Source of the DNA: Planctomycetota bacterium
GTDB lineage: Bacteria > Planctomycetota > Phycisphaerae > Sedimentisphaerales > Anaerobacaceae
Assembly: GCA_042569785.1 (NCBI GenBank)
Contig: JBHPGW010000005.1
Span: 3,347 to 67,346 of the forward strand
Length of the DNA: 64,000 nucleotides
Direction: 5' to 3'
Part shown: piece after piece, positions 1 to 64,000 of the stretch
How positions within the stretch are numbered: the stretch's first letter is position 1
Layout of the letters: every line of letters begins with the position of its first letter
Position numbers and translations under genes: made by a program
Notes under the pieces: generated by a model
What the model saw: the letters and a program-made list of their open reading frames with translations, nothing else
Told to the model about the DNA's origin: nothing
Database searches by the model: none

Positions 1-589
1 ATTCGGTTATCTTAACGTATCTGACGGGCTGTGGTGATTTCTTCCTCTGCTTTATTTTTCCAAATGGATTTTGGCCTTCTTGAAGATAGCCACGGGGGTC
101 AATCGCAAGGTTAAAGATTCGTTTTAGCGTGCGGATATCCTTATTGGCTGTCGGAATCGTCACTCCTGATGCCAAGCGGTGGGCTATAAAAGCTTCTGCT
201 TGTCTGGGCCTAATATTTGTAAGAAATGTTGAACCGTCTATGAACTTTTCAAAGAGCTTGAGAGCTCGAATCTGGTCGCAGAGAGTTGCATAAGCTACTT
301 GGCCAGCCATTACCTTTTTGTGCTCTTTTGCGAAGGCACTGAAGGTAATCTTATCCGGCTTGTCGGGCCTTGCCTGGTTGACATCTGTCTGAAGCTTCCT
401 GGCAAAATAATCGGCAAGCTTTCTGGTCTTAAAACTTCTCGAGTACCTTTTGCCCGCATTGCCAAACCATCTAACTGTCCAGGAATGTCTCCGATATTTT
501 GGCCACTCTGACTTTGGTGCTGGCTTTCCATTTACTTTTGGCACCTTTTCAAGCCATCTGCGATAGATCCCTATTTTCTCTGTTGCCAT
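1..589 (-). CDS. Tyrosine recombinase / phage-type integrase, N-terminal part (gene runs off the left edge)
   Basis: Not on the ORF track because it has no in-window stop. My translation of the minus strand from ATG 589-587 stays open to position 1: MATEKIGIYRRWLEKVPKVNGKPAPKSEWPKYRRHSWTVRWFGNAGKRYSRSFKTRKLADYFARKLQTDVNQARPDKPDKITFSAFAKEHKKVMAGQ...IRPRQAEAFIAHRLASGVTIPTANKDIRTLKRIFNLAIDPRGYL. GGAG lies 7 nt upstream of the ATG. A basic arm-like N-terminus followed by core-binding (SAM-like) helices is typical of integrases. The gene sits directly downstream of an excisionase-like gene. The catalytic domain is outside the window. Confidence 0.65.
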   Translation of the reverse strand, partial: MATEKIGIYRRWLEKVPKVNGKPAPKSEWPKYRRHSWTVRWFGNAGKRYSRSFKTRKLADYFARKLQTDVNQARPDKPDKITFSAFAKEHKKVMAGQVAYATLCDQIRALKLFEKFIDGSTFLTNIRPRQAEAFIAHRLASGVTIPTANKDIRTLKRIFNLAIDPRGYLQEGQNPFGKIKQRKKSPQPVRYVKITE

Positions 590-590
590 A

Positions 591-615
591 TGGTAACTCC
601 TTTCCGCAGTTACCA
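591..615 (-). promoter_or_regulatory. Perfect 8-bp inverted repeat overlapping the integrase ribosome-binding site
   Basis: tggtaact (591-598) and agttacca (608-615) are exact reverse complements separated by a 9-nt loop. On the minus-strand mRNA the hairpin contains the GGAG SD and ends 1-2 nt before the ATG. Confidence 0.3.
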
Positions 616-695
616 CTGACGACTGACAGGGGTAATTCTATCAGAAATAGGTTCGGGGCGCAAGTGCTTTTTTTGTAAAGTATATTTTGTCATTG

Positions 696-944
696 TCATG
701 CCGTTTTATTTCTTAAAAAATTCTCAAGCTCAATTTTTAAATACCATACTCTTCTTGCATATTTTGTGGCCTTAAGTTCTCCATGATCTCGCCAGTAATT
801 TAGAGTTCTTTGTGCGGATTTAGGTGTATGGCCAATCTCATTAAGGCGTAAAAACATCGCAGCTTCGACAGGAGTCATTAAATCAGGGAATTTCTGCGGT
901 TTTTTTGGCCATAGAGTTTTTGTATGTGATGATTTGTTATTCAT
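696..944 (-). CDS. Excisionase/AlpA-type helix-turn-helix DNA-binding protein
   Basis: 82 aa. The stretch LMTPVEAAMFLRLNEIGHTPKSAQRTLNYWRDHGELKATKYARRVWYLKIELENFL has the excisionase-family HTH-plus-wing layout. It is co-directional with, and just upstream of, the integrase. Confidence 0.65.
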   Translation of the reverse strand: MNNKSSHTKTLWPKKPQKFPDLMTPVEAAMFLRLNEIGHTPKSAQRTLNYWRDHGELKATKYARRVWYLKIELENFLRNKTA

Positions 945-1146
945 TATTTTTGATTCAACTATTTATTATTTAAGCTATGATTTACTTGTCTAATATCCAA
1001 GCCAATATTAACAGAAAATTTTGCCAAGCTTTTTCTCAAATTCCTTTATTCTACTGAAGCCATTTTTAATTCCCATTTGTCTGTTCAGATGCTATCAGAG
1101 ATTTAGACATCGTTTTATAAGCACATAGGTACCTTTAGTATTAAAG

Positions 1147-1485
1147 TCAACGGATAATAAACTGAATAAAAAGTAATAGTAAACTTAGTGTCACAAATAT
1201 TGCCATCATGTCGCTAATGATGCCAATAATCTTGCCTTCAATTGATGCGCGATACTCTTCTATCAATTCTTTATCAGATAATCGAGCCCTACCATTGTCG
1301 ATAGCAGCCGCTGGCCCTGCTGAATCACTGATCTCATTTGACTGCGAGATTTGCATCGTCCTTTGGGTGGCACAAGTACCACAGCCGCTTTGCTCACCAG
1401 CTTTGACCACACTTACCAGGACGAATGAGAGCAAAATAACGACCAAAAGCTTCTTCCAATAAATCTGAGATAAATAAGTTTTCAT
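1147..1485 (-). CDS. Small exported/membrane-anchored protein, unknown function
   Basis: 112 aa. N-terminal signal-like segment LLVVILLSFVLVSVVKA and C-terminal hydrophobic helix IIGIISDMMAIFVTLSLLLLFIQFII. No family recognised. Confidence 0.4.
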   Translation of the reverse strand: MKTYLSQIYWKKLLVVILLSFVLVSVVKAGEQSGCGTCATQRTMQISQSNEISDSAGPAAAIDNGRARLSDKELIEEYRASIEGKIIGIISDMMAIFVTLSLLLLFIQFIIR

Positions 1486-1529
1486 GATAGTTTCCTTAAA
1501 AATAGGTTAATAATTTTTGGTATAGTCAC

Positions 1530-2471
1530 TTAAAGCCAGACGATTCCAGCGTTATCCTTTTTGATTTCGATAATATCTTTTTCCTTTAATCCTGAGGGGT
1601 ATTGCAAAAATCTCAGTTTGCTGATGTCGTAGTATTTCCGGACACTTCGTTGTACATTTTTGATTAAACGCACTACATAATCTGACCAGTTTTGCCTTGT
1701 GCGAATATTCCTGATAGCAGCAGCTTCTATATGGTAGCCCTCGGCTTCAAGTGCCTGCTGTGTTAGTATCAGACCTCTGCCTCGCGGATTGACGGCTTCG
1801 GCAAAAACTTCTTCGACGCCGCAGTCAACTGCAAATTTAACCAATTCGTCGATTTGGGCAGGTGAGTCCGCGACCGAAGGTAAGATCGGACAGAACATTC
1901 CATAGGTTCGCAATCCTTGTTCGTGGGCTTGCCTAACAGTTTCCATTCGCTCTTCGATGCTGGATGCATTTGGCTCAATTATCTTGATGCGATTGCTCTT
2001 ATCCGGTGTAGCTGTGATGCTTAAGCCAACAAGTACCCGGTCAGCATGTTTTTCGATAAGGTCGAAATCTTTTCTTACGGCGGCGTTTTTGGTTAAGATC
2101 CTAACCGTCCAGTCGGGCTCTGAAAGAATCGCCTCCAGACATTTTCTGCCAAGATCATGTTCCTGTGCTTCAGGTGACCATGCATCTACAGTTGTGCAGA
2201 GTTGAACCATCGCTCTTTTCCTGATCTTGCGGGCATCACGAGCCACCCGTTGAGGGGTGCTGGGATCGACAATTGCGTAGCCATTATCAAATGCCGATAC
2301 GCCTAATTCTTTAAATGCGTGGTGGACTCTGAGCATTGCACCTGTCGAGCAGTATGTGCATGCGTGTCCGCATTTGAGGCCACTATTGACGGCGAATTGA
2401 GCAAGACCTTTTTTCTCGAATTCCTTTGTTCGACTGATACCATTCTTTAATTCCCATTCGTAAGTTTTCAT
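1530..2471 (-). CDS. Radical SAM enzyme, SplB / 'DNA repair photolyase' (COG1533)-like
   Basis: The track ORF is 1530..2516. I prefer the ATG at 2471 (MKTYEWELK), which has AGGAG 8 nt upstream. GLKCGHACTYCS is a CX3CX2C cluster motif near the N-terminus. The overall layout resembles the SplB-like radical SAM group. Confidence 0.7.
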   Translation of the reverse strand: MKTYEWELKNGISRTKEFEKKGLAQFAVNSGLKCGHACTYCSTGAMLRVHHAFKELGVSAFDNGYAIVDPSTPQRVARDARKIRKRAMVQLCTTVDAWSPEAQEHDLGRKCLEAILSEPDWTVRILTKNAAVRKDFDLIEKHADRVLVGLSITATPDKSNRIKIIEPNASSIEERMETVRQAHEQGLRTYGMFCPILPSVADSPAQIDELVKFAVDCGVEEVFAEAVNPRGRGLILTQQALEAEGYHIEAAAIRNIRTRQNWSDYVVRLIKNVQRSVRKYYDISKLRFLQYPSGLKEKDIIEIKKDNAGIVWL

Positions 2472-2554
2472 AATTATACTCCTATGATTTAAATAATTAT
2501 TTGACAACAATTTCATTGTTATTGAGCAGGTTTAACACAGTATTTTTACAATAA

Positions 2555-3016
2555 TTAGACATCTTTTTTGCGCCCGTTAGAAAAATATTTGTATAATTTG
2601 TGGCTGATTATTCCATCGTCGGCATCTGAAGGTATCCCTTCCGGATATATGCTATTGATGGCATCTTTAACCATATCAGGTTTTACCGTCAGCCCCAGTT
2701 GCTTTAAGGCTTGTGTAAACTCCTGACATTTGTGGTATGAAGGGCACTGAATACTTCGGTTTTGTCTTTGTCGTGGGGCGTTGAAGACAACCGGCTCACC
2801 GTCATAGCCGATACCCGTTCTTCGAATTTCGAGGCACTTTTGCTGCATATCGGGAGTATAAAACGGGCGATTAGAACGACCGCAGCGTTCCGGTTTTGGA
2901 AAAACGCCTCTGTTCTGGAGCTGGTAGAATCTTGCCCTGGATAGTTTTAGTCTTGTAACCAGCTCTTTAATAGTACATATCCCTTTGATATTATTGTCTG
3001 ATAAATTTTCCATCAT
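2555..3016 (-). CDS. HTH DNA-binding protein (AlpA/excisionase-like N-terminal HTH)
   Basis: 153 aa. CTIKELVTRLKLSRARFYQLQNRGVFPKPE is an AlpA/MerR-like HTH. Its start codon overlaps the RuvB-like stop by 1 nt (both at 3016). Confidence 0.5.
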   Translation of the reverse strand: MMENLSDNNIKGICTIKELVTRLKLSRARFYQLQNRGVFPKPERCGRSNRPFYTPDMQQKCLEIRRTGIGYDGEPVVFNAPRQRQNRSIQCPSYHKCQEFTQALKQLGLTVKPDMVKDAINSIYPEGIPSDADDGIISHKLYKYFSNGRKKDV

Positions 3017-4017
3017 TATTCTCCATCATTTAAACAAAATTTAGTGTTTTCAATATGCCCTCTGCCTTTTTCCGTAATTTCTCTGACAGAGGATTTGCCC
3101 TTGATGACAAAACCTTCTTTAAGCAAATACGGCTCAATCACTCTCTGTATTGTCAAGGTCGGTAGGGATAATCTTGAACTCAATATGCCTAACGCTGATG
3201 GGCCACAATCATATAATACCTTAAGATAAGCCCTGTCTAAGTACTCCAGCCCCAATTCGTCAATCTGTAAATGGCGAAAAGCTTCATTTACATCGTCGAG
3301 CATAATCATATTACGATCATGGCTTTTGGCTACATGCCAACACATTTGAAGATTCTTATGAAGAGCCTGTCGGGGATTTCCTTTGGCTCTTTGTGCAACA
3401 GTTCGCACAATTTCATCTGATTCGCACTGCCAATTCAATGCTTCTATCCTTTGACGTACGATTCCAACAAGGTCGTCCAACAGATAGTCCTTAAATCTAC
3501 AGTCGATCCTCATCCTACTTCTCAATGCGTCCAGAAGCATATGTTCATGCGTCGTTGCCATTATCAACGTAAAGTTAGCAAGTGGTATTGTATGGTAACG
3601 GTATGGCCCGGCAGGTACGCGCAAAGTTCGCTCAGAAAGAGTTGTTAATAAAACAAGCTGGGTTTTGGAATTCATTCCATGTGCTTCGTCAATAAATATT
3701 GTTGTGTTATCATCAGCACTGAGGAATGTTGAGTATAATTCCGCCTTGGCGTTCATTGTTACACCGTTAGTCTCAATCAGATGCAGATTCCCAAGCTCAG
3801 CGTGAACAGCTTTCGCTGTTATTGTTTTACCCCGTCCACTTGGACCATAAAAAGCAACTGGCCCAAAAGATGGATCAGCATTTTTAGATTCTGATCGACT
3901 ATTGAAATGTGCACTTATATGCACATTCAATTTATTTATAACCTGGGGCTGACCGTGAATATGGGATAAGCTAGTTAATTTAACCTGGTTGACATCCACT
4001 CCAACTTTTTTTTCCAT
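3016..4017 (-). CDS. RuvB-like AAA+ ATPase (stand-alone paralog, no ruvA/ruvC nearby)
   Basis: 333 aa, alignable by eye with E. coli RuvB over its full length. Matches: IHGQPQV (cf. VGQPQV); Walker A GPSGRGKT; Walker B IFIDEAHGM; ATTHEHMLLDALRSRM (cf. ATTRAGSLTSPLRDRF); RAKGNPRQA (cf. RARGTPRIA); C-terminal wing VIEPYLLKEGFVIKGKSSVREITEKG (cf. LEPYLIQQGFLQRTPRGR). Confidence 0.8.
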   Translation of the reverse strand: MEKKVGVDVNQVKLTSLSHIHGQPQVINKLNVHISAHFNSRSESKNADPSFGPVAFYGPSGRGKTITAKAVHAELGNLHLIETNGVTMNAKAELYSTFLSADDNTTIFIDEAHGMNSKTQLVLLTTLSERTLRVPAGPYRYHTIPLANFTLIMATTHEHMLLDALRSRMRIDCRFKDYLLDDLVGIVRQRIEALNWQCESDEIVRTVAQRAKGNPRQALHKNLQMCWHVAKSHDRNMIMLDDVNEAFRHLQIDELGLEYLDRAYLKVLYDCGPSALGILSSRLSLPTLTIQRVIEPYLLKEGFVIKGKSSVREITEKGRGHIENTKFCLNDGE

Positions 4018-4059
4018 TTCAACGCCTTCCTTTCCTTGCCATTAATGATGTTAGCCGGC

Positions 4060-6897
4060 TTAACTTTCGCTACGCCTTTTGTCCAACGGCATTCGTCTGA
4101 TGTATGGCATAAGCGCATCAGCCGTTTCGCGAGTTTTGACAAAAGGCTTTTTACCAAGCTGAACTGAAAGTTCACCGTTAGTAAGAGCATCACCATAGAT
4201 ATAAGCGTCAAGCGATGAGATTAACTGTTGTGGCTCTGCGGCCAGCTTTTTCACAAAAGAACGGTATAATCGCACAAGCAATGGGTAATTGTCGCCAACA
4301 TTGCCGACGATTTCTTCCAGATCTGCCCCAAGATATATGTTGTCAAATGGCTGTCCATTTAGCTCATATCCTCTATGAGTTTTTTTTACACATCCGGATG
4401 CCAATCCCATCGCCACTGCGGCGTGTTTTTCATGTATTGAGCAACTCGCCGGGGGGAGCAAAGCAATGATTGGATCTGCGCCGAGCTTGGCACGAGCTTC
4501 AAAGCTTTGCGGCATGTGCCACAATTTGGAGGTGTCGTTAATTAACCTGTCCATCGAAATCCGACACCGCTGCTGAAAGAATACGATTGCATTGGAATCG
4601 TTTAGTTCGGCAATCTGCCATTCACCGTTTCGAGGGTCAATTTCATTGGCTGTTTTGACTATCCACTCACCCACGGATCTATCTTTGACTGCTATGAACT
4701 TTATTGTTGGTATTATCTCATCTGCCTCGCCGGTAATCCTTAATCTGCCGTTACTCTCACGTAAGCATTGTGCGATCAGGTCTTTCAATTCAGCAGGCGA
4801 TCTGCGGCATTCTTTGAAAACGTCAATAGCATTAAGGGCGGACAAATGCCGGTGAGCCATATCGATACAGTATTCAAGCAGAGTTTCCTTGATGTCATTT
4901 AGATTACGATGGTTAAAGGCGATAAGGTTTTTGTAATGGCCCTGAAATTCACTAAAGACTTTCTCGGATACCTTTTCTTCACCATCCTCATTATCAACTA
5001 CCATTTCAAACTTCTGTATGATAAAGCCGGGAGTTGCCAGTTCCTTGCCTACAGAGACTTTTAATACGGGATTAAGATTCTGAAGCCGGTTTGCTTCGAT
5101 GCCGACATCCCTATCAACAATCATTATATTGCCTGTAAGTTTATGCATCTGAGACAGTTGTTCAGTTAGGAATTCCTGAAGTAATGGATAATACTCATTG
5201 GCCAGGATTACCCTTGCCACAATTTCAAAGCGGTTGCGGACAGCTGATTCCGTGTAAACTGGGAATATTCGCCCTATCTGCTTTTTCATCGAAAAACAGA
5301 AAAACCGCCAAAACCAGAACTTGCCCTTTAATTTGTTTAGAATATCCCTGGCATGACCGAGCATATCATCGATGGATTTTTTCTTGGACTGTACACGTTC
5401 CAGCTTTTTATTATTAGCTTTTTTGAAGGCTTCTGTTTTCTCTATAAAGGTTTCAATAAACTGTGTCGCCTTTGAGAGACCGTCGCGGTCCTGCAGGAGG
5501 ATTAACACTTTGTTGCCAATCGCTTTAGTCGAATCTGTAGAAAACTTCTCAAATTCCCTGTACATTTGCGGTTTAAGACGCTGTGGCATCTCAACATCAA
5601 GCGTATATGAACTTGCATTACCAAGTTCGCAGCAATGATTAAAACCCCAGCCATGACCACAGCGCTGACGAAATACCGCGATGCCATATTCAGAGGCGTT
5701 CGCATTGCCATAGCCACTTAAGCAATGAAGCCGCCTGCAAGCCAAATGCTTGGTTTCCGTCTCAGCTATTGCCAGTTCTGCGGCGACTATGTCAGCTCCT
5801 TTTACAGCCTGCGGCTGTTTTTTGTTTATAAGCAGTTTCTTCAGGAATAGCTCCACCAGCTTATTGGCTACACAACAAATAATGCGAGGCAGGTCCAGAT
5901 GTATGTTTGAATAACCCATCGTTGACACAAAACGCTGGCCGCCCAATTCGTCCTTTATCCAGGCCTCTTCGATATCGACGGCTTTTTCCTGGATTGCTCT
6001 GCCTAACGGTGTATGAAAGAGGTGAAAGATATGCTGCGCCGCCTGTGAAATTAGGTTGTCAAGGTTATCAAAGCCTCCGTGATTATTCGTATCTGATATT
6101 AGAATAAGCGAGTCACAGAGTGGCTGCTGCATTGTGTGCTCTTTGTTAATGTCACTGTATTGACCGACTAAATATGCCTGAAGCTCTCTACAGATCATCT
6201 CCTGGTTCCGAGCTGCTGTTTCCTTATCAATCGGTTCAATGCTGCCCATGCACATTCCTAATACAACGATTCTGACAGGTAGCTTCAGTTCGTTAGCTTC
6301 TTGGCGAATGTTTTTTAACAATTCGATCAATGTGCCGGTGCCAAAACCACCCAGAAGAGACAGGCAAACTGCTGCAGTGATAGGCATATTTACCGCGTTT
6401 TTGTCTTCGGACTTGTCTAAAACCTGGCGCTGTTGCTGGTAATCTCTGCAATTACGCAAAATTTTACGGACTCGTTTGCGTGTTCTGTTTATATTCAATT
6501 TCAATAATCCGTGGCCAGTTCGGCCATTACCGCCGGTACCGTTATTGTCTTTGGATACTCCCGGCTTCCTGAACCAGTTCGCTTCCATTGGCCAAAGCAA
6601 ACCGGCTCGCTCAGCTTTTTCCAGGCTTTCGGCGTCTGGTAAGGTAACAGGCATGAACTCATTTGGCCCTAAAGTCATCTTGTCCATATCACTGTCAGCC
6701 ATTGGGACGAGGAAATTAGGTATTACGCCCTCAGCATCAAAGCCTAACATCTGCAGTTTCTGTTGTGGCGTCAGCATGCCATAGACAGATTCAAGTTTAC
6801 GTACAGCCATTTCTACCTTTTCGCCGGTGCTGCCGGTAAATAAAGCAACACCGACAGATGCGGTTTCGGTTATTGATTCATATAGTTTTGTTTTCAT
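4060..6897 (-). CDS. Large tubulin/FtsZ-superfamily GTPase-like protein (Tubulin_2-type) with long uncharacterised C-terminal region
   Basis: 945 aa. The N-terminal ~300 aa carries GVALFTGSTGEKV, NNGTGGNGRTGHG and the tubulin-signature-like SLLGGFGTGT (nt ~6327-6360), followed by LILISDTNNHGG. The ATG at 6897 has AAGGAG 11 nt upstream and lies 20 nt inside the upstream gene. Confidence 0.6.
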   Translation of the reverse strand: MKTKLYESITETASVGVALFTGSTGEKVEMAVRKLESVYGMLTPQQKLQMLGFDAEGVIPNFLVPMADSDMDKMTLGPNEFMPVTLPDAESLEKAERAGLLWPMEANWFRKPGVSKDNNGTGGNGRTGHGLLKLNINRTRKRVRKILRNCRDYQQQRQVLDKSEDKNAVNMPITAAVCLSLLGGFGTGTLIELLKNIRQEANELKLPVRIVVLGMCMGSIEPIDKETAARNQEMICRELQAYLVGQYSDINKEHTMQQPLCDSLILISDTNNHGGFDNLDNLISQAAQHIFHLFHTPLGRAIQEKAVDIEEAWIKDELGGQRFVSTMGYSNIHLDLPRIICCVANKLVELFLKKLLINKKQPQAVKGADIVAAELAIAETETKHLACRRLHCLSGYGNANASEYGIAVFRQRCGHGWGFNHCCELGNASSYTLDVEMPQRLKPQMYREFEKFSTDSTKAIGNKVLILLQDRDGLSKATQFIETFIEKTEAFKKANNKKLERVQSKKKSIDDMLGHARDILNKLKGKFWFWRFFCFSMKKQIGRIFPVYTESAVRNRFEIVARVILANEYYPLLQEFLTEQLSQMHKLTGNIMIVDRDVGIEANRLQNLNPVLKVSVGKELATPGFIIQKFEMVVDNEDGEEKVSEKVFSEFQGHYKNLIAFNHRNLNDIKETLLEYCIDMAHRHLSALNAIDVFKECRRSPAELKDLIAQCLRESNGRLRITGEADEIIPTIKFIAVKDRSVGEWIVKTANEIDPRNGEWQIAELNDSNAIVFFQQRCRISMDRLINDTSKLWHMPQSFEARAKLGADPIIALLPPASCSIHEKHAAVAMGLASGCVKKTHRGYELNGQPFDNIYLGADLEEIVGNVGDNYPLLVRLYRSFVKKLAAEPQQLISSLDAYIYGDALTNGELSVQLGKKPFVKTRETADALMPYIRRMPLDKRRSES

Positions 6898-8164
6898 CGC
6901 TATTTAACTCCTTATCACTTTCCAAGGGTTCAGATAAAACAGTTATAGTTACCTCATTGACCAACTCTATATCTACCGGCAAATCGAGGACGCTTTTACG
7001 GCGGTGGGTTAATTCGAGACCGTTAATGATAATTGGAGAGCAAGCCAAATTTTGTATTTTAAGCTCTCTCCTGCTTTTGAATATTCTAACGTGTTTATCT
7101 TCTACCGTTTCATCATCAATGTAGATGGTGCTTCCAAGACCGCTGCCAATGAGTATTTCACCGAGAGCATCCAATGACCCAAGATCGTACTTATGGTCGC
7201 CATAAAAAGCGATTAAATGAAACGGCATGTTGTCATCTGTTTGGTCTGTAGCTTTTGAGTTAGTTGCTGATTTTCCTTTTGAAAATACGATTAGAGACAT
7301 AGCACCAAATATCACCAGTATCGCGATAGCAGGCCAAATCATTTTCGAACGTTTCCGAATATTCTTTTTGCCGCCTTCTTTGCTCCGTTCTTTGGCTTTA
7401 AGTTCTTCTGTTTTCGAATTATCGATGTCATGAACAGGTGGTTTAGTAAGCTCGGCTTCATCAAGTTTTTTGTCATCAGACAGCGGCGGCAAAGGTTTTT
7501 GTGTTTTGGAGTCGATAGCCTGTTCGATTGGAACCTGATATGTCCGGAATTTTTCAAACCAGCCGGCAATATCTGAATTTTCAATAATAGCGATATCAAA
7601 CTCATCTCTATCACCGGCAAGCAGCAGATTCGGGTTGGCTGTCTCTGCAACTGTCATAAGAAGGTTAACGCCGCTAAGTTTGCATACTGCTGCCTTATGC
7701 CTGATATCAGCCACTTTCCAGTCACTGTAACGCCCATCTGATATTACGAGGCAATATTTGCTGGTATATGGACGATTATTCAGTTCGCCATAGGCAAGCT
7801 GTAATGCATCAGCGATATTAGCCCGACACCACCATTTGTATTTAAGATCCATAAGTTTTTGATTGAGCCTGGTTCGCTGGGCTGCACTGTCAGGATCAAT
7901 CCGGCAGATTGTTTCGATAACATTTTTATCCTTATGTGCTGAAACAATAATCAGCTCGTCTCCAGCTCCAAGCAATGATATTGCCTGACGGGCAAGGATC
8001 AGTGACTGCCTCCATGTTATATGTCCCACATCGCTGCAGTCGATTATGATGGCTAAAACCAGATGCTCGTCAGTACCAATCGCCCCCTTCCCTGAAGCGT
8101 TAGCAGTAAATGGCACCAAAACCATCATGATTATTATCGATATTTCAAAAAACAGCTTTTTCAT
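6878..8164 (-). CDS. Signal peptide - vWA-like domain - TM helix - FHA-like domain protein
   Basis: The track ORF starts at a TTG (8194). The ATG at 8164 gives MKKLFFEISIIIMMVLVPFTANA, a signal peptide. vWA-like elements are LAIIIDCSDVG (degenerate MIDAS) and YCLVISDGRY. The TM helix is WPAIAILVIFGAMSLIVF. The C-terminal FHA-like stretch is ILIGSGLGSTIYIDDETVEDKHVRIF...SPIIINGLEL. Confidence 0.6.
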   Translation of the reverse strand: MKKLFFEISIIIMMVLVPFTANASGKGAIGTDEHLVLAIIIDCSDVGHITWRQSLILARQAISLLGAGDELIIVSAHKDKNVIETICRIDPDSAAQRTRLNQKLMDLKYKWWCRANIADALQLAYGELNNRPYTSKYCLVISDGRYSDWKVADIRHKAAVCKLSGVNLLMTVAETANPNLLLAGDRDEFDIAIIENSDIAGWFEKFRTYQVPIEQAIDSKTQKPLPPLSDDKKLDEAELTKPPVHDIDNSKTEELKAKERSKEGGKKNIRKRSKMIWPAIAILVIFGAMSLIVFSKGKSATNSKATDQTDDNMPFHLIAFYGDHKYDLGSLDALGEILIGSGLGSTIYIDDETVEDKHVRIFKSRRELKIQNLACSPIIINGLELTHRRKSVLDLPVDIELVNEVTITVLSEPLESDKELNSDENKTI

Positions 8165-8198
8165 AATCTTCCCTTTTCGCCCATTTACGGGCAACTAA

Positions 8199-8411
8199 TT
8201 AGTGTTTGTTTCTTTTGATAATTTTGAAAACTCCGACAACCCCGAGGCATATTACTGCCAAGGAGGCTAAGCCGAATAGGGGGTCATTTTGATGGTATCG
8301 AAGGTTCTCAACACTTTTTGAAATTAATTCAAACAGTTTTGATTTGATTATCAGTATGACGACCATAACTAACAGAAATAGCGGAACTATATTTTCCCAT
8401 CGGATTCTCAT
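8199..8411 (-). CDS. Small two-helix membrane protein
   Basis: 70 aa with two hydrophobic helices (IVPLFLLVMVVILII and LFGLASLAVICLGVVGVF). ATG start with a strong AAGGAGAG SD about 9 nt upstream. Confidence 0.45.
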   Translation of the reverse strand: MRIRWENIVPLFLLVMVVILIIKSKLFELISKSVENLRYHQNDPLFGLASLAVICLGVVGVFKIIKRNKH

Positions 8412-8844
8412 CTTTAGTTCTCTCCTTTTGAATTTTTTGATGTGACAATATCATTTTTTTCTTTGGCAGTCTTTTCAACCGACTATATGTTTCAAGCTCG
8501 CTTTGAAGCTGCCCCAAAAGCAGGATTTTGATAGGTTCACCACCTGGGCTTAGCTGCAGCGGTTTTAGTTTACGTGTGATCTCATTTTTCACTTTTTTAG
8601 TAGGGACAACGACCCATAATGGCACATTTACTAACACCGCCTTTCTTGCGTTGTCCGTGGCATGTCGTAATGTGGTTTCAACCTCAAATCCCAAACTAAC
8701 GTGGTCTTGTTGCGCAAATACATCAAAAAAGGTAGTTACACCGTTTTGGACAAAGCTGTATTCAGTGTCAGCAAAAGCAAAGAACCTGCTCGCGGTCATT
8801 TTGACGTCCATCGCTATAGAATTATGTAGAGTATCTCCTCGCAT
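8329..8844 (-). CDS. Hypothetical protein; possible PD-(D/E)xK-like nuclease fold (weak)
   Basis: 171 aa, starting 6 nt after the HerA-like stop. FFDVFAQQDHVSLGFEVETT gives a D-x12-E-x-E pattern, followed by VNVPLWVVVP. The last ~27 codons overlap the next gene. The fold assignment is a guess. Confidence 0.35.
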   Translation of the reverse strand: MRGDTLHNSIAMDVKMTASRFFAFADTEYSFVQNGVTTFFDVFAQQDHVSLGFEVETTLRHATDNARKAVLVNVPLWVVVPTKKVKNEITRKLKPLQLSPGGEPIKILLLGQLQSELETYSRLKRLPKKKMILSHQKIQKERTKDENPMGKYSSAISVSYGRHTDNQIKTV

Positions 8845-8850
8845 ATTTGT

Positions 8851-10545
8851 TCATTCCTTATGGTCAGCAACTATTTTTATCGCTGATTCAAGTGGTTCAA
8901 TTAATATCGTGCTTCGCCCGCGGCTGCCGGATTCTATTTTGTGTTCCCTGATCAAACCTTTCTCAATAAGGCCGGGACGAGCTCGCTGAACTGTATTAGG
9001 GCTTATGCCAGCGAGTTTGGCGTATTCACTGGAGGGATGCATTGGATGTTCGACTACTGCCAGGATGAATTTGAATTCACTCTGGCTCAAATCACCGTAC
9101 TTTTTACCAAGTGATTCACTCCTTAGTTCAATATTTTCAATCCCGGACCAGTTTGAAAATTCAGTTGCAGGTATAACCTTTAGAGATTCCAGTGGCTTTA
9201 GACTGTCATCGGCATCTTTGTCTGTTACGGGCTGTAGCTGGTCTCGTTTAAGTTCTGGTACCTCGAACAAAAACGGGTATCGCCAATTACCTTCACCAAC
9301 CTGTCCGGCAAAAAGTCCCGGCTTAAGATGGTGTGTACACCAGATAATCTGTTCCTGCGTCAACCCTATAAAACCACCGGCGGCTTTGTAGTCCGGGACA
9401 GAACCACATCGTCCGACTATCTTTGTTGATGTTATGCTTGGTAGGCGAACCGAAAGATTGTCAGGACCCAGGACAGATATACTAAAGCCAATACCTGCGC
9501 CTCTGACAAGGCCAGCCATATCTGTAATGGCGTTACCATGATAGCCGGAGGTTTCTTTTTTCTGGGAAAAAGTCCGTTGACCTTCATCAAAGCTTATCCA
9601 TAAATCCATCCCCTGGTTCGATACACCTCTGGCTATCCGTGAACAAAACTCCGATGCTACAGGGTAATTTTGGAGCAGGTCCTGGACAGTTTCAGGCAAA
9701 CCCGCCAGTTCAAAGACTAAATGCGATTTAGCCAATTTATCAATATCCCAACCTTTATGATAGGCGAGTACTTGCGGTCCAAGTGTTAGCAGCACCGCTT
9801 CGAGATTGTCGATGATAGCCTGGCGTGCTTGGGGATTAGCATGCCTGTTGTAGCGAATAGCCTCAAACAAGTGGAAAAGAGTGGGATACATTTCACCGCC
9901 GTTGAATACACCATGCTTTTTGTAGAGCTTTATGATCGTACTTTTTAGTAAAACAGATGCCCTTGGAGGCAGGTTTAAAACATTGACCAAAAGATCGGCA
10001 GCGACTGAGGCATACTCGTTTGGATCTACACCAAAAGGTACCTGTAGTGGATTTACTTTAAACCGTCTCCCTCTGATTATTATCAGGTCAATGTCTTGTT
10101 TTGCTAAGTGCTTTCTGAGAAATCGAAATTCTCTCTTCCTCAAATCAACCAGCCACATACCGCGGACGTGAGGGGCGATCTGGATTGCATAAAAGATAGT
10201 CAACGTAGTTTTTCCCGAACCAGTATTAGCTATGATTAGCGTGCCCGCATTCAAGTACTGAATGAATGCCTTTATCGGGTTTCCATATTCATCGGCGCCG
10301 ATAATAAAATCGCCTTTACGAAGCTTGGACGGTAGGAAAGGGGAACCACTCCGAGCGATCCTTCTCTGTGCATTAGTAACCCTTTTTACAATTTGGCTGA
10401 TAATGAATTTGTCCTGTATCCCATGGCCAAAGCATCTAAGAAGCTGCCTACCGGCAAAATCCTCAAATACACCAAGTTGCTTACCTATTTCTATCTTTTT
10501 TTCTAACTCAGTTAAGGCGTCATCATTTTTCATTTGTTTTTCCAT
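8851..10545 (-). CDS. HerA/FtsK-superfamily P-loop ATPase with C-terminal winged-helix DNA-binding domain
   Basis: The track ORF (to 10887) has a 114-aa N-terminal extension that overlaps the Cys-rich gene in another frame. The ATG at 10545 (MEKQMKNDD) gives a 23-nt overlap. Motifs: Walker A IIANTGSGKTT; VNPL; Walker B-like LWISFDEGQ; C-terminal wHTH SEYAKLAGISPNTVQRARPGLIEKGLIRE. Confidence 0.7.
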   Translation of the reverse strand: MEKQMKNDDALTELEKKIEIGKQLGVFEDFAGRQLLRCFGHGIQDKFIISQIVKRVTNAQRRIARSGSPFLPSKLRKGDFIIGADEYGNPIKAFIQYLNAGTLIIANTGSGKTTLTIFYAIQIAPHVRGMWLVDLRKREFRFLRKHLAKQDIDLIIIRGRRFKVNPLQVPFGVDPNEYASVAADLLVNVLNLPPRASVLLKSTIIKLYKKHGVFNGGEMYPTLFHLFEAIRYNRHANPQARQAIIDNLEAVLLTLGPQVLAYHKGWDIDKLAKSHLVFELAGLPETVQDLLQNYPVASEFCSRIARGVSNQGMDLWISFDEGQRTFSQKKETSGYHGNAITDMAGLVRGAGIGFSISVLGPDNLSVRLPSITSTKIVGRCGSVPDYKAAGGFIGLTQEQIIWCTHHLKPGLFAGQVGEGNWRYPFLFEVPELKRDQLQPVTDKDADDSLKPLESLKVIPATEFSNWSGIENIELRSESLGKKYGDLSQSEFKFILAVVEHPMHPSSEYAKLAGISPNTVQRARPGLIEKGLIREHKIESGSRGRSTILIEPLESAIKIVADHKE

Positions 10546-10966
10546 CTTCCTCGACAAACGGTAAAAACAGTGTTTTTCCTGTGGCAATCCAGAGGCTCTT
10601 ACGAACGATATTGCCATGACAACTTCTGCAGAAAGGAATAGTTCGCCCGTCAGGCAATTGAAGGTAATGGGCATGAGCCCTACATAAGGGACTGCCACAG
10701 CCTGAGGGATGGGGATTCTCTGTTCCACCACAATGCTTGTGGCATTTGATACAACTGATGGCCCCGCATTCGCGACACCGGCCACCAACAGAAGAAGTAA
10801 TGCAGCCACAATGGAGGCTTGGAATTTCTTCAAGTTCATAGCTTTCAACACCACCGTCTTCTTCAGATAATTTATGATACTCATCATTAACTCCCAAGAT
10901 ATCTATTTCATCGCTTTGAGGGTTCTTGCTGAATCTTCGACGAAAAATTTTTCTTAAAAATGACAT
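10523..10966 (-). CDS. Cys/His-rich putative zinc-binding protein
   Basis: The track start (10990) is a TTG. The ATG at 10966 (MSFLRKIF) has GGAG 7 nt upstream. The core is CGCITSSVGGRCRECGAISCIKCHKHCGG...GCGSPLCRAHAH...FCRSCH, with several CxxC pairs. Confidence 0.5.
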   Translation of the reverse strand: MSFLRKIFRRRFSKNPQSDEIDILGVNDEYHKLSEEDGGVESYELEEIPSLHCGCITSSVGGRCRECGAISCIKCHKHCGGTENPHPSGCGSPLCRAHAHYLQLPDGRTIPFCRSCHGNIVRKSLWIATGKTLFLPFVEEDGKTNEK

Positions 10967-10983
10967 GTAATTGCTCCGATCTA

Positions 10984-11160
10984 TTACCAAGGAGAATCAA
11001 ATATCACCCGGTTTAACCAGCCGGATAGTCGATATACAAATTTAGCAATAAACCATAAGCTAAATACACTCAGCAATATCAAGTCAAACGCCAGAAATGC
11101 ATACCCAATAAACCTCAAGATATCACCGGCATTGTCAGTAAATTTCTTTTTCCAACTCAT
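10984..11160 (-). CDS. Small single-pass membrane protein (below the ORF-track size cut-off)
   Basis: My own translation: MSWKKKFTDNAGDILRFIGYAFLAFDLILLSVFSLWFIAKFVYRLSGWLNRVIFDSPW (58 aa). ATG at 11160 is preceded by AAGGACAGGAA. It fills the gap between two operon genes. Confidence 0.35.
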   Translation of the reverse strand: MSWKKKFTDNAGDILRFIGYAFLAFDLILLSVFSLWFIAKFVYRLSGWLNRVIFDSPW

Positions 11161-11184
11161 TTCCTGTCCTTAAAAAATAAAGGT

Positions 11185-11583
11185 TTAAATATGTGCCGGT
11201 TGAAAATGTCTTTTCCGCTTTCCAAAAGCTATCGTATGGCTCATATATTTTTTACACGTGTTACTGACAAACGCCCATACCTTTGAAGCTGTGTTTTGGG
11301 TAGGAAGAGCAGCGGCTTTAACGGCATCAACAGATGCTTTTGTAATGTCAGGATTGTTCTGCGTCTGTGGTACCACGACGTTGGGTTCGACGTTTATTGC
11401 GACCAGTAACTCTGCGGCCTTATTAGCGCAAGGCTTGTTGAACCTGTTAAGTGAGCTTCTCTGGAGATTTCGTACGATTCGTTTTCGAATCTTGTTAGGG
11501 CATGATACTGCCGATTGTACTTTGGTTTTGTTAATATGTCTTTTTCGTTTCATAGTATCTGCCTTTCCTTTCCCAAATTCCAA
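11185..11583 (-). CDS. Basic hypothetical protein
   Basis: 132 aa with a Lys/Arg-rich N-terminus (MKRKRHINKTK...IRKRIVRNLQR). It is the first gene of the minus-strand operon. No family recognised. Confidence 0.3.
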   Translation of the reverse strand: MEFGKGKADTMKRKRHINKTKVQSAVSCPNKIRKRIVRNLQRSSLNRFNKPCANKAAELLVAINVEPNVVVPQTQNNPDITKASVDAVKAAALPTQNTASKVWAFVSNTCKKYMSHTIAFGKRKRHFQPAHI

Positions 11584-11794
11584 ATGTGTAATTGACTTAT
11601 TCGTTTATCCCTTTTAAACTGTTGGTTAACTGAATAACTTTACAACCGGAAATTACCATAAATGTCTGTGTTGTTCAAGTTGAAATTTGCATAAATACCG
11701 ACACAGCAAGCACTTACATTGCTATGCTGGAAAAATAGATGAAGTGACAATATGGAGTTAGAGCAATCTTCCGGATTTTGCGGAAAATCGAAAA

Positions 11795-14287
11795 ATGAAT
11801 GAAAAGTGGCCAAAATTTAAGATATATGCTGTCATAGATGGAAACAGTTCAGGGCTGTTTGCAAAAAGACAAATGTCTAAACATGCTCACTGGGAAGAAG
11901 CTTACTTTTATCTGACAGGAGGATTGGAACCAACTGAGGAGATTAAAAACGCGTGTAAAGGCAATTGGAGTTTATTAGACAGAGGAGATTATAATGAGGA
12001 TCGGCTTTTAAGGGAGTTGGTAGAATATGCAAAAGCTGCCGACAAAGCCAGTGATATGAAAATGAGTTGCGAGGTTACAGAAAAACATCATGCAGAAAAA
12101 GGCTATCAGGAGACCGTGAATCGTTATTTCGAAAACCCGAAAGGGGATGCGGAAAAACTACCTTTTAAAAAGTTCTTTATTGATGCTCCAGTTTTTAAGA
12201 TGAGTGTTCTAAAAAACGTGCGGGGACAGCATGAAAAAGTTCAGGGAATGGCGGAAGAGTTTGGTGTATTATCTCCACACAACATCGTAGTACGAGATAA
12301 TTTCAAGTATTTACGGCCGATAGAAGATGTGCTGAGAATCAAAGGTAATGAAAAATCAAAGTGGTTTCGAAAAACAGGCCCTTTAGCGGTAGATTTTGAT
12401 ACTGACAAGGTGTATTGTCGCAGAGAACTGCTTGATAAGCTTAAGAGTATGATCCTGAGCAACTCGCTTTCAATTCTTGAGGGTGTTGCTGCAGTAGGAA
12501 AAACAGTGCTTATTCGTCAACTTGCCTATGAACTCTTTCAAGAAAATGAGTTGGAAGTATATTATTTTGATTGTGATTTGAATAGAGGATTTGATCAGGC
12601 TGAGCTTACAAATGAAATCAACACACTGTGCGGTGTATTTATACTGGAAAACATTCATCTTGAAATACGTAAGATTCAGCGGTTATTGGAACAAATCAAA
12701 GAAGATTCAAAAAAACATGTTCTTTTTACAACTAGACCTTCATTCAGGGAGTTTCAATATACAAAAGATAATAGTCTAAATAACCTGGACTTTATAAGGC
12801 TAAAACCTTTTTGTCAGGCAGATGAGATTATAGACCATTTCATGTCGGTTCATCCCAGTGGTTTTTTACCTTCGGAAGTCGTGCAATCCATAAAGGATAT
12901 TGCAAAGGGCAGTTTTTGGCTTATGGCATATGCACTTGAAGGCTATATCAAAAAGTGTGATACTGATGAACCGCGAGCCTGGTTGGTTGAAGGGATAAAG
13001 GAAGACATGGAAGATCTTGAAAAGTTAAACCATGGTTTCCCTGAAGTTTTGGTTGCACTTTCTCCTCTTTATCAAATCGAGATATTGACTGAAGAAGGTT
13101 TCTTAACGAACACCCTGGGCTTTGACTTGAACTTGTTGAATGAACTGGTCAGAAGAGGTGAAATAACGAGACAGGTGAATTTGGATCAGTATGTATTATA
13201 TGGGCTGCCACATTCAGCCTTAGCTAAAGTTTACTGGGAACATGGTAAAAAATACCGTCGGCGAAGAAAACTGCAAAAACCCATTGATTTTATTTACGAG
13301 TATGCTGTATCAGGGGTTCCTAACGGACTGGAAGCGATCGTATTTAAGAATGAAGATGTACGGAATCAACTGTACATGCGAGTTAATGCTGCTGGGAAAA
13401 TGACAGAGGTTATAGAAAATGAGCTGTCCATGAAAGCAGTTAACTTTTGGATTAAAGATTGTGGTTCTTGTTCTATCAATAACCAATTATTGGTGATTCT
13501 AACTAATAAAATTTCGACACATGATGACATCCGTAATGCGGGATATTGTTTTCGTGATTTATATAAAGTTAATCCTAAAGCGGGGCAAAAACTATTTGAC
13601 CACATAGACCTCAAAAAATTGGCGAGTAGATTTAGTAAATCTACACATGTCATGGAGACATCTTCTTTTATTGATTGTTTTAATACCTCTGATCATAATA
13701 TGGCTATAGAGTTTTGTAATCTTCTTGATATAAAGAAACTAGCAAACGTACTGCCAGAAGTGAAGGTCTTCGGATGTATTTGTGCACCAATTTCTATACT
13801 ATTTATGGTGAATGATAGCATGGGATGGGAGTTTTGGAATCTCTTGGATTGGAAAAAACTCATATCAAAGTCAAAACAAATGAAGTACATTGCAATGACT
13901 TGCTGGGGTATTGGGATGGTGTTTTCCTATCAGAAATCTGCAGGTGAAAAACTTTGGAAAATGTTGGATGTTCAAGAGCTGGCAGATGTAGTGGTTAAGC
14001 ATAAAAATCCTCTTCGTATACAGAAGTGCTTTTTTTTCCTAAATTCAATAAAAAATCCCAAACCTATGCGAGAGTTTTTGAATTTACTGGATATTAGCAC
14101 GTTGGCGAATAATTTGAAAAAGTCAAAAAACGAAAATGAAAAAAAAGACTGTGTTTCCTATATCTGCAAAGTAGATAGAAATATTGGCGAAAAGCTTAAA
14201 TCACTGTTAAGTGGTAATTATCAGTTGCCCTATATGCTAGAACACAAGAAAAAGGTGGCAGAGAGAAAGAAAGAAAGACCGGATTGA
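11795..14287 (+). CDS. STAND/NACHT-like P-loop NTPase with C-terminal ~40-aa tandem helical repeats
   Basis: 830 aa. P-loop LEGVAAVGKTVLIRQLAYEL and Walker B-like CGVFILENIH. At least 5 tandem repeats occupy nt ~13589-14215: KLFDHIDLKKLASRF / EFCNLLDIKKLANVL / EFWNLLDWKKLISKS / KLWKMLDVQELADVV / EFLNLLDISTLANNL. The N-terminal ~220 aa matches no family I recognise. Confidence 0.6.
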   Translation: MNEKWPKFKIYAVIDGNSSGLFAKRQMSKHAHWEEAYFYLTGGLEPTEEIKNACKGNWSLLDRGDYNEDRLLRELVEYAKAADKASDMKMSCEVTEKHHAEKGYQETVNRYFENPKGDAEKLPFKKFFIDAPVFKMSVLKNVRGQHEKVQGMAEEFGVLSPHNIVVRDNFKYLRPIEDVLRIKGNEKSKWFRKTGPLAVDFDTDKVYCRRELLDKLKSMILSNSLSILEGVAAVGKTVLIRQLAYELFQENELEVYYFDCDLNRGFDQAELTNEINTLCGVFILENIHLEIRKIQRLLEQIKEDSKKHVLFTTRPSFREFQYTKDNSLNNLDFIRLKPFCQADEIIDHFMSVHPSGFLPSEVVQSIKDIAKGSFWLMAYALEGYIKKCDTDEPRAWLVEGIKEDMEDLEKLNHGFPEVLVALSPLYQIEILTEEGFLTNTLGFDLNLLNELVRRGEITRQVNLDQYVLYGLPHSALAKVYWEHGKKYRRRRKLQKPIDFIYEYAVSGVPNGLEAIVFKNEDVRNQLYMRVNAAGKMTEVIENELSMKAVNFWIKDCGSCSINNQLLVILTNKISTHDDIRNAGYCFRDLYKVNPKAGQKLFDHIDLKKLASRFSKSTHVMETSSFIDCFNTSDHNMAIEFCNLLDIKKLANVLPEVKVFGCICAPISILFMVNDSMGWEFWNLLDWKKLISKSKQMKYIAMTCWGIGMVFSYQKSAGEKLWKMLDVQELADVVVKHKNPLRIQKCFFFLNSIKNPKPMREFLNLLDISTLANNLKKSKNENEKKDCVSYICKVDRNIGEKLKSLLSGNYQLPYMLEHKKKVAERKKERPD

Positions 14288-14583
14288 TTCCGGCCTTTAA
14301 AAAAATCAAGGAATTCTTATAGGCACTTCAAAAACATCTTCTTCGCTTTCTTTCTAACGGATTTTTGATGTTATCAATCAGCTTTAATGCCTGACGCTTG
14401 GTTATTTTTTCAGGTATCTCTGCTCCAAGCCTTTTCAAGTATGCGGTCTGGTTTTCTGTTGCTGGGTAACTGAGCAAGCAAAGTGCCTTTTATGGCTTTG
14501 AGGGCCGAGACATTTTTTTAACAAAATCACAAAGTTTATAAACCCCACTTTCTTATTATTACCACTGGAGAGTTACAGTACAA

Positions 14584-15144
14584 ATGTTTCCAAATAAAAC
14601 ATACGAGCTTCGAAAATTGTATTTTGAGCAGAGTAAGTACTCTGCAAAACCAATTAAGCCTGAGTATCCGCTATTATTACAGTGGCCTGAAAAAGGTTAT
14701 TTTAAAAAATTAAAGCCCGATGTTGATCTGCTGCAGAGGGCATTGAAACCTGACAAAAATATCGAGGAAAAAAGTATATCGGAACAAATATTTGGTAATG
14801 AGATAAAACAGCAATCTATTGACCTTCATCATATAGCGAATTTATTTTACGAGCGTTGCAGGCTTCACAAAAACCATATCTCAGAAATCGATAGAAGGCA
14901 TATTGAGGCCCAGGAAAAACTGTTTGGAGTTCAAATTAATAATGCATCAGATAAAGGCAAACGTCTTTCAACTCTGGAAGGCCAGTTGTCACAGCTTGAT
15001 CAACAGAGAAGAGAAGAAGAACTTGCGTTTTGGAAGGATACTGTAGAGCTAAGAGGAACGTTATTTGAAAACTCTGGTGACTACAGAGCCGCTAAGCAAA
15101 GAGAATTTATTTTCTCTGATGTGGAGGCTGGCTATGGCAGATAA
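14584..15144 (+). CDS. Coiled-coil hypothetical protein, partner of the second HerA-like ATPase
   Basis: 186 aa. Heptad-like region LSTLEGQLSQLDQQRREEELAFWKD. GGAG lies upstream of the ATG. Its stop overlaps the next gene's start (ATGGCAGATAA). Confidence 0.45.
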   Translation: MFPNKTYELRKLYFEQSKYSAKPIKPEYPLLLQWPEKGYFKKLKPDVDLLQRALKPDKNIEEKSISEQIFGNEIKQQSIDLHHIANLFYERCRLHKNHISEIDRRHIEAQEKLFGVQINNASDKGKRLSTLEGQLSQLDQQRREEELAFWKDTVELRGTLFENSGDYRAAKQREFIFSDVEAGYGR

Positions 15145-16801
15145 TACCGGTTCTGCAGGCGTGCGGCAGCTCTGTTTAAAATTAAAACCAGTACTTGGCT
15201 CTAAGATTGACAAAATCTATACCGCTTATATGGCTGAGGATGATAAAGGCAGAGACCAGATCGAACATTATTTACAACAATTAACAGCTAAATATCTGCC
15301 CACTAAACTAAGTGAAACCGGCACAGCCCTTATTCCACCATCGGAAGAGCAAGCTACAGGCGAATATCCAATTGGCAAAGTTCAATATGCTGGAAAAGAT
15401 TTTTATGACTTTAGCTTAAGAGAAGATGATTGGATCCAGCACATGGCAATACTTGGAAGGAGCGGAGCAGGTAAGACTAATGTAGGGTTTTTGATTATCG
15501 ATCAACTTAAAAAACATAACAAGCCATTCCTGCTGTTTGACTGGAAGCGTAATTACAGGGATTTGCTTTCTATCCCAGGATTTGAAGATGTGGAAGTTTA
15601 TACTATAGGAAGGAACATTGCACCATTTACGTTTAATCCGTTAATACCGCCAGCAGGTACCAATCCAAAGACATGGCTGAAAAAGCTAAATGAAGTGCTT
15701 GCTCATTCATATTGCCTAGGAAATGGATGTTTATTTTTACTTCAGCAGGCTGTCGATGCTGTGTATGAAAAGGCGGGCGTATATGAGGGCACTGTCGAAA
15801 AGTGGCCAACCTTTAATGATGTCATGCGCGAAGCTAGGAGCATGGACACACGAGGTAGGGAATCTGGCTGGTTGTCTTCAACATTAAGGGCTTTATCAAC
15901 ACTTTGCTTCGGTGATATGGATAAACTGGTAAATTCAAATAACAACAAAAGCATTGACCATATACTTGATAAAAATGTTATCCTCGAACTCGATGCCCTT
16001 ACTCAATCAGATAAAACCTTTTTTATTCAGTCAGCTTTGCTTTATTTGCATCATAAGCGTATGGCAGAAGAAAGAAGAGAAGATTTCAAACATGCAATCA
16101 TAATTGAGGAGGCACATCATATATTGTCAGACGAAAGAAGATCTTTAACCGGGGGGCAAAGTGTTATGGATATTGTCTTCAGAGAAATTCGTGAGTTTGG
16201 CGAAAGTCTGATACTATTGGATCAGCATCCGAGTAAAATATCACTTTACGCTCTCGGAAATACTTATTGTACGATCTGCATGAACTTAAAACACAAGACA
16301 GATATTAATGCCATGGCTCAGTGTATGCTGTTGGATCGAGATAGAGATATTTTAGGTTCGCTCGAAGTTGGCCAGGCTGTAGTGAAACTGCAGGGAAGGA
16401 TCGCGAGACCTTTTCAGATTCAAATGCCGCTGTTTGAAATACAAAAAGGGTCGGTTCGCGATAGTGATGTTAAAAAACATATGCAAGATATTGCTCCACC
16501 TATAGTCGTAGAAGATTTTCGGTTACCTGTCCAGGTATCTGAAAGTATCGCCATAGTGGAAACAAATCCAACTGATAAACTAAAAATTGCTTTTCTCAAA
16601 GATGTTGACGAGTATCCTGACAGTGGCATTGCCAACCGATATAAACGGCTTGACATTTCCGTACGTCAAGGCCAGAAAATTAAGGCACAGGCAGTTGGGG
16701 AAGATTTAATTGAAGAAGCGATCAAAGCTACAAGTTCAGGAAGATTAAACACCCTTAAGCTGACAGTGAAGGCTGAAATCTTGCTGTCTGACTCAAAATA
16801 A
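15134..16801 (+). CDS. HerA/FtsK-superfamily P-loop ATPase with C-terminal HTH-like region (second copy of the architecture)
   Basis: Preferred start is the ATG at 15134 (MADNTGSAG), which overlaps the upstream stop. Motifs: Walker A ILGRSGAGKTN; LLFDWKRNY; FNPL; Walker B AIIIEEAHHIL; LLDQHPS. C-terminal region: SGIANRYKRLDISVRQGQKIKAQAVGEDLIEE. Confidence 0.7.
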   Translation: MADNTGSAGVRQLCLKLKPVLGSKIDKIYTAYMAEDDKGRDQIEHYLQQLTAKYLPTKLSETGTALIPPSEEQATGEYPIGKVQYAGKDFYDFSLREDDWIQHMAILGRSGAGKTNVGFLIIDQLKKHNKPFLLFDWKRNYRDLLSIPGFEDVEVYTIGRNIAPFTFNPLIPPAGTNPKTWLKKLNEVLAHSYCLGNGCLFLLQQAVDAVYEKAGVYEGTVEKWPTFNDVMREARSMDTRGRESGWLSSTLRALSTLCFGDMDKLVNSNNNKSIDHILDKNVILELDALTQSDKTFFIQSALLYLHHKRMAEERREDFKHAIIIEEAHHILSDERRSLTGGQSVMDIVFREIREFGESLILLDQHPSKISLYALGNTYCTICMNLKHKTDINAMAQCMLLDRDRDILGSLEVGQAVVKLQGRIARPFQIQMPLFEIQKGSVRDSDVKKHMQDIAPPIVVEDFRLPVQVSESIAIVETNPTDKLKIAFLKDVDEYPDSGIANRYKRLDISVRQGQKIKAQAVGEDLIEEAIKATSSGRLNTLKLTVKAEILLSDSK

Positions 16802-16987
16802 GCTCATTTTTCAATGGTTTTTTGCTTCCGAAATTACCCTCATAAAATTATTTGCTTTAGGGTCGTATTAACAAGGACTTATGAATTACTTATCATTGTT
16901 TATCGTGGCGAATAGATAGAAGGATAAATAATAAATAAATCAAAAAAGGCGTTCTGTCCTTCAAAATGAAAGCTAAGAGAGAGTAGG

Positions 16988-17186
16988 GTTTATGCGTCAA
17001 GTCTATTGTTATAGGCTATCGCAGTATTCTATTTATTCAGTATATTTCACTGCCAGCTATGTCCAACCTATTCGCTTTCACCGGCTATAAAAAGCAAATG
17101 GCTTTTATAAATGTTTCTTACCACTCTGAGGTGAAAAGGAAATCACTCCTTCAAAAACATGAAGGAATTTGGCTCACGCATAAACT
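16988..17186. repeat. Iteron-like motif copies downstream of the orc1/cdc6-like gene, next to an AT-rich stretch
   Basis: acgcataaact at 17176-17186. An inverted copy, gtttatgcgt, at 16988-16997. An AT-rich run aatagatagaaggataaataataaataaatcaaaaaa at ~16911-16947. The 10-mer tccttcaaaa is repeated at 16957 and 17147. Confidence 0.45.
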
Positions 17187-17197
17187 GCACACTCTCT

Positions 17198-18337
17198 CTA
17201 CCCAAACCTTGTTTGCCAGATAGTGGCGAGAATACTTGGGTCGAAAGTCAATTGGATTCTGTTTGTGTATGTTCTGCTGATCTTGGTGGAAATCAGCAGG
17301 ATCAGGCCGAGGGACTGCAGGTATGATAGATTGGAATAGAAATGGACATAGCTAAAAGGCTCTTCGTTGAATTGGGTACTGATCATTCGATAGGATTGAT
17401 ATATGTCTTTTACGTAACCATCTCGCTGCGAAAGGGCTGCTTTTAGGATGAGCAGGTTCTTGTCGTTTAAGTCCCTAACTACATCGAACATTATATCCCG
17501 CCTGGCTTTTTCAAAATGTTCTTTCAGGGGCACCTTAGGTTCCAGGGCCCAGAGATATAAGGTTTTAATCGCTACCCTGACATCGGAATTTGTGTTGCCG
17601 ACGGTCATAGCGGCGATTGCATTGATAGTTCCGGTAGGATTTGATTTTAAACCCATTCGAGCTCGTTCTGTAAGGATTTTTTGCATTTCAATGGCATCGT
17701 AACTGCTGAAGTGAATTATTTCCGGCTGAAGCGTGCTGTTTATACTTTCATCAAGTGAATTGAGGAATTTGGGGTTATTGCTGAGAAGAATGGTCATATA
17801 ATTGTTTGGTGACCGGCTGACAAGGTAGAGAATATCTTTGTGCCTGTCTTTGTCGCTCATCAGGTCGATTTCATCCAGGATGAAAACGGTTTTGTTTTTG
17901 TTTCCTATTTCGAATCTTTGCCATAATTCATCCAGGCTGACACCTCTTGGCCTAACATCAAGTATATGAGCTATGATTTTGAAACTGGTATTATGCTGCC
18001 TGCAGTTGACGTAGATGAAATTGATATCTGTTTGCTGAGCTAATACGTGCATAAGATATTTAGCAGAGAGGCTTTTGCCGCAGCCCCTGGCACCGAGAAT
18101 TATGACATTGTTGGCGATGCTTGTTTGATTGTAACGCAGCAATGAGTCGATCAGTGGTTTGACTTCCTCACGCATCAAAGGCTTATCGGGTATATAGTTG
18201 AAGTCAAAGATTTTGAAATTCTGTATTCTGTCAGAGTTCTTTTTTAAATCCTGCTGTTTAGTTTTAAGGTATTCAGTGATGTCCATTTTACGCGTAAACT
18301 TTACCCAACGTATAAACTCACGGGGCTTTATAAACAT
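17198..18337 (-). CDS. Orc1/Cdc6-type AAA+ replication-initiator-like protein with C-terminal winged helix
   Basis: Orc1/Cdc6 layout throughout. Motifs: FDFNYIPDKPLMREEVKPLIDSLLRY; Walker A ILGARGCGKS; IYVNCRQHNTSFKI; Walker B VFILDEIDLM; ILYLVSR; LLSNNPKFLNSLDESINSTLQPEIIHFSSYDAIEMQKILTERA; GNTNSDVRVAIKTLY. C-terminal wH: YSNLSYLQSLGLILLISTKISRTYTNRIQL. The true start may be Met18 (ATG at 18286), because the first 17 codons overlie two iteron-like repeats. Confidence 0.8.
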   Translation of the reverse strand: MFIKPREFIRWVKFTRKMDITEYLKTKQQDLKKNSDRIQNFKIFDFNYIPDKPLMREEVKPLIDSLLRYNQTSIANNVIILGARGCGKSLSAKYLMHVLAQQTDINFIYVNCRQHNTSFKIIAHILDVRPRGVSLDELWQRFEIGNKNKTVFILDEIDLMSDKDRHKDILYLVSRSPNNYMTILLSNNPKFLNSLDESINSTLQPEIIHFSSYDAIEMQKILTERARMGLKSNPTGTINAIAAMTVGNTNSDVRVAIKTLYLWALEPKVPLKEHFEKARRDIMFDVVRDLNDKNLLILKAALSQRDGYVKDIYQSYRMISTQFNEEPFSYVHFYSNLSYLQSLGLILLISTKISRTYTNRIQLTFDPSILATIWQTRFG

Positions 18338-18392
18338 TATGGTTTTATTTCGAGAAATGCCTTACGCATAAACTAAAGCGAACGCTTAAACT
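18290..18392. repeat. Four direct 11-bp iteron-like repeats ACG[C/T][A/G/T]TAAACT at the 5' end of the orc1/cdc6-like gene
   Basis: acgcgtaaact 18290-18300; acgtataaact 18308-18318; acgcataaact 18364-18374; acgcttaaact 18382-18392. They form two pairs with an 18-nt pitch, 56 nt apart. The same 11-mer recurs at 17176. Confidence 0.55.
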
Positions 18393-18683
18393 GAAGGGTA
18401 TTTCAATTATTCAAATTTAGGCCCCCTACTGACACAGCATGCAGGTTATTCGGTGTACCGAAAACAAGAACGGTCTATTATAATTATGACTCAAGCGTAT
18501 GTTTTGTGTCGGTAAGTATGTCTATAAATACAGCTACTCCATAGGGGAAGATAACTATTAAGGCATAAATATCAATCTTCACTTTTCCCATATCCATGGG
18601 AATTACCATAATAACACAGAAAGATTCACTCTCTGTCAAACGCAATCAATCGACTAAACGATGTAATTAGTCGTTTGATCCGA

Positions 18684-19292
18684 CTAATTTGTGTTGAGAT
18701 AATTTTCAATTTTCAGGCCTTCACAAAGCTTAAACCGATTCCGATTATCTCTGTCCACAGCTTTGCTGAATAAATTAGCTTTTGAGTTGATCTGCCGCAT
18801 TTGGTTTTTGATGGTATTTGGGGACTTGTTTAAAGCTCTGGCAATATCAGCATACGAAAGAGCCATATCCCGATTCTGGAAAAATACGCTTAAAATATTT
18901 TTTTCTTTGGCTGAGAACGTGTCAATATCAAGGCCCTGATTCAAGGGTTTTTGTGGCAATATAGGTAACTGCTGGGCTGGCAAAGGCATGATTGATCGAT
19001 TAGTCGGTTCGATTTGCTCTTTGATCGGGGTAATTGCTGGTTGAGCGACTAATTGCTCCAGGCTTTTCAGCTGATTGGAATTCTTTTTGATTATGATCGT
19101 ATGTTCTGTAATCTCCTGGTCATGCTTTTGCAGAATTATATTTAAAGTGCCGATTTGAGAGTTAAGGTTCCTGATCTCGGACTTTAGTCTTGTGAGTTTC
19201 TGGGTGGATTCAGGAACTGATCTATTAGATCGCCTTTTTCTGGCCTTGCGTTTTTTCTTCCTTTTGAATATGCCAAATAATCCCATTTTCAA
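18684..19292 (-). CDS. Coiled-coil protein with C-terminal LuxR/GerE-type HTH
   Basis: 202 aa. Basic N-terminus KRKKKRKARKRR, coiled-coil middle, and C-terminus FSAKEKNILSVFFQNRDMALSYADIARALNKSPNTIKNQMRQINSK. Its start overlaps the upstream stop. Confidence 0.5.
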   Translation of the reverse strand: MKMGLFGIFKRKKKRKARKRRSNRSVPESTQKLTRLKSEIRNLNSQIGTLNIILQKHDQEITEHTIIIKKNSNQLKSLEQLVAQPAITPIKEQIEPTNRSIMPLPAQQLPILPQKPLNQGLDIDTFSAKEKNILSVFFQNRDMALSYADIARALNKSPNTIKNQMRQINSKANLFSKAVDRDNRNRFKLCEGLKIENYLNTN

Positions 19293-19609
19293 TAAACTCT
19301 TATAGGCGAACCCAGATAATAGGTTTGAGCTTCAATTAATTCGAGCTGTTTTTTTATTCGCCTATACTGAGAATCGGTAAGCCTGGCATTGCTGTCATCA
19401 AGGGCTTGATGTATCTGCATAGCCAGAGATAGAAAAGATGAATATTTGTCCATTAAATCTTTGCTGGCGGTATTATTGAATCTGATAAAAGAAGATGGCC
19501 CTTGCCTTGCCTCATGGGATTTTAGCTTCTGCCAGGCTAATAAAGCTTTCATATCTTCCAGAATATGCCGGAGAGTTTGCAGCCCGGCTACCAGTTCTGT
19601 CTCTGTCAT
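19289..19609 (-). CDS. Hypothetical helical protein
   Basis: 106 aa. 4-nt overlap with the downstream HTH gene. No family recognised. Confidence 0.3.
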   Translation of the reverse strand: MTETELVAGLQTLRHILEDMKALLAWQKLKSHEARQGPSSFIRFNNTASKDLMDKYSSFLSLAMQIHQALDDSNARLTDSQYRRIKKQLELIEAQTYYLGSPIRVY

Positions 19610-19646
19610 AAAGGATTAAAGCTGGCCTAGTATAAAAACCTTTTGC

Positions 19647-19853
19647 TTACAGGTACATATCGTCATAATCGTTCATGTCTTCCCAGCTCAATTCATCGGG
19701 GTCATGATAACCAGAATCATCTTCATGGTGTTCATGCAAATGGTCCAGTATCCTGTTTGAGACCCTACGGATAGCCATAGTATGCTCACAGATCTCTTCA
19801 AGAAGCTGAGTATGCTTCTCTTGTTCGGTTGGTGTGTTTTTTTTTGCTGTCAT
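19647..19853 (-). CDS. Small highly acidic protein
   Basis: 68 aa. The C-terminal half is rich in D/E/H (HLHEHHEDDSGYHDPDELSWEDMNDYDDMYL). Confidence 0.3.
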   Translation of the reverse strand: MTAKKNTPTEQEKHTQLLEEICEHTMAIRRVSNRILDHLHEHHEDDSGYHDPDELSWEDMNDYDDMYL

Positions 19854-19950
19854 TGTAAAATGGTAACGAGGAAAGAGTTTTTAAGCTTTTCGGTGATTAA
19901 ATATGCGTTTAAATTATGGATGATTCAATAGAGCTGTCGCTAAATGGTTG

Positions 19951-19981
19951 TAAAAACCGCGGCCAGAATATGCGGCCGCGG
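19951..19981 (-). terminator. Intrinsic terminator closing the Ubl-E2-JAB-E1 operon
   Basis: The minus-strand RNA reads CCGCGGCC-GCAUAUUCU-GGCCGCGG-UUUUUA: an 8-bp all-GC stem (19957-19964 / 19974-19981), a 9-nt loop and a U5 tail. It begins 10 nt after the E1 stop. Confidence 0.7.
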
Positions 19982-19991
19982 AAAAAGAAAA

Positions 19992-20651
19992 TCACCCCAC
20001 GTCACTAACATTTAACTCCGAAGCCAGAAGATTTAATTGGATATCTGGATCAATTGGTAATAGGCGTAAGTACTTTGTGAATTGAGCAAGCATGAAGCCG
20101 GCTGCTATGTTGGCACAGTATATGGTTGTTTTGGCAGTACAAGGGCCCGTGTGAGCTTGCTGGGCGGTGAATAGGGTCTGAGGGTAGTGTTGGCGGCTTG
20201 GTTCATCACAGGCGGTTATAACTCGCAAAACTTCTGCTGACATTCTACCATCTACGAAGAAGTTGGCCTTATCTTTCACAGCATCCCATATGTGCTTTCT
20301 AGCGACAATTGAATCCACACAGCAAAATACCGTATTGCCCAGAGGTATTGACCGTTTGAATTTATCCAGCACGATCTCAACTTGCAGCTCGTGATTGATC
20401 TCTCGGCAGAACTCGGCTGTTACGTCAACCTTGGGGCGTTTTAGGTCTTTGTGCATATAACCTTGTGTTGCCAGGTTACTGATATCCACGTGATCAAAGT
20501 CGATAAGTTGTAAAACAGGTATGCCGATTGCGGTTAGTTGGATTGCAACCTGTCTGCCAATGGCTCCTATGCCAATCACTGTAGCCTTGCAATCTAGTAT
20601 TCGCTGTCTTGGTACAATATCAGCTTGTCTTGAGTATCTTTCACTGCTCAT
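19992..20651 (-). CDS. ThiF/MoeB-family E1-like adenylyltransferase (minimal, adenylation domain only)
   Basis: RYSRQ...ATVIGIGAIGRQVAIQL (GxGxxG), LIDFDHVDISNLATQGY, LKRPKVDV. Preferred start is the ATG at 20651 (MSSERYSRQ), which has GAGG 6 nt upstream and an 11-nt overlap with the JAB stop. Confidence 0.8.
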   Translation of the reverse strand: MSSERYSRQADIVPRQRILDCKATVIGIGAIGRQVAIQLTAIGIPVLQLIDFDHVDISNLATQGYMHKDLKRPKVDVTAEFCREINHELQVEIVLDKFKRSIPLGNTVFCCVDSIVARKHIWDAVKDKANFFVDGRMSAEVLRVITACDEPSRQHYPQTLFTAQQAHTGPCTAKTTIYCANIAAGFMLAQFTKYLRLLPIDPDIQLNLLASELNVSDVG

Positions 20652-21393
20652 ATGACACCTCGCTTTCATCCCAGAAATCACTTCTTATTGACAGTTCTTC
20701 CATGAAATACTCTCGTTCCATAGGGTCCATAGAATCGATCTCAGAGAGTAAATCCTGATCTGTTAAGCTACCAAAATCTTCAAAGCCATCACTTCCAAAA
20801 ACATCGGCTTCTTCAGTTTGCTTAATCCTTTTTGATTTGCCGGTGAGGTTGAAGATCGTATCTTCGGTGACATTAGCCATGTATTGTTGCTGCCAAACCT
20901 CGAAGTCAGCGGCATCGAATTCGCAACTGTAATCGACACAGATGGGAATCTTTGCTTCTCCGCCTGGACCTGCGTTGAAACGCAGCCTTGCGAATGTGCT
21001 TCCTTCCTGGGCGACGATAGCCATGATAGACCAGTCGCATGAGCCGAACACTCGCTGGAATGTTGATTCGTCGGTACAACTTGGCTGTGGTGAATCGCCG
21101 GGATGTGTGTGGAGCCAAATGCGGGCGAATTGTTCAGGTTGCCGTCCTGCTTCTACCTGGTCTTCGAAAAAGTCCGCAACCGCTTCATCATCAAATGAGA
21201 CTGAGACGGCTGTTACTTTTTGTTTTACCAGGACAAAATCCGTTACAAGTAACAGATCATCAGCTTCGGTGATTCCAAAACCGCCAACTTCGTTATCGGT
21301 TATGTCACGCAGGAATACGAGTTTGGCCCAGGCTGTCGGGCTGAACCGCAGGCTTGGTTTCTGATGTTGTTGTGTCTTCTTCAAGTTCTTCAT
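20641..21393 (-). CDS. JAB/MPN (JAMM) metallopeptidase with acidic C-terminal tail
   Basis: The track ORF (to 21819) has a 142-aa N-terminal extension that is an alternate frame of the E2 Cys-rich tail. The ATG at 21393 gives MKNLKKTQQ. JAMM elements are DNEVGGFGI (Glu) and WLHTHPGDSPQPSCTDESTF (HxH-x7-S-xx-D). Confidence 0.8.
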   Translation of the reverse strand: MKNLKKTQQHQKPSLRFSPTAWAKLVFLRDITDNEVGGFGITEADDLLLVTDFVLVKQKVTAVSVSFDDEAVADFFEDQVEAGRQPEQFARIWLHTHPGDSPQPSCTDESTFQRVFGSCDWSIMAIVAQEGSTFARLRFNAGPGGEAKIPICVDYSCEFDAADFEVWQQQYMANVTEDTIFNLTGKSKRIKQTEEADVFGSDGFEDFGSLTDQDLLSEIDSMDPMEREYFMEELSIRSDFWDESEVSYEQ

Positions 21394-22360
21394 TTTCTTG
21401 TTCCTCTCTCTGCTCTTGGCAGCTATTACATAAACCATCTTCATTAATACAATCTTTACAGAGCGTTTCTTCGCATTCTGTACATACCGCTGTACAGCTA
21501 TTGCAAACAGGTTGATTGCAAGCTGGGCATTCATAGCTGCAACCCAGGCAAATCGTTGTGTCGCAAATCTGGCAATAGGTACTGCAACTGGAGCAGTAAT
21601 CACGCTCGCAATCTTCACAATAGTAGCAATCATCGCCTGCAACCGTGTATCCACAGTCATAGCAGGAAATACCTTCCCAGTCATCCAGTGATACATAAGG
21701 GCTGTCTGGATTGTAGGTTTGCAGAATCTGAACGATGATCGTAAAAAAATCGTTAAGCCTGCCTTGTTGAATTGCCTTGCGGATCGCAATGTAGCCATCG
21801 CCTTCACATAGCTTTTCATGGCTGACGTGTGGATGAGTTACATCGCAATCGCTGCCTGCCGGGTTTGGCTCAAGGGCTATGATCTTGTATGGGCTTTCAG
21901 TTGTGAGCTTTTTTATCTCGTTTAGAAATAGTCGAATTTCAAATGCTCCAAGCGTAATATCATCGAGCACTATTGATTCTGTTATTACCGAGATGGACTT
22001 TGCTTTGAGATCAAATTTTAGTTCGCCGAATTCCTGTTCAATCTGCAACAGTTCTGCAACCACATCGCCTAACTTGGGCAGTTTTATCTCGTCAGTATTG
22101 ATGGTACTCTTGAACTGCTCAAGGTGGTGTGAAAAGTCGTTGAGATTTCTACTGATCCTTGATCGTATCTTTTCAGCAGCTGGATACCAACACCTGTCAA
22201 TGGCTCTTTGGAAGATGGGAGAGTTTTTGGTTACGTCAGAGCACTTGCAGCTGAAGTCTTCAAGCCGATGTTGTATCTTTAGTAGCCTTTCATGTTTAAG
22301 ACTGTTTAGAGCCTGCAAGAGCAGGTTTGCCGCTCTTATATGTTTTTTGTACTTTTTCAT
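21305..22360 (-). CDS. E2 (UBC)-like protein with N-terminal helical extension and C-terminal 21-Cys CxxC-repeat domain
   Basis: A beta-meander-like stretch ITLGAFEIRLFL is followed by THPHVSHEKLCEGDG (HPH-x6-Cys, as in prokaryotic E2s). Residues 233-314 (nt 21419-21664) hold 21 Cys in 10-11 CxxC pairs. Confidence 0.6.
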   Translation of the reverse strand: MKKYKKHIRAANLLLQALNSLKHERLLKIQHRLEDFSCKCSDVTKNSPIFQRAIDRCWYPAAEKIRSRISRNLNDFSHHLEQFKSTINTDEIKLPKLGDVVAELLQIEQEFGELKFDLKAKSISVITESIVLDDITLGAFEIRLFLNEIKKLTTESPYKIIALEPNPAGSDCDVTHPHVSHEKLCEGDGYIAIRKAIQQGRLNDFFTIIVQILQTYNPDSPYVSLDDWEGISCYDCGYTVAGDDCYYCEDCERDYCSSCSTYCQICDTTICLGCSYECPACNQPVCNSCTAVCTECEETLCKDCINEDGLCNSCQEQREEQENEELEEDTTTSETKPAVQPDSLGQTRIPA

Positions 22361-22444
22361 AGATACTCCTTAATGAAAAAAAGGCCTCTGCCTATAATTG
22401 AAAATAAGCAGAAGCCTTATGGTTAATGTTTACGAGCAAACAGC

Positions 22445-22669
22445 TCAGTAAGCCGCTCCATCTATCTTGGTTGGCGTTACTGTTACCCTGTCGTTTTCCT
22501 TTAGCACATAGTCCTTCGGGACTGGCTGGCGATTTACACGGATCAAATAATCTGCCGCTTCATCGTGAGGCATCTTTTGCTTGAAAAGCTTTTCGATACT
22601 TGTGCCCTCTTCGACGTTAATAAAATCTGCAAATCCGCCACCATTGTTATTTATGTACATTATTTTCAT
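22445..22669 (-). CDS. ThiS/MoaD-like beta-grasp ubiquitin-like protein
   Basis: 74 aa. LIRVNRQPVPKDYVLKENDRVTVTPTKIDGAAY parallels the ThiS C-terminal half (INQQIVPREQW...DGDQILLFQVIAGG). It is the first gene of the E2-JAB-E1 operon. Confidence 0.6.
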   Translation of the reverse strand: MKIMYINNNGGGFADFINVEEGTSIEKLFKQKMPHDEAADYLIRVNRQPVPKDYVLKENDRVTVTPTKIDGAAY

Positions 22670-22819
22670 GTTTTTTCCTTTCGGTAAAGTGTTAATATTT
22701 TGAAATTTACTTGTGACTACAATCTACTGATTCTTTTATCAAGGTGGACTGCGCGCAGCGGTACCACTATAATTTTGCATGGGTTTTCCTTTCTGAATTG
22801 AATATTGAAGTGTGTTTAG

Positions 22820-23128
22820 TTAATCTTTAAACATTTCCGGTACTATCTCTTGGAGCATTTTCGGGCTCCAATATAAGTCACGCTCAATGGGCAGTCCCAT
22901 CATTCCTCTTACACTTTGGAGTTCTCTCAGGCTGAAATAGCCCAGTTCTTTTTCATGACCTTCTACCAGGCCAAAGAATGTATCATCGCCATCGAATTCT
23001 GTAGCGTACCATGTCCAGTTGGCGTCTGGGGTGAAGAATTTTACATGTGCGATTGCTTTGCCACCTTTGTCTTCCTGAGAATATAATGGCGGCAGTTTTG
23101 TTTTGACTTCTTTGGTTACAAGTTTCAT
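22820..23128 (-). CDS. DUF2958-family protein
   Basis: KLPPLYSQEDKG...VKFFTPDANWTWYATEFDGDDTFFGLVEGHEKELGYFSLRELQSVRG..LPIERDLYWSP matches the conserved DUF2958 signature I recall from plasmid/ICE proteins. Confidence 0.75.
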   Translation of the reverse strand: MKLVTKEVKTKLPPLYSQEDKGGKAIAHVKFFTPDANWTWYATEFDGDDTFFGLVEGHEKELGYFSLRELQSVRGMMGLPIERDLYWSPKMLQEIVPEMFKD

Positions 23129-23205
23129 GATTGTTACCTACCTTTCGTTAAATGTGATGGAAAAATACCATCGTGGGTTAAATAAAAAAACAATTAGAAA
23201 TGGTT

Positions 23206-23481
23206 TCAGCCGTAAATATCACTCACTGATGAGCTTTCTGGTTGACTTGGGTCCTTACGCTCGGTCAGGTGTTCAAATGCCTTCTGAAGAGCTAATATGG
23301 CTTTAGGGATGTCGTTTATACTCAGGCTGTTGGTGCCCTGCCATTGACCTGTCTTATCTTTGTACCTGACTTCAATTACAACTTTTGGCAATTGAATCGA
23401 CTGACCGTTCTTTTGTATGGTGTTTCTAAATACAGCTGCTCTTACAGCACCTATCTTGAAAACAGTTTCTGGTTTTGACAT
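23206..23481 (-). CDS. Small hypothetical protein; possibly PC4/YdbC-like ssDNA-binding fold (tentative)
   Basis: 91 aa. IGAVRAAVFRNTIQKNGQSIQLPKVVIEVRYKDKTGQWQGTNSLSINDIPKAILALQKA. AGGAGGAA SD upstream. The fold guess rests on the pattern only. Confidence 0.3.
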   Translation of the reverse strand: MSKPETVFKIGAVRAAVFRNTIQKNGQSIQLPKVVIEVRYKDKTGQWQGTNSLSINDIPKAILALQKAFEHLTERKDPSQPESSSVSDIYG

Positions 23482-23502
23482 TTTCCGCTTATTCCTCCTA
23501 TC

Positions 23503-23532
23503 GATTGGTAAATACCAATCAGTACGATCGTA
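23503..23532. promoter_or_regulatory. Two adjacent perfect palindromes upstream of the 23481 gene start (candidate operators)
   Basis: gattggta-aa-taccaatc at 23503-23520 and tacgatcgta at 23523-23532. They sit immediately 5' of the SD of the minus-strand gene 23206..23481. Confidence 0.3.
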
Positions 23533-24096
23533 AAGTCGATAGACTTAATAAGCATTTTGCTTGTGCAGTATATATAAGGCCGAGAGGAGGCGTTTTAAAA
23601 ACGCGCCTGTAGTAAGCGTGTATTCAAACAACGTCGAAATCGAGGCCGAGTATTATAATCTGCATAAAGCAAAAAAACCGTTGCTGTCAGCTAGGTTTAT
23701 ATCTGCTGGAACATAACGGCAGAAGAATATAGTGGTAGAATACGATATGAGTTGATCGCCAGTAATGGCGGAAGTGATAAAGCGATAGCTAAGAAAGATA
23801 TATTTGTGTTTTGGGGTATTTCGGGTGAAATACCTGTTCTCCAGCCCGGAAAAGGCTAAATTAAAGATCTTCGGAAATTCAGGTTTTTCAAAGCTATTGT
23901 GTTTCCTGGATAAGCTTTTGTGGTTGTGCAAGCTTTTTGTCAGGATGTATTAGTTTTGATGTTTTGAATTTTACTAATCTTCAAGTTCTATAAGTTTCGT
24001 AAGTTTATAAAGCTTTCTATCGGTTCGAAGGTCTCACTTTTCATGCTTCAATCGACAGGTTTAAAAAGTCTGCTGATTTCACATTAGGGCACGAAT

Positions 24097-24822
24097 GTGA
24101 AGAAAATGAGGCAAAACAACAACTTCTCCCGTATAAGAAAGTCGCCAAAAAAGGTAAAATCTTCAAATGTGAAATTATTGAAAAAATACCACAATTTCGG
24201 CGAGACTATACGGTATCTAACAATAAATGAATTAAAACAACTCTTCGATTGTATTGACAATTATCACCATAAGCTGATGTTCCAGGTTGTCTATGAACTC
24301 GGCTGTAGAGTTGGCGAATTCGTAAGGATTCAGATCAAACATTTGAACTTTTCAAGAAGTACTGTTTTCTTCCCTGCTGAAAATACCAAAACCAAATATC
24401 CACGGACCAGCTATTTGCCAAAGGGTCTGATGAATGAGATCAAAAGCATTTTAAAACAAAAACAGATAATCAGTAAAAGAGAGGAAAATATTAGAAAGTC
24501 AGGAGCTTATCTGTTTCATCCTGGTCAAAGATGGAATCAGAGATATACAGAAAATCGTATCCGACAGATATTTCAGCATTACGCAAAGATAGCGAAATTA
24601 CAGACAGTATATGGAAAAGATACATGCGGGAGAAATCTGAAGATGTTTACCGTTCACTCCCTCAGGCATAGCCATGTAATGCATTATACCATTGATTACA
24701 AATTACCATTGCCGATTGTTCAAAAACAAGTTGGGCACAGAAGCCTGAAAACAACTTCGATTTATTTGAAACCATCAACTGAAAAAATTGCAGAAGCATA
24801 TGAAAAAGCAGTATTAGAATAG
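24097..24822 (+). CDS. Short tyrosine recombinase (phage integrase family, Xer-like catalytic domain)
   Basis: 241 aa with a GTG start. ELGCRVGEFVRIQIKHL (box I Arg), HSLRHSHV (HxxR) and VQKQVGHRSLKTTSIYLK (His and the catalytic Tyr). Confidence 0.8.
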   Translation: MKKMRQNNNFSRIRKSPKKVKSSNVKLLKKYHNFGETIRYLTINELKQLFDCIDNYHHKLMFQVVYELGCRVGEFVRIQIKHLNFSRSTVFFPAENTKTKYPRTSYLPKGLMNEIKSILKQKQIISKREENIRKSGAYLFHPGQRWNQRYTENRIRQIFQHYAKIAKLQTVYGKDTCGRNLKMFTVHSLRHSHVMHYTIDYKLPLPIVQKQVGHRSLKTTSIYLKPSTEKIAEAYEKAVLE

Positions 24823-24994
24823 ATGGCAAGGATGTTGCATAATATGACAGCTCTCACCCCCGATTCAAGTTGTGCATATCACGTTAAATAATAGTTTAAT
24901 CCGACATGTTGATTCAACTCAGATTTTTCTTGTAAATAAGGTGACCGGATATTATCTTGAGATTATCAAATTTTATTAATAGAGGCCGTCCATA

Positions 24995-26524
24995 ATGATA
25001 ATTAGATTAGAAGGCAATTTAAGGAAGTATGAGGAAGATTTTGTACATGTTGCTATTTTGATGGGTATTGCCCTTGCAATAGGGATATACTTAATCACCA
25101 CAACAGTCCTGATAGCGAAGGATGGAATCTTTTTTATTGAACAAGCTCGGCAGTTATCAACTAATCCATCCAGAGTCATAAGAATACATCCGCCAGGCTA
25201 TCCTTTTCTTATATTTGCAGCGCACAAATTTATTAGTTTGTTCGGGGCCAGTTCATCGTCACAAACATGGGCTTACATTGGCCAAAGTGTAAGTCTTTTG
25301 TGCAGAGTTCTTTCATTAATTCCATTATATTTTATTGGGAAGTTGCTTGTTGGAGCAAGAAATAGTTTTTGTGGGGTATTAATTTTAGTTATTTTGCCTT
25401 ATCCTGCAGAGTTTGGAAGCGATGTTCTTCGTGATTGGCCTTACATTTTGTTTTTGAGCACATCGCTTTTATTTTTGTTTTTGGGCATCCGCTCGGGAAG
25501 GTGGTGGATGTTTGGACTTGCGGGGTTGGTATCAGGGGCTGGGCTTACAATCCGGATGGAATGTGGACAGGTAGCTATCTATGCAATTTTGTGGCTGGTA
25601 ATCAGTTTATTCTTGCCAAAGAAAAATTTGAGTAGGCTTAAATCTGTATGCCTAACGCTACTTCTTTTGATCTGTTTTGCAAGTCCTTCAATATCTTATA
25701 TAAAGGCTAAGGGGAAGGTTTTGTCGCCTAAGCTCGAAAAGGTTCTTAATTATAATATGGTAAGACAAACCGTTGAGGCCGAAAGCAATAGTTTGGGTGG
25801 TACTGAATCTGCGTCGGGTATGCCCTACCGAGTATTGCAAGGTTTTGTACGTCTCGGGCAGGAATTATGCGAGAACCTGATGTATTTTTTTGTATGGCCT
25901 TTGATAATTGGTCTTTATTGTAGCTTTCGTCATGTACGAAAGGTAGTCTCTACTGAAAGGCTTTTTATAGTTTTTCTAATAGTGCTGTATTTATTAATGC
26001 TGTTGTTGCTGTATATTAATTATGGTTATATCAGTAGAAGACATTGTATGCCGATGGTCGTGTTTACGATCTTCTATATTCCGGTTGGCCTGAGGGTAAT
26101 GGCTCGCGGATTAAGCAAGAAGCTATGCAAAAATAAATTGCTCGCTTACCGTAATAGAAGACGCTTGTTTTTTGCGCTTGCTGGAATTGGGTTGGTTCTC
26201 TGCATTGGGAAATTTTCCAGGATAACTCCTTTGCGTCTGGATAAGCTTGGGTATAAAGAGACAGCGGCATGGCTGAAAGCAAATACGACAGCTACGGACA
26301 TTGTAGCGGTGCCTAAAGAGCGTATAGCTTTTTACGCGGATAGGAAGTGGGTGAAATCTGATGGGGATGTTATCAACAAAGATGTTAAGTACATAGTTCG
26401 TATAGTAGAAGTAGAAGAAGAAGGGGAAGGCTTGGAATTTGAGGCGGGGGTAGAAAAAGAGTATTCTGTATGGGTAGATAAAAGGCGTAAGAAGAAAAAG
26501 CTTGTGGTTTACAAGATGATGTGA
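24995..26524 (+). CDS. Polytopic GT-C-type glycosyltransferase (ArnT/PMT, GT39/83-like)
   Basis: 509 aa with about 11-12 hydrophobic helices. An AKDGIFFIEQAR loop follows TM1. The C-terminal ~100 aa is soluble. Confidence 0.5.
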   Translation: MIIRLEGNLRKYEEDFVHVAILMGIALAIGIYLITTTVLIAKDGIFFIEQARQLSTNPSRVIRIHPPGYPFLIFAAHKFISLFGASSSSQTWAYIGQSVSLLCRVLSLIPLYFIGKLLVGARNSFCGVLILVILPYPAEFGSDVLRDWPYILFLSTSLLFLFLGIRSGRWWMFGLAGLVSGAGLTIRMECGQVAIYAILWLVISLFLPKKNLSRLKSVCLTLLLLICFASPSISYIKAKGKVLSPKLEKVLNYNMVRQTVEAESNSLGGTESASGMPYRVLQGFVRLGQELCENLMYFFVWPLIIGLYCSFRHVRKVVSTERLFIVFLIVLYLLMLLLLYINYGYISRRHCMPMVVFTIFYIPVGLRVMARGLSKKLCKNKLLAYRNRRRLFFALAGIGLVLCIGKFSRITPLRLDKLGYKETAAWLKANTTATDIVAVPKERIAFYADRKWVKSDGDVINKDVKYIVRIVEVEEEGEGLEFEAGVEKEYSVWVDKRRKKKKLVVYKMM

Positions 26525-26543
26525 TCAAAAAAACCGGGCAAAG

Positions 26544-27821
26544 TTAAGTTCCCTTTTTAAACAAAACAACCGGAACAGTTTTTAAAAGTATATATAAGTT
26601 CAACTGCAAAGATCTTCTCTGTATATACAGGTAATCGTATCGTATTTTATGCCTTGGATGTAAATCGTAATAACTTTGTACTTGTGCAAGACCTGTGAGC
26701 CCGGGTTTGATGGCGAGCCTTAGGCCTTGTAAAGCTTTATGGGCATCAACACGAGGAAGATTTTCCGGTCTGGGGCCCACTAAACTCATTTCACCTTTCA
26801 AGATATTTATTAGCTGAGGAAACTCATCAAATCTTAAACTTCTTAATAATTTTCCGACTTTTGTAACACGAGGATCGTCTTCAATAGCTGGCATCATTCC
26901 TGATGTTTTTTCCGCATCTTCTACCATTGTTCTGAACTTGTACAGCGTGAATACTTTTCCATCTTTGCCAACCCTTTTCTGCTTATAGAAAACTGGGCCT
27001 GGAGATGATAGTCTTACAAGTATCGCTATCAGAAACAGCAAAGGAGAAATAACAATAAGCATAACAAGGCATACAACTGTATCCATAATTTTGATTAGAG
27101 ACTCCTCTGTTTCTGTTTTTTTTCCGAGACAAGTAGCAAGAAAATGAACTGTACTATTTTTGTCATTTAGACTTTTAGAAAGAATCTCTCCGTAAATGTC
27201 CGGCACAAAAAAAATCTCCGTTCGCAGCTTTTGCAGGAGGTATATCAGCAAATTAAAATTCTTATCATCATGAATTCGCTTACATATTATTATCTCGTCA
27301 ATGTCCTTAAGCCTAATTAAGTCTTCAACATTTTCCACTTGGATTTTTTCTACGTATTTACTGTGATTCAAAAAAACATCGTGGCTTTCTTTTCCAATGA
27401 AGACAACTTTTCTCTTAACTATGCCTGCAAATCGTAAAGTCAGAGCGGTAACTGAAAAAATCATCAATAAAGCTATAGGAAAAGCTATGGCAAAAATGCT
27501 GGTAGGGAAATCTGACCATTTGATTCTGAAAACATAAACAAGAGCAATCGCTAAAAGCGTCCCCACAAGTAAGCCATTGAATATTTTTTGAAATACTTCC
27601 CAATATGAACAAAATCTTTTCTTGAATACCTGCATGAAGACAAGAGATGACATATAGATAAAAGTAATGAATGGGAAATTATCTTTATACGGCTGGAAAT
27701 TCAGTTCTGGTATATCGAAGCCATATCTAATTGCAAAAGACAGGAGAAATGCCAGGTTTATCAAGAAGGCGTCGGCAACTAGAAGGAAAATTTTGAAAAT
27801 TATTCTTTTACAAACTGTCAT
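26544..27821 (-). CDS. Polyprenyl-phosphate sugar phosphotransferase (WbaP/CapM-type 'bacterial sugar transferase')
   Basis: SPGPVFYKQKRVGKDGKVFTLYKFRTM...DPRVTKVGKLLRSLRFDEFPQLINILKGEMSLVGPRP is the family signature. N-terminal TM helices. Confidence 0.85.
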   Translation of the reverse strand: MTVCKRIIFKIFLLVADAFLINLAFLLSFAIRYGFDIPELNFQPYKDNFPFITFIYMSSLVFMQVFKKRFCSYWEVFQKIFNGLLVGTLLAIALVYVFRIKWSDFPTSIFAIAFPIALLMIFSVTALTLRFAGIVKRKVVFIGKESHDVFLNHSKYVEKIQVENVEDLIRLKDIDEIIICKRIHDDKNFNLLIYLLQKLRTEIFFVPDIYGEILSKSLNDKNSTVHFLATCLGKKTETEESLIKIMDTVVCLVMLIVISPLLFLIAILVRLSSPGPVFYKQKRVGKDGKVFTLYKFRTMVEDAEKTSGMMPAIEDDPRVTKVGKLLRSLRFDEFPQLINILKGEMSLVGPRPENLPRVDAHKALQGLRLAIKPGLTGLAQVQSYYDLHPRHKIRYDYLYIQRRSLQLNLYILLKTVPVVLFKKGT

Positions 27822-27968
27822 CTTCTTTAATTACCTGACAAAGTTAGTATAACCCAAGAAACAAATATCGTATTTGAAACAATTAGTTTATAACATGAGA
27901 GTAAACAATGCAAGCCGAATATACGTCCTCATTTGGCTGAGCTTTTCCGGGCGATTGTAATTAAATAG

Positions 27969-29186
27969 CTATCGGTTGTTTTTAAGTTTATCTGCATACA
28001 GTTCCTCGTGGGAGAGTATTTGCGCTGCGGCACGGGTGACATTGAAAGTTTTTTCCAGTAATCCTCTTGCATTGTTGCCCATTTCCAGTCGTATATTTGA
28101 CCTTTTCGCTAGCAACTCGGCATGAGCAAAAAAACGATCGTGCTCGCCATTTAAAGATACAAGGCCTGATTTTGATTCTTCAATTAATTGTTTTAAATCG
28201 TTTCCATAATTAATGCTGGCTAGAATTGGCATAGAAAAGTACATATAAGCAAGCATTTTGCCTGGAAAGTTATGGCTCTTTAGTTTTTTATTCAAAGAGA
28301 TTAAGCCCACGTCAAATTGTGAGAGCATGCCAAGATACTTTTCCTGTGGTACAGCGGAATGAATTGAAATGTTAGTCATTTTCTCCTTGCTAATTTTGGC
28401 TTTTAGTCGTGATACTTCAGACCCTTGGCCCACAAGAAGGAAGTATACTTCCGGCAGATCGCGCATGTTTTGAGCCAGACGGAGGATGTTGTCCATGTCT
28501 TGTGCAACACCAATATTACCGCCATAAAAAAATACGATTTTATTCTCAAGACCCAGTTTTTTACGATCATTACTAACTGGAACATTTTTTTCCTTAAGTG
28601 TCACCCAGTTATATAATACTTCAATCTGTTTTTTTTTGTCCAGGCCAAGGCTCGAGAAATAGTCTAAATAGCCATAAGATTCTACTGCAATTATGTCAAC
28701 AGCATTATAGTGTTGCAACTCCTTGCGTCTGAAGAACCAGTACACGGGTCCTTTTTTGATTATGCCTGCGTCAAGTGCCCATTTGGGGAAGATGTCACGC
28801 TGGATCAAGTAACACTTGCATTTCCATAGTTTTTTTAGTTTTTTGACAAGCGAAGCGAAGAATATGGTTGGTGCATATAGGACAATGAGGTCGCATTGAT
28901 TTGATTTAAAGAAGTTTTTTCCGGCTCTGAAAACAGTTGATGACAGCCGCATTTCATTAAATGCTCTGACTATTTTTCCGGCACCTTTTATTTTTCCGGT
29001 ACGAACCCTAAAGATGGTCACTCCATCCTCGACGGTAATTTGTGTTGGAGTTGTTATAGAGTTATCAGGGGCAGCAACTATCACTTCGTGTTCCTGGCAA
29101 ACAAATTCAACCGCTAAATCGTGAACAAGCTTTGCGCCGGATTTTGTGCTTGGCAAATAACAGTCGACAAGTATTAATATTCGCAT
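27969..29186 (-). CDS. GT4 glycosyltransferase, WbuB/CapL-like (likely L-FucNAc transferase)
   Basis: 405 aa. MRILILVDCYLPSTKSGAKLVHDLA is a GT4 N-terminus. It lies directly downstream of fnlA-fnlB-fnlC, as wbuB does in O-antigen loci. Confidence 0.6.
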   Translation of the reverse strand: MRILILVDCYLPSTKSGAKLVHDLAVEFVCQEHEVIVAAPDNSITTPTQITVEDGVTIFRVRTGKIKGAGKIVRAFNEMRLSSTVFRAGKNFFKSNQCDLIVLYAPTIFFASLVKKLKKLWKCKCYLIQRDIFPKWALDAGIIKKGPVYWFFRRKELQHYNAVDIIAVESYGYLDYFSSLGLDKKKQIEVLYNWVTLKEKNVPVSNDRKKLGLENKIVFFYGGNIGVAQDMDNILRLAQNMRDLPEVYFLLVGQGSEVSRLKAKISKEKMTNISIHSAVPQEKYLGMLSQFDVGLISLNKKLKSHNFPGKMLAYMYFSMPILASINYGNDLKQLIEESKSGLVSLNGEHDRFFAHAELLAKRSNIRLEMGNNARGLLEKTFNVTRAAAQILSHEELYADKLKNNR

Positions 29187-29218
29187 AGGAAATGATCAAG
29201 AATAATACAGCAGTTTCG

Positions 29219-30346
29219 TTAACTTTTGTACCAGACGGTTCTGTTGACATAGTCAACATAGCTGGCGATAACCCGAACAACCTTTTCGGAAACATTTTCG
29301 CATTGATAGTCATTAACGATGTGGTGACATTTTTGTTCTTCGTAAAACTGGGTTGTTACTATTTCAATGGATTCTAAAACCCGCTCACTTTTGAGTCCAC
29401 ACATAATGAGTACGCCGCTATCCATGCCTTCGGGGCGTTCATGAGCCTGTCTGATGGTAACAGCTGGGAAATTTAAAATAGCAGATTCCTCGGTAAGAGT
29501 TCCGCTGTCGCTAATAACACAAAAAGCCTTAGTCTGAAGATAAACGTAATCAAGGAAGCCCAGCGGTTTTAGGAAATTTATTCGTTTGTCCAGTTTTAGA
29601 GAATCATTTAAAGATTCCAAACGCTTTCGTGTTCTCGGGTGGGCTGAAACAATTACGGGCATCTCATAATGAAGGGCAATTTTGTTGAGGGAATCTAAGA
29701 GGTCGTGGAAATTAGTATCCGCCTCCACATTTTCTTCGCGATGCGCACTTACAAGCAGATACTTTCTTTCTTCTAATTTCAACTGCTCAAGTGCCCTGGA
29801 GTTCTCAATATCTTTTTTGTAATGGCTAAGCACTTCGGGCATGGGTGAGCCGGTGACAATTATTGTGTCAGAACTGATGCCTTCGGCGATCAAGTGCCTT
29901 CGGGCATGTTCGGTGTATGGCATGTTGATGTCGCTGGTGTGGTCCACGATCTTGCGGTTAGTCTCTTCGGGTACTCGCTGATCGAAGCATCGGTTACCCG
30001 CTTCCATGTGAAAGATCGGTATTTTTCTTCTCTTGGCTGGAATGACGGCAAGACAACTATTTGTATCGCCCAGGACAAGCATGGCATCGGGTTTTTCTTT
30101 AGCTAAGACGACATCGCAGGCGCTTATCACGTTGCCGATGGTTTCAGCAGCGGTTTTGCCGGCAGAGTCTAAAAAGTAATCTGGTTTGCGAATATCAAGC
30201 TGCTCAAAAAATATCTCATTCAGTTCGTAATCATAATTTTGGCCGGTATGAACTATCTTATGCTCAAAATGTTTGTCCAATGCGGCCATCACACGCGAGA
30301 GCCGAATGATCTCCGGCCTTGTTCCTATGACAGTTAAAATCTTCAT
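29219..30346 (-). CDS. fnlC: UDP-N-acetylglucosamine 2-epimerase (non-hydrolysing), FnlC/CapG/WbjD type
   Basis: Preferred start is the ATG at 30346 (MKILTVIGTRPEIIRLSRV). Motifs HTGQNYDYELNEIFF, LGDTNS and HMEAGNRCFD. Confidence 0.85.
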   Translation of the reverse strand: MKILTVIGTRPEIIRLSRVMAALDKHFEHKIVHTGQNYDYELNEIFFEQLDIRKPDYFLDSAGKTAAETIGNVISACDVVLAKEKPDAMLVLGDTNSCLAVIPAKRRKIPIFHMEAGNRCFDQRVPEETNRKIVDHTSDINMPYTEHARRHLIAEGISSDTIIVTGSPMPEVLSHYKKDIENSRALEQLKLEERKYLLVSAHREENVEADTNFHDLLDSLNKIALHYEMPVIVSAHPRTRKRLESLNDSLKLDKRINFLKPLGFLDYVYLQTKAFCVISDSGTLTEESAILNFPAVTIRQAHERPEGMDSGVLIMCGLKSERVLESIEIVTTQFYEEQKCHHIVNDYQCENVSEKVVRVIASYVDYVNRTVWYKS

Positions 30347-30371
30347 TTTTAGATAAATGTCCCTTCTTCTA

Positions 30372-31490
30372 TTATACTTGTTCATAAAACGTATCTGGAT
30401 CATTAGGGTCGAACAGTTCATTTGTCCAGAACAGGGTCAGCAAGTCACTATTTCCCACATTTTCTATGTTATGAGTATATAAGACAGGCATCTCAATGCT
30501 CACAGGTTTTTTGTCGGAGACGTTATATTCTATTATCTGATCAGTTCCTATCCTTCGCAGACGTATCACTGCCTGTCCCTGGACAACACAGAATTTTTCC
30601 ATTTTCCTGGTATGGTAGTGATTGCCTCTGACAACTCCCGGTTTGGTCACAGAAAAGAATATCTGTCCGGAGTCCTCCTGTTTAACGACCTCAAAAAGAC
30701 TGCCACGCTGATCCAGATGCAGTACTGGCTCGTGTTGGTAATCGTCATCTTCCATATAACTCAAGTATGTATTGTAAAGATTTCGCTCAAAGTCATTTTT
30801 CAATGAAGGGACTATTCTCTTTTTATAATAACAGTCCTTAAAATTCTCCAGCAAGGCCAATAATTGCGAAACCTTTATTTGGGCGGTTGGTTCAATAGTC
30901 AGCGTTTCTATCTGAGTTGGGGGATTGTTTATTCGCTCGTAAATGATCTGTGTCAATTCATTAATATAAATCAGATTCACCTGGTTATCGACAAGAATAT
31001 TGGGCTCTTGATCGTGTGTTAGTTGATGGCAGAAAGTGGCAACAACGGAATTATAACAAGGCCTGGCCCGGTCACCGAAAACATTCGGTGCGATCATGAT
31101 GCTAAGCGGTGCTTTAGTTTTATCTGCCCACTCGCTTAAAATTTGTTCGCCCCGCATTTTAGCTTTTCCGTATGGATTGTCCTGATCTCGCTGGGTAGAT
31201 GAAGAAAATATCACATGCGGTTTAACTGTGGCTGTCTCCATGCCATTAACAAGCTTGTTGGTGAGTTCGATATTCTTATCCAATACCATATCGGGCTCAT
31301 CGCGAATCACAGCGGCAAGATGAACAACAACATCACATCGCGATAAAAATTCTTTTAGCCTCTCTGGATCGTCGAAATAGTTTTTCTCGAATGCAACGAC
31401 TGAAATATTTTCTTCTCTACTTAAGCGGTCACGAAGATGTGCCCCGATAAAGCCAGCCATACCAGTGATACCAACATTTATTACGCCCAT
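30372..31490 (-). CDS. fnlB: FnlB/CapF/WbjC-type reductase-epimerase (SDR plus C-terminal cupin)
   Basis: 372 aa, aligning by eye with S. aureus CapF. Matches: QRDQDNPYGKAKMRGEQ; PCYNSVVATFCHQL; ERNLYNTYLSYM; DQRGSLFE...KPGVVRGNHYH; YTHNIENVG; MFDPNDPDTF. Confidence 0.85.
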   Translation of the reverse strand: MGVINVGITGMAGFIGAHLRDRLSREENISVVAFEKNYFDDPERLKEFLSRCDVVVHLAAVIRDEPDMVLDKNIELTNKLVNGMETATVKPHVIFSSSTQRDQDNPYGKAKMRGEQILSEWADKTKAPLSIMIAPNVFGDRARPCYNSVVATFCHQLTHDQEPNILVDNQVNLIYINELTQIIYERINNPPTQIETLTIEPTAQIKVSQLLALLENFKDCYYKKRIVPSLKNDFERNLYNTYLSYMEDDDYQHEPVLHLDQRGSLFEVVKQEDSGQIFFSVTKPGVVRGNHYHTRKMEKFCVVQGQAVIRLRRIGTDQIIEYNVSDKKPVSIEMPVLYTHNIENVGNSDLLTLFWTNELFDPNDPDTFYEQV

Positions 31491-31542
31491 AAACTTTTCC
31501 TTTATAGTTTCCGCCGAAACACTTTACGTGAATCCGTAAAGA

Positions 31543-32568
31543 TCAGCTATTGAGTTCGGCTCTTACCTCCGGCAGAGTCAACAGCAGTTCTTCTATTCCT
31601 TTTACATTAAGCCTTTCGGTATTGTGTGAAGTATAATCTTTAATTGACTCTTCTTCCAGATTTCCCTCAGTGAAATATTTATCATAATTCGAATGTCCCA
31701 GATCCATTTCTTCGGGCTTGATGCGATAATAATCGCCCATATCCTCTGATCTGAGCAATTCCTCACGAGTTGCAAGGGTTTCGTATATTTTTTCTCCGTG
31801 CCTCATTCCAATGATCTGCTCGGGAACGTTTGAATTAAATATGTTTTTAACCGCCTTTGCCAGATCCGCAATGGTCGAGGCAGGGGCTTTTTTAATAAAT
31901 AAATCGCCTGTCGAAGCATTTTGAAAAGCAAAAAGAACCAGATCGACGGCATCTTTTAGAGGAAGTAAAAAACGGGTCATTCCGGGAACAGTAATTGTAA
32001 GAGGTTTGTTCTGCTTAATTTGTTTGATAAACAGAGGGATCACCGAACCTCTCGAACACATCACATTTCCATAACGAACACATGAAATGGTCGTAGGAGA
32101 ATCTGGCTTCATCCGTGTAGACGAGAGGGCGACCTTTTCCATCAGTGCTTTGGTCATGCCCATAGCATTAACCGGATAAGCAGCTTTGTCAGTACTGAGG
32201 CAAATCACGGCCTGAACGCGATGTTGTATTGCAGATGTAATAACATTATGACTGCCTAAAATATTTGTCTTCACTGCCTGTATAGGGAAGAACTCACACG
32301 ATGGAACCTGTTTCAAGGCAGCAGCATGAAAAACCAGGTCAACCCCACCCATTGCCTCATCGACTGCATCTTTATCTCTTACATCTCCAATATAAAACTT
32401 CAGCTTGGTGTTGGCATATTTGATGCGCATCATCTCCTGCTTAAGTTCATCTCTGCTGAAAATACGTATCTCCCTGCAATCGCCTTTCAAAAGTCTGTCT
32501 ACTACCACGGTTCCGAAAGATCCTGTTCCTCCGGGAATTAAAATGGTTTTATTCGTTAAACTTTCCAC
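31543..32568 (-). CDS. fnlA: UDP-GlcNAc 4,6-dehydratase/5-epimerase, FnlA/CapE/WbjB type
   Basis: 341 aa, near-colinear with S. aureus CapE. Matches: GGTGSFG; EIRIFSRDE; KLKFYIGDVRD; FHAAALKQVPSCEFFP; AVKTNI; VICLSTDKAAYPVNAMGMTKALMEKV; RYGNVMCSRGSVIPLFI; PLTITVPGMTRF; IGMRHGEK; DMGDYYRI. Confidence 0.9.
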   Translation of the reverse strand: MESLTNKTILIPGGTGSFGTVVVDRLLKGDCREIRIFSRDELKQEMMRIKYANTKLKFYIGDVRDKDAVDEAMGGVDLVFHAAALKQVPSCEFFPIQAVKTNILGSHNVITSAIQHRVQAVICLSTDKAAYPVNAMGMTKALMEKVALSSTRMKPDSPTTISCVRYGNVMCSRGSVIPLFIKQIKQNKPLTITVPGMTRFLLPLKDAVDLVLFAFQNASTGDLFIKKAPASTIADLAKAVKNIFNSNVPEQIIGMRHGEKIYETLATREELLRSEDMGDYYRIKPEEMDLGHSNYDKYFTEGNLEEESIKDYTSHNTERLNVKGIEELLLTLPEVRAELNS

Positions 32569-32627
32569 AGCAACATCTCCTTTTTATTGTTAGGTATATT
32601 TTCATTATCCTAAAGTATTCGAACCAT

Positions 32628-34010
32628 TTATCGGAGTTTTTTTGGCACCATAGAACGAAATACAGAAAGAGCGGGGTATTTATAATATAGCCTCTTGAGC
32701 AGAAATTGAAATTTTGGTAGGATACCTGGCTTTTTCATGGCAATTCCGATCATTAAACGTTTAGTAAGTGATCTAAGTTCCGCAAGTGAATGTTCCTGAA
32801 GATTGAAAGGTATGTTATCATGGTCGAGCCAATATTTTTCATCGATAAAATCATTTTTGACAGCACTTTCGTATACATCGGTGCCCGGCAACAACCACAG
32901 AATAGAGGCACCAACCGAAGAATGCGGCTTAATGCGGCCAATAAGGTCTATTGTTTCATCGATCGTTGAAATGTCTTCGCCAGGAGAACCTACCATCAGA
33001 TATGCCCTTGGTAAAATTCCAGACTCGTGAACCATTGCAAAGGTCTTTTCGATATCGGCTCGTGTTTGACATTTATTAATATTCTTAAGTATCTTGTCAC
33101 TTCCACTTTCCACTCCAAAATCGATCGCAACACATCCGCTGGCTTTCATTGCTTTCAACAATTGAGGGTTCATCATTTTAACGTGACTGCAACAGGCCCA
33201 TTTTATGTTCCAGTGGTTTTTGATAATTCCTTCACAGATGGAAACTGCTCGTTCTTTATTGACAGGAAAGTTGTCGTCGAAAAAGTATACAGATTTAATT
33301 TTGTGTTTTTCAATCAGCCATGCAATTTCGTCAAGGACACTTTGTGCGGACCGAAATCGCCAGTTTCGCCCCCAAAACCGAGTTGAAGAACAATAGGTGC
33401 AATCGTAAACACAACCTCTGGATGAAATAACAGCAGCTGTCGGTGACGGTAGTGCAGGAAAGCCGGCATAATTCGCAAAATTGAAATTTTCAAAACCCTC
33501 GTAATATGGCAAGGGTATTGAATTGATATCCTCAACGAGTTGGCGTTGTGGTGTATAGAATGGTTTTCCGTCCTCGGCTCGCAGGACAAGGCCTTTAACA
33601 TTTTTTAGATCGCTGCCAGTCTCCAGAGCTGTAATTAATTCATGGAACGTCTTTTCTCCTTCGCCAATAACTACCGCTGACGCATGAGTTTTCTTGAAGA
33701 TATGTTCCGGAAAAATGGTGGCGTGCGGCCCGCCTAAGACCAGAAAGGCATCAGGTGCTGCTTGTTTTATACTATCGCACAGTTTCCATACCATGCCTCG
33801 GTCGATCGTCCAGCAGGTCAGTCCGATCAGATCAGGGGCAGATTGACTGATACTTTTGGTGATTTGAGAGAGGGATCTCAAGCCGCCATCAATTAAAGAT
33901 ATATTGTGGCCAGCCTTGTGCGCTATGGCGCCGAGGTATGCAATTCCCGGCGGAGGAAAATTCGGTTTTTGCTTGTGTGTTACTGGATTACTGATTAGTA
34001 CTATTTTCAA
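32628..34010 (-). CDS. B12-binding-domain radical SAM enzyme
   Basis: The N-terminal cobalamin-binding-like domain has LIGLTCWT and LVLGGPHAT. The radical SAM core has SSRGCVYDCTYCS (CX3CX2C). Confidence 0.75.
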   Translation of the reverse strand: MKIVLISNPVTHKQKPNFPPPGIAYLGAIAHKAGHNISLIDGGLRSLSQITKSISQSAPDLIGLTCWTIDRGMVWKLCDSIKQAAPDAFLVLGGPHATIFPEHIFKKTHASAVVIGEGEKTFHELITALETGSDLKNVKGLVLRAEDGKPFYTPQRQLVEDINSIPLPYYEGFENFNFANYAGFPALPSPTAAVISSRGCVYDCTYCSSTRFWGRNWRFRSAQSVLDEIAWLIEKHKIKSVYFFDDNFPVNKERAVSICEGIIKNHWNIKWACCSHVKMMNPQLLKAMKASGCVAIDFGVESGSDKILKNINKCQTRADIEKTFAMVHESGILPRAYLMVGSPGEDISTIDETIDLIGRIKPHSSVGASILWLLPGTDVYESAVKNDFIDEKYWLDHDNIPFNLQEHSLAELRSLTKRLMIGIAMKKPGILPKFQFLLKRLYYKYPALSVFRSMVPKKLR

Positions 34011-34038
34011 ATGCTCACCTTATTACTGTGATTATTTT

Positions 34039-35175
34039 TCAGGCCTCGGCTAAAATTTCCCTATATAATTCTATGTATTTGTTAACGATTGCATCCCACG
34101 TAAAATGGTTTGAGACGTGTTTTTTGAGACTCTTTCCCATAGCGTTTAAGTCGGCAGTATTGCCAAGCATTTTAGCCAGGCCTTTTTGCAAATCAATTAC
34201 AGATGCTGGCACTACCAAGCCTCCATTAAAATCCTCAACTTCATTAAAGCCACATTCATTTGTAATCAGTACGGGTGTTTCTGTCATGGCTGCTTCAAGG
34301 ACAACTATAGACATTGCCTCCTGTCTGGAGGGAATCGCAAGTAACTCAGATTCATAATACGCAGCAACTTTGTCATCATTGCCTAAATAGCCCAGGAAAT
34401 GCACATCATCCTGAAGTCCCGCATTGATAACGATATCTTTTAATTCAGTTAGCATTCCTTCATCGGGGCCGGCAAAGACAAGGTGGAGTGCTGGGATTTT
34501 ATTCTTAATTTCGCAAAAGGCTCGTAAAAGAAGGTCAGGGCCCTTGATGTGATTTAATCGCCCAACAAAAAGTATGAACGGATAATTCTTCAGGTTATAC
34601 TTTTCTCTAAAATGGACATTGTCATTTCTCTTGAAATCATCGCTATTAATCCCATTTGCTATAACGGAAATTTTTTCAGGTTCGGCACCGTAAGATTCAA
34701 ACTGCGGAATTTCATTAACACTTATCGCAATACATCTATTTGCGTTTCGAACGATGCTTTTGCCGATGACAAAATTGTAAATTCTCTTTAAAATTTTGGA
34801 TCTGCCATATATCGCAAGTGAACCGGCCGGACATATCACATACGGTTTTTTTAGACGTCTGGCAATAATATAAACCAATGCGTTGAGAAAGGTCCAATGA
34901 TTGATCAAATGGATAACATCAGCGTTATTTACAATCTCTTTAATTGCCTTGTATGAAAACAGAGGCATCCGAAACCGTTTAATCAGGCCAGGCAAAGCTA
35001 TAAGATTTACTCCCTTTAATTTTTTTATCTGCTGATGGTCTAAATCTATATCAAGTGTAAGTACTGTACTCTCGACACCAAACTTAGCTAAAAGTCTGCT
35101 CGTCTGGAACGTTCTTTCGACAGAACCTCCACCTAAAACAGGATCGAACCTTGCATTGACATCCAGTATCTTCAT
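34039..35175 (-). CDS. GT4 glycosyltransferase
   Basis: 378 aa. GGGSVERTF N-terminus, FVGRLNHIKG, and the EAMSIVVLEAAMTETPVL (E-x7-E) region. Confidence 0.75.
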   Translation of the reverse strand: MKILDVNARFDPVLGGGSVERTFQTSRLLAKFGVESTVLTLDIDLDHQQIKKLKGVNLIALPGLIKRFRMPLFSYKAIKEIVNNADVIHLINHWTFLNALVYIIARRLKKPYVICPAGSLAIYGRSKILKRIYNFVIGKSIVRNANRCIAISVNEIPQFESYGAEPEKISVIANGINSDDFKRNDNVHFREKYNLKNYPFILFVGRLNHIKGPDLLLRAFCEIKNKIPALHLVFAGPDEGMLTELKDIVINAGLQDDVHFLGYLGNDDKVAAYYESELLAIPSRQEAMSIVVLEAAMTETPVLITNECGFNEVEDFNGGLVVPASVIDLQKGLAKMLGNTADLNAMGKSLKKHVSNHFTWDAIVNKYIELYREILAEA

Positions 35176-35230
35176 AGATTAATTGTACCTCATTGACATA
35201 AAACATCAATCCAATTCACAGTTGATGATT

Positions 35231-36523
35231 TCATACCAGAAGTTTTTCATAAGAATCGGCAATTGAATCGACATGAAACAAAGCAAGCCATTGCTGCAGT
35301 GCCACAGGTTCGATCTGCGGGGGCGCCTTGATAAATTGGTTCAATTTTTCAACCCGCTCTGAAAACACATTATTATCGTCTACGAGATTTAAAATTGCTG
35401 GATAAGGCTTGAAGAAATCTACCGAACTATCCTCAAACGTTTTTACGATATTTAATATCGGTCTGCCTGAATGAGCGTATTCGACAACTTTGCTGGGCAA
35501 CTGATAAAGTGTATCGTTACCGATATTTACAAGCACTTTCGCCTCATTCATAATCTGAGGGATCTTCTCGTGGCCCACGGTGCCATGTAGAAATATTTTA
35601 TTGTTAAGCAGTCCCTGGTATTTGTCAAAACAATCTCCACACTCAGAAGTATTTCCCCAGAAATGAAGTTCCAGATTTTCCTCAGGTTGTTTTTGCAAGA
35701 GGCTGACAAATAATTTTAATAAAAAATCAGGGTTTCGTATGCTTTTATATAATGTCCCAATAAATACAAGTTTGTTTTTTATATCGTCTGAAAGAACAGA
35801 TCGTTCTATGTTTTGGTTTGTCGATGAGATCATTGGAGGGATCACATGATTTTTTTGTTGGCTATCGGAAAAGATCTTAGAATATTCGTCCCGAGTCGAC
35901 CCAGTAGTTACTACGATCTGATCGGCAAGGTTAAAGATCTTTTGTTCGACGGAGTAATTAAGTTTCCTGAATAAATTACGATTGTTTGGCGATGTCCGAT
36001 CAAGAAAGCAGAATGGGTCTCCTATATCTACAAGCCATTTCATTTCCGGATATCGTTTCTTCAAAGCTAATCCAATTAAGTGCCCGGTAAAAGGGTGAGA
36101 TACGCTTATCAAGGCATCGTAATTTTGATTTTTCAGCAGTTGCTTTGCTTTTCTGGTTGCAGGAAAATACCATAAACACGCAAAATCAGGCCAATAGATT
36201 TTTTTCCATGTGTGGTCGTAGATTTGTTTTATTAAAGGTCTTAACCGCATGAAAAAGCTTGAATTACCAGATTTCTCGGAAGGCATCTCAGGGATAGCAT
36301 ACGAGCCATTCATGCGATTTTTCAGTACTTGCATGAGGGATGGGCCAACTCTGTAAACTCTGATGTTTCCATAATCCTGCTTCTTAGTGAGCCCTGGCCT
36401 CCACGCACAAACAACATCGATGTTATGGGCTTTTTCGGCCCAGTGCTTTGCAATAGAAGACCAACGAAAAGCACGTGGGGAAATAATCGGCTCATAGTCA
36501 TAAGTGATTAATAGCAGCTTCAT
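35231..36523 (-). CDS. Putative glycosyltransferase (GT-B-like)
   Basis: Preferred start is the ATG at 36523 (MKLLLITYDYEPIISPRAFRWSSIAKHW), abutting the upstream stop. The C-terminal half has VFIGTLY and PSKVVEYAHSGRPIL. Confidence 0.45.
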   Translation of the reverse strand: MKLLLITYDYEPIISPRAFRWSSIAKHWAEKAHNIDVVCAWRPGLTKKQDYGNIRVYRVGPSLMQVLKNRMNGSYAIPEMPSEKSGNSSFFMRLRPLIKQIYDHTWKKIYWPDFACLWYFPATRKAKQLLKNQNYDALISVSHPFTGHLIGLALKKRYPEMKWLVDIGDPFCFLDRTSPNNRNLFRKLNYSVEQKIFNLADQIVVTTGSTRDEYSKIFSDSQQKNHVIPPMISSTNQNIERSVLSDDIKNKLVFIGTLYKSIRNPDFLLKLFVSLLQKQPEENLELHFWGNTSECGDCFDKYQGLLNNKIFLHGTVGHEKIPQIMNEAKVLVNIGNDTLYQLPSKVVEYAHSGRPILNIVKTFEDSSVDFFKPYPAILNLVDDNNVFSERVEKLNQFIKAPPQIEPVALQQWLALFHVDSIADSYEKLLV

Positions 36524-37908
36524 ATTTGAGCGTCCTGGCAAACTGACAAGATATGGGGGCGATCCTGTTGAATGCTTTTGCTTAATATTGCGACAACTCC
36601 ACCTAAGAACCAAAAGATGAAAGCTGATAAAAATGCCTCTCCGCTTGCCACAAATATAGCACTTATTGCAAATACGACATAATACATAATTATACCTGCT
36701 GTCAAGCCCTTGAAAAATCTGTCATTAAGATTTTTGTATAAATTGAGACTTTGCTTTAAGAATGTTAGAAATATCCAAGCATAGAGTATTAATCCAACTA
36801 TTCCTGTTTGCAGTAATAAGTACAGATAATAGCTGTGCGGCTGCAAAGCGTCTTGGCTAACTGCACCGACTTTTCCCATACCAATTCCAAAAACAGGATT
36901 GCTCAATGCCAAACGCAATTGTTCAGGGTAGAAACCGGCTCTTATTCCTATAGCCTCTTTATAATGTACGGAGGTGAAAAATCTCTCATACATTGTGGAT
37001 GGAGCCAGAAAAAAAGCTCCTAAATATAACAACAGTAGAACTAACAATATCTTCTTATTTGTTTTTAGTGCCCAGAGACTAACAGCAACAGTTAAAGCAA
37101 GCAAGCCACCTTTACTATAAGTCAAAAGCAATGAGGTGACAAGAATGCAAGTGGATATGATAAGCCAACACTTTACTTTCCTGGAGCGAATAAAAAGGAA
37201 CAATCCAATGGAAATGCATATAAGGGTGTCTAAATAGTAGGCGTAGTTGTTGGCGCCTAAAAAATCATAGGCAAGGAATTTGCTGCCGCTATGATAGGGT
37301 TGGTGTAGAATTTTATCTACCATTACTGGGTTGGACAGGTAGTGAATCGTGTTTGTCAAGGCGATCAGTGTCCCGGCAGTTAGAAAAAAGAAAATATATT
37401 TCTTCAGATGTTCTCTTTTGGGTATTACAGCGACGGTTAAGAAATAAACCATGATGTATTGTAACAGGTTTCGCAAGCCCATAATGTTAGCTTTAAAATC
37501 CCCTATATTTATACATAGAAGGGCAATGCAGTATACTATAAATACAATAATTGGGATGTTGGCCTTGGATTTAGGAAAAACAAGGCGTTTTTTGATCAGC
37601 CCCTTAATCAACCAGGACAAAAAAATCATTACAAGAACGGCCTCTTTCCACTGACCGGGAAAGAATGCTTTTTTTCCCAAAATAACGTGAAGAGGCATCA
37701 GGACAATAAAAAGCAACAGGCCTTTTTCAGGAGATAAGAAGATTACCAGGGCAATAAGACTACCCAACAGGATATTAAAAGCTATCGTGCCTGGAGTAAT
37801 GAGTAAACTTAAACAGCAAATCACTGCTATCGCAAAGAAATTCCCGTATTTGTCCAAAAAACTGAGCCACTTTTTATCTGTGGTTAACATATTTTCAATT
37901 TTATTCAT
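36520..37908 (-). CDS. O-antigen ligase/polymerase-like (Wzy_C) polytopic membrane protein
   Basis: 462 aa with more than 10 helices. TYSKGGLLALTVAVSLWAL matches the Wzy_C core. Confidence 0.6.
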   Translation of the reverse strand: MNKIENMLTTDKKWLSFLDKYGNFFAIAVICCLSLLITPGTIAFNILLGSLIALVIFLSPEKGLLLFIVLMPLHVILGKKAFFPGQWKEAVLVMIFLSWLIKGLIKKRLVFPKSKANIPIIVFIVYCIALLCINIGDFKANIMGLRNLLQYIMVYFLTVAVIPKREHLKKYIFFFLTAGTLIALTNTIHYLSNPVMVDKILHQPYHSGSKFLAYDFLGANNYAYYLDTLICISIGLFLFIRSRKVKCWLIISTCILVTSLLLTYSKGGLLALTVAVSLWALKTNKKILLVLLLLYLGAFFLAPSTMYERFFTSVHYKEAIGIRAGFYPEQLRLALSNPVFGIGMGKVGAVSQDALQPHSYYLYLLLQTGIVGLILYAWIFLTFLKQSLNLYKNLNDRFFKGLTAGIIMYYVVFAISAIFVASGEAFLSAFIFWFLGGVVAILSKSIQQDRPHILSVCQDAQI

Positions 37909-37944
37909 GCTGTTAATTATTCCGGGGATTCTTTTTACAACTGA

Positions 37945-40161
37945 TTACGACAGGGTCTTAATTTCAAATTCCAGTTGGAATGGAAGGCTACGCTTATATT
38001 CTATGCTTAAAGTTTTATTCCTGACTTTTGTTCCATATTGCGGTGAAAACCAACTGTCATCAATAGTCAAATTACCCTCAAGTAAATCTCGGATTTTAAA
38101 ACTTATGTTTTTTTTGTCACATTGGAGCAAAAGTTCATTTGATGCGGTTTTGTTTATTATAATTTGTGGCGCAAAATGGAAGTACCAGTTAAGTGTATGG
38201 TCGGGACAATGATTTTTTGCGGCAGATGTATAATACAACTCATCTTTGATCGTCCATTCAAGATTCTTTTTAATAAAACGAACACTTCTTTTGTGAGCAA
38301 TTTGTTTTTCAGAGGAACTATTTATATATTCGCCAATTAGAAGATCTTCTCTGTCATTGCTTTGCCAGTTCAAAAATCTTTGTTCCAAGTCGCCTTTCAT
38401 TTCAAATAACAATAGTTCATCAAAACTATTCTGCTCTCTGGCATCGACAGCTACAGTGTTATGATAAGCCGTTGATCGAAAGAGGTTTCTCATTACTGGC
38501 TCGGAGGTATAAACATAAGTGCCAGAGTCAACAATAACATCACTGCCCTCAATATTCAGTTCAAAGCTTAATTTATCATTATGACAGTGTCCTGTTCGAT
38601 TGCGATTTAGACCCTCTGTACCACATGAAATGAACATATAGTTCATATCTTCTCGTAATATATACCAGCCCGCATCAGAAAATGTTCGACTTCTGATATT
38701 CTCAAGGCTGTTCTCTTCTAAATTTCGCCAATTTTCATAGGCTTTCTCGCCGAGCCCCCACAGCCCCTTAAGGCTGAAGTTATATTGCTTGATCTTGAAA
38801 CGGGGTTCTTTGAAGAATACGGCACCGGCTGTAAGCAAATACCGCATATCGAGGATTTCTCGTTTCATAACGGCAGCTGCAGCGTTATTTGAATTGAATG
38901 GATCAAAGGTGCAAAGTACGCCATTGTCATTGTCTCCGATCTGGGGCATTTGTCCGTCAGGTTTCAGGGAATAAAGAATGACTTCAAACATCTTATAGAG
39001 CCTATCTGCATACTTTTGGCCGAACAGGCGATCTGCAACCTCTCTGTGATTTTCACCGTTAAAATCATTGTTATTAATCACTACTAACAAGGTTGGCAGA
39101 AAAAACAACTCTAAAGCTAATCGATGATAACACGTTGATCCCTCAAAGTTGGTCCCATCAGAATTAACCTGTTTTTGCATTTGTTTTTTGAGCTGGTCAA
39201 TGCCAAGGCATTTCCACTTTTTAGCATCATCGAATTCAGGAAACATTGTGCCCAGGTAAATTAGTCCGGCTAAATTAGAAAGATAATGATTGTTGACCAC
39301 ACGATCATTGTTTTCCAAATTGTGCGTGATGTGTTGGCCATGAGCCCAGAGGCTGCAAAGAAACTTTTTTAGAAAAGCATCTATTATCCTGCTGGAATCT
39401 TTGAAGAAATAGTAGCCGGCAATCCAATTAACCGCTCGGATTGCGACATCCATTGTGCACGACCAGTTCACCCCTGCTTGAACCGGATTATTCTCGATCC
39501 AATCATCGATCTGATTAACAAACTCCTGGGCATATTTTTCGTTTTCGGTTAACCAATATGCTTGCCCCAAACCGATTAAATGCTGGAATCGGGATAGTTC
39601 CCAGGGGACTTTAATATCTGCCATGCCAAGGGGAATCTCGATATTTTTATAGTGCTTACTGCAGTCCCATCGATAACCGGTATTAAAATCTATGTGCCAA
39701 TCAATTAGGCTATATTGTTTTATATTTTCCGCATGAGATTTTGTAGATTGTGCTTGATGAACACAGTCTGATTTTGAGTTCACGTCGTATACTTGGCCAA
39801 AAAGATCGAAGTTGTGTTCACATATCCTATCGGCATATTTGATTATATGATCCCGTGCAGTTGAGTCATTTTTATGAATAAATGAAAGGAAAAATTCTTT
39901 GAACTTGTGATCGAAGAGAAACTCTGGTTTTGTTCTTTGGGTCAAATAATCTTTTAGTGTAGCCCCGGATAGAAATTCTTCATTATGATCTCTGAACTGG
40001 TTTATGAGTTCTCCCTCTTTTATAGTCGCCCCAAATATACGAAAGTAGGTCCTGGTAGCAATATCGCAGGCTGTATTTTTGATCTTAAACCAGATGAGTT
40101 CACCTATTTCTTTGGGAGATGAACTTTTGCATCTTCTCAAATATCTTACTAATGTATTCAT
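37945..40161 (-). CDS. Heparinase II/III-like (alginate-lyase-superfamily) protein
   Basis: 738 aa. WELSRFQHL, NNHYLSNLAGLIYLG, YHRLALELF and HCHNDKLSFEL resemble the heparinase II/III N- and C-domain signatures. Confidence 0.55.
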   Translation of the reverse strand: MNTLVRYLRRCKSSSPKEIGELIWFKIKNTACDIATRTYFRIFGATIKEGELINQFRDHNEEFLSGATLKDYLTQRTKPEFLFDHKFKEFFLSFIHKNDSTARDHIIKYADRICEHNFDLFGQVYDVNSKSDCVHQAQSTKSHAENIKQYSLIDWHIDFNTGYRWDCSKHYKNIEIPLGMADIKVPWELSRFQHLIGLGQAYWLTENEKYAQEFVNQIDDWIENNPVQAGVNWSCTMDVAIRAVNWIAGYYFFKDSSRIIDAFLKKFLCSLWAHGQHITHNLENNDRVVNNHYLSNLAGLIYLGTMFPEFDDAKKWKCLGIDQLKKQMQKQVNSDGTNFEGSTCYHRLALELFFLPTLLVVINNNDFNGENHREVADRLFGQKYADRLYKMFEVILYSLKPDGQMPQIGDNDNGVLCTFDPFNSNNAAAAVMKREILDMRYLLTAGAVFFKEPRFKIKQYNFSLKGLWGLGEKAYENWRNLEENSLENIRSRTFSDAGWYILREDMNYMFISCGTEGLNRNRTGHCHNDKLSFELNIEGSDVIVDSGTYVYTSEPVMRNLFRSTAYHNTVAVDAREQNSFDELLLFEMKGDLEQRFLNWQSNDREDLLIGEYINSSSEKQIAHKRSVRFIKKNLEWTIKDELYYTSAAKNHCPDHTLNWYFHFAPQIIINKTASNELLLQCDKKNISFKIRDLLEGNLTIDDSWFSPQYGTKVRNKTLSIEYKRSLPFQLEFEIKTLS

Positions 40162-40221
40162 TGATATTTTTAAAGGGAGGGGTATATATTTAAGATAGAT
40201 AAAACGATTTGAACGAGGGTT

Positions 40222-42120
40222 CTATATTTCGTTGTCTGACGTCATAAACATACGATGCCACATCACCAAAACCATCATGCCCCAAAGTTCAAAGCCAAAT
40301 TGTTTACGTTTCTGTAAATGCATATTTAGAATTTCATGAACTCTTTGAGGTTGAAGAAAGCCTAATCTGTCAACACTTTGAGGCGAAAGCAGCTCATCGG
40401 CCATCGGCTTAAGTGGGCCTCTTATCCAGTCATGAACAGGTATACTGAACCCCTGCTTTGAACGATTTGCGATCCTAGAGGGAAATTTTTTTGCTGCATA
40501 CCGTTTCAATAGGTATTTTGTACACTTGCCCTTTCTTAATTTCAACTCCGGGGAAAGTTTTGCTGCCCACTCCACAAGGCGATGATCGAGCCATGGCGAT
40601 CTTACTTCGAGCCCATTGGCCATGCTCATTCTGTCGACTTTAGTTAAAATATCTTTAACCATATATTCTGAGATGTCCACCGTTTGTAGTGACGCCAAGG
40701 CAGGTTTGGCTTTTTCGACTGCATATCTGGAATTCAGATATTCGTAAGTTCCTTTAATATCAGGATTGGCCGCAAAGAAATCCTGCGAGAAAAGTTCTTT
40801 TTTTTCGGTTTCAGCCCATGTTCCGTTCCAAAAGAAATGCGCCAAGCCTGGAGGCATGGACAATCCGCGAGCAAACCGTTTAAGTTTATATTCAAAAGAA
40901 ACTTTTCTATCAGATAACGGAAGGAGATTAGCCGTAAAATCGGCCAATCTAATAAGATTATTTGGCAGATATTTTTTGATCTTAGCTGCTAACCTTGTGG
41001 CTGGATAAGTGAGGTAGCCTGCAAAAAGTTCGTCAGCTCCATCGCCTCCGAGAACTACCTTGACATTTTCGGCGGTCATCTGGCTTAATTGATAAAAAGG
41101 AAAGCAGGATGAATCAGCTAAAGGGTCATCAGCATGGCGGACCAGGGTCTCGAATAGATTTGGGTTGGGGTCTATTTCAAAAACTTTAAGCTCCATGTCA
41201 AGGATTTTGGCAACTTCTTTGGCAAAAGGCTCCTCACTGAAATTGCCGTCTTTGAAAATCGCGGTATAGGCTGTGACATTTGCTCCGAGCTCTTTTACCT
41301 TGGATGCGATTAAAGATGAATCCACTCCGCCGGATAAAAATATTCCGACAGGGACATCACTCCTAAGCCTGAGCCTTACAGAATCCTCTAATAAAACGTC
41401 CAACTGCTCAAGGGCGGCTTCTTCATCATTTATTTCTTCTTTTCCAAAAAAAGAAGAAACATCCCAATATTTTCCAGATCTCTGATTATCCTCCGAAAAG
41501 ATCATCCAGCCACCCGGGCAAACGGATAAAATGTTTTTAAGTAATGTTCTGTTGCCGGGGATATAGTTTAATGAGAAATAATCATATGCAGCTACCTGGT
41601 CCAATTGTCCTGGAACATCCGGGTGTTTAATTAGTGATTTAAGTTCCGATGCGAAAATGACCCAATCGTCATTGACGTAATAAAACAATGGCTTTTGCCC
41701 GAGACGATCTCTTCCAAGAACAAGCTTCCTTTGATTAAGGTCAGCGATCGCAATTGCGAACATTCCATTGAGCCTAGAAAACATTTCTATTCCGTATTCT
41801 TCATACAAATGAAGAATAACCTCTGTGTCAGAGTTGGATTTAAATATGTGTTTTTTCGAAAGCTCCTGCCTCAATTCAATGTAATTGTAGATCTCGCCAT
41901 TAAAGACGATAACGAGAGAGCCATCTTCATTTGCCATTGGCTGAGCCCCGCCGTCTATGTCAATGATCGAGAGCCTTGTGTGTCCTAAGCCAAATGATCC
42001 ATCAAGAAATATCCCCTGGCCATCAGGGCCTCGGTGCTTTAGAAGCTCTGTCATATCTCCAAGCAGATCTCTTGATATAGGCTTGTTGTTTTTTGAAAAA
42101 ATACCTGTAATACCGCACAT
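40222..42120 (-). CDS. asnB: Asparagine synthase (glutamine-hydrolysing) family amidotransferase
   Basis: MCGITGIF N-terminal nucleophile, GHTRLSIID, FNGEIYNY and the SGGVDSS PP-loop. Confidence 0.9.
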   Translation of the reverse strand: MCGITGIFSKNNKPISRDLLGDMTELLKHRGPDGQGIFLDGSFGLGHTRLSIIDIDGGAQPMANEDGSLVIVFNGEIYNYIELRQELSKKHIFKSNSDTEVILHLYEEYGIEMFSRLNGMFAIAIADLNQRKLVLGRDRLGQKPLFYYVNDDWVIFASELKSLIKHPDVPGQLDQVAAYDYFSLNYIPGNRTLLKNILSVCPGGWMIFSEDNQRSGKYWDVSSFFGKEEINDEEAALEQLDVLLEDSVRLRLRSDVPVGIFLSGGVDSSLIASKVKELGANVTAYTAIFKDGNFSEEPFAKEVAKILDMELKVFEIDPNPNLFETLVRHADDPLADSSCFPFYQLSQMTAENVKVVLGGDGADELFAGYLTYPATRLAAKIKKYLPNNLIRLADFTANLLPLSDRKVSFEYKLKRFARGLSMPPGLAHFFWNGTWAETEKKELFSQDFFAANPDIKGTYEYLNSRYAVEKAKPALASLQTVDISEYMVKDILTKVDRMSMANGLEVRSPWLDHRLVEWAAKLSPELKLRKGKCTKYLLKRYAAKKFPSRIANRSKQGFSIPVHDWIRGPLKPMADELLSPQSVDRLGFLQPQRVHEILNMHLQKRKQFGFELWGMMVLVMWHRMFMTSDNEI

Positions 42121-42132
42121 AAAATGAATCCG

Positions 42133-42897
42133 CTATTTTCTCAATATTGTCAAGGTGGCAAACGAGAGTTTACGTCCGATGAAATTTCTATAAAACATTT
42201 TTTCCATGTTGAATAAAAGCCTCACGCACTTTTTACCGCCAGTATAAAAAAAGGAAAACGCTTCCGGGTTATAATAAAGCACATAAGATAGCAGGCCCGG
42301 ATAAAGCTGATCGACCACATTAAACCCGCAGGACGAATAAATATCATTTAATATATTTAGATCAAAACCTTCTTCAGTATCGGCGTCGAACATTGGGTTT
42401 TTTTTGTAGATGTTCGTTCTTATTATTTTTGTAAAATAGTTGTTTTGTGTCGGCTCAAAATTTATAAAATGTCCGCCATCATTAAGCGCACTATAAACTG
42501 TAGAGACGAACTCTTCGGCGGTATTATAAATATGATGCAGGCCACCTATCAGCAGAACGATATCGTATTTTTTTGTAGGCTTGAATGTGGTAGCATCTGC
42601 CTTGAAAATATTAATGCCGGTTTCTTTTTTTGCGATATCCAAAAAGGTATCGCTGATATCAAAACCATCGTATTCAACATCAACATTGAGGTGATCTTCA
42701 AGAATGCTTTTGCCGTCGGCAAAACCGCACATAGGCTCCAGCACCAACAGATTGTTTTTCTTCAGAAAATCCTTATCTTTCAAAAAATAGCCCCAGAGCA
42801 GTTCTTTGAGTAAAAGATGATTTTTCAACTGTCTGCATTTATAATACTTTTCCGCAACGTTTTCGTAATGACGGTACTGTTTTTCTGTGCTATCCAT
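42133..42897 (-). CDS. Class I SAM-dependent methyltransferase
   Basis: Preferred start is the ATG at 42897 (MDSTEKQ), which avoids overlap with the upstream gene. Motif I is VLEPMCGFADG; DIVLLIGGLHH follows. Confidence 0.55.
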   Translation of the reverse strand: MDSTEKQYRHYENVAEKYYKCRQLKNHLLLKELLWGYFLKDKDFLKKNNLLVLEPMCGFADGKSILEDHLNVDVEYDGFDISDTFLDIAKKETGINIFKADATTFKPTKKYDIVLLIGGLHHIYNTAEEFVSTVYSALNDGGHFINFEPTQNNYFTKIIRTNIYKKNPMFDADTEEGFDLNILNDIYSSCGFNVVDQLYPGLLSYVLYYNPEAFSFFYTGGKKCVRLLFNMEKMFYRNFIGRKLSFATLTILRK

Positions 42898-42904
42898 GAT
42901 ACTT

Positions 42905-43819
42905 TCAATGCCTGGGTGTTTTTTGTAATGTAACGACAAAGGCGCCGGTTTTTTTGAACATTAATTGGAGCATACAAAAAGGGATGAAAGCTAATAATAA
43001 ATATTTGTAGTACCAGGCTCTGCCATTTTTTATGGAACAGCGAAATCTTTTCGTACTTTGCAGATAGTTCTGCACAGATAGAGCCCAATTGTCAGTGCTC
43101 AATAAATACTTGGTGCTGACAATCTTAAAGCCGCTTTTTTCTGCCAGGAGCTCGGCAGATGACGGTGAAAAGAGATATGTGTGACGAGGTACATGTAAAC
43201 TGCCCCAATATTTTCTAACAATGGCTATATCCCAGCACTTTGTATTTGGTGTTTCCAAAAGTATATAACCGCCTGGTCTCAAGATGGCATTGGCTTTTCT
43301 CATTTCTTCAACAGGATCAACTACATGCTCGATCAAATTATTCATGATAACCAAATCGTAGGATTTAGTTTCTTCGATGTCAGCGATTGTTCCTGTAATT
43401 AGGTCCCTTCCTTTTTTTCTGCCTTTTTCAGCAATTTCATCTTTGAATTCAATGCCGGTCAATTTCAATTGTGGGTATTTTTCTTTCAGCAAGTCAAAAT
43501 ATGGTGCATCGGCACATCCAATGTCGAGGATTCGGCCATTGGCACCGGCCAACTTCTTATATTCTCGAAATCTGAAAAAATAAATAATACGATATAAAAA
43601 TGAAATTAATCCTCTGCTTGAGATATGGTATCCGTGGTAGTCAGGTGGGTAATGTGATTTTAAGTCTTCAAGTGTCGGCGGAGGCCAGAGCATCAAAAGG
43701 CCGCAATTATTACATTTTTTGAATGAGAATCTGCCTTGGATACCATATTCATGATCAATCAACTCTTCGAATTTGGTCTCTAACTCAACACTAGAGCATA
43801 GCGTACATTTAGATATCAT
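42905..43819 (-). CDS. Class I SAM-dependent methyltransferase with N-terminal zinc ribbon
   Basis: CTLCSS...CNNCG, then ILDIGCADAPYF (motif I) and DLVIMNNLIEHV. Confidence 0.65.
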   Translation of the reverse strand: MISKCTLCSSVELETKFEELIDHEYGIQGRFSFKKCNNCGLLMLWPPPTLEDLKSHYPPDYHGYHISSRGLISFLYRIIYFFRFREYKKLAGANGRILDIGCADAPYFDLLKEKYPQLKLTGIEFKDEIAEKGRKKGRDLITGTIADIEETKSYDLVIMNNLIEHVVDPVEEMRKANAILRPGGYILLETPNTKCWDIAIVRKYWGSLHVPRHTYLFSPSSAELLAEKSGFKIVSTKYLLSTDNWALSVQNYLQSTKRFRCSIKNGRAWYYKYLLLAFIPFCMLQLMFKKTGAFVVTLQKTPRH

Positions 43820-44922
43820 TTATCGACCAAATACTCCTTGATAAAAGACTCCGACATTGCGGGCAAACAGCCCTGAGTTTTCTTTAAGTTGTAATAAGGA
43901 TTCTTAACCATGTCAGCCTGAATATCAGCTAACGATTTTTCGCGTATATTGCCATATGTAATTTGGATAAGAGGACAGGAAACAATGTCACCGTATGGCT
44001 GCAATCCAATTTTTTCTCTGGCTGCGGGACACTTGATAGTAGTTAGCCCCGAATACATATCCGTTCGGCTTTTCCATGTTTTAGATAATAGCCAGAAAAA
44101 GTACAGCTTGGTTTCTTCGGTCAGCATCAGGTCAAGACGATTTTTAAATGCTCCAGTTAGACAGCACGGAGTAATCTGAAGCAAACAGCCTAATTTTTTT
44201 GCCAGGAAAAGGGTGTAGATGATATCATCCTGTTGAACCTTGTCGTTAGATAAAATAGTATTTAATGAAACGTGAATATTATGTTTTTTGCAATTGCGAA
44301 TATTTTCAAGGATCTTGTCATAGCTTCCACTTCGCCTGTTATCATCATGAACCTGCTCAAAGGCAGAATCGAGCCCCATTTCAATTCCATCTAAGCCGCA
44401 TTCTTTTAACTTTATGAGCTTCTGCTCGTCCAACAAGGTTCCATTAGTACAGATCATGACAAAACGCTTATGATGCTTTTTTATATATCGCGTCAATTCA
44501 AAAACGGTTTCTTCTTCGAGCATAGGCTCGCCGCCATTTAACGAAAATTGAAAAGCTCCGAGTTCTACCGCCTGGTCAACCGCGTTTTTAAATTCATCAA
44601 TAGTCAGTCGTTCCTTTTTTTCCCTATCTCTGTCGTAAGCAAGTCTACACGAACATTGTTCACATGCCGAATTGCATTTATAGGTGATTGCCAATTCCAG
44701 GGATCGCAGACACACTTTCCCCTGACTCGCTCTTAGAAACCCACTTATCACATAACGCCATATAAAAGGATTTGATAGGATAATTTGCGCACTTTGAAGA
44801 GTTCTGTTGAGATGCATCCTCAGAAACATGAGCTTTTGCAGGAGTCTGCTTGATTTAACACGTTCAAACTCTTTATGATATTTTTGAATTTTCTCTTTTG
44901 AAACTATTTGGTCCAATTGCAT
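43816..44922 (-). CDS. Radical SAM enzyme with SPASM/twitch-like C-terminal Cys cluster
   Basis: ITYKCNSACEQCS (CX3CX2C). The C-terminal region is KCPAAREKIGLQPYGDIVSCP...GCLP. Confidence 0.7.
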   Translation of the reverse strand: MQLDQIVSKEKIQKYHKEFERVKSSRLLQKLMFLRMHLNRTLQSAQIILSNPFIWRYVISGFLRASQGKVCLRSLELAITYKCNSACEQCSCRLAYDRDREKKERLTIDEFKNAVDQAVELGAFQFSLNGGEPMLEEETVFELTRYIKKHHKRFVMICTNGTLLDEQKLIKLKECGLDGIEMGLDSAFEQVHDDNRRSGSYDKILENIRNCKKHNIHVSLNTILSNDKVQQDDIIYTLFLAKKLGCLLQITPCCLTGAFKNRLDLMLTEETKLYFFWLLSKTWKSRTDMYSGLTTIKCPAAREKIGLQPYGDIVSCPLIQITYGNIREKSLADIQADMVKNPYYNLKKTQGCLPAMSESFIKEYLVDK

Positions 44923-44946
44923 GATATGTGGCCTATATTTACGAAG

Positions 44947-45852
44947 TTAACTGTTTGCGATTTCTTTTTTACGTGCGCATATTCCAAGCACATCGTGTAA
45001 TGAAAAATAAAATCGTTTATTTTCAACAAACTTGAACACTTTCCTGATGGAAGCAGCAGCTCTATGGGAGTAGCTGGTTGGGCTCAAATAAAAGTTGGTC
45101 AAGCGGTCAAAAACGTAAGAGAGACTATAGTATCTCCCCCAGTACTGTATACCCAGAATCTCAAAGCCAAAACTATTTAAGATTTTAATTATATTTGTCT
45201 TGTTAAAAATATGCAGATGCTGAATAGGATGTAAATGATACCAATGTTTGCCTAATAAGCGAGCCGTCATGCTTGACAGATCAGGTGTGGTTAGCAAAAA
45301 TAGTCCTCCGGGCTTTAATGCATCAGTGACATTTTTTAGGGCAATCTCCCATGAGGGTAAATGTTCGATGACATCCCACATTGTTATCACATCATATTGT
45401 CCCTTATAGGTATCCGGCAGATCCTCTATTGACGCCACAGTATTATTTACAGAGAGATTTCTTTTTGACCATTCGACAGCATAAGGACTGATCTCGATTC
45501 CCTGAGATTCAAATTTTTCTTCTGCAACTTTGAGAAAGTATCCAGAGTTTGCGCCTATATCAAGAAGTTTCCCTTTTCTGTGATAGCTGTTTATCCAATC
45601 TAATTTCAAACGCATCGATTTAATATTACAATCATCAGTATAATATTTTTCATTCCCTTCGATGCGAAAAAATGTTCCATTAACATAATTGCCTCTTGTT
45701 GTCTCTAATATTGTGTTGTTCAGTAACACATATACATGCCGGCACAAGCTACATCGATAGTAGGTCCTTTCAAACTTACTTAACCATGGAGATGCCGATG
45801 AATTATGGCAAACAGGGCAGAAGCTTTTTGCTGTTTTGTCTTTTGTTCTCAT
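44947..45852 (-). CDS. Class I SAM-dependent methyltransferase with N-terminal zinc ribbon
   Basis: CPVCHN...CSLCRH, then LLDIGANSGYFL and DVITMWDVIEHL. Confidence 0.65.
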   Translation of the reverse strand: MRTKDKTAKSFCPVCHNSSASPWLSKFERTYYRCSLCRHVYVLLNNTILETTRGNYVNGTFFRIEGNEKYYTDDCNIKSMRLKLDWINSYHRKGKLLDIGANSGYFLKVAEEKFESQGIEISPYAVEWSKRNLSVNNTVASIEDLPDTYKGQYDVITMWDVIEHLPSWEIALKNVTDALKPGGLFLLTTPDLSSMTARLLGKHWYHLHPIQHLHIFNKTNIIKILNSFGFEILGIQYWGRYYSLSYVFDRLTNFYLSPTSYSHRAAASIRKVFKFVENKRFYFSLHDVLGICARKKEIANS

Positions 45853-45928
45853 TTAGAGCAACTGTGTGCAAATTACAATTTATGTCCAACGAAACTTCGG
45901 AAAACCACTTTTTCTGCTGAATTAAGGT

Positions 45929-46915
45929 TCATCGATAGATATTGCGAATATAATAGATTTTATGTTCGGTCGAATGGTGGTAAATTCGACTCAATATTTC
46001 ACCAATGATGCCAAAGCAAAGAAATATTACTCCCATTAGCATTAATAGTACCGAAAAAAGCAGGATGTTCTGGTGTCCCTGAAAACTTTCCATTCTACCT
46101 GCAAAAAACATCACTAACATCACTGATGGTATAGCTGCTCCTGCTGTGATCAAGAAAAAAGCCATAAAGCCAAATAAAAACATAGGGCGAGCCAGGTATG
46201 CTATAAAAAAGTGCAGGAAAATAATGTCAGCAAGAACCCTGAGCACTCTGCCTAAACCGTAGTGAGATTTTCCTGTCAAGCGAGGCGGATTTTCTATTGG
46301 AACCTCACAAACGCGGGCTCCAACTTTCGATGCCAGAACCGGTATAAAACGGTGGTTTTCGCCGAACATTTCGATGTTATTAAGCAATTCCCTGCGATAT
46401 GCTTTGAATGTCGTACCAAAATCGTGAATTGGTAAACCACAAATTAATTTTAACAACCAATTAGCTACCTTTGAGGGTATTCTTCGCACCCAAAAGTTGT
46501 CACTTCGACTAACTCGCCAACCGCTTACTAAGTCATATCCGTCATCGATCTTTTTCAGGAACTCCGGGATTTTTTCCGGACAGTGCTGCAGGTCCCCGTC
46601 CATCGTTATAATAATATCACCTTCTGCAGTATCTATCCCTGCCTTTAAGGCAGGTGTCTGGCCAAAGTTTTTTCTTAGTTCGACAACAATTACCATATCA
46701 TCGTCGGCTTGTATCTTTTTGGCAAGACTTAAAGTATTGTCAATGCTGCCATCATCGACAAATATAATTTGATAAGTTCGATTAGAGTCATTCATAACCG
46801 CCTTCAAGCGGCCATAAATCTCATCTACACTGGATTGTTCATTGTGAAAGGGAACTACAATAGAAACATCACATTTTGTATTCGTATCGATCTTCTGCAT
46901 AATTAACCATTTCAA
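45929..46915 (-). CDS. GT2 polyprenyl-phosphate glycosyltransferase (ArnC/GtrB/DPM1-like) with C-terminal TM helices
   Basis: VSIVVPFHNEQSSV, FVDDGSIDNT and ITMDGDLQH, plus two C-terminal helices. The track start is a TTG; an alternative ATG is at 46900. Confidence 0.8.
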   Translation of the reverse strand: MKWLIMQKIDTNTKCDVSIVVPFHNEQSSVDEIYGRLKAVMNDSNRTYQIIFVDDGSIDNTLSLAKKIQADDDMVIVVELRKNFGQTPALKAGIDTAEGDIIITMDGDLQHCPEKIPEFLKKIDDGYDLVSGWRVSRSDNFWVRRIPSKVANWLLKLICGLPIHDFGTTFKAYRRELLNNIEMFGENHRFIPVLASKVGARVCEVPIENPPRLTGKSHYGLGRVLRVLADIIFLHFFIAYLARPMFLFGFMAFFLITAGAAIPSVMLVMFFAGRMESFQGHQNILLFSVLLMLMGVIFLCFGIIGEILSRIYHHSTEHKIYYIRNIYR

Positions 46916-46992
46916 TCCGTTAAAAAATACAAGCTATACTTGAATCTTGTCATTGCCCCTATTAACAGGAAATCGGCCTATGGCTAAACTGT

Positions 46993-48489
46993 TTAAAGTG
47001 ACATATCCTGACTGGTCCTCAATCTGGGGAATCTATCCATGACCATCTGAAATACAAAAGATGCGAGAAAGGCCAACGGCATATAATAGAGTACTAAGGC
47101 GCCAAAGTAATATCGCATGCCGGCTGCGGTTGTAATAAACAGGCCTGTAAAAATAGCGGGAATAAAGAAAAGGTACATTTTTAACTCCCTATATTTTCTA
47201 AAACGGATAGCGACCGCTATAAAAACAAACAATGAAATCCTGAAAACAAACCGTAACAACGAATTTATTGCACCTGAGTCAGACTGAAAGATAGAATTAT
47301 TTATGTAGTTGCATTCCCAGAACAATCGTTTAATTCTTAGCAAAAGTATTTTTGCGTACCAGAAAGGATGTTTGCAAATTGTAAGCAATGCTTTGTTTCG
47401 CAGGATGGCATCATATCCCTCATCGGTCGTTTTAATTCCCGGTTTTACAGAATCAGCATATTGTATTGCATTTGAATCAAGCCATTTGAAACCTTTGTCC
47501 TGACCGAAGTCACCCAGTCCGCAATATACTCCATGCCAGGGCAAATGGTAAGCACCTTCGTAATTTTCTGGTGTGTCAGGCTTTTGGTATTTAGCATGAT
47601 AATGATTGCGAAGGTGCAGAACAGCTTTGCCGAAAACAAAATATGGTACTATCAAAATGAGCAAGGTCAACCCAGTACGGATCAGCCTTTTGCGTTTTGG
47701 GACATCGCCATAAATTAAAACAAAAGCCAATATAGATAACGACATGAAAATTATACTGGATCGGACAGTCAAAAAAATGAAAAATACGATCCCTGCAGAA
47801 ATAACCCTGAACCAAAACTCTTTCTCAGAGATAGGGGTGTTGATTATTATTGGCATAAGGGGGCAAAAGATCAAAATCGAGCCTATTAAAGGATAGCCCC
47901 ATCCTGTAAATGAAAAATAGTACAAATGTCCCATAAACCGCGTACATCCGGCGAGAAGTATACTTAGTAGTAGTCCGGTTATAAACATTTTCCTTTGGGC
48001 AAAACAATGGAACAGAAGCAGTAACGCAAACAGGAATATCCCTGTATTCAGTAATCTCACCCCTATCGGGAAAAAGTGGCCATGCAATATCGAGACGAAC
48101 CAAATTATAAATACCATTCCCAAATCACAGAAAGCGGGCCAAATAGAATAGTCTTCGTTTGTATAACTTCCAGCGTTCTTTTTTGCCTCATCGGCATGGT
48201 ATGGACTATCTTTGGTCGGGAACACGTAGTCCGCATCTTGCTCACAATGATCTAATATCGGTTTTATTTGTATGGGAAAGATTCCGTAATAGTATAAGGA
48301 GTAGGCTAATGAGATATTGTATGATTGCAGAAATGGGTCTTTATATTCCTGCGGATATAAATGCCTGATCGAAATTGATGTAGTTTTATTAACAGTTGCA
48401 AACAATACACAGGCAATAATGCACAGGCAAAATAGGTATTTAAATTTAGTCAGTGAACACTTCTGATGGTTTGCGGAGGCAGTTGGCAT
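46993..48489 (-). CDS. Polytopic membrane protein, possible GT-C-like glycosyltransferase/polymerase
   Basis: 498 aa with many hydrophobic helices. It is adjacent to the GT2 polyprenyl-P glycosyltransferase. No specific motif recognised. Confidence 0.4.
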   Translation of the reverse strand: MPTASANHQKCSLTKFKYLFCLCIIACVLFATVNKTTSISIRHLYPQEYKDPFLQSYNISLAYSLYYYGIFPIQIKPILDHCEQDADYVFPTKDSPYHADEAKKNAGSYTNEDYSIWPAFCDLGMVFIIWFVSILHGHFFPIGVRLLNTGIFLFALLLLFHCFAQRKMFITGLLLSILLAGCTRFMGHLYYFSFTGWGYPLIGSILIFCPLMPIIINTPISEKEFWFRVISAGIVFFIFLTVRSSIIFMSLSILAFVLIYGDVPKRKRLIRTGLTLLILIVPYFVFGKAVLHLRNHYHAKYQKPDTPENYEGAYHLPWHGVYCGLGDFGQDKGFKWLDSNAIQYADSVKPGIKTTDEGYDAILRNKALLTICKHPFWYAKILLLRIKRLFWECNYINNSIFQSDSGAINSLLRFVFRISLFVFIAVAIRFRKYRELKMYLFFIPAIFTGLFITTAAGMRYYFGALVLYYMPLAFLASFVFQMVMDRFPRLRTSQDMSL

Positions 48490-48573
48490 AGTGAACTCCC
48501 ATTTAATAATTATTGTGCAAATATTTTTTTGTTATTCCCACCAAGGCTGATATCAGGTTTTTTGCTGCAGAAA

Positions 48574-49554
48574 CTATTCAGGTTCCAGATGAATTCTCCA
48601 CGAATTATTTGTTCGCATTGTCAACTCTACCAGTTTACACTGTGAATCGTTTACCCATTTCATTACATCATCATGTGATGCATAAAAGGCTAAATTGGGA
48701 GCAAGCTGGTCATAAACAACATTGACAAGGTCCACAAAACGCAATTTTCGGATGATACCAAGATACTCTAACAGAGGCAATTTCCAATTCAGCTTTTTAA
48801 AAATGGGATTGGTGATGCAGGCATGTAAATATACAGGGACAGCTAACAGGTAAGAAATTACAAGTAAAACACTGTGTGGCAATAACGGACATATTTTTCG
48901 CAAAGGCTTAACCAAACGCAAATACAACTCATTGCCTTCCTTTGAATAAATCCATATTGTCATACGGCCACCAGTTTTTACCGTTTTAATCCCTGTTGTT
49001 ATTCCCTTGGCCGGTTCAGGTAAATGATGTATTACTCCAAGGCTCGCCGTCAAATCAAAAACTCTTTTTACTGGAGGTTTAAGAATATCGGCTTGTATGA
49101 TCTCAACATTTTTATATTTCCGAGTGCGATTGACGGCCTGTTCTACACTGGTGGAAAGGTCTATTCCAACGACCAATTCGGCACCGCATTCGGCAAAGCG
49201 TTCAAGCCACCGGCCTCCCCCGCAACCCAATTCAATAACTTTTTTTCCTTTTATGGTCTCCTCATTCACAGGATGCATAAATTCAAAAAGCAATTCTTTT
49301 GAGTTTATGTGTTTCTTGAAATCATCGAAATGCTCCCATTCTTTACCGAAAGCCCGAACTGTCTGGCTTTTGTTGCTTACTTCAGATGATTTTGTAAACC
49401 GCGGCACTCCATTTGTAATCGGGTACTCATTGCCAGCGGGACTTCTGAGAGTCCCCTCTAAGATGTCACCTGTCTCATCCTGAGTCTTAATTTCCAGAGT
49501 TAAGTCTTCTCCTGTTTCAGGGCAGCAAAGTATTGGCAATAGTATTTTTCGCAT
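48574..49554 (-). CDS. Trm112-like zinc-ribbon N-terminus fused to class I SAM methyltransferase
   Basis: LLPILCCPETGEDL...YPITNGVPRF (Trm112-like), then VIELGCGGGRW and DLTASLGVIHHL. Confidence 0.65.
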   Translation of the reverse strand: MRKILLPILCCPETGEDLTLEIKTQDETGDILEGTLRSPAGNEYPITNGVPRFTKSSEVSNKSQTVRAFGKEWEHFDDFKKHINSKELLFEFMHPVNEETIKGKKVIELGCGGGRWLERFAECGAELVVGIDLSTSVEQAVNRTRKYKNVEIIQADILKPPVKRVFDLTASLGVIHHLPEPAKGITTGIKTVKTGGRMTIWIYSKEGNELYLRLVKPLRKICPLLPHSVLLVISYLLAVPVYLHACITNPIFKKLNWKLPLLEYLGIIRKLRFVDLVNVVYDQLAPNLAFYASHDDVMKWVNDSQCKLVELTMRTNNSWRIHLEPE

Positions 49555-49614
49555 ATTATCCTAACGCTTCATTCAAAACAATAGAGTTTTCGGTGCGAGA
49601 ATTTAGTACAAAAT

Positions 49615-50781
49615 TTAATCATATCTGGCGGCTAACTCTGTCATATCTTTTTTGCTCTTTTTGATTATTTCCACCTTAGCGATGCTTTGTTTTTTTCGTA
49701 TAGTAACATCTTCAAAGACTTGCTTAAATTCTTTTTTGGCTTTTTGATATTCGGATTGGCTGCCTATGTCAAGCCAGTATTCTCTCAAGGGAAATCCACG
49801 AACTGCGATATTTCTTTTTACTAACTCTTCGATCAGGTCTGTCATACTGTACTTTTGATTTTTTGGGATATATTTTGAAATACAAGGATCCATAACATAT
49901 ATTCCAGCATTTACAAAAAACTTTTTCACTGGTTTTTCATTAATTCCTATAATTTTACAATCATTTATGCCAACAACTCCATATGGAACCTGGAAATCAT
50001 ATTTATACAAACTGGTAGTTAACTTATCGCCATGGTTTAGATGATAATTAATCAGATTTGCAAAGCTGACCTTTGTCAGTACGTCTCCATTAAGAATCAA
50101 ACAAGGTTCCGCGATTTTTTCTATCAATGCGATTGGTCCTGCAGTGCCAAGCTTTATGGGCTCTTCTATATATTTGATATTTAGACCAAAATTACTACCA
50201 TCACCAAAATGTTCCTTTATTTGATCTCCTCGGTAGTTCAATGATATGTAAATATTTCTAAAGCCCTGGGATCGTAACCGCCTTACAGTAATTTCGAGCA
50301 GCGGTCGGCCATTGATATAAACCATCGGTTTCGGTGTTGACTTGGTGGTGGGCATGAGCCTTTTGCCCATTCCGCCTGCCAGGATTATCACAGGATTCGA
50401 ATAAATCGTACCTGCCAATCTTGTCTTTTCTATCGTGACGATATGGCCGCCATCATCGAGAACAGGTATTATTTGTTTGGCGAAATGCTTCTTCTTTATT
50501 GCCAAGATTTCCTGCTCTGTTGAGTGGATGGATATTGTGATCGGTTTCTTGTTCATGAAATGCTCTATTGTTCGGTTCATCAGCCCAATGTTTAAAAGGG
50601 CATCTCTAAGGTCAATATCATTAAAAACCCCAATGAGCCTTTCCTCGTCATCTATTATGAACAATATGCTAAGGCCACCATCGTCCATTACTTCCAGCGC
50701 ATCGACCAACATGCAGTTTTTTTTTACTGAAACATGTCTAAAGCAGCCACTCATATTGATCTCCGCGGTAAATGTATACAA
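49615..50781 (-). CDS. CBS-domain pair plus sugar-phosphate nucleotidyltransferase
   Basis: N-terminal CBS-like repeats are followed by PVIILAGGMGKRLMPTTKSTPKPMVYINGRPLLE (the G-x-G-t-R-L signature). Confidence 0.75.
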   Translation of the reverse strand: MYTFTAEINMSGCFRHVSVKKNCMLVDALEVMDDGGLSILFIIDDEERLIGVFNDIDLRDALLNIGLMNRTIEHFMNKKPITISIHSTEQEILAIKKKHFAKQIIPVLDDGGHIVTIEKTRLAGTIYSNPVIILAGGMGKRLMPTTKSTPKPMVYINGRPLLEITVRRLRSQGFRNIYISLNYRGDQIKEHFGDGSNFGLNIKYIEEPIKLGTAGPIALIEKIAEPCLILNGDVLTKVSFANLINYHLNHGDKLTTSLYKYDFQVPYGVVGINDCKIIGINEKPVKKFFVNAGIYVMDPCISKYIPKNQKYSMTDLIEELVKRNIAVRGFPLREYWLDIGSQSEYQKAKKEFKQVFEDVTIRKKQSIAKVEIIKKSKKDMTELAARYD

Positions 50782-50855
50782 GCCATCTTGATTGCTATCA
50801 CCTTATTTAGGGTTGTTGCCATATAATATTTATTCTGAACTAGTTCGGAAGTATA

Positions 50856-51488
50856 TCATAATGCTGTCATCCTAACAACCTCAAAAGCTTCGGCCCATCG
50901 AACCGAACATTGAAGTCCGTATAAGCTATTGGTGGATTCGATGAAGCGTATCCAATCCTGCCCTCGTCTGGAAAATTCGCCCTCATACGCCTTAAGGGCC
51001 TTTATCTTTAATTCAAAAGTCCTGCTGATGTCCCTGTAATAAGCCGGATTGAACGCAATGGTCCCCTTGTACCAATTGCTTTGATATGTCAAAATACTCG
51101 GTACATGCCTGCAAGCTGCAATAGTTGCTCTTGCGACATTGCAGTGATCCAAATGAGCATCCCCACCCCAATGGGAATATACCAAATCAGGCTCAAAGTT
51201 ATCTATTATTTTCCTGATCCCAAGAACAAGAGATTCGTCAAAGGTAACGTCGTTTGTTTTGAAGCCAAGAGTAGTGGTTTTTTCCACTCCAAGAATTGTT
51301 GCGGCAACTTCGTTTTCCTCTTTGGCTTTACTCGATGAGCGGACTTCTTGGCCGTCACTGCCGCAAAAACCTGATTCGCTGACAATGACCGTATGCACCG
51401 AGTCATTATTTTGCGAATGTACCAAGAGAGAACCGCCACAGCCGGTTTCGATGTCATCATGATGAGCACCTATAGCGAGAACTTTCAT
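50856..51488 (-). CDS. PIG-L/LmbE-family N-deacetylase
   Basis: MKVLAIGAHHDDIETGCGGSL and HLDHCNVA (the zinc-binding H-x-D-H pattern). Confidence 0.8.
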   Translation of the reverse strand: MKVLAIGAHHDDIETGCGGSLLVHSQNNDSVHTVIVSESGFCGSDGQEVRSSSKAKEENEVAATILGVEKTTTLGFKTNDVTFDESLVLGIRKIIDNFEPDLVYSHWGGDAHLDHCNVARATIAACRHVPSILTYQSNWYKGTIAFNPAYYRDISRTFELKIKALKAYEGEFSRRGQDWIRFIESTNSLYGLQCSVRWAEAFEVVRMTAL

Positions 51489-51558
51489 AATAAAATACCT
51501 TTATCAATTATAAAATCAGTAATATTCCATATAATGTTATTCGTCACAACGACTGAAT

Positions 51559-53229
51559 TTACCAAGATTCAGGTATTTTATCCTTCATGATGCAGTCGCA
51601 CAAGTGGTCTAAATAATAATTTTTCCCGGGCAGAAGATCGTCTAAAGAATCGATATTGTATTTTTCAAAGTTTGCATTCGAATGAACCGTGTCAGTAATG
51701 TTAAAGGGGATGCATCTTTTTATAAAATAATAATAGCAGAAAAGCTCAAAATTGTCCTTGTCATGTATAGTATCACAATTAACATTTTTCAATATTTGCT
51801 TATACTCTTCAACAGTAGACGGCTCATAACAGAAATTCAACCCGCTGTACTGGCTTTTTCCTACCACTGCTACCGGAATATCCTGAGATAACAGTTCCAC
51901 GCCGAGTGTGCTGTTGAAAACAATGCCGATATCTATATATGGAAAGAGCTTATATGTATGAACTTTCATTTCAGGAGGTATCGGAATAATGTTTTCAGGC
52001 AGGACAGGATACTGTTCATATACATAATCCAAGAGGCCTTTAGCTGAAGGATTGCCGAATTTTTCAACAAAATGGGGTTTTATATATAACACGCAGTTGG
52101 GGTCGTTTTTTATCAAGTCTATTGTTGACAGCACCCAGTCTATAGTATTTGCAAACAAAGACCCGGTTTTATTCAATCCTGCGTCCCAGAATAAATTGGA
52201 AAACAGGAATATGTTGTGTTTTTTTATGTTGATATTAAGTTTCTTTGCCAAATTCCCCTCGTCATCAAAACAATTATGAATTTTATGGAAATCGTGGTTA
52301 CATTTAAACCTTTCGTCAAGCCATTTTTGTAATTCATTTTTTTCTTCTTCATTTAATAATTTTTTTTCTCTTGTTCTTGCATAATTGTGGAATCGGTCAT
52401 TTGAAAAATATGTGTCACTCTCATTTATCAAAAATGCCTTATAGTTATGCCCTGTCAGATTAAGTGTAATTTGCTTGCACGAATCAATCTTCTCGAAATA
52501 TCTGTAAAATGGGCCACCGATCGAGTAAACATACATTTGACCAAGCACAATATCTGGTTCATAAATTTGCTGTAGCCGCATGGCAGTTTCCGTACATATC
52601 AGAGCCGTTTCTAAATGTTGCCTCCTTAGTATATTCAGTTCCTCTTGGGTCTGTGGTTCACCGCCTAAACAGTGCCTGGTTATCGATTCATCTACGATAA
52701 AAATCAACTCTACTCCATTGTAAAAATATGATTTCGGATAATTTGTCGCAATGTCACAAGCGAGTTCACCTAATTTTTTAATTCTGTCATCACTTACAAG
52801 CTCTCTTATTTCAACCGTTTCCATATCAAACAGGGGTATAAAGTCATTGCTGGTGAGCGAACATTCTCTGCAAACATTAGCTTTACAGCGTGCTTTGAGC
52901 AGGTTGGCCCGGTTGCGAATATTATGGCGTTCGCAGGCATTTAAAGTTCCGTTGCAATACAGAAAAATCACCCTGGCACCTCTGAGTTCCAGTGCCTTGG
53001 CAACTATTAAAATCGTATACAGCGTATAGTGTTCTGTTTCGACCCAGGGGATTAATATGGTGGGCCCCGATGCATGAGTCTTTGGTTTAGAACTTAGAGC
53101 TAATTGTTTTCTTACGTTGCGGGCAACCTCATGAATATTTCTTTTTCTTCGAAGGTAATGATAATAAGGAATCAGATTGTCATTAGCGATTTCAACCTTC
53201 TTTATCGCATCTTTGATCTTACGAATCAT
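51559..53229 (-). CDS. Hypothetical protein; possibly capsule-biosynthesis (KpsS/KpsC-like) family (tentative)
   Basis: 556 aa. IFLFSNLFWDAGL...CVLYIKPHFVEKF loosely recalls Capsule_synth proteins. Weak. Confidence 0.3.
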   Translation of the reverse strand: MIRKIKDAIKKVEIANDNLIPYYHYLRRKRNIHEVARNVRKQLALSSKPKTHASGPTILIPWVETEHYTLYTILIVAKALELRGARVIFLYCNGTLNACERHNIRNRANLLKARCKANVCRECSLTSNDFIPLFDMETVEIRELVSDDRIKKLGELACDIATNYPKSYFYNGVELIFIVDESITRHCLGGEPQTQEELNILRRQHLETALICTETAMRLQQIYEPDIVLGQMYVYSIGGPFYRYFEKIDSCKQITLNLTGHNYKAFLINESDTYFSNDRFHNYARTREKKLLNEEEKNELQKWLDERFKCNHDFHKIHNCFDDEGNLAKKLNINIKKHNIFLFSNLFWDAGLNKTGSLFANTIDWVLSTIDLIKNDPNCVLYIKPHFVEKFGNPSAKGLLDYVYEQYPVLPENIIPIPPEMKVHTYKLFPYIDIGIVFNSTLGVELLSQDIPVAVVGKSQYSGLNFCYEPSTVEEYKQILKNVNCDTIHDKDNFELFCYYYFIKRCIPFNITDTVHSNANFEKYNIDSLDDLLPGKNYYLDHLCDCIMKDKIPESW

Positions 53230-53256
53230 TTTTGAGAGTCCGGTTATGATGGATAA

Positions 53257-54240
53257 CTATTTAATATTTATGTGGTCATAATACTGGTAGCACGTTGAAC
53301 ATCTCGTTAGACTGCCATGCATATTATAGTCCAATAGTGTTCTTATAGACTTGAGCTTTTCGCTGTTATCCCATATATCTTTCAGGGAAGAGCTTTCTAT
53401 ATGGCCTACCGTAAGTTGGGCATCGTAATCACCGCAACAACAGCTTATCTTGCCATCCCAATCAACAGAAAGTTTTCTGTAAATTTCGCCGCAGGGTCGG
53501 TAATGTTTTATTAGAGTTTCCTTTTTTTGGAGGGCTTTTATTTTTTCTTTGGCTTGGGATGATTTGACCTTGTCTAAGGAAAACATAGATAAGTTGGTTT
53601 TTCCGATCCCGACAGAATCAACTATGTTGCTCCAGTAATTTGCAAACGAATCGATTTGTTCCTTAGTTTCATCTGTCATTGTGCTTGATATATGGATATA
53701 TGGCTTTTCTTTATTACCACGTACTTCGATCAGTTTTAAAATGTTTTCACTTAACCTGTCATAATCGGGATTATTACGCATCTCCTGATATCGCTCTTTC
53801 GTTGCTCCTTGAAACGAAAATTTTATTGAATCAAGCTGCATATCCACCATCGAATCAATATCCGATTGTTTAAGAAGCAAGCCATTTGTAGTCACATGAC
53901 ATATCAGTCCCTTGGATTTAATATAAGAGCAAAAATCGATTATGTTTTTGTGCAAGAACGGCTCACCCCATCTAATTAGCCGAATGGCTGCATTATATTC
54001 ACAGCATTCATCGATTACCTTTTTAAAATGTTCTTCGGAGAGATATCCTTTCTGTCGTGTCATGACTGACTGTCCACAGAAAGAACATTGAAGATTGCAA
54101 TAATTGGTCAGTTCAATATCAACGAGCAATGGGAAAGAGAGGCCTTTTTCTTTGTAATCTGAGGCATTGACATATTCATCGCAATCGTAAACATTACGAA
54201 AGACATTGTGGCGTTTTGAATTGGGATTATTAAAGTTCAT
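53257..54240 (-). CDS. Radical SAM enzyme with SPASM/twitch-like C-terminal domain
   Basis: LTNYCNLQCSFCG (CX3CX2C). The C-terminal region is CGEIYRKLSVDWDGKISCCCGD...RCSTC. Confidence 0.7.
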   Translation of the reverse strand: MNFNNPNSKRHNVFRNVYDCDEYVNASDYKEKGLSFPLLVDIELTNYCNLQCSFCGQSVMTRQKGYLSEEHFKKVIDECCEYNAAIRLIRWGEPFLHKNIIDFCSYIKSKGLICHVTTNGLLLKQSDIDSMVDMQLDSIKFSFQGATKERYQEMRNNPDYDRLSENILKLIEVRGNKEKPYIHISSTMTDETKEQIDSFANYWSNIVDSVGIGKTNLSMFSLDKVKSSQAKEKIKALQKKETLIKHYRPCGEIYRKLSVDWDGKISCCCGDYDAQLTVGHIESSSLKDIWDNSEKLKSIRTLLDYNMHGSLTRCSTCYQYYDHINIK

Positions 54241-54264
54241 ATAATTGTTATCTCAAATAGCAGA

Positions 54265-55284
54265 TTAAGTAAGGCCATAAGAGTTTATCATACATTTTTT
54301 ACAGCCGGGTATTTTGTCTAAATCCCCTTGTTTGAGAGTCGACCGCAGATCTTTCATTTTATGTGAATTCCACATTTCATAAATAGACGACTTAGACACA
54401 TTGCCTATTTTGGGACCATACACCATTGAGCAGCAGGCGTGCACATCTCCATTGCCTCTGATATAAACACGTTCGAATGGTTGACTGCATTTTATATTCT
54501 CGATAGAACTTTTGCCCGCTCCCATCTTTTCCCAGGATCGTTCTTGGGTAAATTCATGAGGCTTATATCTTTGGATTGATACATAATCAGCCACAGTTTT
54601 CCAGAAACCCACAAATTCTTTCAGTTCACTGTCATTTGCCGACAGGTGCACACAGCTGACTCGAACGATAGGGAATTGGGATTTCATTTTGTCTCGAAGT
54701 TTGATGAAATTAATGATATTCTCTTTTACTTTCTCGTAGCGGGCACCTATCCTGATGCTCTCGTAAGTTTTTGCAGTTGCTCCATCAAAACCTATTCGCA
54801 GCCTGGTTAAACCAGTCTCAATCAAATTTCTTGACGTTTCTTCGGTCAACAGAGTTGCGTTGGTATTTATCATGGTATCAACAAAGCCGGATTTATCTGC
54901 AATGTCAATCATATCTGCAATACGAGTATCAAGAAGTGGTTCACTCGTACCTCCAACGGTCAGAGAGGGGCAACTATATTTAGAACCTTCAGCAATAATC
55001 TCCTTAAATTTATCTAAACCGAGCACTCCATCGTAACCATATTTAGTCTTGCCTGGAGCCGAATGGATGCACATAATACATTTCAGGTTGCACCTGAACA
55101 TTGTCTCAAAAACAAGAAAAAGCGGAAAGTCAATATCCTTCTGCATAGTTGAGGCTTGAGCCCATCGCTTGCGATAAGCTTTGAATGCATCGCCTTTAAG
55201 CGACCCGATATAATCGTTAATATCTCCGTAGCGGCTATAGTCCTGAACTTTCGCTTCATCACTGGTTATTATTTTATCCATCAT
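54265..55284 (-). CDS. Radical SAM enzyme with SPASM/twitch-like C-terminal domain
   Basis: FRCNLKCIMCIH (CX3CX2C). The C-terminal region is KCSQPFERVYIRGNGDVHACCS...GCKKC. Confidence 0.7.
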   Translation of the reverse strand: MMDKIITSDEAKVQDYSRYGDINDYIGSLKGDAFKAYRKRWAQASTMQKDIDFPLFLVFETMFRCNLKCIMCIHSAPGKTKYGYDGVLGLDKFKEIIAEGSKYSCPSLTVGGTSEPLLDTRIADMIDIADKSGFVDTMINTNATLLTEETSRNLIETGLTRLRIGFDGATAKTYESIRIGARYEKVKENIINFIKLRDKMKSQFPIVRVSCVHLSANDSELKEFVGFWKTVADYVSIQRYKPHEFTQERSWEKMGAGKSSIENIKCSQPFERVYIRGNGDVHACCSMVYGPKIGNVSKSSIYEMWNSHKMKDLRSTLKQGDLDKIPGCKKCMINSYGLT

Positions 55285-55330
55285 TAAGCTGTCTCTATAT
55301 TTAGGATTAGCTTCAAATTATTGGCTTAAC

Positions 55331-56710
55331 CTACCGCACACCTCTAAAGTCGTATTCGCCCTCAAACAGCAGCTTGTGCAATCCACCAATATGTGATTCA
55401 GCCTTTCTTTTATGATATTCACGTATCAATTCGCTGTTTGCATTGAAAAGCATTTTATAAGCTTCGTCATCTGATACGTTGCTGAAATTAACAGTTAACC
55501 TGTCTGAATTGACATGCTTTTTGTAAAAATCATCAGCATCCTTTATCAGGCCCTTCTCTATTGCATAGTCGTACAAAGGTGTACCCGGAAAAGGAGTCAC
55601 TGGTTTTATCGTTCGATTCTGACAAAAAGTATCATACTGTTTCAATAATGTAAAGCTTTTTTCAAAAGACTCATGAGTATCCCCGATATTGCCAAACAGT
55701 ATATTAACACCAGGCTCAATACCTGCTTCTATTGTGATCTGCAGGCCTCTGTGGATTTGTTCTAAATCCAATTTTTTATTCATCAGTCGCAGAACTTCTT
55801 CATCAGCGGATTCAATTCCATAATTTATGAATCGGCATCCAACTTCTTTTAATCTCTTCAGCATGGCTTTATTAACAATATTGAGCCGACCATTTAAATA
55901 AAATTCTATTTTAAAGTTGTTTTTTTCTATTCCGTCACATATTTCAAAAATCCGTTTCTCATTCACCATGCACAGCTCATCCTGGAACTGAAAATAGTTT
56001 ATGTTATAACGGTCCATCAACATGGCCATTTCTTCCATAACTTTATCAACGCTGCGTAGCCGAATGCTTTTTTCCATTCGATAGCAAAAGTTGCAGGTAT
56101 AAGGGCATCCTCGACTTGAGAATATATTGCCGAATCTATCTGTAGGCTTACTTGGCTCGGCATGATTGCTTATGTAAGATTCCATTGGAAAAAGGTCCCA
56201 CGCCGGAAACGGTATGGTGTCAAGGTCCTGAACAGGCTCAGACTTTTCGTTCAAGTAGACAGAATCCTCAATTCGATACCCAAAGCCCGGCACCTCGCTA
56301 TAGGACTTCTTATTGGCAATAGCCTCAAGCAGGATCGGTAAGGTAAGCTCCGCTTCGCCCAAAGATACAAAATCCGCTTCTAACTTCCTTAGGAAATACT
56401 CCGGTTCAGGAGCAGGCCCATGTCCGCCAAGAATAATAGGCGGCCTGTCCTTAATTGTATTCAACGCCTCACAAACCCTTACTACTTGTTTATAAGAATA
56501 ATACCCACAAATGAAACCTATCCCAATGGCATCAAAATGATTGTTCTTATAAAAATCAACCATCTCCTCAATAGTATAATGGTACACTGCCATATTGTAA
56601 ATGTGAATATCATGTCCTTTTTCTCTGAGAACAGCTGCCAGATAGGCCGGGCCCATCGGAAATGAATTTCGATTTTGATGGTAATCGTGAATAATAAAAG
56701 ACATCTTCAT
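55331..56710 (-). CDS. B12-binding-domain radical SAM enzyme
   Basis: The N-terminal domain has AIGIGFICGY and ILGGHGP. The core has SSRGCPYTCNFCY. Confidence 0.75.
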   Translation of the reverse strand: MKMSFIIHDYHQNRNSFPMGPAYLAAVLREKGHDIHIYNMAVYHYTIEEMVDFYKNNHFDAIGIGFICGYYSYKQVVRVCEALNTIKDRPPIILGGHGPAPEPEYFLRKLEADFVSLGEAELTLPILLEAIANKKSYSEVPGFGYRIEDSVYLNEKSEPVQDLDTIPFPAWDLFPMESYISNHAEPSKPTDRFGNIFSSRGCPYTCNFCYRMEKSIRLRSVDKVMEEMAMLMDRYNINYFQFQDELCMVNEKRIFEICDGIEKNNFKIEFYLNGRLNIVNKAMLKRLKEVGCRFINYGIESADEEVLRLMNKKLDLEQIHRGLQITIEAGIEPGVNILFGNIGDTHESFEKSFTLLKQYDTFCQNRTIKPVTPFPGTPLYDYAIEKGLIKDADDFYKKHVNSDRLTVNFSNVSDDEAYKMLFNANSELIREYHKRKAESHIGGLHKLLFEGEYDFRGVR

Positions 56711-56744
56711 TTTATTTTCCTTCTTAAGTATTTGGTTGAAATAA

Positions 56745-57137
56745 TTACTGACCAGCTATCAAAATAGATGTACGCTCTAAGGCCGCCTCACCTGCCGCCT
56801 TGATAAAATCTTTCGCGGTATCAATATATTCACCTTCGGGAAAGACAGAAGCGTACCATTCGAATCCTATTTTACCAGCTGCTAAAATATCTAAAGGTAT
56901 CTTAACCTGAAAAAGCTTCTCAGCAGCTTTGGAATCAGAATTACAAATCTCTTTATATTTTTCGCGATACATAGCGGTCAAAGGTTTAACAAAATCATCC
57001 ATGAACGATTTAAGAAAATCTTTTCCACTCTGATCGGCTAAGAATTCATTTAGTTCATCTAAATAATATGCAGTAGGTCTTTCTGAACGCCACGCAGAAC
57101 CTTCCACATGAAAATAAAGCTCATTCACTGTAAACAA
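56745..57137 (-). CDS. Hypothetical protein
   Basis: 130 aa. 13-nt overlap with the upstream sulfotransferase gene. No family recognised. Confidence 0.3.
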   Translation of the reverse strand: MFTVNELYFHVEGSAWRSERPTAYYLDELNEFLADQSGKDFLKSFMDDFVKPLTAMYREKYKEICNSDSKAAEKLFQVKIPLDILAAGKIGFEWYASVFPEGEYIDTAKDFIKAAGEAALERTSILIAGQ

Positions 57138-58345
57138 CTCCTTTCTGATGCGTCACCTGTCGGGCTTTGGGCCGTTAATGTATCGTGCACTTTTTCGCTG
57201 ATAAAAAAAAGATTCTTGATCTCTGCGTTCAACAGATTTGTTTCATTAAGCAGATAGTCCCTTACCAGTTCAAGCTGGATCTCGTGTTCATTTACAGTAA
57301 GGTTGTATTTCTTAAGCCAGTCGATTATTTCCTCTTCGTTCTCTTTAAAAGAAGCTATCTGCGAAAGCTTTGCTTTGCCTTTTATTGGCTTATAACCCAA
57401 ATAAGACATCTCTGCTTCGCATAGATATTCGATCATTGCAGTTACATCGTCAGGCAGAAGCTCTTTCCACTTTTCAAGTGACTCTCTGGAAAAGCCGCTA
57501 CCCGGAGCATAGCTGGTATTTTGTTTCCAGAGTTCACCGCTTCCGTTCACATATTTTTCAGGATGCATCAGGTTCTCAGAGAACTGAACACCTAAATGAT
57601 CGCAGATCTTTTCAAACCACTCTCTTGGCGAGTTAACCAAATCTTCATATCTAACCATAAGATAATCAGGGTTATCCTTATTCATAATAGAATAGGCCAC
57701 GCTTTTTCGCCAGTGACGAATAAGAAAAAGCAATGGGTATTTGTCTCCATACTTTTGAAGGTTTCTGCCTGCGTTACGTGAAGCAATTATCGCCCTGGGA
57801 TCTCGAATAGCGTGAACACATTTGAATTTTAATTTGTCGAGACTAAACAGCAGAGAAATAAATTCATCACACCATGCCTCGGTAAAGCCACTATAATCGA
57901 CGTCATCACCACCATCACCGCCATAACTCATAGCCAAAATATCGATCAGATCACGCAGAACATCAACTGTCGAGCCAGGCTTTAGGCGGTCAACCAAAGG
58001 TATTATTTCAGGAGCGCGCTCACTGCCTGCTGTTTCCTGTTGCCAGATGGTAAGTTTTTTCAGTTCTTCGATATCAGCTTCGTTGAAACTAAGCCTTGAA
58101 AATTCCCTGGCAAAAAGTCGTTTAGAATCCGACGGCTCACAAAAGCCCGTTCCAATAGGCTGATTTGGATCAAAGCTATTGCCCAAAACGTCCCTGCTAA
58201 ATATATTTCTGCACAATTTAAAGAAAAAGAAGAAAGGTTCCTGCTGAACAGATATCCTGGGGTGCATATTCAACGCTCTCCCTATAAGCGTCTTACCTGA
58301 ACGTATAGGGCCAAATATAATAATATTTTTTGGATTGCTGTTCAT
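57125..58345 (-). CDS. Sulfotransferase (PAPS-dependent family)
   Basis: IIIFGPIRSGKTLIGRAL is a 5'-PSB-like P-loop (cf. PKSGTT). HAIRDPRAIIAS is 3'-PB-like (cf. RDPRD). Confidence 0.6.
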   Translation of the reverse strand: MNSNPKNIIIFGPIRSGKTLIGRALNMHPRISVQQEPFFFFFKLCRNIFSRDVLGNSFDPNQPIGTGFCEPSDSKRLFAREFSRLSFNEADIEELKKLTIWQQETAGSERAPEIIPLVDRLKPGSTVDVLRDLIDILAMSYGGDGGDDVDYSGFTEAWCDEFISLLFSLDKLKFKCVHAIRDPRAIIASRNAGRNLQKYGDKYPLLFLIRHWRKSVAYSIMNKDNPDYLMVRYEDLVNSPREWFEKICDHLGVQFSENLMHPEKYVNGSGELWKQNTSYAPGSGFSRESLEKWKELLPDDVTAMIEYLCEAEMSYLGYKPIKGKAKLSQIASFKENEEEIIDWLKKYNLTVNEHEIQLELVRDYLLNETNLLNAEIKNLFFISEKVHDTLTAQSPTGDASERSCLQ

Positions 58346-58355
58346 TTTGAATTAC

Positions 58356-59405
58356 TTAGATTTTTTCAGGAGCGTCTTTATCCGCCAAGAAACCCGCATC
58401 CCAGTCTTCCCAGTCTTTTTGCAGTTGGCTTTCATAATCGACATCTGTTCTATAACTGCATCTTGAACAGGCAAAGTAGTCACCACTGCTACCTTGAAGG
58501 TGGGCTGATCGCAATTTTTCTATCTCCTCGCCTTTCCACACATCTACAATTTTCTGTTTGTTCACATCGCCAATATACAGCCTTTCTATACTGTTCGAAC
58601 AGGGCTGGACTCGGCCGTCAGAGCCTATAAATAATCTTTCCCACGGGTATTGACAGAGATAATCTTCATGAAATTTAGTTTCTTCTGTTATCCTGTAATC
58701 TTTTACCGGGTTGCTAACGATCTTGTCAGCGATTTGGGTCATTTTATCAAAATATTCTTTCGGGTTTTGTGATATCGCAGGCCATAATCCTGTAACACGG
58801 ATTTGCGGTCTTTTCTTGTTGGCCTTGTCCCTGATAGCTTTTAAAGTTGATATTTTTTTATAAACATCATCAAACTTTAGCGGAGCACGAATATTATCAT
58901 ATACTTCACCAACACCATCGACCGAAAAGGAAATATAATCAAGCCCACAATCAACCAGTTGTTTCGATAATTTATCGTCAAGTTTCAGCCCATTGGTAAG
59001 AAAAGACACATTCGGTATTTTCTTTTTGACCTTTATATACCGAACAAACTCGCCAAACTCCGGATGCGTCAACGACTCGCCACGCCAACTTAAGCGGGCA
59101 GAAAACAAATGATACTCCGAACACTCATCAACTATCTTTTTGAATAGCTCAAAGTCCATATGCCCGTATTCTGAAGTATCTGCGTGACGCCTCGGACACA
59201 TCGGACACGCCAAATCACACACAGATGATACCTCTATATCAACATGCAAAGGAAATTCCGCAACTTTGCCCATACGAGGATAGTAATACCACTGATGGCG
59301 ATTATGTAAATACTTAAGTAGATTCCCCTGCTTTTCTATAAAACCCCACGTCCTGTCTGACGAGTCTATCTCTTTTTGAAACCAGTTTATTTTGACTTCT
59401 CTCAT
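58356..59405 (-). CDS. Radical SAM enzyme with SPASM/twitch-like C-terminal domain
   Basis: EVSSVCDLACPMCPR (CX3CX2C). The C-terminal region is LCQYPWERLFIGSDGRVQPCS...ACSRCS. Confidence 0.7.
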   Translation of the reverse strand: MREVKINWFQKEIDSSDRTWGFIEKQGNLLKYLHNRHQWYYYPRMGKVAEFPLHVDIEVSSVCDLACPMCPRRHADTSEYGHMDFELFKKIVDECSEYHLFSARLSWRGESLTHPEFGEFVRYIKVKKKIPNVSFLTNGLKLDDKLSKQLVDCGLDYISFSVDGVGEVYDNIRAPLKFDDVYKKISTLKAIRDKANKKRPQIRVTGLWPAISQNPKEYFDKMTQIADKIVSNPVKDYRITEETKFHEDYLCQYPWERLFIGSDGRVQPCSNSIERLYIGDVNKQKIVDVWKGEEIEKLRSAHLQGSSGDYFACSRCSYRTDVDYESQLQKDWEDWDAGFLADKDAPEKI

Positions 59406-59449
59406 TCAACACCTAAAAACAAATATTGACACAAATTTTCTTTCTTACC

Positions 59450-60487
59450 TCAATCAGCTATAAGCCTGTAAATTGCTTGCACACATTTATCTGTTCCGCT
59501 TGTTACAGAACTCAGTGCTGAAACTGACAGTTTATTTAATAATTCTCTATCCTGCAAAAGTGCTCTTATTTTCAGCTTCAATTCATTAATATCAAAATGG
59601 TGGACCGATCCTATTGGGATACATGCATCCAATGATGCAAAATAGTCTATTGTACGCTCTTCATGCGGCTCATTGGCAAAAGCTATCGCAGGCAAGCCCA
59701 TCGTGCAAACTTCATATAAAGTAATACCTCCTGCGCAAATAATGATATCCATCGTATCGAGTTCCTTGTGAAAATTCACAGGCGAATGCTGTACCAAGAC
59801 GTCACGATCTATCGAATCTAAAAGTGCAGACAATTCTTCCTGATGCAAAAAGTGAGGTCCTGCAAAAATGTTAAACTTGTACTTATCTGGAGGCATTTCA
59901 CAAACAGCTTTTAGAATTACCACAGTAGAACCGTGGCTGTCACTGCCGCCCATTGTAATGCCAACCGAAAGGCATTTATCTTTCGGGATGCTCCTTGGCT
60001 TTCGATATCTCATCACCTCAGGACTCAGAATGCTATAATCGAAACCTTCCAGAATCTCTGCCTTGACTTCATTTCTTTCATACCCCCCCCAGCTATCGGC
60101 GATTGAGTTGATGACTAAATCCGCTTTTACCAAACCTCCTTCGGTATCATCGAAGCACACAACCTTAATATTTCTTTGCTTTACCAACTCAATCCATTCA
60201 GGCTGCGTGGATAATATATCGAAAATCCAGAGCATCGGCAACTCATCGCTTTGTTTAAGAGATGAGTTTATAATTTCCTGTTCACTCATTGAAATAGGAT
60301 AAGATAAGTACTTAAACGCTTTGTCCTGCAAAATCTCTTCCGCTGCTTGATTGCTTCTGATGATAAAAGTAACCTCAACACCATCTGCGATCAGAATTTC
60401 AGCCAAGATGGACATTCGAAATATATGTCCCATACCACGTGTGTGGTCGGCATCTAATCTTATGTAAACTTTTCGCTGTTCAGGCAT
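59450..60487 (-). CDS. PseG/SpsG-like UDP-sugar hydrolase (GT28-C-like fold)
   Basis: Preferred start is the ATG at 60487. RLDADHTRGMGHIFRMSILAEIL matches the G-x-GH-xxR N-terminal motif of PseG/SpsG. The C-terminal region has ICAGGITLYE. Confidence 0.55.
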   Translation of the reverse strand: MPEQRKVYIRLDADHTRGMGHIFRMSILAEILIADGVEVTFIIRSNQAAEEILQDKAFKYLSYPISMSEQEIINSSLKQSDELPMLWIFDILSTQPEWIELVKQRNIKVVCFDDTEGGLVKADLVINSIADSWGGYERNEVKAEILEGFDYSILSPEVMRYRKPRSIPKDKCLSVGITMGGSDSHGSTVVILKAVCEMPPDKYKFNIFAGPHFLHQEELSALLDSIDRDVLVQHSPVNFHKELDTMDIIICAGGITLYEVCTMGLPAIAFANEPHEERTIDYFASLDACIPIGSVHHFDINELKLKIRALLQDRELLNKLSVSALSSVTSGTDKCVQAIYRLIAD

Positions 60488-61184
60488 TTCGGGAACTGGC
60501 CCACCAATCAATAATATCTTTTGTCGTACAGTCTACCAATGGAATATTGATTTCCCTGCCGATACGTTCTATAAACTCGAAATCTTCTATTGTGTCAACC
60601 GTCAATCTTAGATCAGGGCAGTTATTACGACTCAGGCATGGAAGTTTTTTTACTCTGAACTGACCCGGGTTGTCAAAAACATAATCATTAATATGCTCTC
60701 TATATTCCTGCTTCAGGCCTTTTTGCCGTATCAACTCCAGCGTACTAAAAGTAAACGCCTCAACTCCTGCGCCTATTGGCAATGACTGTCCGTTAACCTG
60801 CTCGAATCCACTGACATAGTCCCATCGCCCGGAGTTTATTTCTTCACCAACTCTTTCTGCTTCTTCAGTATCAACCAAAGGATTGTCGCCCGTAGCCCTG
60901 ATGATCAACTCCACTTCAAACTTAATCGCAGCACCATAAAAACGCTCCAATACATCGTCCTCTGATCCACGAAAACAAAGGACCCTTTCGCTATTGGCCA
61001 GATCCTCAACTCTATCATCTTGTGGTAAAGTCGAGGTTGCTACAATCAGAGGAATTTCTCGGCCGATTTTTTTTAGTCGGCGGATTCCATAACAGAGCAA
61101 AGGTATACCCTGTAATTCTTTCAGAATTTTCTCAGGCAACCTCTGTGATCCCATCCTGGCCTGTAATATGATTGCGATCTTCAT
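60480..61184 (-). CDS. Acylneuraminate-type cytidylyltransferase (SpsF/PseF-like)
   Basis: MKIAIILQARMGSQRLPEKILKEL is the family signature. Start and stop are coupled to the neighbouring genes. Confidence 0.75.
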   Translation of the reverse strand: MKIAIILQARMGSQRLPEKILKELQGIPLLCYGIRRLKKIGREIPLIVATSTLPQDDRVEDLANSERVLCFRGSEDDVLERFYGAAIKFEVELIIRATGDNPLVDTEEAERVGEEINSGRWDYVSGFEQVNGQSLPIGAGVEAFTFSTLELIRQKGLKQEYREHINDYVFDNPGQFRVKKLPCLSRNNCPDLRLTVDTIEDFEFIERIGREINIPLVDCTTKDIIDWWASSRNA

Positions 61185-62218
61185 TATATAAGTTCAAAAC
61201 TCAACAATTCATCCTTTCGGACATTATTTTTGAGCGTTTTGTTGACAAATTGTTCCATATATTTTGGTGCAACTCCGGTACCTGGACGCATTATCTTAAT
61301 ATCCTCTCGTCGAAGGACATCGCCCTTGTTCAAGTTGCGTGATGCTATCAGGCTTTTTCTCGCGTTTCTTCTCCACTTTTCTTCGATGGACGTTACTGTT
61401 TTTTCTTCAACGCCACGCAATACCGGAATCAAACGAATCTCATCGACCATTTGTTTTAACTCTGCTGGATCAAGCGCCACCTGATAATCGGGCCTCTTAA
61501 GACTGCGGTCGAGTGTAAAATGAACTTCAACAACATCTGCCCCCGTAGCCGCCGCCAGCACATTCGGAAATACTCCCTGTACATGATTAGAATAGCCAGC
61601 CACAACACCAAACCTACGCTGTAAAGCAGTGATAACTCTCAAGTTGGCATGCTCTGCCGGACTTGGGTAAGAAACCGTACAATGCAATAATATCAACTGC
61701 TCATTGCCTGTACTCAATACGGTATTTACCGCTTGCTCAACTTCTTCAAGATCAGACATGCCAGTAGAAACGATCATCGGCTTACCTTTTTCAGCGATAT
61801 ATTCCAAAAACGGATAATTCGTAAGATCATCAGAGCCCGTCTTAAAAGCTGGCACACCCAAACTGTCCAGGAAATCCACATCCGAAGCGTCACTCGGAGT
61901 TGAAAAAAAAGTGATCCCTAACTCTTTGGCGTATCCTGCCATCTCAACATGGCAATCTTCGGATATCTCATATTTCTTAAAAAAATCATATTGAGACATC
62001 TTCGTTCCATCGCTAAATTCAAACACCGAATCCCGATGCGCCATCGTTTCCGCTTTATACGTCTGAACCTTCACCGCATCTGCCCCCGCTTCTGCCGAAA
62101 GCCTGATCATTTCTTTCATACCATCGAGGTCTTCATACATCGCTCCAAGTTCAGAAATAATATAACATGAACATCCGGAACCAGTGATTTTTGAACCTAT
62201 TTTCACTTTGTTTTGCAT
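61184..62218 (-). CDS. NeuB-family nonulosonic acid synthase (NeuB/PseI/SpsE) with C-terminal SAF domain
   Basis: YIISELGAMYEDLDG, GADAVKVQTY, FKTGSDDLTN and MIVSTGMS, with the C-terminal SAF region IASRNLNKGDVLRREDIKIMRPG. Confidence 0.85.
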   Translation of the reverse strand: MQNKVKIGSKITGSGCSCYIISELGAMYEDLDGMKEMIRLSAEAGADAVKVQTYKAETMAHRDSVFEFSDGTKMSQYDFFKKYEISEDCHVEMAGYAKELGITFFSTPSDASDVDFLDSLGVPAFKTGSDDLTNYPFLEYIAEKGKPMIVSTGMSDLEEVEQAVNTVLSTGNEQLILLHCTVSYPSPAEHANLRVITALQRRFGVVAGYSNHVQGVFPNVLAAATGADVVEVHFTLDRSLKRPDYQVALDPAELKQMVDEIRLIPVLRGVEEKTVTSIEEKWRRNARKSLIASRNLNKGDVLRREDIKIMRPGTGVAPKYMEQFVNKTLKNNVRKDELLSFELI

Positions 62219-62251
62219 AATACCTTTTTCATTTATTAGCCTTCATCTCAC

Positions 62252-63358
62252 CTACTGAAAAACAATAGTGTCACCTTTTGCACTATAGAGTTCTCTTTGT
62301 AAAAATGCTCTGGAGGCAGTAAATGGTCTTAGTAACTCACTTTGGTCAAGCATTTTAATGAGTATTCTCAAATAAGCTTTTTCTGAGCCATGGAATCCAT
62401 CTGTAACTTCATGGTCATTTGAATCACAGGATGAAAGATTGGGGAAATTAAAAAAATCAAATCCATGTCGCAGAAAAACTGTTTGCATACGATCGGGAAG
62501 TTTTCGTAAATACTCGTGATCACCCTGTTCCATCATATAACTCCACACTGCATCTGCAAAGGGTGGCAAAAACCCCACAACAACGATATCACGTTGTTTG
62601 CAATAAACAAGTAATTTGTCGAGTTCATCCAGTGACTTTTGACTGACCTCTGAGGCATGTTCAAAGGGATTGATTCCATTTTTGATTCTCATACGCGAAT
62701 TATTAAAGCCATAATCAGGAGCTTTTGGACTGCCCTGTCCACCATCATCAATAAATTTTTTGTAATAATAACTACCGTCATACCGAAAGCCGCTACCGTT
62801 CGTAATCGCTTTTATGCCGATGTTTGTCTGTTTCTTTAGCAGTTTACCTGCCTCGATTTTCCCATTTATGATGTCCCAATAAAGTCGCCTCCATGTCTTT
62901 GTAATCATATCCACTGCGTCAATATCCGCCATTTGCGAATCCATAGTATATTCACAGTCAAAATTAGGATTTAAAAAAACATGATTAAATCCGACAATCA
63001 ATAGCTTTGGCGTTGCTTCGTCTGGGATAAGGGACAGAAATCTGCGGTAATCTAATATTTCCTCGACGGCCCCGCCGCAATTATAAAAGGAACTGGTGAA
63101 CATTTGAGAGCGGAACTGCATAACACGAGAAGTGCCAAGGACAAGAATGTCTGGCTTCCGTTTTAAGTATGCTGCAAGTTTCAAATAAGGTTGCCGGTCG
63201 CTGTACGCTGTGCCGTAGACGCACTGAATTGTTTGTTTTTGAACAACACGATCAATTGAGGTGCATTCCCCCCCATGCCATAAAAGAGCAACCGGAATGC
63301 CTATAATGATCGCAAACGGCGTAGCAAAAATCATTAATTTAATTGTAAGTTTCCACAT
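62252..63358 (-). CDS. Membrane-anchored SGNH/DltD-like putative acyl-transfer partner of the MBOAT
   Basis: N-terminal TM helix, ILVLGTSRV (Ser-nucleophile-like) and a C-terminal TDGFHGS (DxxH). It lies directly downstream of the MBOAT gene. Confidence 0.4.
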   Translation of the reverse strand: MWKLTIKLMIFATPFAIIIGIPVALLWHGGECTSIDRVVQKQTIQCVYGTAYSDRQPYLKLAAYLKRKPDILVLGTSRVMQFRSQMFTSSFYNCGGAVEEILDYRRFLSLIPDEATPKLLIVGFNHVFLNPNFDCEYTMDSQMADIDAVDMITKTWRRLYWDIINGKIEAGKLLKKQTNIGIKAITNGSGFRYDGSYYYKKFIDDGGQGSPKAPDYGFNNSRMRIKNGINPFEHASEVSQKSLDELDKLLVYCKQRDIVVVGFLPPFADAVWSYMMEQGDHEYLRKLPDRMQTVFLRHGFDFFNFPNLSSCDSNDHEVTDGFHGSEKAYLRILIKMLDQSELLRPFTASRAFLQRELYSAKGDTIVFQ

Positions 63359-63364
63359 ATTGTA

Positions 63365-64000
63365 TCAAAACTGAAAATAAATAAATTCCTGTTTCCCAAA
63401 AACACCGAAGAACAAAATACCAAAAAATAACATATTATAAACCGCCCAGCGTATAATGAGAGGCTGTTCTCCTACGAGACAAGGCATTGGCCGCTTTCGT
63501 TCCAGAAGGTGAACCACCTCCATAAAGACTATCCCTGAAAGAGCGATTATTAAATACAGTTTAGATACCGGAGCAGCTACTGCTGCCAATGAAGACCCTC
63601 TAAGATCACAGGCACTTCGTATATGTACAATTACATCCTGCAATGATTTTGACCTGAACAATACCCAGGCAAAAACAACTAAATGAAATGTTATGGTCAC
63701 TTGTGCAATTTTGAGCAGTTTCGGAAATCGGTTAAGCTTAGTTAAGTGAACAAGTCCATTTCGTAGCGGCCTTAAATATATTCCCATAATCAAATATATA
63801 CCATGTAATAGCCCCCATGCGAGGAATGTCCAATTTGCTCCATGCCATAATCCACTGAGAAAAAAGACCACAATGATGTTGCGCAACCATTTAGCCTTTG
63901 AACAACGGTTGCCACCGAGAGAAAAATAAACATAGTTCTTGAACCAACTCGATAAAGTTATATGCCACCGCTGCCAAAATTCAGCCAGTGATTTTGAAAA
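63365..64000 (-). CDS. MBOAT-family membrane O-acyltransferase (AlgI/DltB-like), C-terminal part; gene runs off the right edge
   Basis: The track ORF begins at a TTG (63886), but the frame stays open to position 64000. My translation is FSKSLAEFWQRWHITLSSWFKNYVYFSLGGNRCSKAKWLRNIIVVFFLSGLWHGANW, the MBOAT signature including the conserved His. Confidence 0.8.
   Translation of the reverse strand, partial: FSKSLAEFWQRWHITLSSWFKNYVYFSLGGNRCSKAKWLRNIIVVFFLSGLWHGANWTFLAWGLLHGIYLIMGIYLRPLRNGLVHLTKLNRFPKLLKIAQVTITFHLVVFAWVLFRSKSLQDVIVHIRSACDLRGSSLAAVAAPVSKLYLIIALSGIVFMEVVHLLERKRPMPCLVGEQPLIIRWAVYNMLFFGILFFGVFGKQEFIYFQF

What the first reader, a model, noticed from the sequence alone, without database searches (positions are those of the whole stretch)
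1530..11583. About 10-kb, 12-gene single-strand operon combining cytoskeletal-type, DNA-motor and radical-SAM components: best candidate for an undescribed system
**Gene order and packing.** All genes from 11583 down to 1530 are on the minus strand and tightly packed. Overlaps or tiny gaps occur at 10523/10545, 8844/8851, 8329/8411, 6878/6897 and 3016/3016; the other gaps are under 45 nt. The order is:
- basic protein
- 58-aa TM protein
- Cys-rich Zn protein
- HerA/FtsK-wHTH ATPase
- 171-aa possible nuclease
- 70-aa 2-TM protein
- vWA-TM-FHA-like protein
- 945-aa tubulin/FtsZ-like GTPase
- RuvB paralog
- HTH protein
- SplB-like radical SAM enzyme

**Why it stands out.** I do not recognise this combination as any named defence, secretion, partition or conjugation system. 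It sits on an integrase-bounded island next to a STAND NTPase and a Ubl-conjugation operon, a typical setting for conflict systems. An extracytoplasmic sensor, cytoplasmic NTP-driven machines and DNA-directed components together suggest a multi-step sensing/effector apparatus. A novel DNA segregation or transfer machine of the element is the alternative.
Basis: partly seen in the sequence, partly recalled or inferred. Interest (0 to 1): 0.85.

Follow-up and report, generated by a model that had tools for sequence, protein, structure and literature searches.

The report
Conserved HerA-nuclease/tubulin core of integrative island
The gene run is real and recurs, in the same order, in dozens of Planctomycetota contigs as the fixed core of islands that insert next to tRNA genes; it couples a DNA motor and nuclease to a swappable tubulin-like or Hsp70 module, matches no named system, and its function is still only inferred.

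Summary
There are 11 (not 12) tightly packed minus-strand genes from 11583 to 1530. The run continues through a 112-aa protein and an excisionase-like gene (696-944) into a tyrosine integrase cut by the window edge (589-1).

The same order recurs in at least 20 independent contigs, all Planctomycetota where named. In relatives the recombinase abuts a different tRNA gene each time, so this is the backbone of an integrative island family.

The block is modular:
- **A, always present:** small TM protein, Zn-ribbon protein, HerA/VirB4-fold ATPase with C-terminal wHTH, PD-(D/E)xK nuclease, 2-TM protein. ATPase, wHTH and nuclease are fused in distant relatives.
- **B, swappable:** either secreted vWA-TM-FHA protein plus FtsZl1 tubulin-like GTPase, or GrpE plus Hsp70 plus cytosolic vWA.
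- **C and D, optional:** RuvB-like AAA+ with AlpA-like HTH; SPL-type radical SAM enzyme.

The vWA ectodomain is hypervariable: 21-27% identity where tubulin is 77-94%. PADLOC, PHROGs, IMG/VR, phage and plasmid collections give no named system.

FtsZl1-vWA pairing (2010) and tubulin/Hsp70 alternation (2020) are known themes; the HerA-nuclease core and the island setting are not.

Best reading (0.45): a sensor-gated DNA-degrading conflict system carried as the island's fixed payload. Main rival (0.3): the island's own DNA transfer or maintenance machine.

The parts
11185..11583 (-). Basic 132-aa protein (pI 10.8); variable leader gene
   Evidence: ORF; pI; the only homologue is in L010 at 37% identity. 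Not part of the conserved core.
10984..11160 (-). 58-aa single-TM protein; first gene of core module A
   Evidence: One hydrophobic segment, residues 21-39. Homologues at 45-79% identity in the same position in L002, L004, L009, L010, L019-L021, L023 and L024.
10523..10990 (-). Cys-rich (11 Cys, three CxxC) Zn-ribbon-type protein; module A
   Evidence: Motifs. Conserved at 33-69% identity directly upstream of the ATPase in all loci that reach that far. No Pfam family.
8851..10545 (-). HerA/VirB4-clade P-loop ATPase (residues 1-~450) with C-terminal winged helix (residues ~485-564); module A
   Evidence: AF2 pLDDT 86. Foldseek top hits are DndH-C, HerA, VirB4, SIR2-HerA and HerA-NurA at E 1e-13 to 1e-9. 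Invariant G109/G111/K112 and D320/E321. The wHTH is a separate gene in L002, L004, L005, L009, L019, L020 and L023. Start at 10545.
8329..8844 (-). Small PD-(D/E)xK-fold nuclease (core is residues 1-~120); module A
   Evidence: Invariant E28, D41, E54xE56, R60, N65 and K68. AF2 pLDDT 87. Foldseek hits Can2 nuclease domain, AF1548, EcoT38I, R2 endonuclease, Bax1 and Cas4. Fused to the ATPase-wHTH in distant relatives.
8199..8411 (-). 70-aa two-TM protein; last gene of module A
   Evidence: Two hydrophobic segments. Conserved in position in both tubulin-type and Hsp70-type islands.
6878..8194 (-). Signal peptide, vWA ectodomain, TM, cytoplasmic FHA-fold domain; module B (tubulin type)
   Evidence: Weak Pfam VWA hit. 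Signal peptide plus mid-protein TM in 8 of the 10 homologues examined (L001 and L002 show only the mid-protein TM). FHA hit in 12 of 12 C-terminal domains, best E 1e-5. Ectodomain 21-27% identical where the FHA domain is 63-84%.
4060..6897 (-). 945-aa FtsZl1-type tubulin-like GTPase with a long C-terminal region; module B (tubulin type)
   Evidence: Pfam Tubulin_2 at 54.5 bits against a cut-off of 27. GGFGTG at residue 183, invariant in 15 homologues. 28 homologues at 44-87% identity.
3016..4017 (-). RuvB-like AAA+ ATPase with C-terminal winged helix; optional module C
   Evidence: RuvB_N, RuvB_C and AAA_lid_4 hits. 164.6 bits against the 282 cut-off of the RuvB equivalog. Present in L001, L005-L010, L013 and L023; absent in L002, L004 and L020.
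2555..3016 (-). 153-aa protein with N-terminal AlpA/excisionase-type HTH; module C
   Evidence: Sub-threshold Phage_AlpA hits in 4 homologues. Follows the RuvB-like gene, or stands alone in L004 and L020.
1530..2516 (-). SPL/SplB-type radical SAM enzyme; optional module D
   Evidence: Pfam Radical_SAM; weak Rv2578c/PA0069 family hits. CGHACTYC motif. phrog_13321 at 4e-35. Present in L002, L009, L010 and L013; an SPL-type enzyme sits in the same slot in L023.
1147..1485 (-). 112-aa protein with N- and C-terminal hydrophobic segments; window-specific
   Evidence: No homologue in any locus.
696..944 (-). 82-aa HTH_17 excisionase-like protein
   Evidence: Weak Pfam HTH_17 hit. 77% identical to the L010 gene that precedes the integrase.
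1..589 (-). 5' part of a tyrosine integrase gene, cut by the window edge
   Evidence: tblastn: 51% identity to residues 3-199 of the L010 integrase. The L010 integrase has Pfam Phage_integrase and abuts tRNA-Phe.
14584..16801 (+). Optional second arm of the island: 186-aa protein plus a second HerA/DUF87 ATPase with a wHTH-like tail
   Evidence: DUF87 hit. 60% (HerA) and 39-44% (186 aa) homologues in L019 and L020; HerA also in L010 and L005; absent in L021 and L002.
24097..24822 (+). Short (241-aa) Phage_integrase-family gene at the far border of the island; host glycosylation genes follow
   Evidence: Pfam. Equivalent border integrases in L019 (176 aa) and L024 (399 aa).

Best explanation
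**What it is (confidence about 0.9).** The run is the constant core of a family of 10-25 kb genomic islands in Planctomycetota. These islands integrate next to tRNA genes through a tyrosine or serine recombinase placed at the operon's 3' end.

**How it is built (shown):**
- **Module A:** a membrane-proximal DNA machine made of a HerA/VirB4-fold ATPase, a winged-helix DNA-binding domain and a small PD-(D/E)xK nuclease. Two small membrane proteins and a Zn-ribbon protein flank it.
- **Module B:** a vWA protein paired with a self-assembling or chaperone NTPase. One form is a secreted hypervariable vWA domain, TM and cytoplasmic FHA domain plus FtsZl1 tubulin-like GTPase. The other is cytosolic vWA, a 2-TM protein, Hsp70 and GrpE.
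- **Modules C and D:** RuvB-like AAA+ with AlpA-like HTH, and an SPL-type radical SAM enzyme. Both are optional DNA-handling accessories placed next to the excisionase and integrase.

**How it most likely works (inferred, confidence about 0.45).** It is a conflict system carried as the island's fixed payload.
1. The fast-evolving vWA domain senses an external or invader-derived ligand.
2. The FHA domain passes the signal across the membrane to the tubulin-like GTPase. In the other variant Hsp70/GrpE plays this part. NTP-dependent assembly sets a threshold.
3. This licenses the HerA-wHTH-nuclease motor to load on DNA and degrade it. The target could be incoming DNA (exclusion or defence) or the cell's own DNA (abortive response).
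For: **Conservation.** Gene order is conserved in L001-L024 at 39-87% tubulin identity and 40-62% ATPase identity.

**Island nature.**
- A recombinase lies directly downstream in L001, L005, L010, L019, L020, L022 and the window; in L023 the contig ends just after the excisionase gene.
- A different tRNA gene lies at or near the recombinase end in L001, L005, L010, L020 and L022 (Pro, Arg, Phe, SeC, Asp) and about 1.4 kb past the block in L004 (Ser), where no recombinase gene was called.
- The same MAG holds a second divergent copy.

**Module A is one machine.**
- ATPase fold. Nuclease fold and invariant acidic/Lys residues.
- ATPase, wHTH and nuclease are fused in P0368, P0347, P0395, P0381, P0304, P0378 and P0311.

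**Conflict-type signatures.**
- Tubulin+vWA is swapped for Hsp70+GrpE+vWA in one slot. Kaur et al. describe the same alternation for NTP-dependent conflict systems (PMC7159879).
- The vWA ectodomain is 21-27% identical where its own FHA domain is 63-84% and tubulin 77-94%.
- The nearest solved folds include defence HerA complexes and DndH.
- Variable neighbours are STAND/NACHT NTPases, a second HerA and an E1/JAB operon.
- No replication initiator, relaxase, T4SS or virion gene was found in any island.

**Active enzymes.** Catalytic motifs of all the enzymes are intact.
Against: - No phenotype or experiment exists, and PADLOC gives no system-level hit.
- The block is the only constant content of the islands and always directly precedes the excisionase and recombinase. 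That pattern is more typical of an element's own life-cycle genes than of cargo.
- A wHTH on a HerA/FtsK-superfamily pump recalls sequence-guided DNA translocases (FtsK gamma domain, TraB; from my own knowledge).
- In the Hsp70 variant the vWA protein is cytosolic, so external sensing is not a universal feature.
- The FHA domain lacks the canonical Arg and Ser phosphopeptide-binding residues.
- att repeats were not found, so island limits are inferred from gene content.
Confidence: 0.45

Rival explanations
1. The block is the island's own propagation machinery. After excision, the wHTH-guided HerA-type pump and nuclease process and move the element's DNA. The membrane proteins, surface-exposed vWA adhesin and tubulin-like or Hsp70 NTPase provide cell contact, membrane remodelling or partition. 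RuvB-like/AlpA-like proteins serve excision or replication.
For: - It is the only conserved content of islands that otherwise differ in recombinase type, tRNA target and cargo.
- In L021 host-like genes lie directly upstream of the block, though that contig ends before any excisionase or integrase gene.
- VirB4 is among the top structural matches; there are weak TraG and AAA_10 hits in relatives.
- Both HerA-like ATPases end in a wHTH.
- A hypervariable surface domain is also typical of adhesins and receptor-binding proteins.
- Makarova and Koonin proposed membrane remodelling for FtsZl1-vWA (PMC2875224).
Against: - No relaxase, coupling protein, VirB6/8-like protein, replication initiator or partition site was detected.
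- Non-homologous replacement of the tubulin module by Hsp70/GrpE with a cytosolic vWA is hard to reconcile with one conserved transfer mechanism.
- No relatives in PLSDB plasmids.
Confidence: 0.3
2. It is an integrated temperate virus of an unknown, probably enveloped or pleomorphic kind. The small TM proteins and the signal-peptide/TM-anchored vWA protein would be virion membrane and spike proteins. The HerA-like ATPase and nuclease would be the packaging motor.
For: - tRNA-adjacent integrase and excisionase.
- A type-I membrane protein with a hypervariable ectodomain.
- Small membrane proteins and a basic protein.
- A phage-borne homologue family of the radical SAM enzyme.
Against: - No PHROG hit to any structural or packaging family.
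- No relative in IMG/VR with the tubulin or ATPase profiles, and none in GenBank phages.
- A32- and FtsK-type packaging ATPases are far weaker structural matches than HerA/VirB4.
- The Hsp70-type islands lack the spike-like protein.
Confidence: 0.05
3. It is simply a member of the DO-GTPase/GAP1-N2 conflict systems of Kaur et al. 2020, or of the generic chromosomal FtsZl1-vWA membrane-remodelling operons, and so is already described.
For: The tubulin+vWA and Hsp70+GrpE themes occur in one slot. The tubulin-like protein is a Tubulin_2/FtsZl1 member next to a vWA gene.
Against: - The defining DO-GTPase, GAP1 and FNIII-repeat proteins are absent. The only core P-loop protein has a HerA/VirB4 fold.
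- Neither paper describes a HerA-wHTH-nuclease core or tRNA-integrating islands. 'HerA' occurs once and 'integrase' not at all in PMC7159879.
Confidence: 0.05
4. It is a one-off juxtaposition of unrelated genes on a defence island.
For: None beyond the variable presence of modules C and D.
Against: The same order is seen in more than 20 contigs, including very divergent ones such as L023 with tubulin at about 20% identity. Gene fusions also link the parts.
Confidence: 0.01

Closest known systems
FtsZl1 (Pfam Tubulin_2)-vWA operons, Makarova and Koonin 2010 (PMC2875224)
   Same: A Tubulin_2-family GTPase with a non-FtsZ C-terminal region sits directly downstream of a membrane-associated vWA protein. 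Small TM proteins lie in the operon.
   Different: - Here the pair sits in a swappable slot of a tRNA-integrating island.
- It is joined to a HerA-wHTH-nuclease module and followed by excisionase and integrase.
- No OmpA, protein kinase or GTPase partners were detected.
GAP1-N2 type DO-GTPase conflict systems with tubulin+vWA or Hsp70+GrpE themes, Kaur et al. 2020 (PMC7159879)
   Same: - Mutually exclusive tubulin/vWA and Hsp70/GrpE themes.
- A membrane-bound vWA with an outside domain.
- Zn-ribbon and TM components.
- Neighbouring STAND and Ubl systems.
- Planctomycetes among the hosts.
   Different: - The core DO-GTPase, GAP1 and FNIII-repeat proteins are missing.
- The constant core is a HerA/VirB4-fold ATPase with wHTH and a PD-(D/E)xK nuclease.
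- The systems are welded to recombinases at tRNA genes.
HerA-effector machines: DUF4297-HerA and SIR2-HerA antiphage systems, HerA-NurA, DndH
   Same: A HerA-fold ATPase is encoded next to, or fused with, a nuclease. The nearest solved folds are these proteins.
   Different: - The nuclease is a roughly 120-residue PD-(D/E)xK domain that was not matched to DUF4297, NurA or SIR2.
- The ATPase carries a wHTH.
- There are five to ten extra conserved genes.
- PADLOC HerA, DndH and mad8 hits are only domain-level.
wHTH-guided DNA pumps of mobile elements and chromosomes (FtsK gamma domain; TraB of actinomycete integrative conjugative elements). Comparison rests on my own knowledge.
   Same: An FtsK/HerA-superfamily ATPase ends in a winged helix. 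It is encoded on an integrative element together with small membrane proteins.
   Different: - The fold is closer to HerA/VirB4 than to FtsK.
- There is no N-terminal membrane anchor.
- A nuclease is coupled or fused.
tRNA-targeting genomic islands with AlpA-type regulator and integrase (P4/CP4-57 type)
   Same: Integrase at the island end abutting a tRNA gene; HTH_17/AlpA-like small proteins upstream of it.
   Different: The constant content is this unknown multi-NTPase operon, not phage-satellite or known cargo genes. Recombinase families are interchangeable: Tyr in L001, L010, L019, L020 and L022, Ser in L005.

Membership tests
FtsZl1 / Pfam Tubulin_2 family | Match to the Tubulin_2 model above the gathering score | tested here: met
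   54.5 bits against a cut-off of 27, residues 22-349.
FtsZl1 / Pfam Tubulin_2 family | Conserved tubulin/FtsZ nucleotide-binding T4 loop (GGxGTG) | tested here: met
   GGFGTG at residue 183. G183, G184, G186, T187 and G188 are invariant in 15 homologues.
FtsZl1 / Pfam Tubulin_2 family | Operon partner with a vWA domain | tested here: inconclusive
   Pfam VWA at 20.7 bits, below the 23.8 cut-off. Homologues show DxSxT at the MIDAS position but the window protein has DCSDV. No structure was predicted.
DO-GTPase/GAP1-N2 conflict systems (Kaur 2020) | TRAFAC-clade DO-GTPase as the constant component | tested here: not met
   No GTPase family hit in any block protein. The core P-loop protein has a HerA/VirB4 fold.
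DO-GTPase/GAP1-N2 conflict systems (Kaur 2020) | GAP1 protein (GAP1-N2, -M and -C domains) | not testable with these tools
   No model of GAP1 is in the libraries. No unassigned three-domain protein of suitable size is in the block.
DO-GTPase/GAP1-N2 conflict systems (Kaur 2020) | FNIII-repeat protein | tested here: not met
   No fn3 hit in Pfam scans of the block or its neighbours.
DO-GTPase/GAP1-N2 conflict systems (Kaur 2020) | Linked tubulin+vWA or Hsp70+GrpE theme | tested here: met
   Tubulin type in the window, L001-L018, L020 and L023. Hsp70/GrpE type in L019, L021, L022 and L024.
DUF4297-HerA / SIR2-HerA antiphage systems | HerA-fold ATPase | tested here: met
   Foldseek probability 1.0 and E 1e-9 to 1e-12 to HerA chains, including the SIR2-HerA and DUF4297-HerA complexes.
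DUF4297-HerA / SIR2-HerA antiphage systems | DUF4297 or SIR2 effector partner | tested here: not met
   No Pfam or PADLOC hit of that kind. The partner is a small PD-(D/E)xK protein closest to Can2, AF1548 and EcoT38I.
HerA-NurA end-resection complex | NurA nuclease partner | tested here: not met
   No NurA hit. The nuclease fold is PD-(D/E)xK.
Conjugative type IV secretion (VirB4-based) | VirB4-like ATPase | tested here: inconclusive
   VirB4 (4ag5) ranks third by fold, with TM 0.70 on the target. Sequence hits are weak only.
Conjugative type IV secretion (VirB4-based) | Relaxase, coupling protein, VirB6/VirB8-type channel proteins | tested here: not met
   None detected in the window island or in L001-L024 gene tables and scans.
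MADS defence system | MAD6, MAD7 and MAD8 together (mandatory in the authors' model, 10.1101/2023.03.30.534895) | tested here: not met
   Only domain-level mad8 hits: 19 bits for the window protein and 53 bits for the distant relative P0368. Unrelated P-loop neighbours also hit mad8.
Prophage | Virion or packaging gene families; presence in viral collections | tested here: not met
   PHROGs gave only the radical SAM and AAA+ hits. IMG/VR scans found nothing. GenBank phages gave no match.
tRNA-targeting integrative island | Site-specific recombinase at the island end, adjacent to a tRNA gene | tested here: met
   Met in relatives: a different tRNA gene abuts or lies just past the recombinase gene in L001, L005, L010, L020 and L022, and one lies about 1.4 kb past the block in L004, where no recombinase gene was called. 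In the window the integrase is present but cut by the edge, so its tRNA cannot be seen.
tRNA-targeting integrative island | Flanking direct repeats (att sites) | tested here: inconclusive
   No convincing repeat of the tRNA end was found in the available flanks. Most contigs lack the far border.

The most novel reading that the evidence does not exclude
The block may be the self-propagation apparatus of a previously unknown class of bacterial mobile element. In this reading a wHTH-guided HerA-type pump with its own nuclease exports the excised island's DNA. A tubulin-like (or Hsp70) NTPase coupled through a membrane-spanning vWA-FHA protein, with a hypervariable surface domain, would drive cell contact or membrane budding. 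That would be a DNA transfer route that is neither conjugation by type IV secretion, nor a capsid, nor TraB-type transfer. It would also give the FtsZl1 tubulin family its first function.
Probability: 0.22. Interest if true: 0.9.

Novelty: new variant of a known kind. Interest (0 to 1): 0.66.

Why it matters
- **FtsZl1 function.** FtsZl1 tubulin-like proteins have had no function since their description in 2010. Here they sit in a defined, mobile genetic context with a clear partner logic: vWA-TM-FHA upstream, HerA-wHTH-nuclease alongside, and interchangeability with Hsp70/GrpE/vWA.
- **An unlisted machine.** The HerA-wHTH-PD-(D/E)xK machine has about 244 clusters at 50% identity with E below 1e-30. 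It is not in current defence or mobile-element catalogues.
- **An understudied phylum.** Very few mobile elements or immune systems are known in Planctomycetota.
- **Experimental access.** Copies exist in cultured strains. Anaerobaca lacustris has an apparently intact Hsp70-type copy. The copy in Limihaloglobus sulfuriphilus is broken by insertion sequences.
- **Either outcome is informative.** It is either a new sensor-gated DNA-degrading immune system or a new DNA mobility mechanism.

Tried and rejected
- **att sites.** Direct-repeat searches and short-word BLAST of the tRNA ends against the opposite flanks found nothing convincing. A partial tRNA search at the window's far border (22300-25100) also found nothing.
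- **Window extension.** The window's own contig and the 61-kb sister contig of the same MAG could not be retrieved. The integrase 3' end and its tRNA therefore remain unseen.
- **Sequence searches against PDB.** Profiles of the ATPase, the vWA protein and the tubulin-like protein gave nothing useful.
- **Promoters and terminators.** Counts were not above shuffled expectation, so operon status rests on gene packing and synteny.
- **RNA genes.** No tRNA or Rfam family in the window.
- **Membrane-anchored pump rejected.** The N-terminal hydrophobic stretch of the 678-aa ORF is the alternative frame of the Cys-rich gene.
- **Archaeal origin rejected.** Weak Cdc6, Lrs14 and DUF7839 hits suggested it at first, but the proteins are from Planctomycetota.
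- **Hsp70 as a ParM-type partition actin rejected.** GrpE is present and the sequence has a DnaK-like substrate-binding region.
- **MADS membership rejected**.
- **Taxonomy of distant relatives.** Cluster look-up gave no names.

Full report
**1. Observation**

With the start codons that fit the homologues, the genes are:
- basic 132 aa (11185-11583)
- TM58 (10984-11160)
- Cys-rich 155 aa (10523-10990)
- ATPase (8851-10545)
- 171 aa (8329-8844)
- TM70 (8199-8411)
- vWA protein (6878-8194)
- tubulin-like protein (4060-6897)
- RuvB-like protein (3016-4017)
- HTH 153 aa (2555-3016)
- radical SAM enzyme (1530-2516)

Junctions are -7, -23, +6, -83, +4, -20, +42, -1 and +38 nt. That makes 11 genes, not 12.

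The mechanical 678-aa ORF (8851-10887) has a 114-residue N-terminal extension with an apparent signal peptide. This stretch is the alternative reading frame of the Cys-rich gene.

The same-strand run continues past 1530. It includes a window-specific 112-aa protein and an 82-aa HTH_17 excisionase-like protein (696-944). It ends with the first 199 residues of a tyrosine integrase that runs off the window edge at 589-2.

**2. Origin and recurrence**

The tubulin-like protein is identical to a protein of a Planctomycetota MAG. Relatives named by their sources are Phycisphaerae/Sedimentisphaerales, Anaerohalosphaera, Anaerobaca lacustris, Limihaloglobus sulfuriphilus and Kuenenia.

I fetched 24 related loci through the tubulin-like protein, the ATPase and the 171-aa protein. 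tblastn of the window proteins against them shows the same genes in the same order. This holds even in L023, where the tubulin-like gene is split and only about 20% identical.

The same MAG carries a second, divergent copy, with the ATPase 77% and the tubulin-like protein 51% identical.

**3. The block is the backbone of a tRNA-targeting integrative island**

Wherever the contig extends far enough, the operon is followed by an HTH_17 excisionase-like gene and a recombinase:
- Tyrosine recombinase in L001, L010, L019, L020, L022 and the window; in L023 the contig ends just after the excisionase gene.
- Serine recombinase in L005.

In five loci a tRNA gene overlaps or lies just past the recombinase gene, and it is a different tRNA each time: Pro, Arg, Phe, SeC and Asp. 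In L004 a tRNA-Ser lies about 1.4 kb past the block, where no recombinase gene was called. Host genes follow.

At the other border a short integrase-family gene occurs in the window (24097-24822), L019 and L024. In L021 host-like genes lie directly upstream of the first core gene; that contig ends before any excisionase or integrase gene.

I could not find att repeats.

Variable content between the borders includes:
- a STAND or NACHT NTPase
- a second HerA/DUF87 ATPase with a 186-aa partner (60% identical in L019 and L020)
- a Cdc6-like AAA+ protein
- an E1/JAB operon

**4. Modules**

*Module A* is present in every locus. It comprises TM58, the Cys-rich protein, the ATPase, a wHTH, the 171-aa protein and TM70.
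- The ATPase model (pLDDT 86) matches DndH-C, HerA, VirB4, SIR2-HerA, HerA-NurA, TdpAB and DUF4297-HerA at E 1e-13 to 1e-8. In the viral structure library it matches HerA-like and conjugal-transfer-like proteins, not A32-type packaging ATPases.
- Its Walker A (G109, G111, K112) and Walker B (D320, E321) residues are invariant.
- The last roughly 80 residues form a winged helix. This is a separate gene in about half the loci.
- The 171-aa protein has invariant E28, D41, E54xE56, R60, N65 and K68. Its model (pLDDT 87) matches PD-(D/E)xK nucleases: the Can2 nuclease domain, AF1548, EcoT38I, the R2 endonuclease, Bax1 and Cas4.
- In distant relatives found by the exhaustive profile search, the nuclease domain is fused to the C-terminus of the ATPase-wHTH protein. 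That search gave 2,613 hits at E up to 1e-3 and 244 at E up to 1e-30. ATPase, wHTH and nuclease therefore form one machine.

*Module B* comes in two non-homologous versions in the same slot.
- **Tubulin type.** This has two proteins:
  - The first has a signal peptide, a vWA domain, a TM segment and a cytoplasmic FHA-fold domain. The FHA hit is found in 12 of 12 homologues; the canonical Arg and Ser phosphopeptide-binding residues are not conserved.
  - The second is the 945-aa Tubulin_2/FtsZl1 protein with an invariant GGxGTG loop.
- **Hsp70 type** (L019, L021, L022, L024). GrpE, a DnaK-like Hsp70, a cytosolic 231-237-aa vWA protein with an intact DxSxS motif, and a 2-TM protein.
- Of the six loci found through the ATPase or the nuclease rather than through tubulin, four are Hsp70 type.

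Per-domain identities show that the vWA ectodomain evolves far faster than everything around it. It is 21-27% identical where the FHA domain of the same protein is 63-84% and tubulin 77-94%.

*Module C* is the RuvB-like AAA+ protein plus a 153-aa protein.
- The RuvB-like protein has an intact Walker A motif and is well below the RuvB equivalog cut-off.
- The 153-aa protein's N-terminus gives sub-threshold AlpA hits in four homologues.

*Module D* is an SPL/SplB-type radical SAM enzyme with phage-borne relatives.

Modules C and D are present in many islands but not all. The radical SAM gene of L013 is 91% identical to the window's, while the tubulin genes are 48% identical. This indicates exchange between islands.

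**5. Comparison with known systems**

- **Defence and virus catalogues.**
  - PADLOC gives no system-level match. Hits to HerA, DndH and mad8 are generic P-loop similarities that unrelated neighbours share. MADS requires MAD6, MAD7 and MAD8.
  - PHROGs, IMG/VR, GenBank phages and PLSDB give nothing that would make this a known phage or plasmid module.
- **Literature.**
  - FtsZl1-vWA pairing was described in 2010 with a membrane-remodelling hypothesis (PMC2875224).
  - Kaur et al. 2020 described mutually exclusive tubulin+vWA and Hsp70+GrpE themes in GAP1-N2 DO-GTPase conflict systems (PMC7159879).
  - Those systems are defined by a TRAFAC GTPase, GAP1 and an FNIII-repeat protein, and none of these is present here. 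That paper mentions neither a HerA-nuclease core nor integrases.
  - A search for papers combining HerA, vWA, tubulin and integrase found nothing relevant.

So the two halves resemble known themes, but the combination, the ATPase-wHTH-nuclease family and the island context appear undescribed.

**6. Mechanism**

Shown:
- the fold and motif assignments
- the fusion that links ATPase, wHTH and nuclease
- the alternation in slot B
- the membrane topology prediction
- the hypervariable ectodomain
- the island context

Inferred, favoured reading (about 0.45): module B is a sensor and threshold switch.
1. vWA binds a ligand.
2. The FHA domain transmits the signal across the membrane.
3. NTP-dependent assembly of the tubulin-like protein, or the Hsp70 cycle, sets a threshold.
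4. This gates module A, a DNA-loading translocase-nuclease.

The result would be exclusion of foreign DNA or an abortive response. I favour this for four reasons:
- Non-homologous replacement of the NTPase and vWA pair is typical of conflict systems.
- The arms-race signature lies on the exposed domain.
- The cargo around the block is defence-like.
- No replication, transfer or virion genes are present.

The main rival (about 0.3) is that modules A and B are the island's own DNA transfer or maintenance machinery. Three points support it:
- The block is the only constant content of the islands and is always welded to the excisionase and recombinase.
- VirB4 is an equally good structural match.
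- wHTH-tipped pumps are known from FtsK and TraB (from my own knowledge).

A pleomorphic provirus reading (about 0.05) is weakened because the Hsp70-type islands lack the spike-like protein.

**7. Verdict**

This is a real, conserved and unnamed multi-module system. Parts of it overlap described themes, so I rate it a new variant of a known kind rather than categorically new. Its function is unresolved, but it is testable in cultured Sedimentisphaerales. Interest is 0.66.

Noticed in passing
window 14584-16801 (+): A 186-aa protein plus a second HerA/DUF87 ATPase that also ends in a wHTH-like tail. The pair recurs at 60% and 39-44% identity in L019 and L020, and the HerA also in L010 and L005, but not in L021 or L002. 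It is an optional second HerA arm of the same island family.
   Followed up: partly
window 11795-14287 (+): An 830-aa novel-STAND NTPase transcribed divergently from the operon. A 37% homologue sits in the same slot in L010 and a NACHT-HEAT protein in L024. The slot looks like a variable cargo position.
   Followed up: partly
window 17198-22360 (-): A Cdc6/Orc1-like AAA+ protein with a C-terminal winged helix, an HTH protein, a ThiF-type E1 and a JAB-domain protein (a Ubl-type operon). None is conserved in the other islands, although a ThiF fragment lies inside L023.
   Followed up: no
window 24097-24822 (+): A short 241-aa integrase-family gene at the far border of the island, just before host glycosyltransferase genes (PMT_2 at 24995-26524). 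Similar border integrases occur in L019 (176 aa) and L024 (399 aa).
   Followed up: partly
window 8851-10887 (-) versus 10523-10990 (-): The longest ORF of the ATPase gene overlaps the Cys-rich gene by 365 nt and mimics a signal peptide. It is an alternative-frame artefact, and it could mislead automatic annotation into calling a membrane-anchored ATPase.
   Followed up: yes
L013 6222-7187 versus window 1530-2516: The radical SAM gene is 91% identical between two islands whose tubulin-like genes are only 48% identical. This suggests recent recombination or cassette exchange at the 3' end of the islands.
   Followed up: no
P0368, P0347, P0395, P0381, P0304, P0378, P0311 (distant ATPase relatives): Single polypeptides of 657-904 aa carry ATPase, wHTH and the PD-(D/E)xK nuclease domain together.
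   Followed up: partly
L022 (Limihaloglobus sulfuriphilus CP019646.1, 1615404-1635817): An Hsp70-type island whose ATPase gene is interrupted by an IS21-family element, a DDE transposase and a group II intron reverse transcriptase. It is a decaying copy in a cultured strain.
   Followed up: partly
L023 3664-7379 and 12591-15273: A distant island in which the tubulin-like gene is split into 423-aa and 459-aa genes. A sigma-54-type AAA+, a MoxR-like AAA_5 fragment and a DUF2201 (vWA-like) protein lie upstream of the core.
   Followed up: no
window 26544-63886 (-): About 37 kb of uninterrupted minus-strand genes, apparently a host glycan or cell-envelope biosynthesis cluster judging from PMT_2 next to it. 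Not examined.
   Followed up: no

What the first reader, a model, noticed from the sequence alone, without database searches (positions are those of the whole stretch)
4060..8194. Giant tubulin/FtsZ-like GTPase translationally coupled to a signal-peptide/vWA - TM - FHA-like protein
**Tubulin-like gene.** The 945-aa ORF shows, in order, GVALFTGSTGEKV, NNGTGGNGRTGHG and SLLGGFGTGT (compare the tubulin/FtsZ signature GGGTG[ST]G), then LILISDTNNHGG. This is the pattern I associate with prokaryotic Tubulin_2-type proteins. It is followed by about 600 aa with no recognisable domain.

**Partner gene.** The ATG of the tubulin-like gene (strong AAGGAG SD) lies 20 nt inside the preceding gene. That gene has a cleavable-looking signal peptide, a vWA-like domain (DCSDV...LVISDG), one TM helix and a C-terminal FHA-like domain. 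The predicted topology is vWA outside and FHA inside.

**Unusual details.** Both the MIDAS and the FHA phosphothreonine-binding residues look degenerate (GS for GR, EDKH for SRxH). No Ser/Thr kinase or phosphatase is present. There is no dcw/fts context, so this is not the housekeeping division FtsZ.

**Literature, from memory and unverified.** FtsZ-like families in conserved accessory operons have been described (Makarova and Koonin 2010). Whether this pair belongs to one of them needs checking.
Basis: partly seen in the sequence, partly recalled or inferred. Interest (0 to 1): 0.8.

Follow-up and report, generated by a model that had tools for sequence, protein, structure and literature searches.

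The report
Mobile-island tubulin-like GTPase with membrane partner
A 945-residue tubulin/FtsZ-like protein and its overlapping membrane partner (vWA domain predicted outside the cell, FHA domain inside) are real and belong to the FtsZl1–vWA gene class predicted by computer in 2010, but here they sit inside a larger conserved module on a tRNA-targeting mobile island of uncultured Planctomycetota, and the partner's outer domain has been swapped between lineages.

Summary

**The two genes**
- The 945-aa ORF (4060-6897, minus strand) matches Pfam Tubulin_2 above threshold.
- Its partner (6878-8164, minus strand) folds as signal peptide, vWA, TM helix and FHA. It overlaps the tubulin-like gene by 20 nt.
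- This is the FtsZl1-vWA operon class of Makarova & Koonin 2010. No experimental study of the class turned up.

- The pair belongs to a conserved module: Zn-ribbon protein, HerA/FtsK-like ATPase with wHTH, small conserved protein, 70-aa two-TM protein, partner, tubulin-like gene.
- A RuvB-like AAA+, an HTH protein, a radical SAM enzyme, an excisionase-like HTH and an integrase usually follow.
- In seven related loci the integrase or recombinase abuts a tRNA gene.
- The pairing holds in all 20 related loci holding the upstream sequence, from 87% down to 22% tubulin-like identity.
- FHA identity tracks tubulin-like identity (r=0.96). The vWA domain was exchanged between lineages whose tubulin-like proteins share only 26%.

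**Reading:** a membrane-anchored GTPase assembly with an exchangeable outer domain, carried by an integrative island. I favour an immunity or exclusion role, at low confidence.

**Novelty:** new variant of a known kind.

The parts
4060..6897 (-). Tubulin-like (FtsZl1 / Tubulin_2) gene, 945 aa
   Evidence: - Pfam Tubulin_2: 54.5 bits against a cutoff of 27.
- 28 close homologues.
- 235 relatives among 1.84 billion representative proteins.
5827..6852 (-). N-terminal FtsZ/tubulin-type GTPase domain (residues 16-357). Candidate loops: T1 G22-S-T-G, T2 D54, T3 G120-G128, T4 G183-T189, T6 N271, T7 D308/E311.
   Evidence: - Conservation counts.
- hhalign against FtsZ: E=3.4e-5 over T3-S4-T4.
- Foldseek top hits are tubulin, CetZ and TubZ at probability 0.9-1.0 but E 0.02-0.08.
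- The T6 and T7 assignments are inference.
4828..5826 (-). Helical region of the tubulin-like protein (residues 358-690), including three long helices at 419-606
   Evidence: - AlphaFold2 pLDDT 85-93.
- Only non-specific Foldseek hits: alpha-pore-forming toxins, OPA1 and SMC-like proteins.
4063..4827 (-). C-terminal mixed alpha/beta domain of the tubulin-like protein (residues 691-945), no known family
   Evidence: - Conserved end to end in about 100 representatives.
- The model is partly low confidence.
6878..8164 (-). Partner gene, 428 aa: signal peptide, vWA, linker, TM helix, FHA-like domain
8093..8164 (-). Signal peptide or signal anchor (residues 1-24; ANA/S cleavage-like site)
   Evidence: - Hydropathy scan.
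- Conserved in the alignment.
7541..8062 (-). vWA domain (residues 35-208), predicted periplasmic; MIDAS reads D42-x-S44-x-V46
   Evidence: - Foldseek E about 1e-7, TM up to 0.81.
- Pfam VWA scores 20.7 bits, below the cutoff of 23.8.
- Exchanged between lineages.
7271..7348 (-). Transmembrane helix (residues 273-298), preceded by a disordered linker (209-272)
6926..7222 (-). FHA-like domain (residues 315-413), predicted cytoplasmic; phosphothreonine-binding residues degenerate
   Evidence: - Foldseek E about 1e-6, TM 0.73-0.82.
- Pfam FHA scores 14.8 bits, below cutoff, in the window protein, but 24.0 bits against 20.7 in the L021 homologue.
- Identity co-varies with the tubulin-like protein, r=0.96.
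6878..6897 (-). 20-nt overlap of the partner's stop and the tubulin-like start; AAGGAG at 6907-6912
   Evidence: - Sequence of the junction.
- An overlap of 17-20 nt is conserved in L001, L002, L016, L020, L021 and L022.
8199..8411 (-).
   Evidence: - ORF.
- Two hydrophobic segments and its own AAGGAG.
- tblastn hits in 10 loci.
- Analogues in L018, L019 and L021.
8329..8844 (-). Small conserved protein (core about 130 aa) with invariant D41, E54-x-E56 and K68; possible PD-(D/E)xK nuclease
   Evidence: - Alignment A6.
- No supporting hit among solved structures, so the nuclease idea rests on the motif alone.
8851..10533 (-). HerA/FtsK-superfamily P-loop ATPase with C-terminal winged HTH. The true start is probably M119 of the 678-aa ORF.
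   Evidence: - Walker A GSGKT.
- Weak hits to mad8, HerA and VirB4 models.
- HTH_36.
- 42-60% identity across loci.
- The wHTH is a separate gene in other loci.
10523..10990 (-). Cys-rich Zn-ribbon protein, conserved first gene of the block
   Evidence: 35-69% identity in L001, L002, L004, L006 and L007.
3016..4017 (-). RuvB-like AAA+ ATPase with winged helix (a paralogue, below the RuvB equivalog cutoff)
   Evidence: -.
- Conserved downstream of the tubulin-like gene in 8 loci, absent in L002, L018, L020, L021 and L022.
2555..3016 (-). 153-aa HTH protein (weak AlpA-like match), paired with the RuvB-like gene
1530..2516 (-). Radical SAM protein of the Rv2578c/PA0069 group
   Evidence: - NCBIfam: 86 bits to rSAM_Rv2578c and 62 bits to 'radical SAM mobile pair protein B', all below their cutoffs.
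- 62% identical in L021 and 92% in L010.
696..944 (-). 82-aa excisionase-like HTH
   Evidence: Conserved before the integrase in L007, L010 and L021.
1..589 (-). N-terminal part of a tyrosine integrase, running off the window edge
   Evidence: - Translation.
- Phage_int_SAM_5 25 bits.
- ATG at position 589.

Best explanation
**Identity (shown).** The 945-aa protein is a divergent member of the FtsZl1 / Tubulin_2 branch of the FtsZ-tubulin superfamily. It has an N-terminal GTPase-type domain, a long helical region and a C-terminal domain. Its overlapping upstream partner has two hydrophobic segments. The predicted topology (inferred) puts the vWA domain in the periplasm and an FHA-like domain in the cytoplasm.

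**Context (shown).**
- The two genes belong to a conserved module: Zn-ribbon protein, HerA/FtsK-like ATPase with wHTH, small conserved protein, two-TM mini-protein, partner, tubulin-like protein.
- In seven related loci the module sits in an island whose integrase or recombinase abuts a tRNA gene. The window itself shows only the integrase N-terminus.
- All named members come from Planctomycetota (Phycisphaerae or Sedimentisphaerales) metagenome genomes.

**Mechanism (inferred).**
1. The FHA-like domain has lost its phosphothreonine-binding residues and has no kinase nearby. It acts as a phosphorylation-independent dock that tethers or nucleates the tubulin-like GTPase at the inner face of the membrane.
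2. GTP-dependent self-assembly uses the conserved T1-T4 loops and a candidate T7 acidic loop (D308/E311).
3. The exchangeable periplasmic vWA domain binds an external ligand and sets specificity.

**Biological role (inferred, least certain).** An envelope-surveillance or exclusion (conflict) system that the island carries. It works with the ATPase, and perhaps with a nuclease-like protein, against incoming DNA or invaders.
For: **Identity**
- Pfam Tubulin_2 above threshold.
- Nucleotide-binding positions survive in 45 sequences down to 15% identity: G22 and D54 in 45/45, G183 in 44/45, N271 in 41/45, and D or N at position 308 in 45/45.
- hhalign against FtsZ gives E=3.4e-5 across T3-S4-T4.
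- Foldseek hits to the N-terminal domain are almost all tubulin, CetZ or TubZ, at probability 0.9-1.0.
- The architecture matches the published FtsZl1 description.

**Partner folds.** Confirmed by modelling and Foldseek.

**Topology.** In L021 and L022 the positive charges lie on the FHA side of the TM helix.

**Coupling**
- The 17-20 nt overlap is conserved.
- The pair is present from 87% to 22% tubulin-like identity.

**FHA to tubulin-like link**
- FHA identity tracks tubulin-like identity: r=0.96 over 13 loci.
- ATPase identity does not: r=0.46-0.49, not significant.

**Mobile island**
- Integrase N-terminus at the window edge.
- An integrase or recombinase abuts a tRNA gene in L006, L007, L010, L016, L017, L018 and L021.

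**Conflict reading**
- The vWA domain is 65-81% identical in partners whose FHA is 26-36% identical. In the two of these partners whose context was fetched (L018, L019; vWA 66-68%), the tubulin-like protein is only 26% identical.
- The vWA domain is 28% identical or less where the tubulin-like protein is 85-94% identical.
- In L021 the radical SAM protein is 62% identical while the tubulin-like protein is 22%.
- Neighbours include STAND/NACHT NTPases, HerA-type ATPases and ThiF/JAB genes.
- Kaur et al. 2020 (PMC7159879) assign tubulin plus membrane-vWA neighbourhoods to conflict systems.
Against: - No biochemical or genetic data exist for any FtsZl1 protein in the literature I could search.
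- The N-terminal domain model has low confidence (pLDDT about 45-80). Foldseek E-values are weak (none at or below 0.001, TM 0.24-0.33).
- The family profile finds no tubulin or FtsZ among solved structures by sequence.
- The T6 and T7 assignments rest on a non-significant alignment (E=0.24).
- The FHA/tubulin-like co-variation could reflect physical linkage of adjacent DNA rather than protein contact. The loci are also not phylogenetically independent.
- No PADLOC defence model hits either protein, and no effector has been demonstrated.
- All loci were found through the tubulin-like or partner protein. Whether the module is core or cargo of these islands therefore cannot be decided.
- A HerA/FtsK-type ATPase with a wHTH fits DNA transfer as well as defence.
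- In the window protein itself the charge cluster KKNIRKRSK lies on the predicted periplasmic side of the TM helix.
Confidence: 0.4

Rival explanations
1. **DNA-transfer or maintenance machine of the island.** The HerA/FtsK-like ATPase with its wHTH pumps island DNA. The two membrane proteins form the envelope part. The vWA domain acts as an adhesin that sets recipient specificity. The tubulin-like filament positions or drives the complex. This would be comparable to the single-protein FtsK-like transfer of actinomycete integrative elements (from general knowledge).
For: - The module lies next to the excisionase-like gene and integrase in every island with enough sequence.
- The ATPase carries a DNA-binding wHTH and has a Zn-ribbon neighbour.
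- An ATPase, a two-TM protein, the partner and the tubulin-like gene recur in a sublineage with only 26% tubulin-like identity.
- An FHA-like domain plus TM helix plus FtsK-type ATPase is the theme of type VII secretion ATPases (general knowledge), and the FHA domain weakly matches the YscD cytoplasmic domain model.
- L021 carries an ArdC-N antirestriction gene, typical of transferred DNA.
Against: - No relaxase, type IV secretion or other conjugation genes were seen in the ORFs scanned.
- The ATPase is truncated in L016 and displaced in L022, while the pair is intact.
- The tubulin-like module diverges far faster than the integration module, which is unusual for core transfer machinery.
- There are no matches in plasmid or phage collections.
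Confidence: 0.25
2. **Host membrane-remodelling or vesicle-forming cytoskeleton,** as originally proposed for FtsZl1-vWA operons by Makarova & Koonin 2010.
For: - Same protein architecture and the same vWA partnership as the published family.
- The partner and the mini-protein are membrane proteins.
- The long helical region gives weak Foldseek hits to OPA1 and alpha-pore-forming toxins.
Against: - The genes sit in an integrase- and tRNA-linked island, not a chromosomal housekeeping context.
- The clade is very rare: 235 relatives in 1.84 billion representatives, and one hit among GTDB species genomes.
- The ectodomain is shuffled between lineages.
- The helical hits have low probability (0.1-0.6) and are typical of any long helical bundle.
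Confidence: 0.1
3. **TubZ-like (type III) partition system** that segregates the excised island.
For: - TubZ appears among the Foldseek hits (2xka, probability 0.94-0.96).
- Tubulin homologues on plasmids and phages are known to segregate DNA (cited).
- The locus is on a mobile element.
Against: - The partner is a membrane protein, not a TubR-type DNA-binding adaptor.
- The protein is twice the size of TubZ, with a conserved helical and C-terminal region.
- No centromere-like repeat array was looked for or noticed.
- There are no plasmid or phage homologues.
Confidence: 0.05
4. **Non-polymerising GTP switch.** The tubulin-like domain is a nucleotide-dependent oligomerisation switch or scaffold, analogous to STAND NTPases, rather than a cytomotive filament.
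For: - Makarova & Koonin could not find the T6-H7 elements or a tubulin-type C-terminal domain in FtsZl1, and raised this possibility.
- Many clade members fall below the Tubulin_2 threshold.
- Kaur et al. treat tubulin components as multimeric assembly analogues of STAND proteins.
Against: - A D or N at position 308 directly after the long helix is present in 45/45 sequences. The motif AVDIEE resembles FtsZ T7 NVDFAD, which suggests subunit-activated hydrolysis as in filaments.
Confidence: 0.2

Closest known systems
FtsZl1 family / Pfam Tubulin_2 (PF13809) with linked vWA genes (Makarova & Koonin 2010, PMC2875224)
   Same: - Protein of about 1000 aa: N-terminal FtsZ-like GTPase domain, long helical/coiled-coil region and a largely helical C-terminal domain.
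- Operon with a vWA protein that often has a signal peptide or TM segment.
- Present in Planctomycetes.
- Not a division gene.
   Different: - No kinase, P-loop GTPase or OmpA genes in the block.
- The partner has a cytoplasmic FHA-like domain. The paper's main text mentions neither FHA, integrases nor mobile elements.
- The locus is on a tRNA-integrating island, together with a HerA/FtsK-like ATPase and a two-TM mini-protein.
- The clade lies at the edge of the Pfam model: several members score below threshold.
- A candidate T7 loop is visible here, whereas the paper could not align T6-H7.
GAP1-N2 GTPase-centric conflict systems with tubulin and membrane vWA components (Kaur, Burroughs, Iyer & Aravind 2020, PMC7159879)
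   Same: A tubulin domain fused to a coiled-coil or helical C-terminus, genetically linked to a TM protein with an extracellular vWA domain. These are interpreted as biological-conflict systems.
   Different: - Those systems are defined by GAP1-N2 GTPases and FNIII-repeat proteins, and occur in Firmicutes and Actinobacteria. None of these components was found here.
- No FHA partner or integrative-island context is described in the passages read.
TubZ/TubR and phage PhuZ (tubulin homologues of mobile elements)
   Same: - A tubulin-superfamily GTPase encoded by a mobile element.
- TubZ and phage tubulins appear among the fold hits.
   Different: - Those proteins are about half the size and lack the helical and C-terminal regions.
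- They work with DNA-binding adaptors, not a membrane vWA-FHA protein.
- No sequence match in phage or plasmid collections.
ArnA (FHA) / ArnB (vWA) of Sulfolobus, and FHA-like domains of secretion-system membrane proteins (YscD, EssC)
   Same: - The ArnA FHA domain (5a8i) is the top FHA fold hit.
- The YscD cytoplasmic-domain model gives weak hits.
- An FHA domain working with a vWA domain, and an FHA-like domain next to a TM helix and an FtsK-type ATPase, are known themes (general knowledge).
   Different: - ArnA and ArnB are separate cytoplasmic proteins regulated by kinases (general knowledge).
- Here vWA and FHA sit on opposite sides of one membrane protein, with no kinase and degenerate phosphothreonine-binding residues.

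Membership tests
FtsZ/tubulin superfamily | Glycine-rich T4 signature GGGTG(S/T)G | tested here: met
   - GGFGTGT at residues 183-189.
- G183 in 44/45, G184 in 42/45 and G188 in 40/45 sequences of the wide clade.
- It aligns to FtsZ GGGTGTG in hhalign.
FtsZ/tubulin superfamily | Significant profile match to a tubulin/FtsZ family model | tested here: met
   - Tubulin_2: 54.5 bits against a cutoff of 27, E=1.5e-14.
- Relative P0196 matches both Tubulin_2 (2.6e-54) and Tubulin PF00091 (6e-6, below cutoff).
- There is no direct PF00091 hit for this protein, and no hit to solved structures by sequence.
FtsZ/tubulin superfamily | Tubulin/FtsZ fold of the GTPase domain | tested here: inconclusive
   - Foldseek hits are dominated by tubulins, CetZ2 and TubZ at probability 0.9-1.0.
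- However, E is 0.02-0.08 and TM 0.24-0.33, and the model's pLDDT is about 45-80 in this domain.
FtsZ/tubulin superfamily | T7 catalytic loop after helix H7 (subunit-activated GTP hydrolysis) | tested here: inconclusive
   - EKAVDIEE (residues 304-311) follows the long helix 279-307.
- D308 is D in 37 and N in 8 of 45 sequences.
- The equivalence to FtsZ NVDFAD is inferred from a non-significant alignment.
FtsZ/tubulin superfamily | GTP binding, hydrolysis and polymerisation | not testable with these tools
   Needs purified protein.
FtsZl1 (Makarova & Koonin 2010) | About 1000 aa: N-terminal FtsZ-like domain, extended coiled coil, helical C-terminal domain | tested here: met
   - 945 aa.
- Helices at 419-467, 473-524 and 535-606, then a C-terminal domain.
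- The published description was read.
FtsZl1 (Makarova & Koonin 2010) | Operon with a vWA-domain protein | tested here: met
   An overlapping upstream vWA gene is present in all 20 related loci that include the upstream sequence.
FtsZl1 (Makarova & Koonin 2010) | Frequently linked kinases, P-loop GTPase or OmpA proteins (frequent, not obligatory) | tested here: not met
   None was found in the ORFs scanned in the window.
vWA domain | vWA alpha/beta fold | tested here: met
   - Foldseek E=1.4e-7 to 1e-6, with TM up to 0.81 to anthrax toxin receptor and VWF A1 domains.
- Model pLDDT is 80-95.
vWA domain | Intact MIDAS motif DxSxS | tested here: not met
   - The window protein reads D42-C-S44-D-V46.
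- The motif varies within the family.
- It is intact in the distant homologues: DSSGS in L022 and DTSPS in L021.
vWA domain | Pfam score above the gathering cutoff | tested here: not met
   - VWA scores 20.7 bits against a cutoff of 23.8 for the window protein.
- The L022 partner passes: VWA_2 35.0 bits against 27.
FHA domain | FHA beta-sandwich fold | tested here: met
   - Foldseek E about 1e-6, TM 0.73-0.82, to ArnA, CT664, Rv0020c, DgcB and OdhI FHA domains.
- Model pLDDT is 86-93.
FHA domain | Phosphothreonine-binding residues (GR, SxxH, NG) | tested here: not met
   - IGSG replaces IGR, and EDKH replaces SRxH; only the His is kept.
- Binding of phosphopeptides is therefore not expected.
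FHA domain | Pfam score above the gathering cutoff | tested here: not met
   - FHA scores 14.8 bits against a cutoff of 20.7 for the window protein.
- The L021 TM-FHA homologue passes: 24.0 bits.
TubZ/TubR type III partition system | Small DNA-binding adaptor (TubR) and centromere next to the tubulin gene | tested here: not met
   - The conserved partner is a membrane vWA-FHA protein.
- No plasmid or phage homologues were found.
GAP1-N2 GTPase-centric conflict systems (Kaur et al. 2020) | GAP1-N2 TRAFAC GTPase and FNIII-repeat component | tested here: not met
   - No GTPase or FNIII hit in the ORFs of the block.
- The tubulin plus TM-vWA element of those systems is present.
Catalogued anti-phage defence systems (PADLOC-DB 2.0) | Match to a defence-system protein model | tested here: not met
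   - No hit for the tubulin-like protein or the partner.
- Only weak mad8 and HerA hits for the ATPase.
tRNA-targeting integrative island | Integrase at the island edge | tested here: met
   - Integrase N-terminus at positions 1-589.
- Full integrases or recombinases in L006, L007, L010, L016, L017, L018 and L021.
tRNA-targeting integrative island | Integration next to a tRNA gene | tested here: inconclusive
   - Met in seven related loci, with tRNA-Met, Phe, Phe, Arg, Pro, Arg and Phe.
- In the window itself the site lies beyond the left edge.
tRNA-targeting integrative island | Flanking direct repeats (att sites) | tested here: inconclusive
   No repeat of 12-14 nt or more matching the tRNA region was found in the held sequence. 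The far ends of the islands were probably not captured.

The most novel reading that the evidence does not exclude
The module is a new kind of envelope-spanning machine built on a tubulin fold. An exchangeable periplasmic vWA receptor signals through a phosphorylation-independent FHA domain. This triggers GTP-dependent assembly of a giant tubulin-like protein at the membrane. Together with a two-TM protein and a HerA/FtsK-type ATPase, the assembly blocks or processes incoming DNA. That would be a tubulin-based immune or exclusion system spread by integrative islands in a phylum reported to lack FtsZ.
Probability: 0.25. Interest if true: 0.85.

Novelty: new variant of a known kind. Interest (0 to 1): 0.55.

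Why it matters
- FtsZl1 / Tubulin_2 proteins are among the most divergent members of the tubulin superfamily. I found no experimental study of them, 16 years after their description.
- This locus gives a compact, well-delimited version of the system with testable parts:
  - a specific docking domain (FHA) that co-varies with the GTPase;
  - a candidate catalytic T7 loop;
  - an outer domain that is swapped like a specificity cassette;
  - a defined set of four to six co-inherited genes.
- The mobile-island setting argues against the original housekeeping membrane-remodelling idea for this clade. It points instead to a role in conflicts or in the element's own biology.
- If confirmed, it would add a third role for tubulin homologues on mobile elements, beside plasmid segregation and phage-nucleus positioning.
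- The practical limit is that all members come from uncultured Planctomycetota, so tests need heterologous expression.

Tried and rejected
**Searches that gave nothing useful**
1. Family profile against solved structures by sequence: no tubulin or FtsZ hit.
2. Profiles of the ATPase, the small conserved protein and the 153-aa HTH protein against solved structures: nothing informative. The nuclease idea for the small protein therefore rests on a motif only.
3. Third homologue search with a 45-sequence alignment: the candidate cap returned mostly the same close family and only two new proteins.
4. Scans of IMG/VR viral contigs, phage records and plasmid records: no relatives of the tubulin-like protein. 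For the ATPase there was only a weak partial archaeal plasmid hit. A phage or plasmid origin was rejected on this basis.
5. GTDB species genomes: one locus only.
6. Search for att direct repeats around the tRNA genes: none in the held sequence.
7. Promoter and terminator scan of 1-11.8 kb: no more sites than in shuffled sequence, and none between block genes on the coding strand.
8. Foldseek against viral structures: only weak phage tubulin/FtsZ hits and generic coiled-coil hits.
9. PADLOC and PHROGs: no hit for either protein of the pair.
10. Small proteins after ThiF in L021 and L022: no C-terminal Gly-Gly, so no sign of a ubiquitin-like substrate.

**Ideas considered and rejected**
- Housekeeping FtsZ: rejected because of the mobile-island context and rarity.
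- TubZ-like partition: rejected because there is no DNA-binding adaptor.
- Kinase-regulated FHA signalling: rejected because there is no kinase and the binding residues are lost.

Full report
**1. The observation**

NCBI's annotation and every homologue start the partner at the ATG at 8164, giving 428 aa.

The tubulin-like ATG lies 20 nt inside the partner gene, and AAGGAG sits 10 nt upstream of it. All four quoted motifs are present, at residues 16-28, 118-130, 180-189 and 264-275. The window comes from a Planctomycetota metagenome-assembled genome. Named relatives are Phycisphaerae or Sedimentisphaerales.

**2. The tubulin-like protein**

*Family assignment.* Pfam Tubulin_2 (PF13809) matches residues 22-349 at 54.5 bits against a cutoff of 27. 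Tubulin_2 is the Pfam model for the FtsZ-like family of Makarova & Koonin 2010.

*Size of the clade.* A profile search of 1.84 billion representative proteins finds only 235 relatives. About 100 of them share the full ~940-aa architecture. Several fall below the Pfam threshold, so this clade lies at the edge of Tubulin_2.

*Conserved positions.* Across 45 sequences down to 15% identity:

| Position | Conservation |
|---|---|
| G22 | 45/45 |
| D54 | 45/45 |
| G183 | 44/45 |
| G184 | 42/45 |
| G218 | 43/45 |
| N271 | 41/45 |
| 308 | D in 37, N in 8 |

*Direct comparison with FtsZ.* I ran a profile-profile comparison against E. coli and B. subtilis FtsZ. The comparison aligns T3 (GTGGNGRTG with GAGANPEVG), strand S4 and T4 (GGFGTGT with GGGTGTG) at E=3.4e-5, probability 72%. 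A second, non-significant alignment places DSLILISDTNN on FtsZ DSLITIPND (T6). AVDIEE then falls close to FtsZ NVDFAD (T7), which I treat as inference.

*Structure.* The AlphaFold2 model has a mean pLDDT of 70. The N-terminal domain is poor (about 45-80), and the helical region is good (85-93). Foldseek hits to the N-terminal domain are almost all tubulins, CetZ2 and TubZ at probability 0.9-1.0. Their E-values are only 0.02-0.08 and TM 0.24-0.33. The fold test is therefore consistent but not decisive.

The rest of the protein is three very long helices (419-606) and a mixed C-terminal domain, with only non-specific matches. This is the published FtsZl1 architecture.

**3. The partner**

*Folds.* Pfam hits to VWA and FHA are below cutoff in the window protein, but the model settles the folds. 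A confident alpha/beta domain (residues 35-208) matches vWA domains at E about 1e-7 with TM up to 0.81. A beta-sandwich (315-413) matches FHA domains at E about 1e-6 with TM 0.73-0.82. Between them lie a disordered linker and one TM helix. Hydrophobic segments are at 1-24 and 273-298.

*Support from distant homologues.* The L022 partner passes VWA_2 and has an intact DSSGS MIDAS motif. The L021 TM-FHA gene passes Pfam FHA.

*Degenerate motifs in the window protein.* MIDAS reads D-C-S-D-V. The FHA phosphothreonine-binding residues are lost: IGSG replaces IGR, and EDKH replaces SRxH. No kinase or phosphatase domain was found in the ORFs scanned.

*Topology.* The vWA-outside, FHA-inside topology follows from the two hydrophobic segments. 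It is supported by the charge distribution in L021 and L022. The window protein's own juxtamembrane charges are ambiguous.

**4. Conservation of the pair**

In every one of the 20 related loci that include the upstream sequence, a vWA/FHA gene lies directly upstream of the tubulin-like gene (L015 holds only a fragment). The overlap is usually 17-20 nt. This holds at tubulin-like identities of 87, 81, 78, 58, 51, 50, 49, 44, 26, 25 and 22%. In L021 the partner is split into a signal peptide-vWA gene and a TM-FHA gene.

**5. The larger module and its setting**

*Gene order.* A synteny comparison shows a conserved, tightly packed, same-strand block:
1. Cys-rich Zn-ribbon protein (10523-10990).
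2. HerA/FtsK-superfamily ATPase with a C-terminal winged HTH (8851-10533). The wHTH is a separate gene elsewhere.
3. Small conserved protein (8329-8844) with invariant D41, E54-x-E56 and K68.
4. Partner.
5. Tubulin-like gene.
6. RuvB-like AAA+ (3016-4017).
7. HTH protein (2555-3016).
8. Radical SAM protein of the Rv2578c/PA0069 group (1530-2516).
9. Excisionase-like HTH (696-944).

It is conserved in ten loci, and analogues occur in the distant L018, L019 and L021.

*Island boundaries.* The window's left edge encodes the N-terminus of a tyrosine integrase. A second integrase-family ORF at 24.1-24.8 kb is followed by a glycosyltransferase cluster.

*tRNA adjacency.* In seven related loci an integrase or serine recombinase abuts a tRNA gene: Met, Phe, Phe, Arg, Pro, Arg and Phe. 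This is a family of tRNA-targeting integrative islands.

*Persistent and variable parts.*
- The persistent unit is the ATPase, the small protein, the mini-protein, the partner and the tubulin-like gene.
- The RuvB-like gene is absent from L002, L018, L020, L021 and L022.
- A ThiF gene takes its place in L021 and L022.

**6. Mosaic evolution**

*The FHA domain follows the tubulin-like protein.* Relative to the window, FHA identity is 41-86% while the three tubulin-like segments are 41-94%. The correlation is r=0.96 over 13 loci. ATPase identity does not track either protein (r=0.46-0.49, not significant).

*The vWA domain behaves independently.*
- It is 28% identical or less, or undetectable, in loci whose tubulin-like protein is 85-94% identical.
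- It is 65-81% identical in a second group of partners whose FHA is only 26-36% identical.
- Two of that group, fetched as L018 and L019 (vWA 66-68%), precede a tubulin-like protein only 26% identical to the window's.

The window's partner is therefore a chimera, with a breakpoint in the linker/TM region. The outer domain has moved between deeply diverged lineages.

*Modules have different histories.* The L021 radical SAM protein is 62% identical to the window's while the tubulin-like protein is 22%.

*Caveats.* FHA and the tubulin-like gene are adjacent DNA, so linkage alone could produce their correlation. The loci are also not phylogenetically independent.

**7. How it most likely works**

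*Shown:* the domain folds, the gene coupling, the conserved module, the island context in related loci and the mosaic pattern.

*Inferred:*
- The vWA-outside, FHA-inside topology, as set out in section 3.
- The phosphorylation-independent FHA domain docks or nucleates the tubulin-like GTPase at the inner membrane.
- The GTPase self-assembles using T1-T4 and a candidate T7 loop.
- The swappable periplasmic vWA domain sets ligand specificity.

*Role.* I favour a conflict function (surveillance or exclusion at the envelope), at about 0.4 confidence, for these reasons:
- the outer domain is shuffled;
- the module evolves much faster than the integration genes;
- the neighbours are STAND/NACHT, HerA-type and ThiF/JAB genes;
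- Kaur et al. 2020 place tubulin plus membrane-vWA neighbourhoods among conflict systems.

*Main rival.* A DNA-transfer or maintenance role for the island (about 0.25). It fits the wHTH-bearing pump ATPase and the position next to the excisionase-like gene and integrase. The two cannot be separated here, because every locus was found through the tubulin-like or partner protein.

*Less likely.* The original housekeeping membrane-remodelling idea and a TubZ-like partition role are both less likely for this clade.

**8. Comparison with what is known, and novelty**

*What is already described.* The pair is a member of the FtsZl1-vWA class, so the core of the finding is not new.

*What I did not find described*:
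- the signal peptide-vWA-TM-FHA partner;
- the mobile-island setting;
- the linked ATPase and mini-protein;
- the domain-level exchange of the vWA cassette;
- a candidate T7 loop.

It differs from the GAP1-N2 systems of Kaur et al. by lacking their defining GTPase and FNIII components. It matches no PADLOC model.

*Verdict.* New variant of a known kind, interest 0.55. This is real, coherent and testable, and it concerns a family with no experimental study that I could find.

Noticed in passing
window 8329-8844 (-): The small conserved protein has invariant D41, E54-x-E56 and K68, spaced like a PD-(D/E)xK nuclease. No database hit supports this. The ORF's non-conserved tail overlaps the 70-aa gene, and in L002 the two are fused in frame.
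   Followed up: partly
window 8851-10887 and 10523-10990 (-): The mechanical 678-aa ATPase ORF probably starts at M119 (position 10533). Its first 118 codons overlap the conserved Zn-ribbon gene in another frame, and homologues begin at the equivalent Met.
   Followed up: partly
window 11795-16801 (+): A STAND NTPase (830 aa), a 186-aa protein and a HerA/DUF87 ATPase (578 aa) form a divergently transcribed set. HerA and STAND homologues are also present in L007. This looks like defence-type cargo.
   Followed up: partly
window 19992-22360 (-); L021 12835-13755; L022 12854-13783: The island encodes a ThiF (E1-like) protein, a JAB-domain protein and a Cys-rich 351-aa protein. In the distant loci L021 and L022 a ThiF gene lies immediately downstream of the tubulin-like gene (4-nt overlap in L021). 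This hints at a link between the module and ubiquitin-like conjugation enzymes.
   Followed up: partly
window 17198-18337 (-): An ORC/Cdc6-like AAA+ protein with a C-terminal winged helix. It could be a replication initiator of the island or another NTPase sensor.
   Followed up: no
window 24097-24822 (+) and 24995-64000: A short (241-aa) integrase-family ORF marks a possible right boundary of the island. Beyond it lies a gene cluster, mostly on one strand, whose first four genes (24995-29186) match glycosyl- and sugar-transferase families (PMT_2, Bac_transf, Glycos_transf_1). The rest of the cluster was not scanned.
   Followed up: partly
L010 6222-7187; L021 16636-17586: The radical SAM protein is 88-92% identical in L010 and 62% in L021. 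The tubulin-like proteins there are only 48% and 22% identical. The integration-side and tubulin-side modules therefore recombine.
   Followed up: partly
L019 5605-8823; L021 14480-15307: A DnaE-type Pol III alpha gene follows the tubulin-like gene in L019. An ArdC-N antirestriction gene lies in the L021 island.
   Followed up: no
L016 5854-7439: In L016 the ATPase is reduced to a 164-aa fragment next to an inserted Helicase_C gene, while the pair is intact. This island uses a serine recombinase instead of a tyrosine integrase.
   Followed up: no
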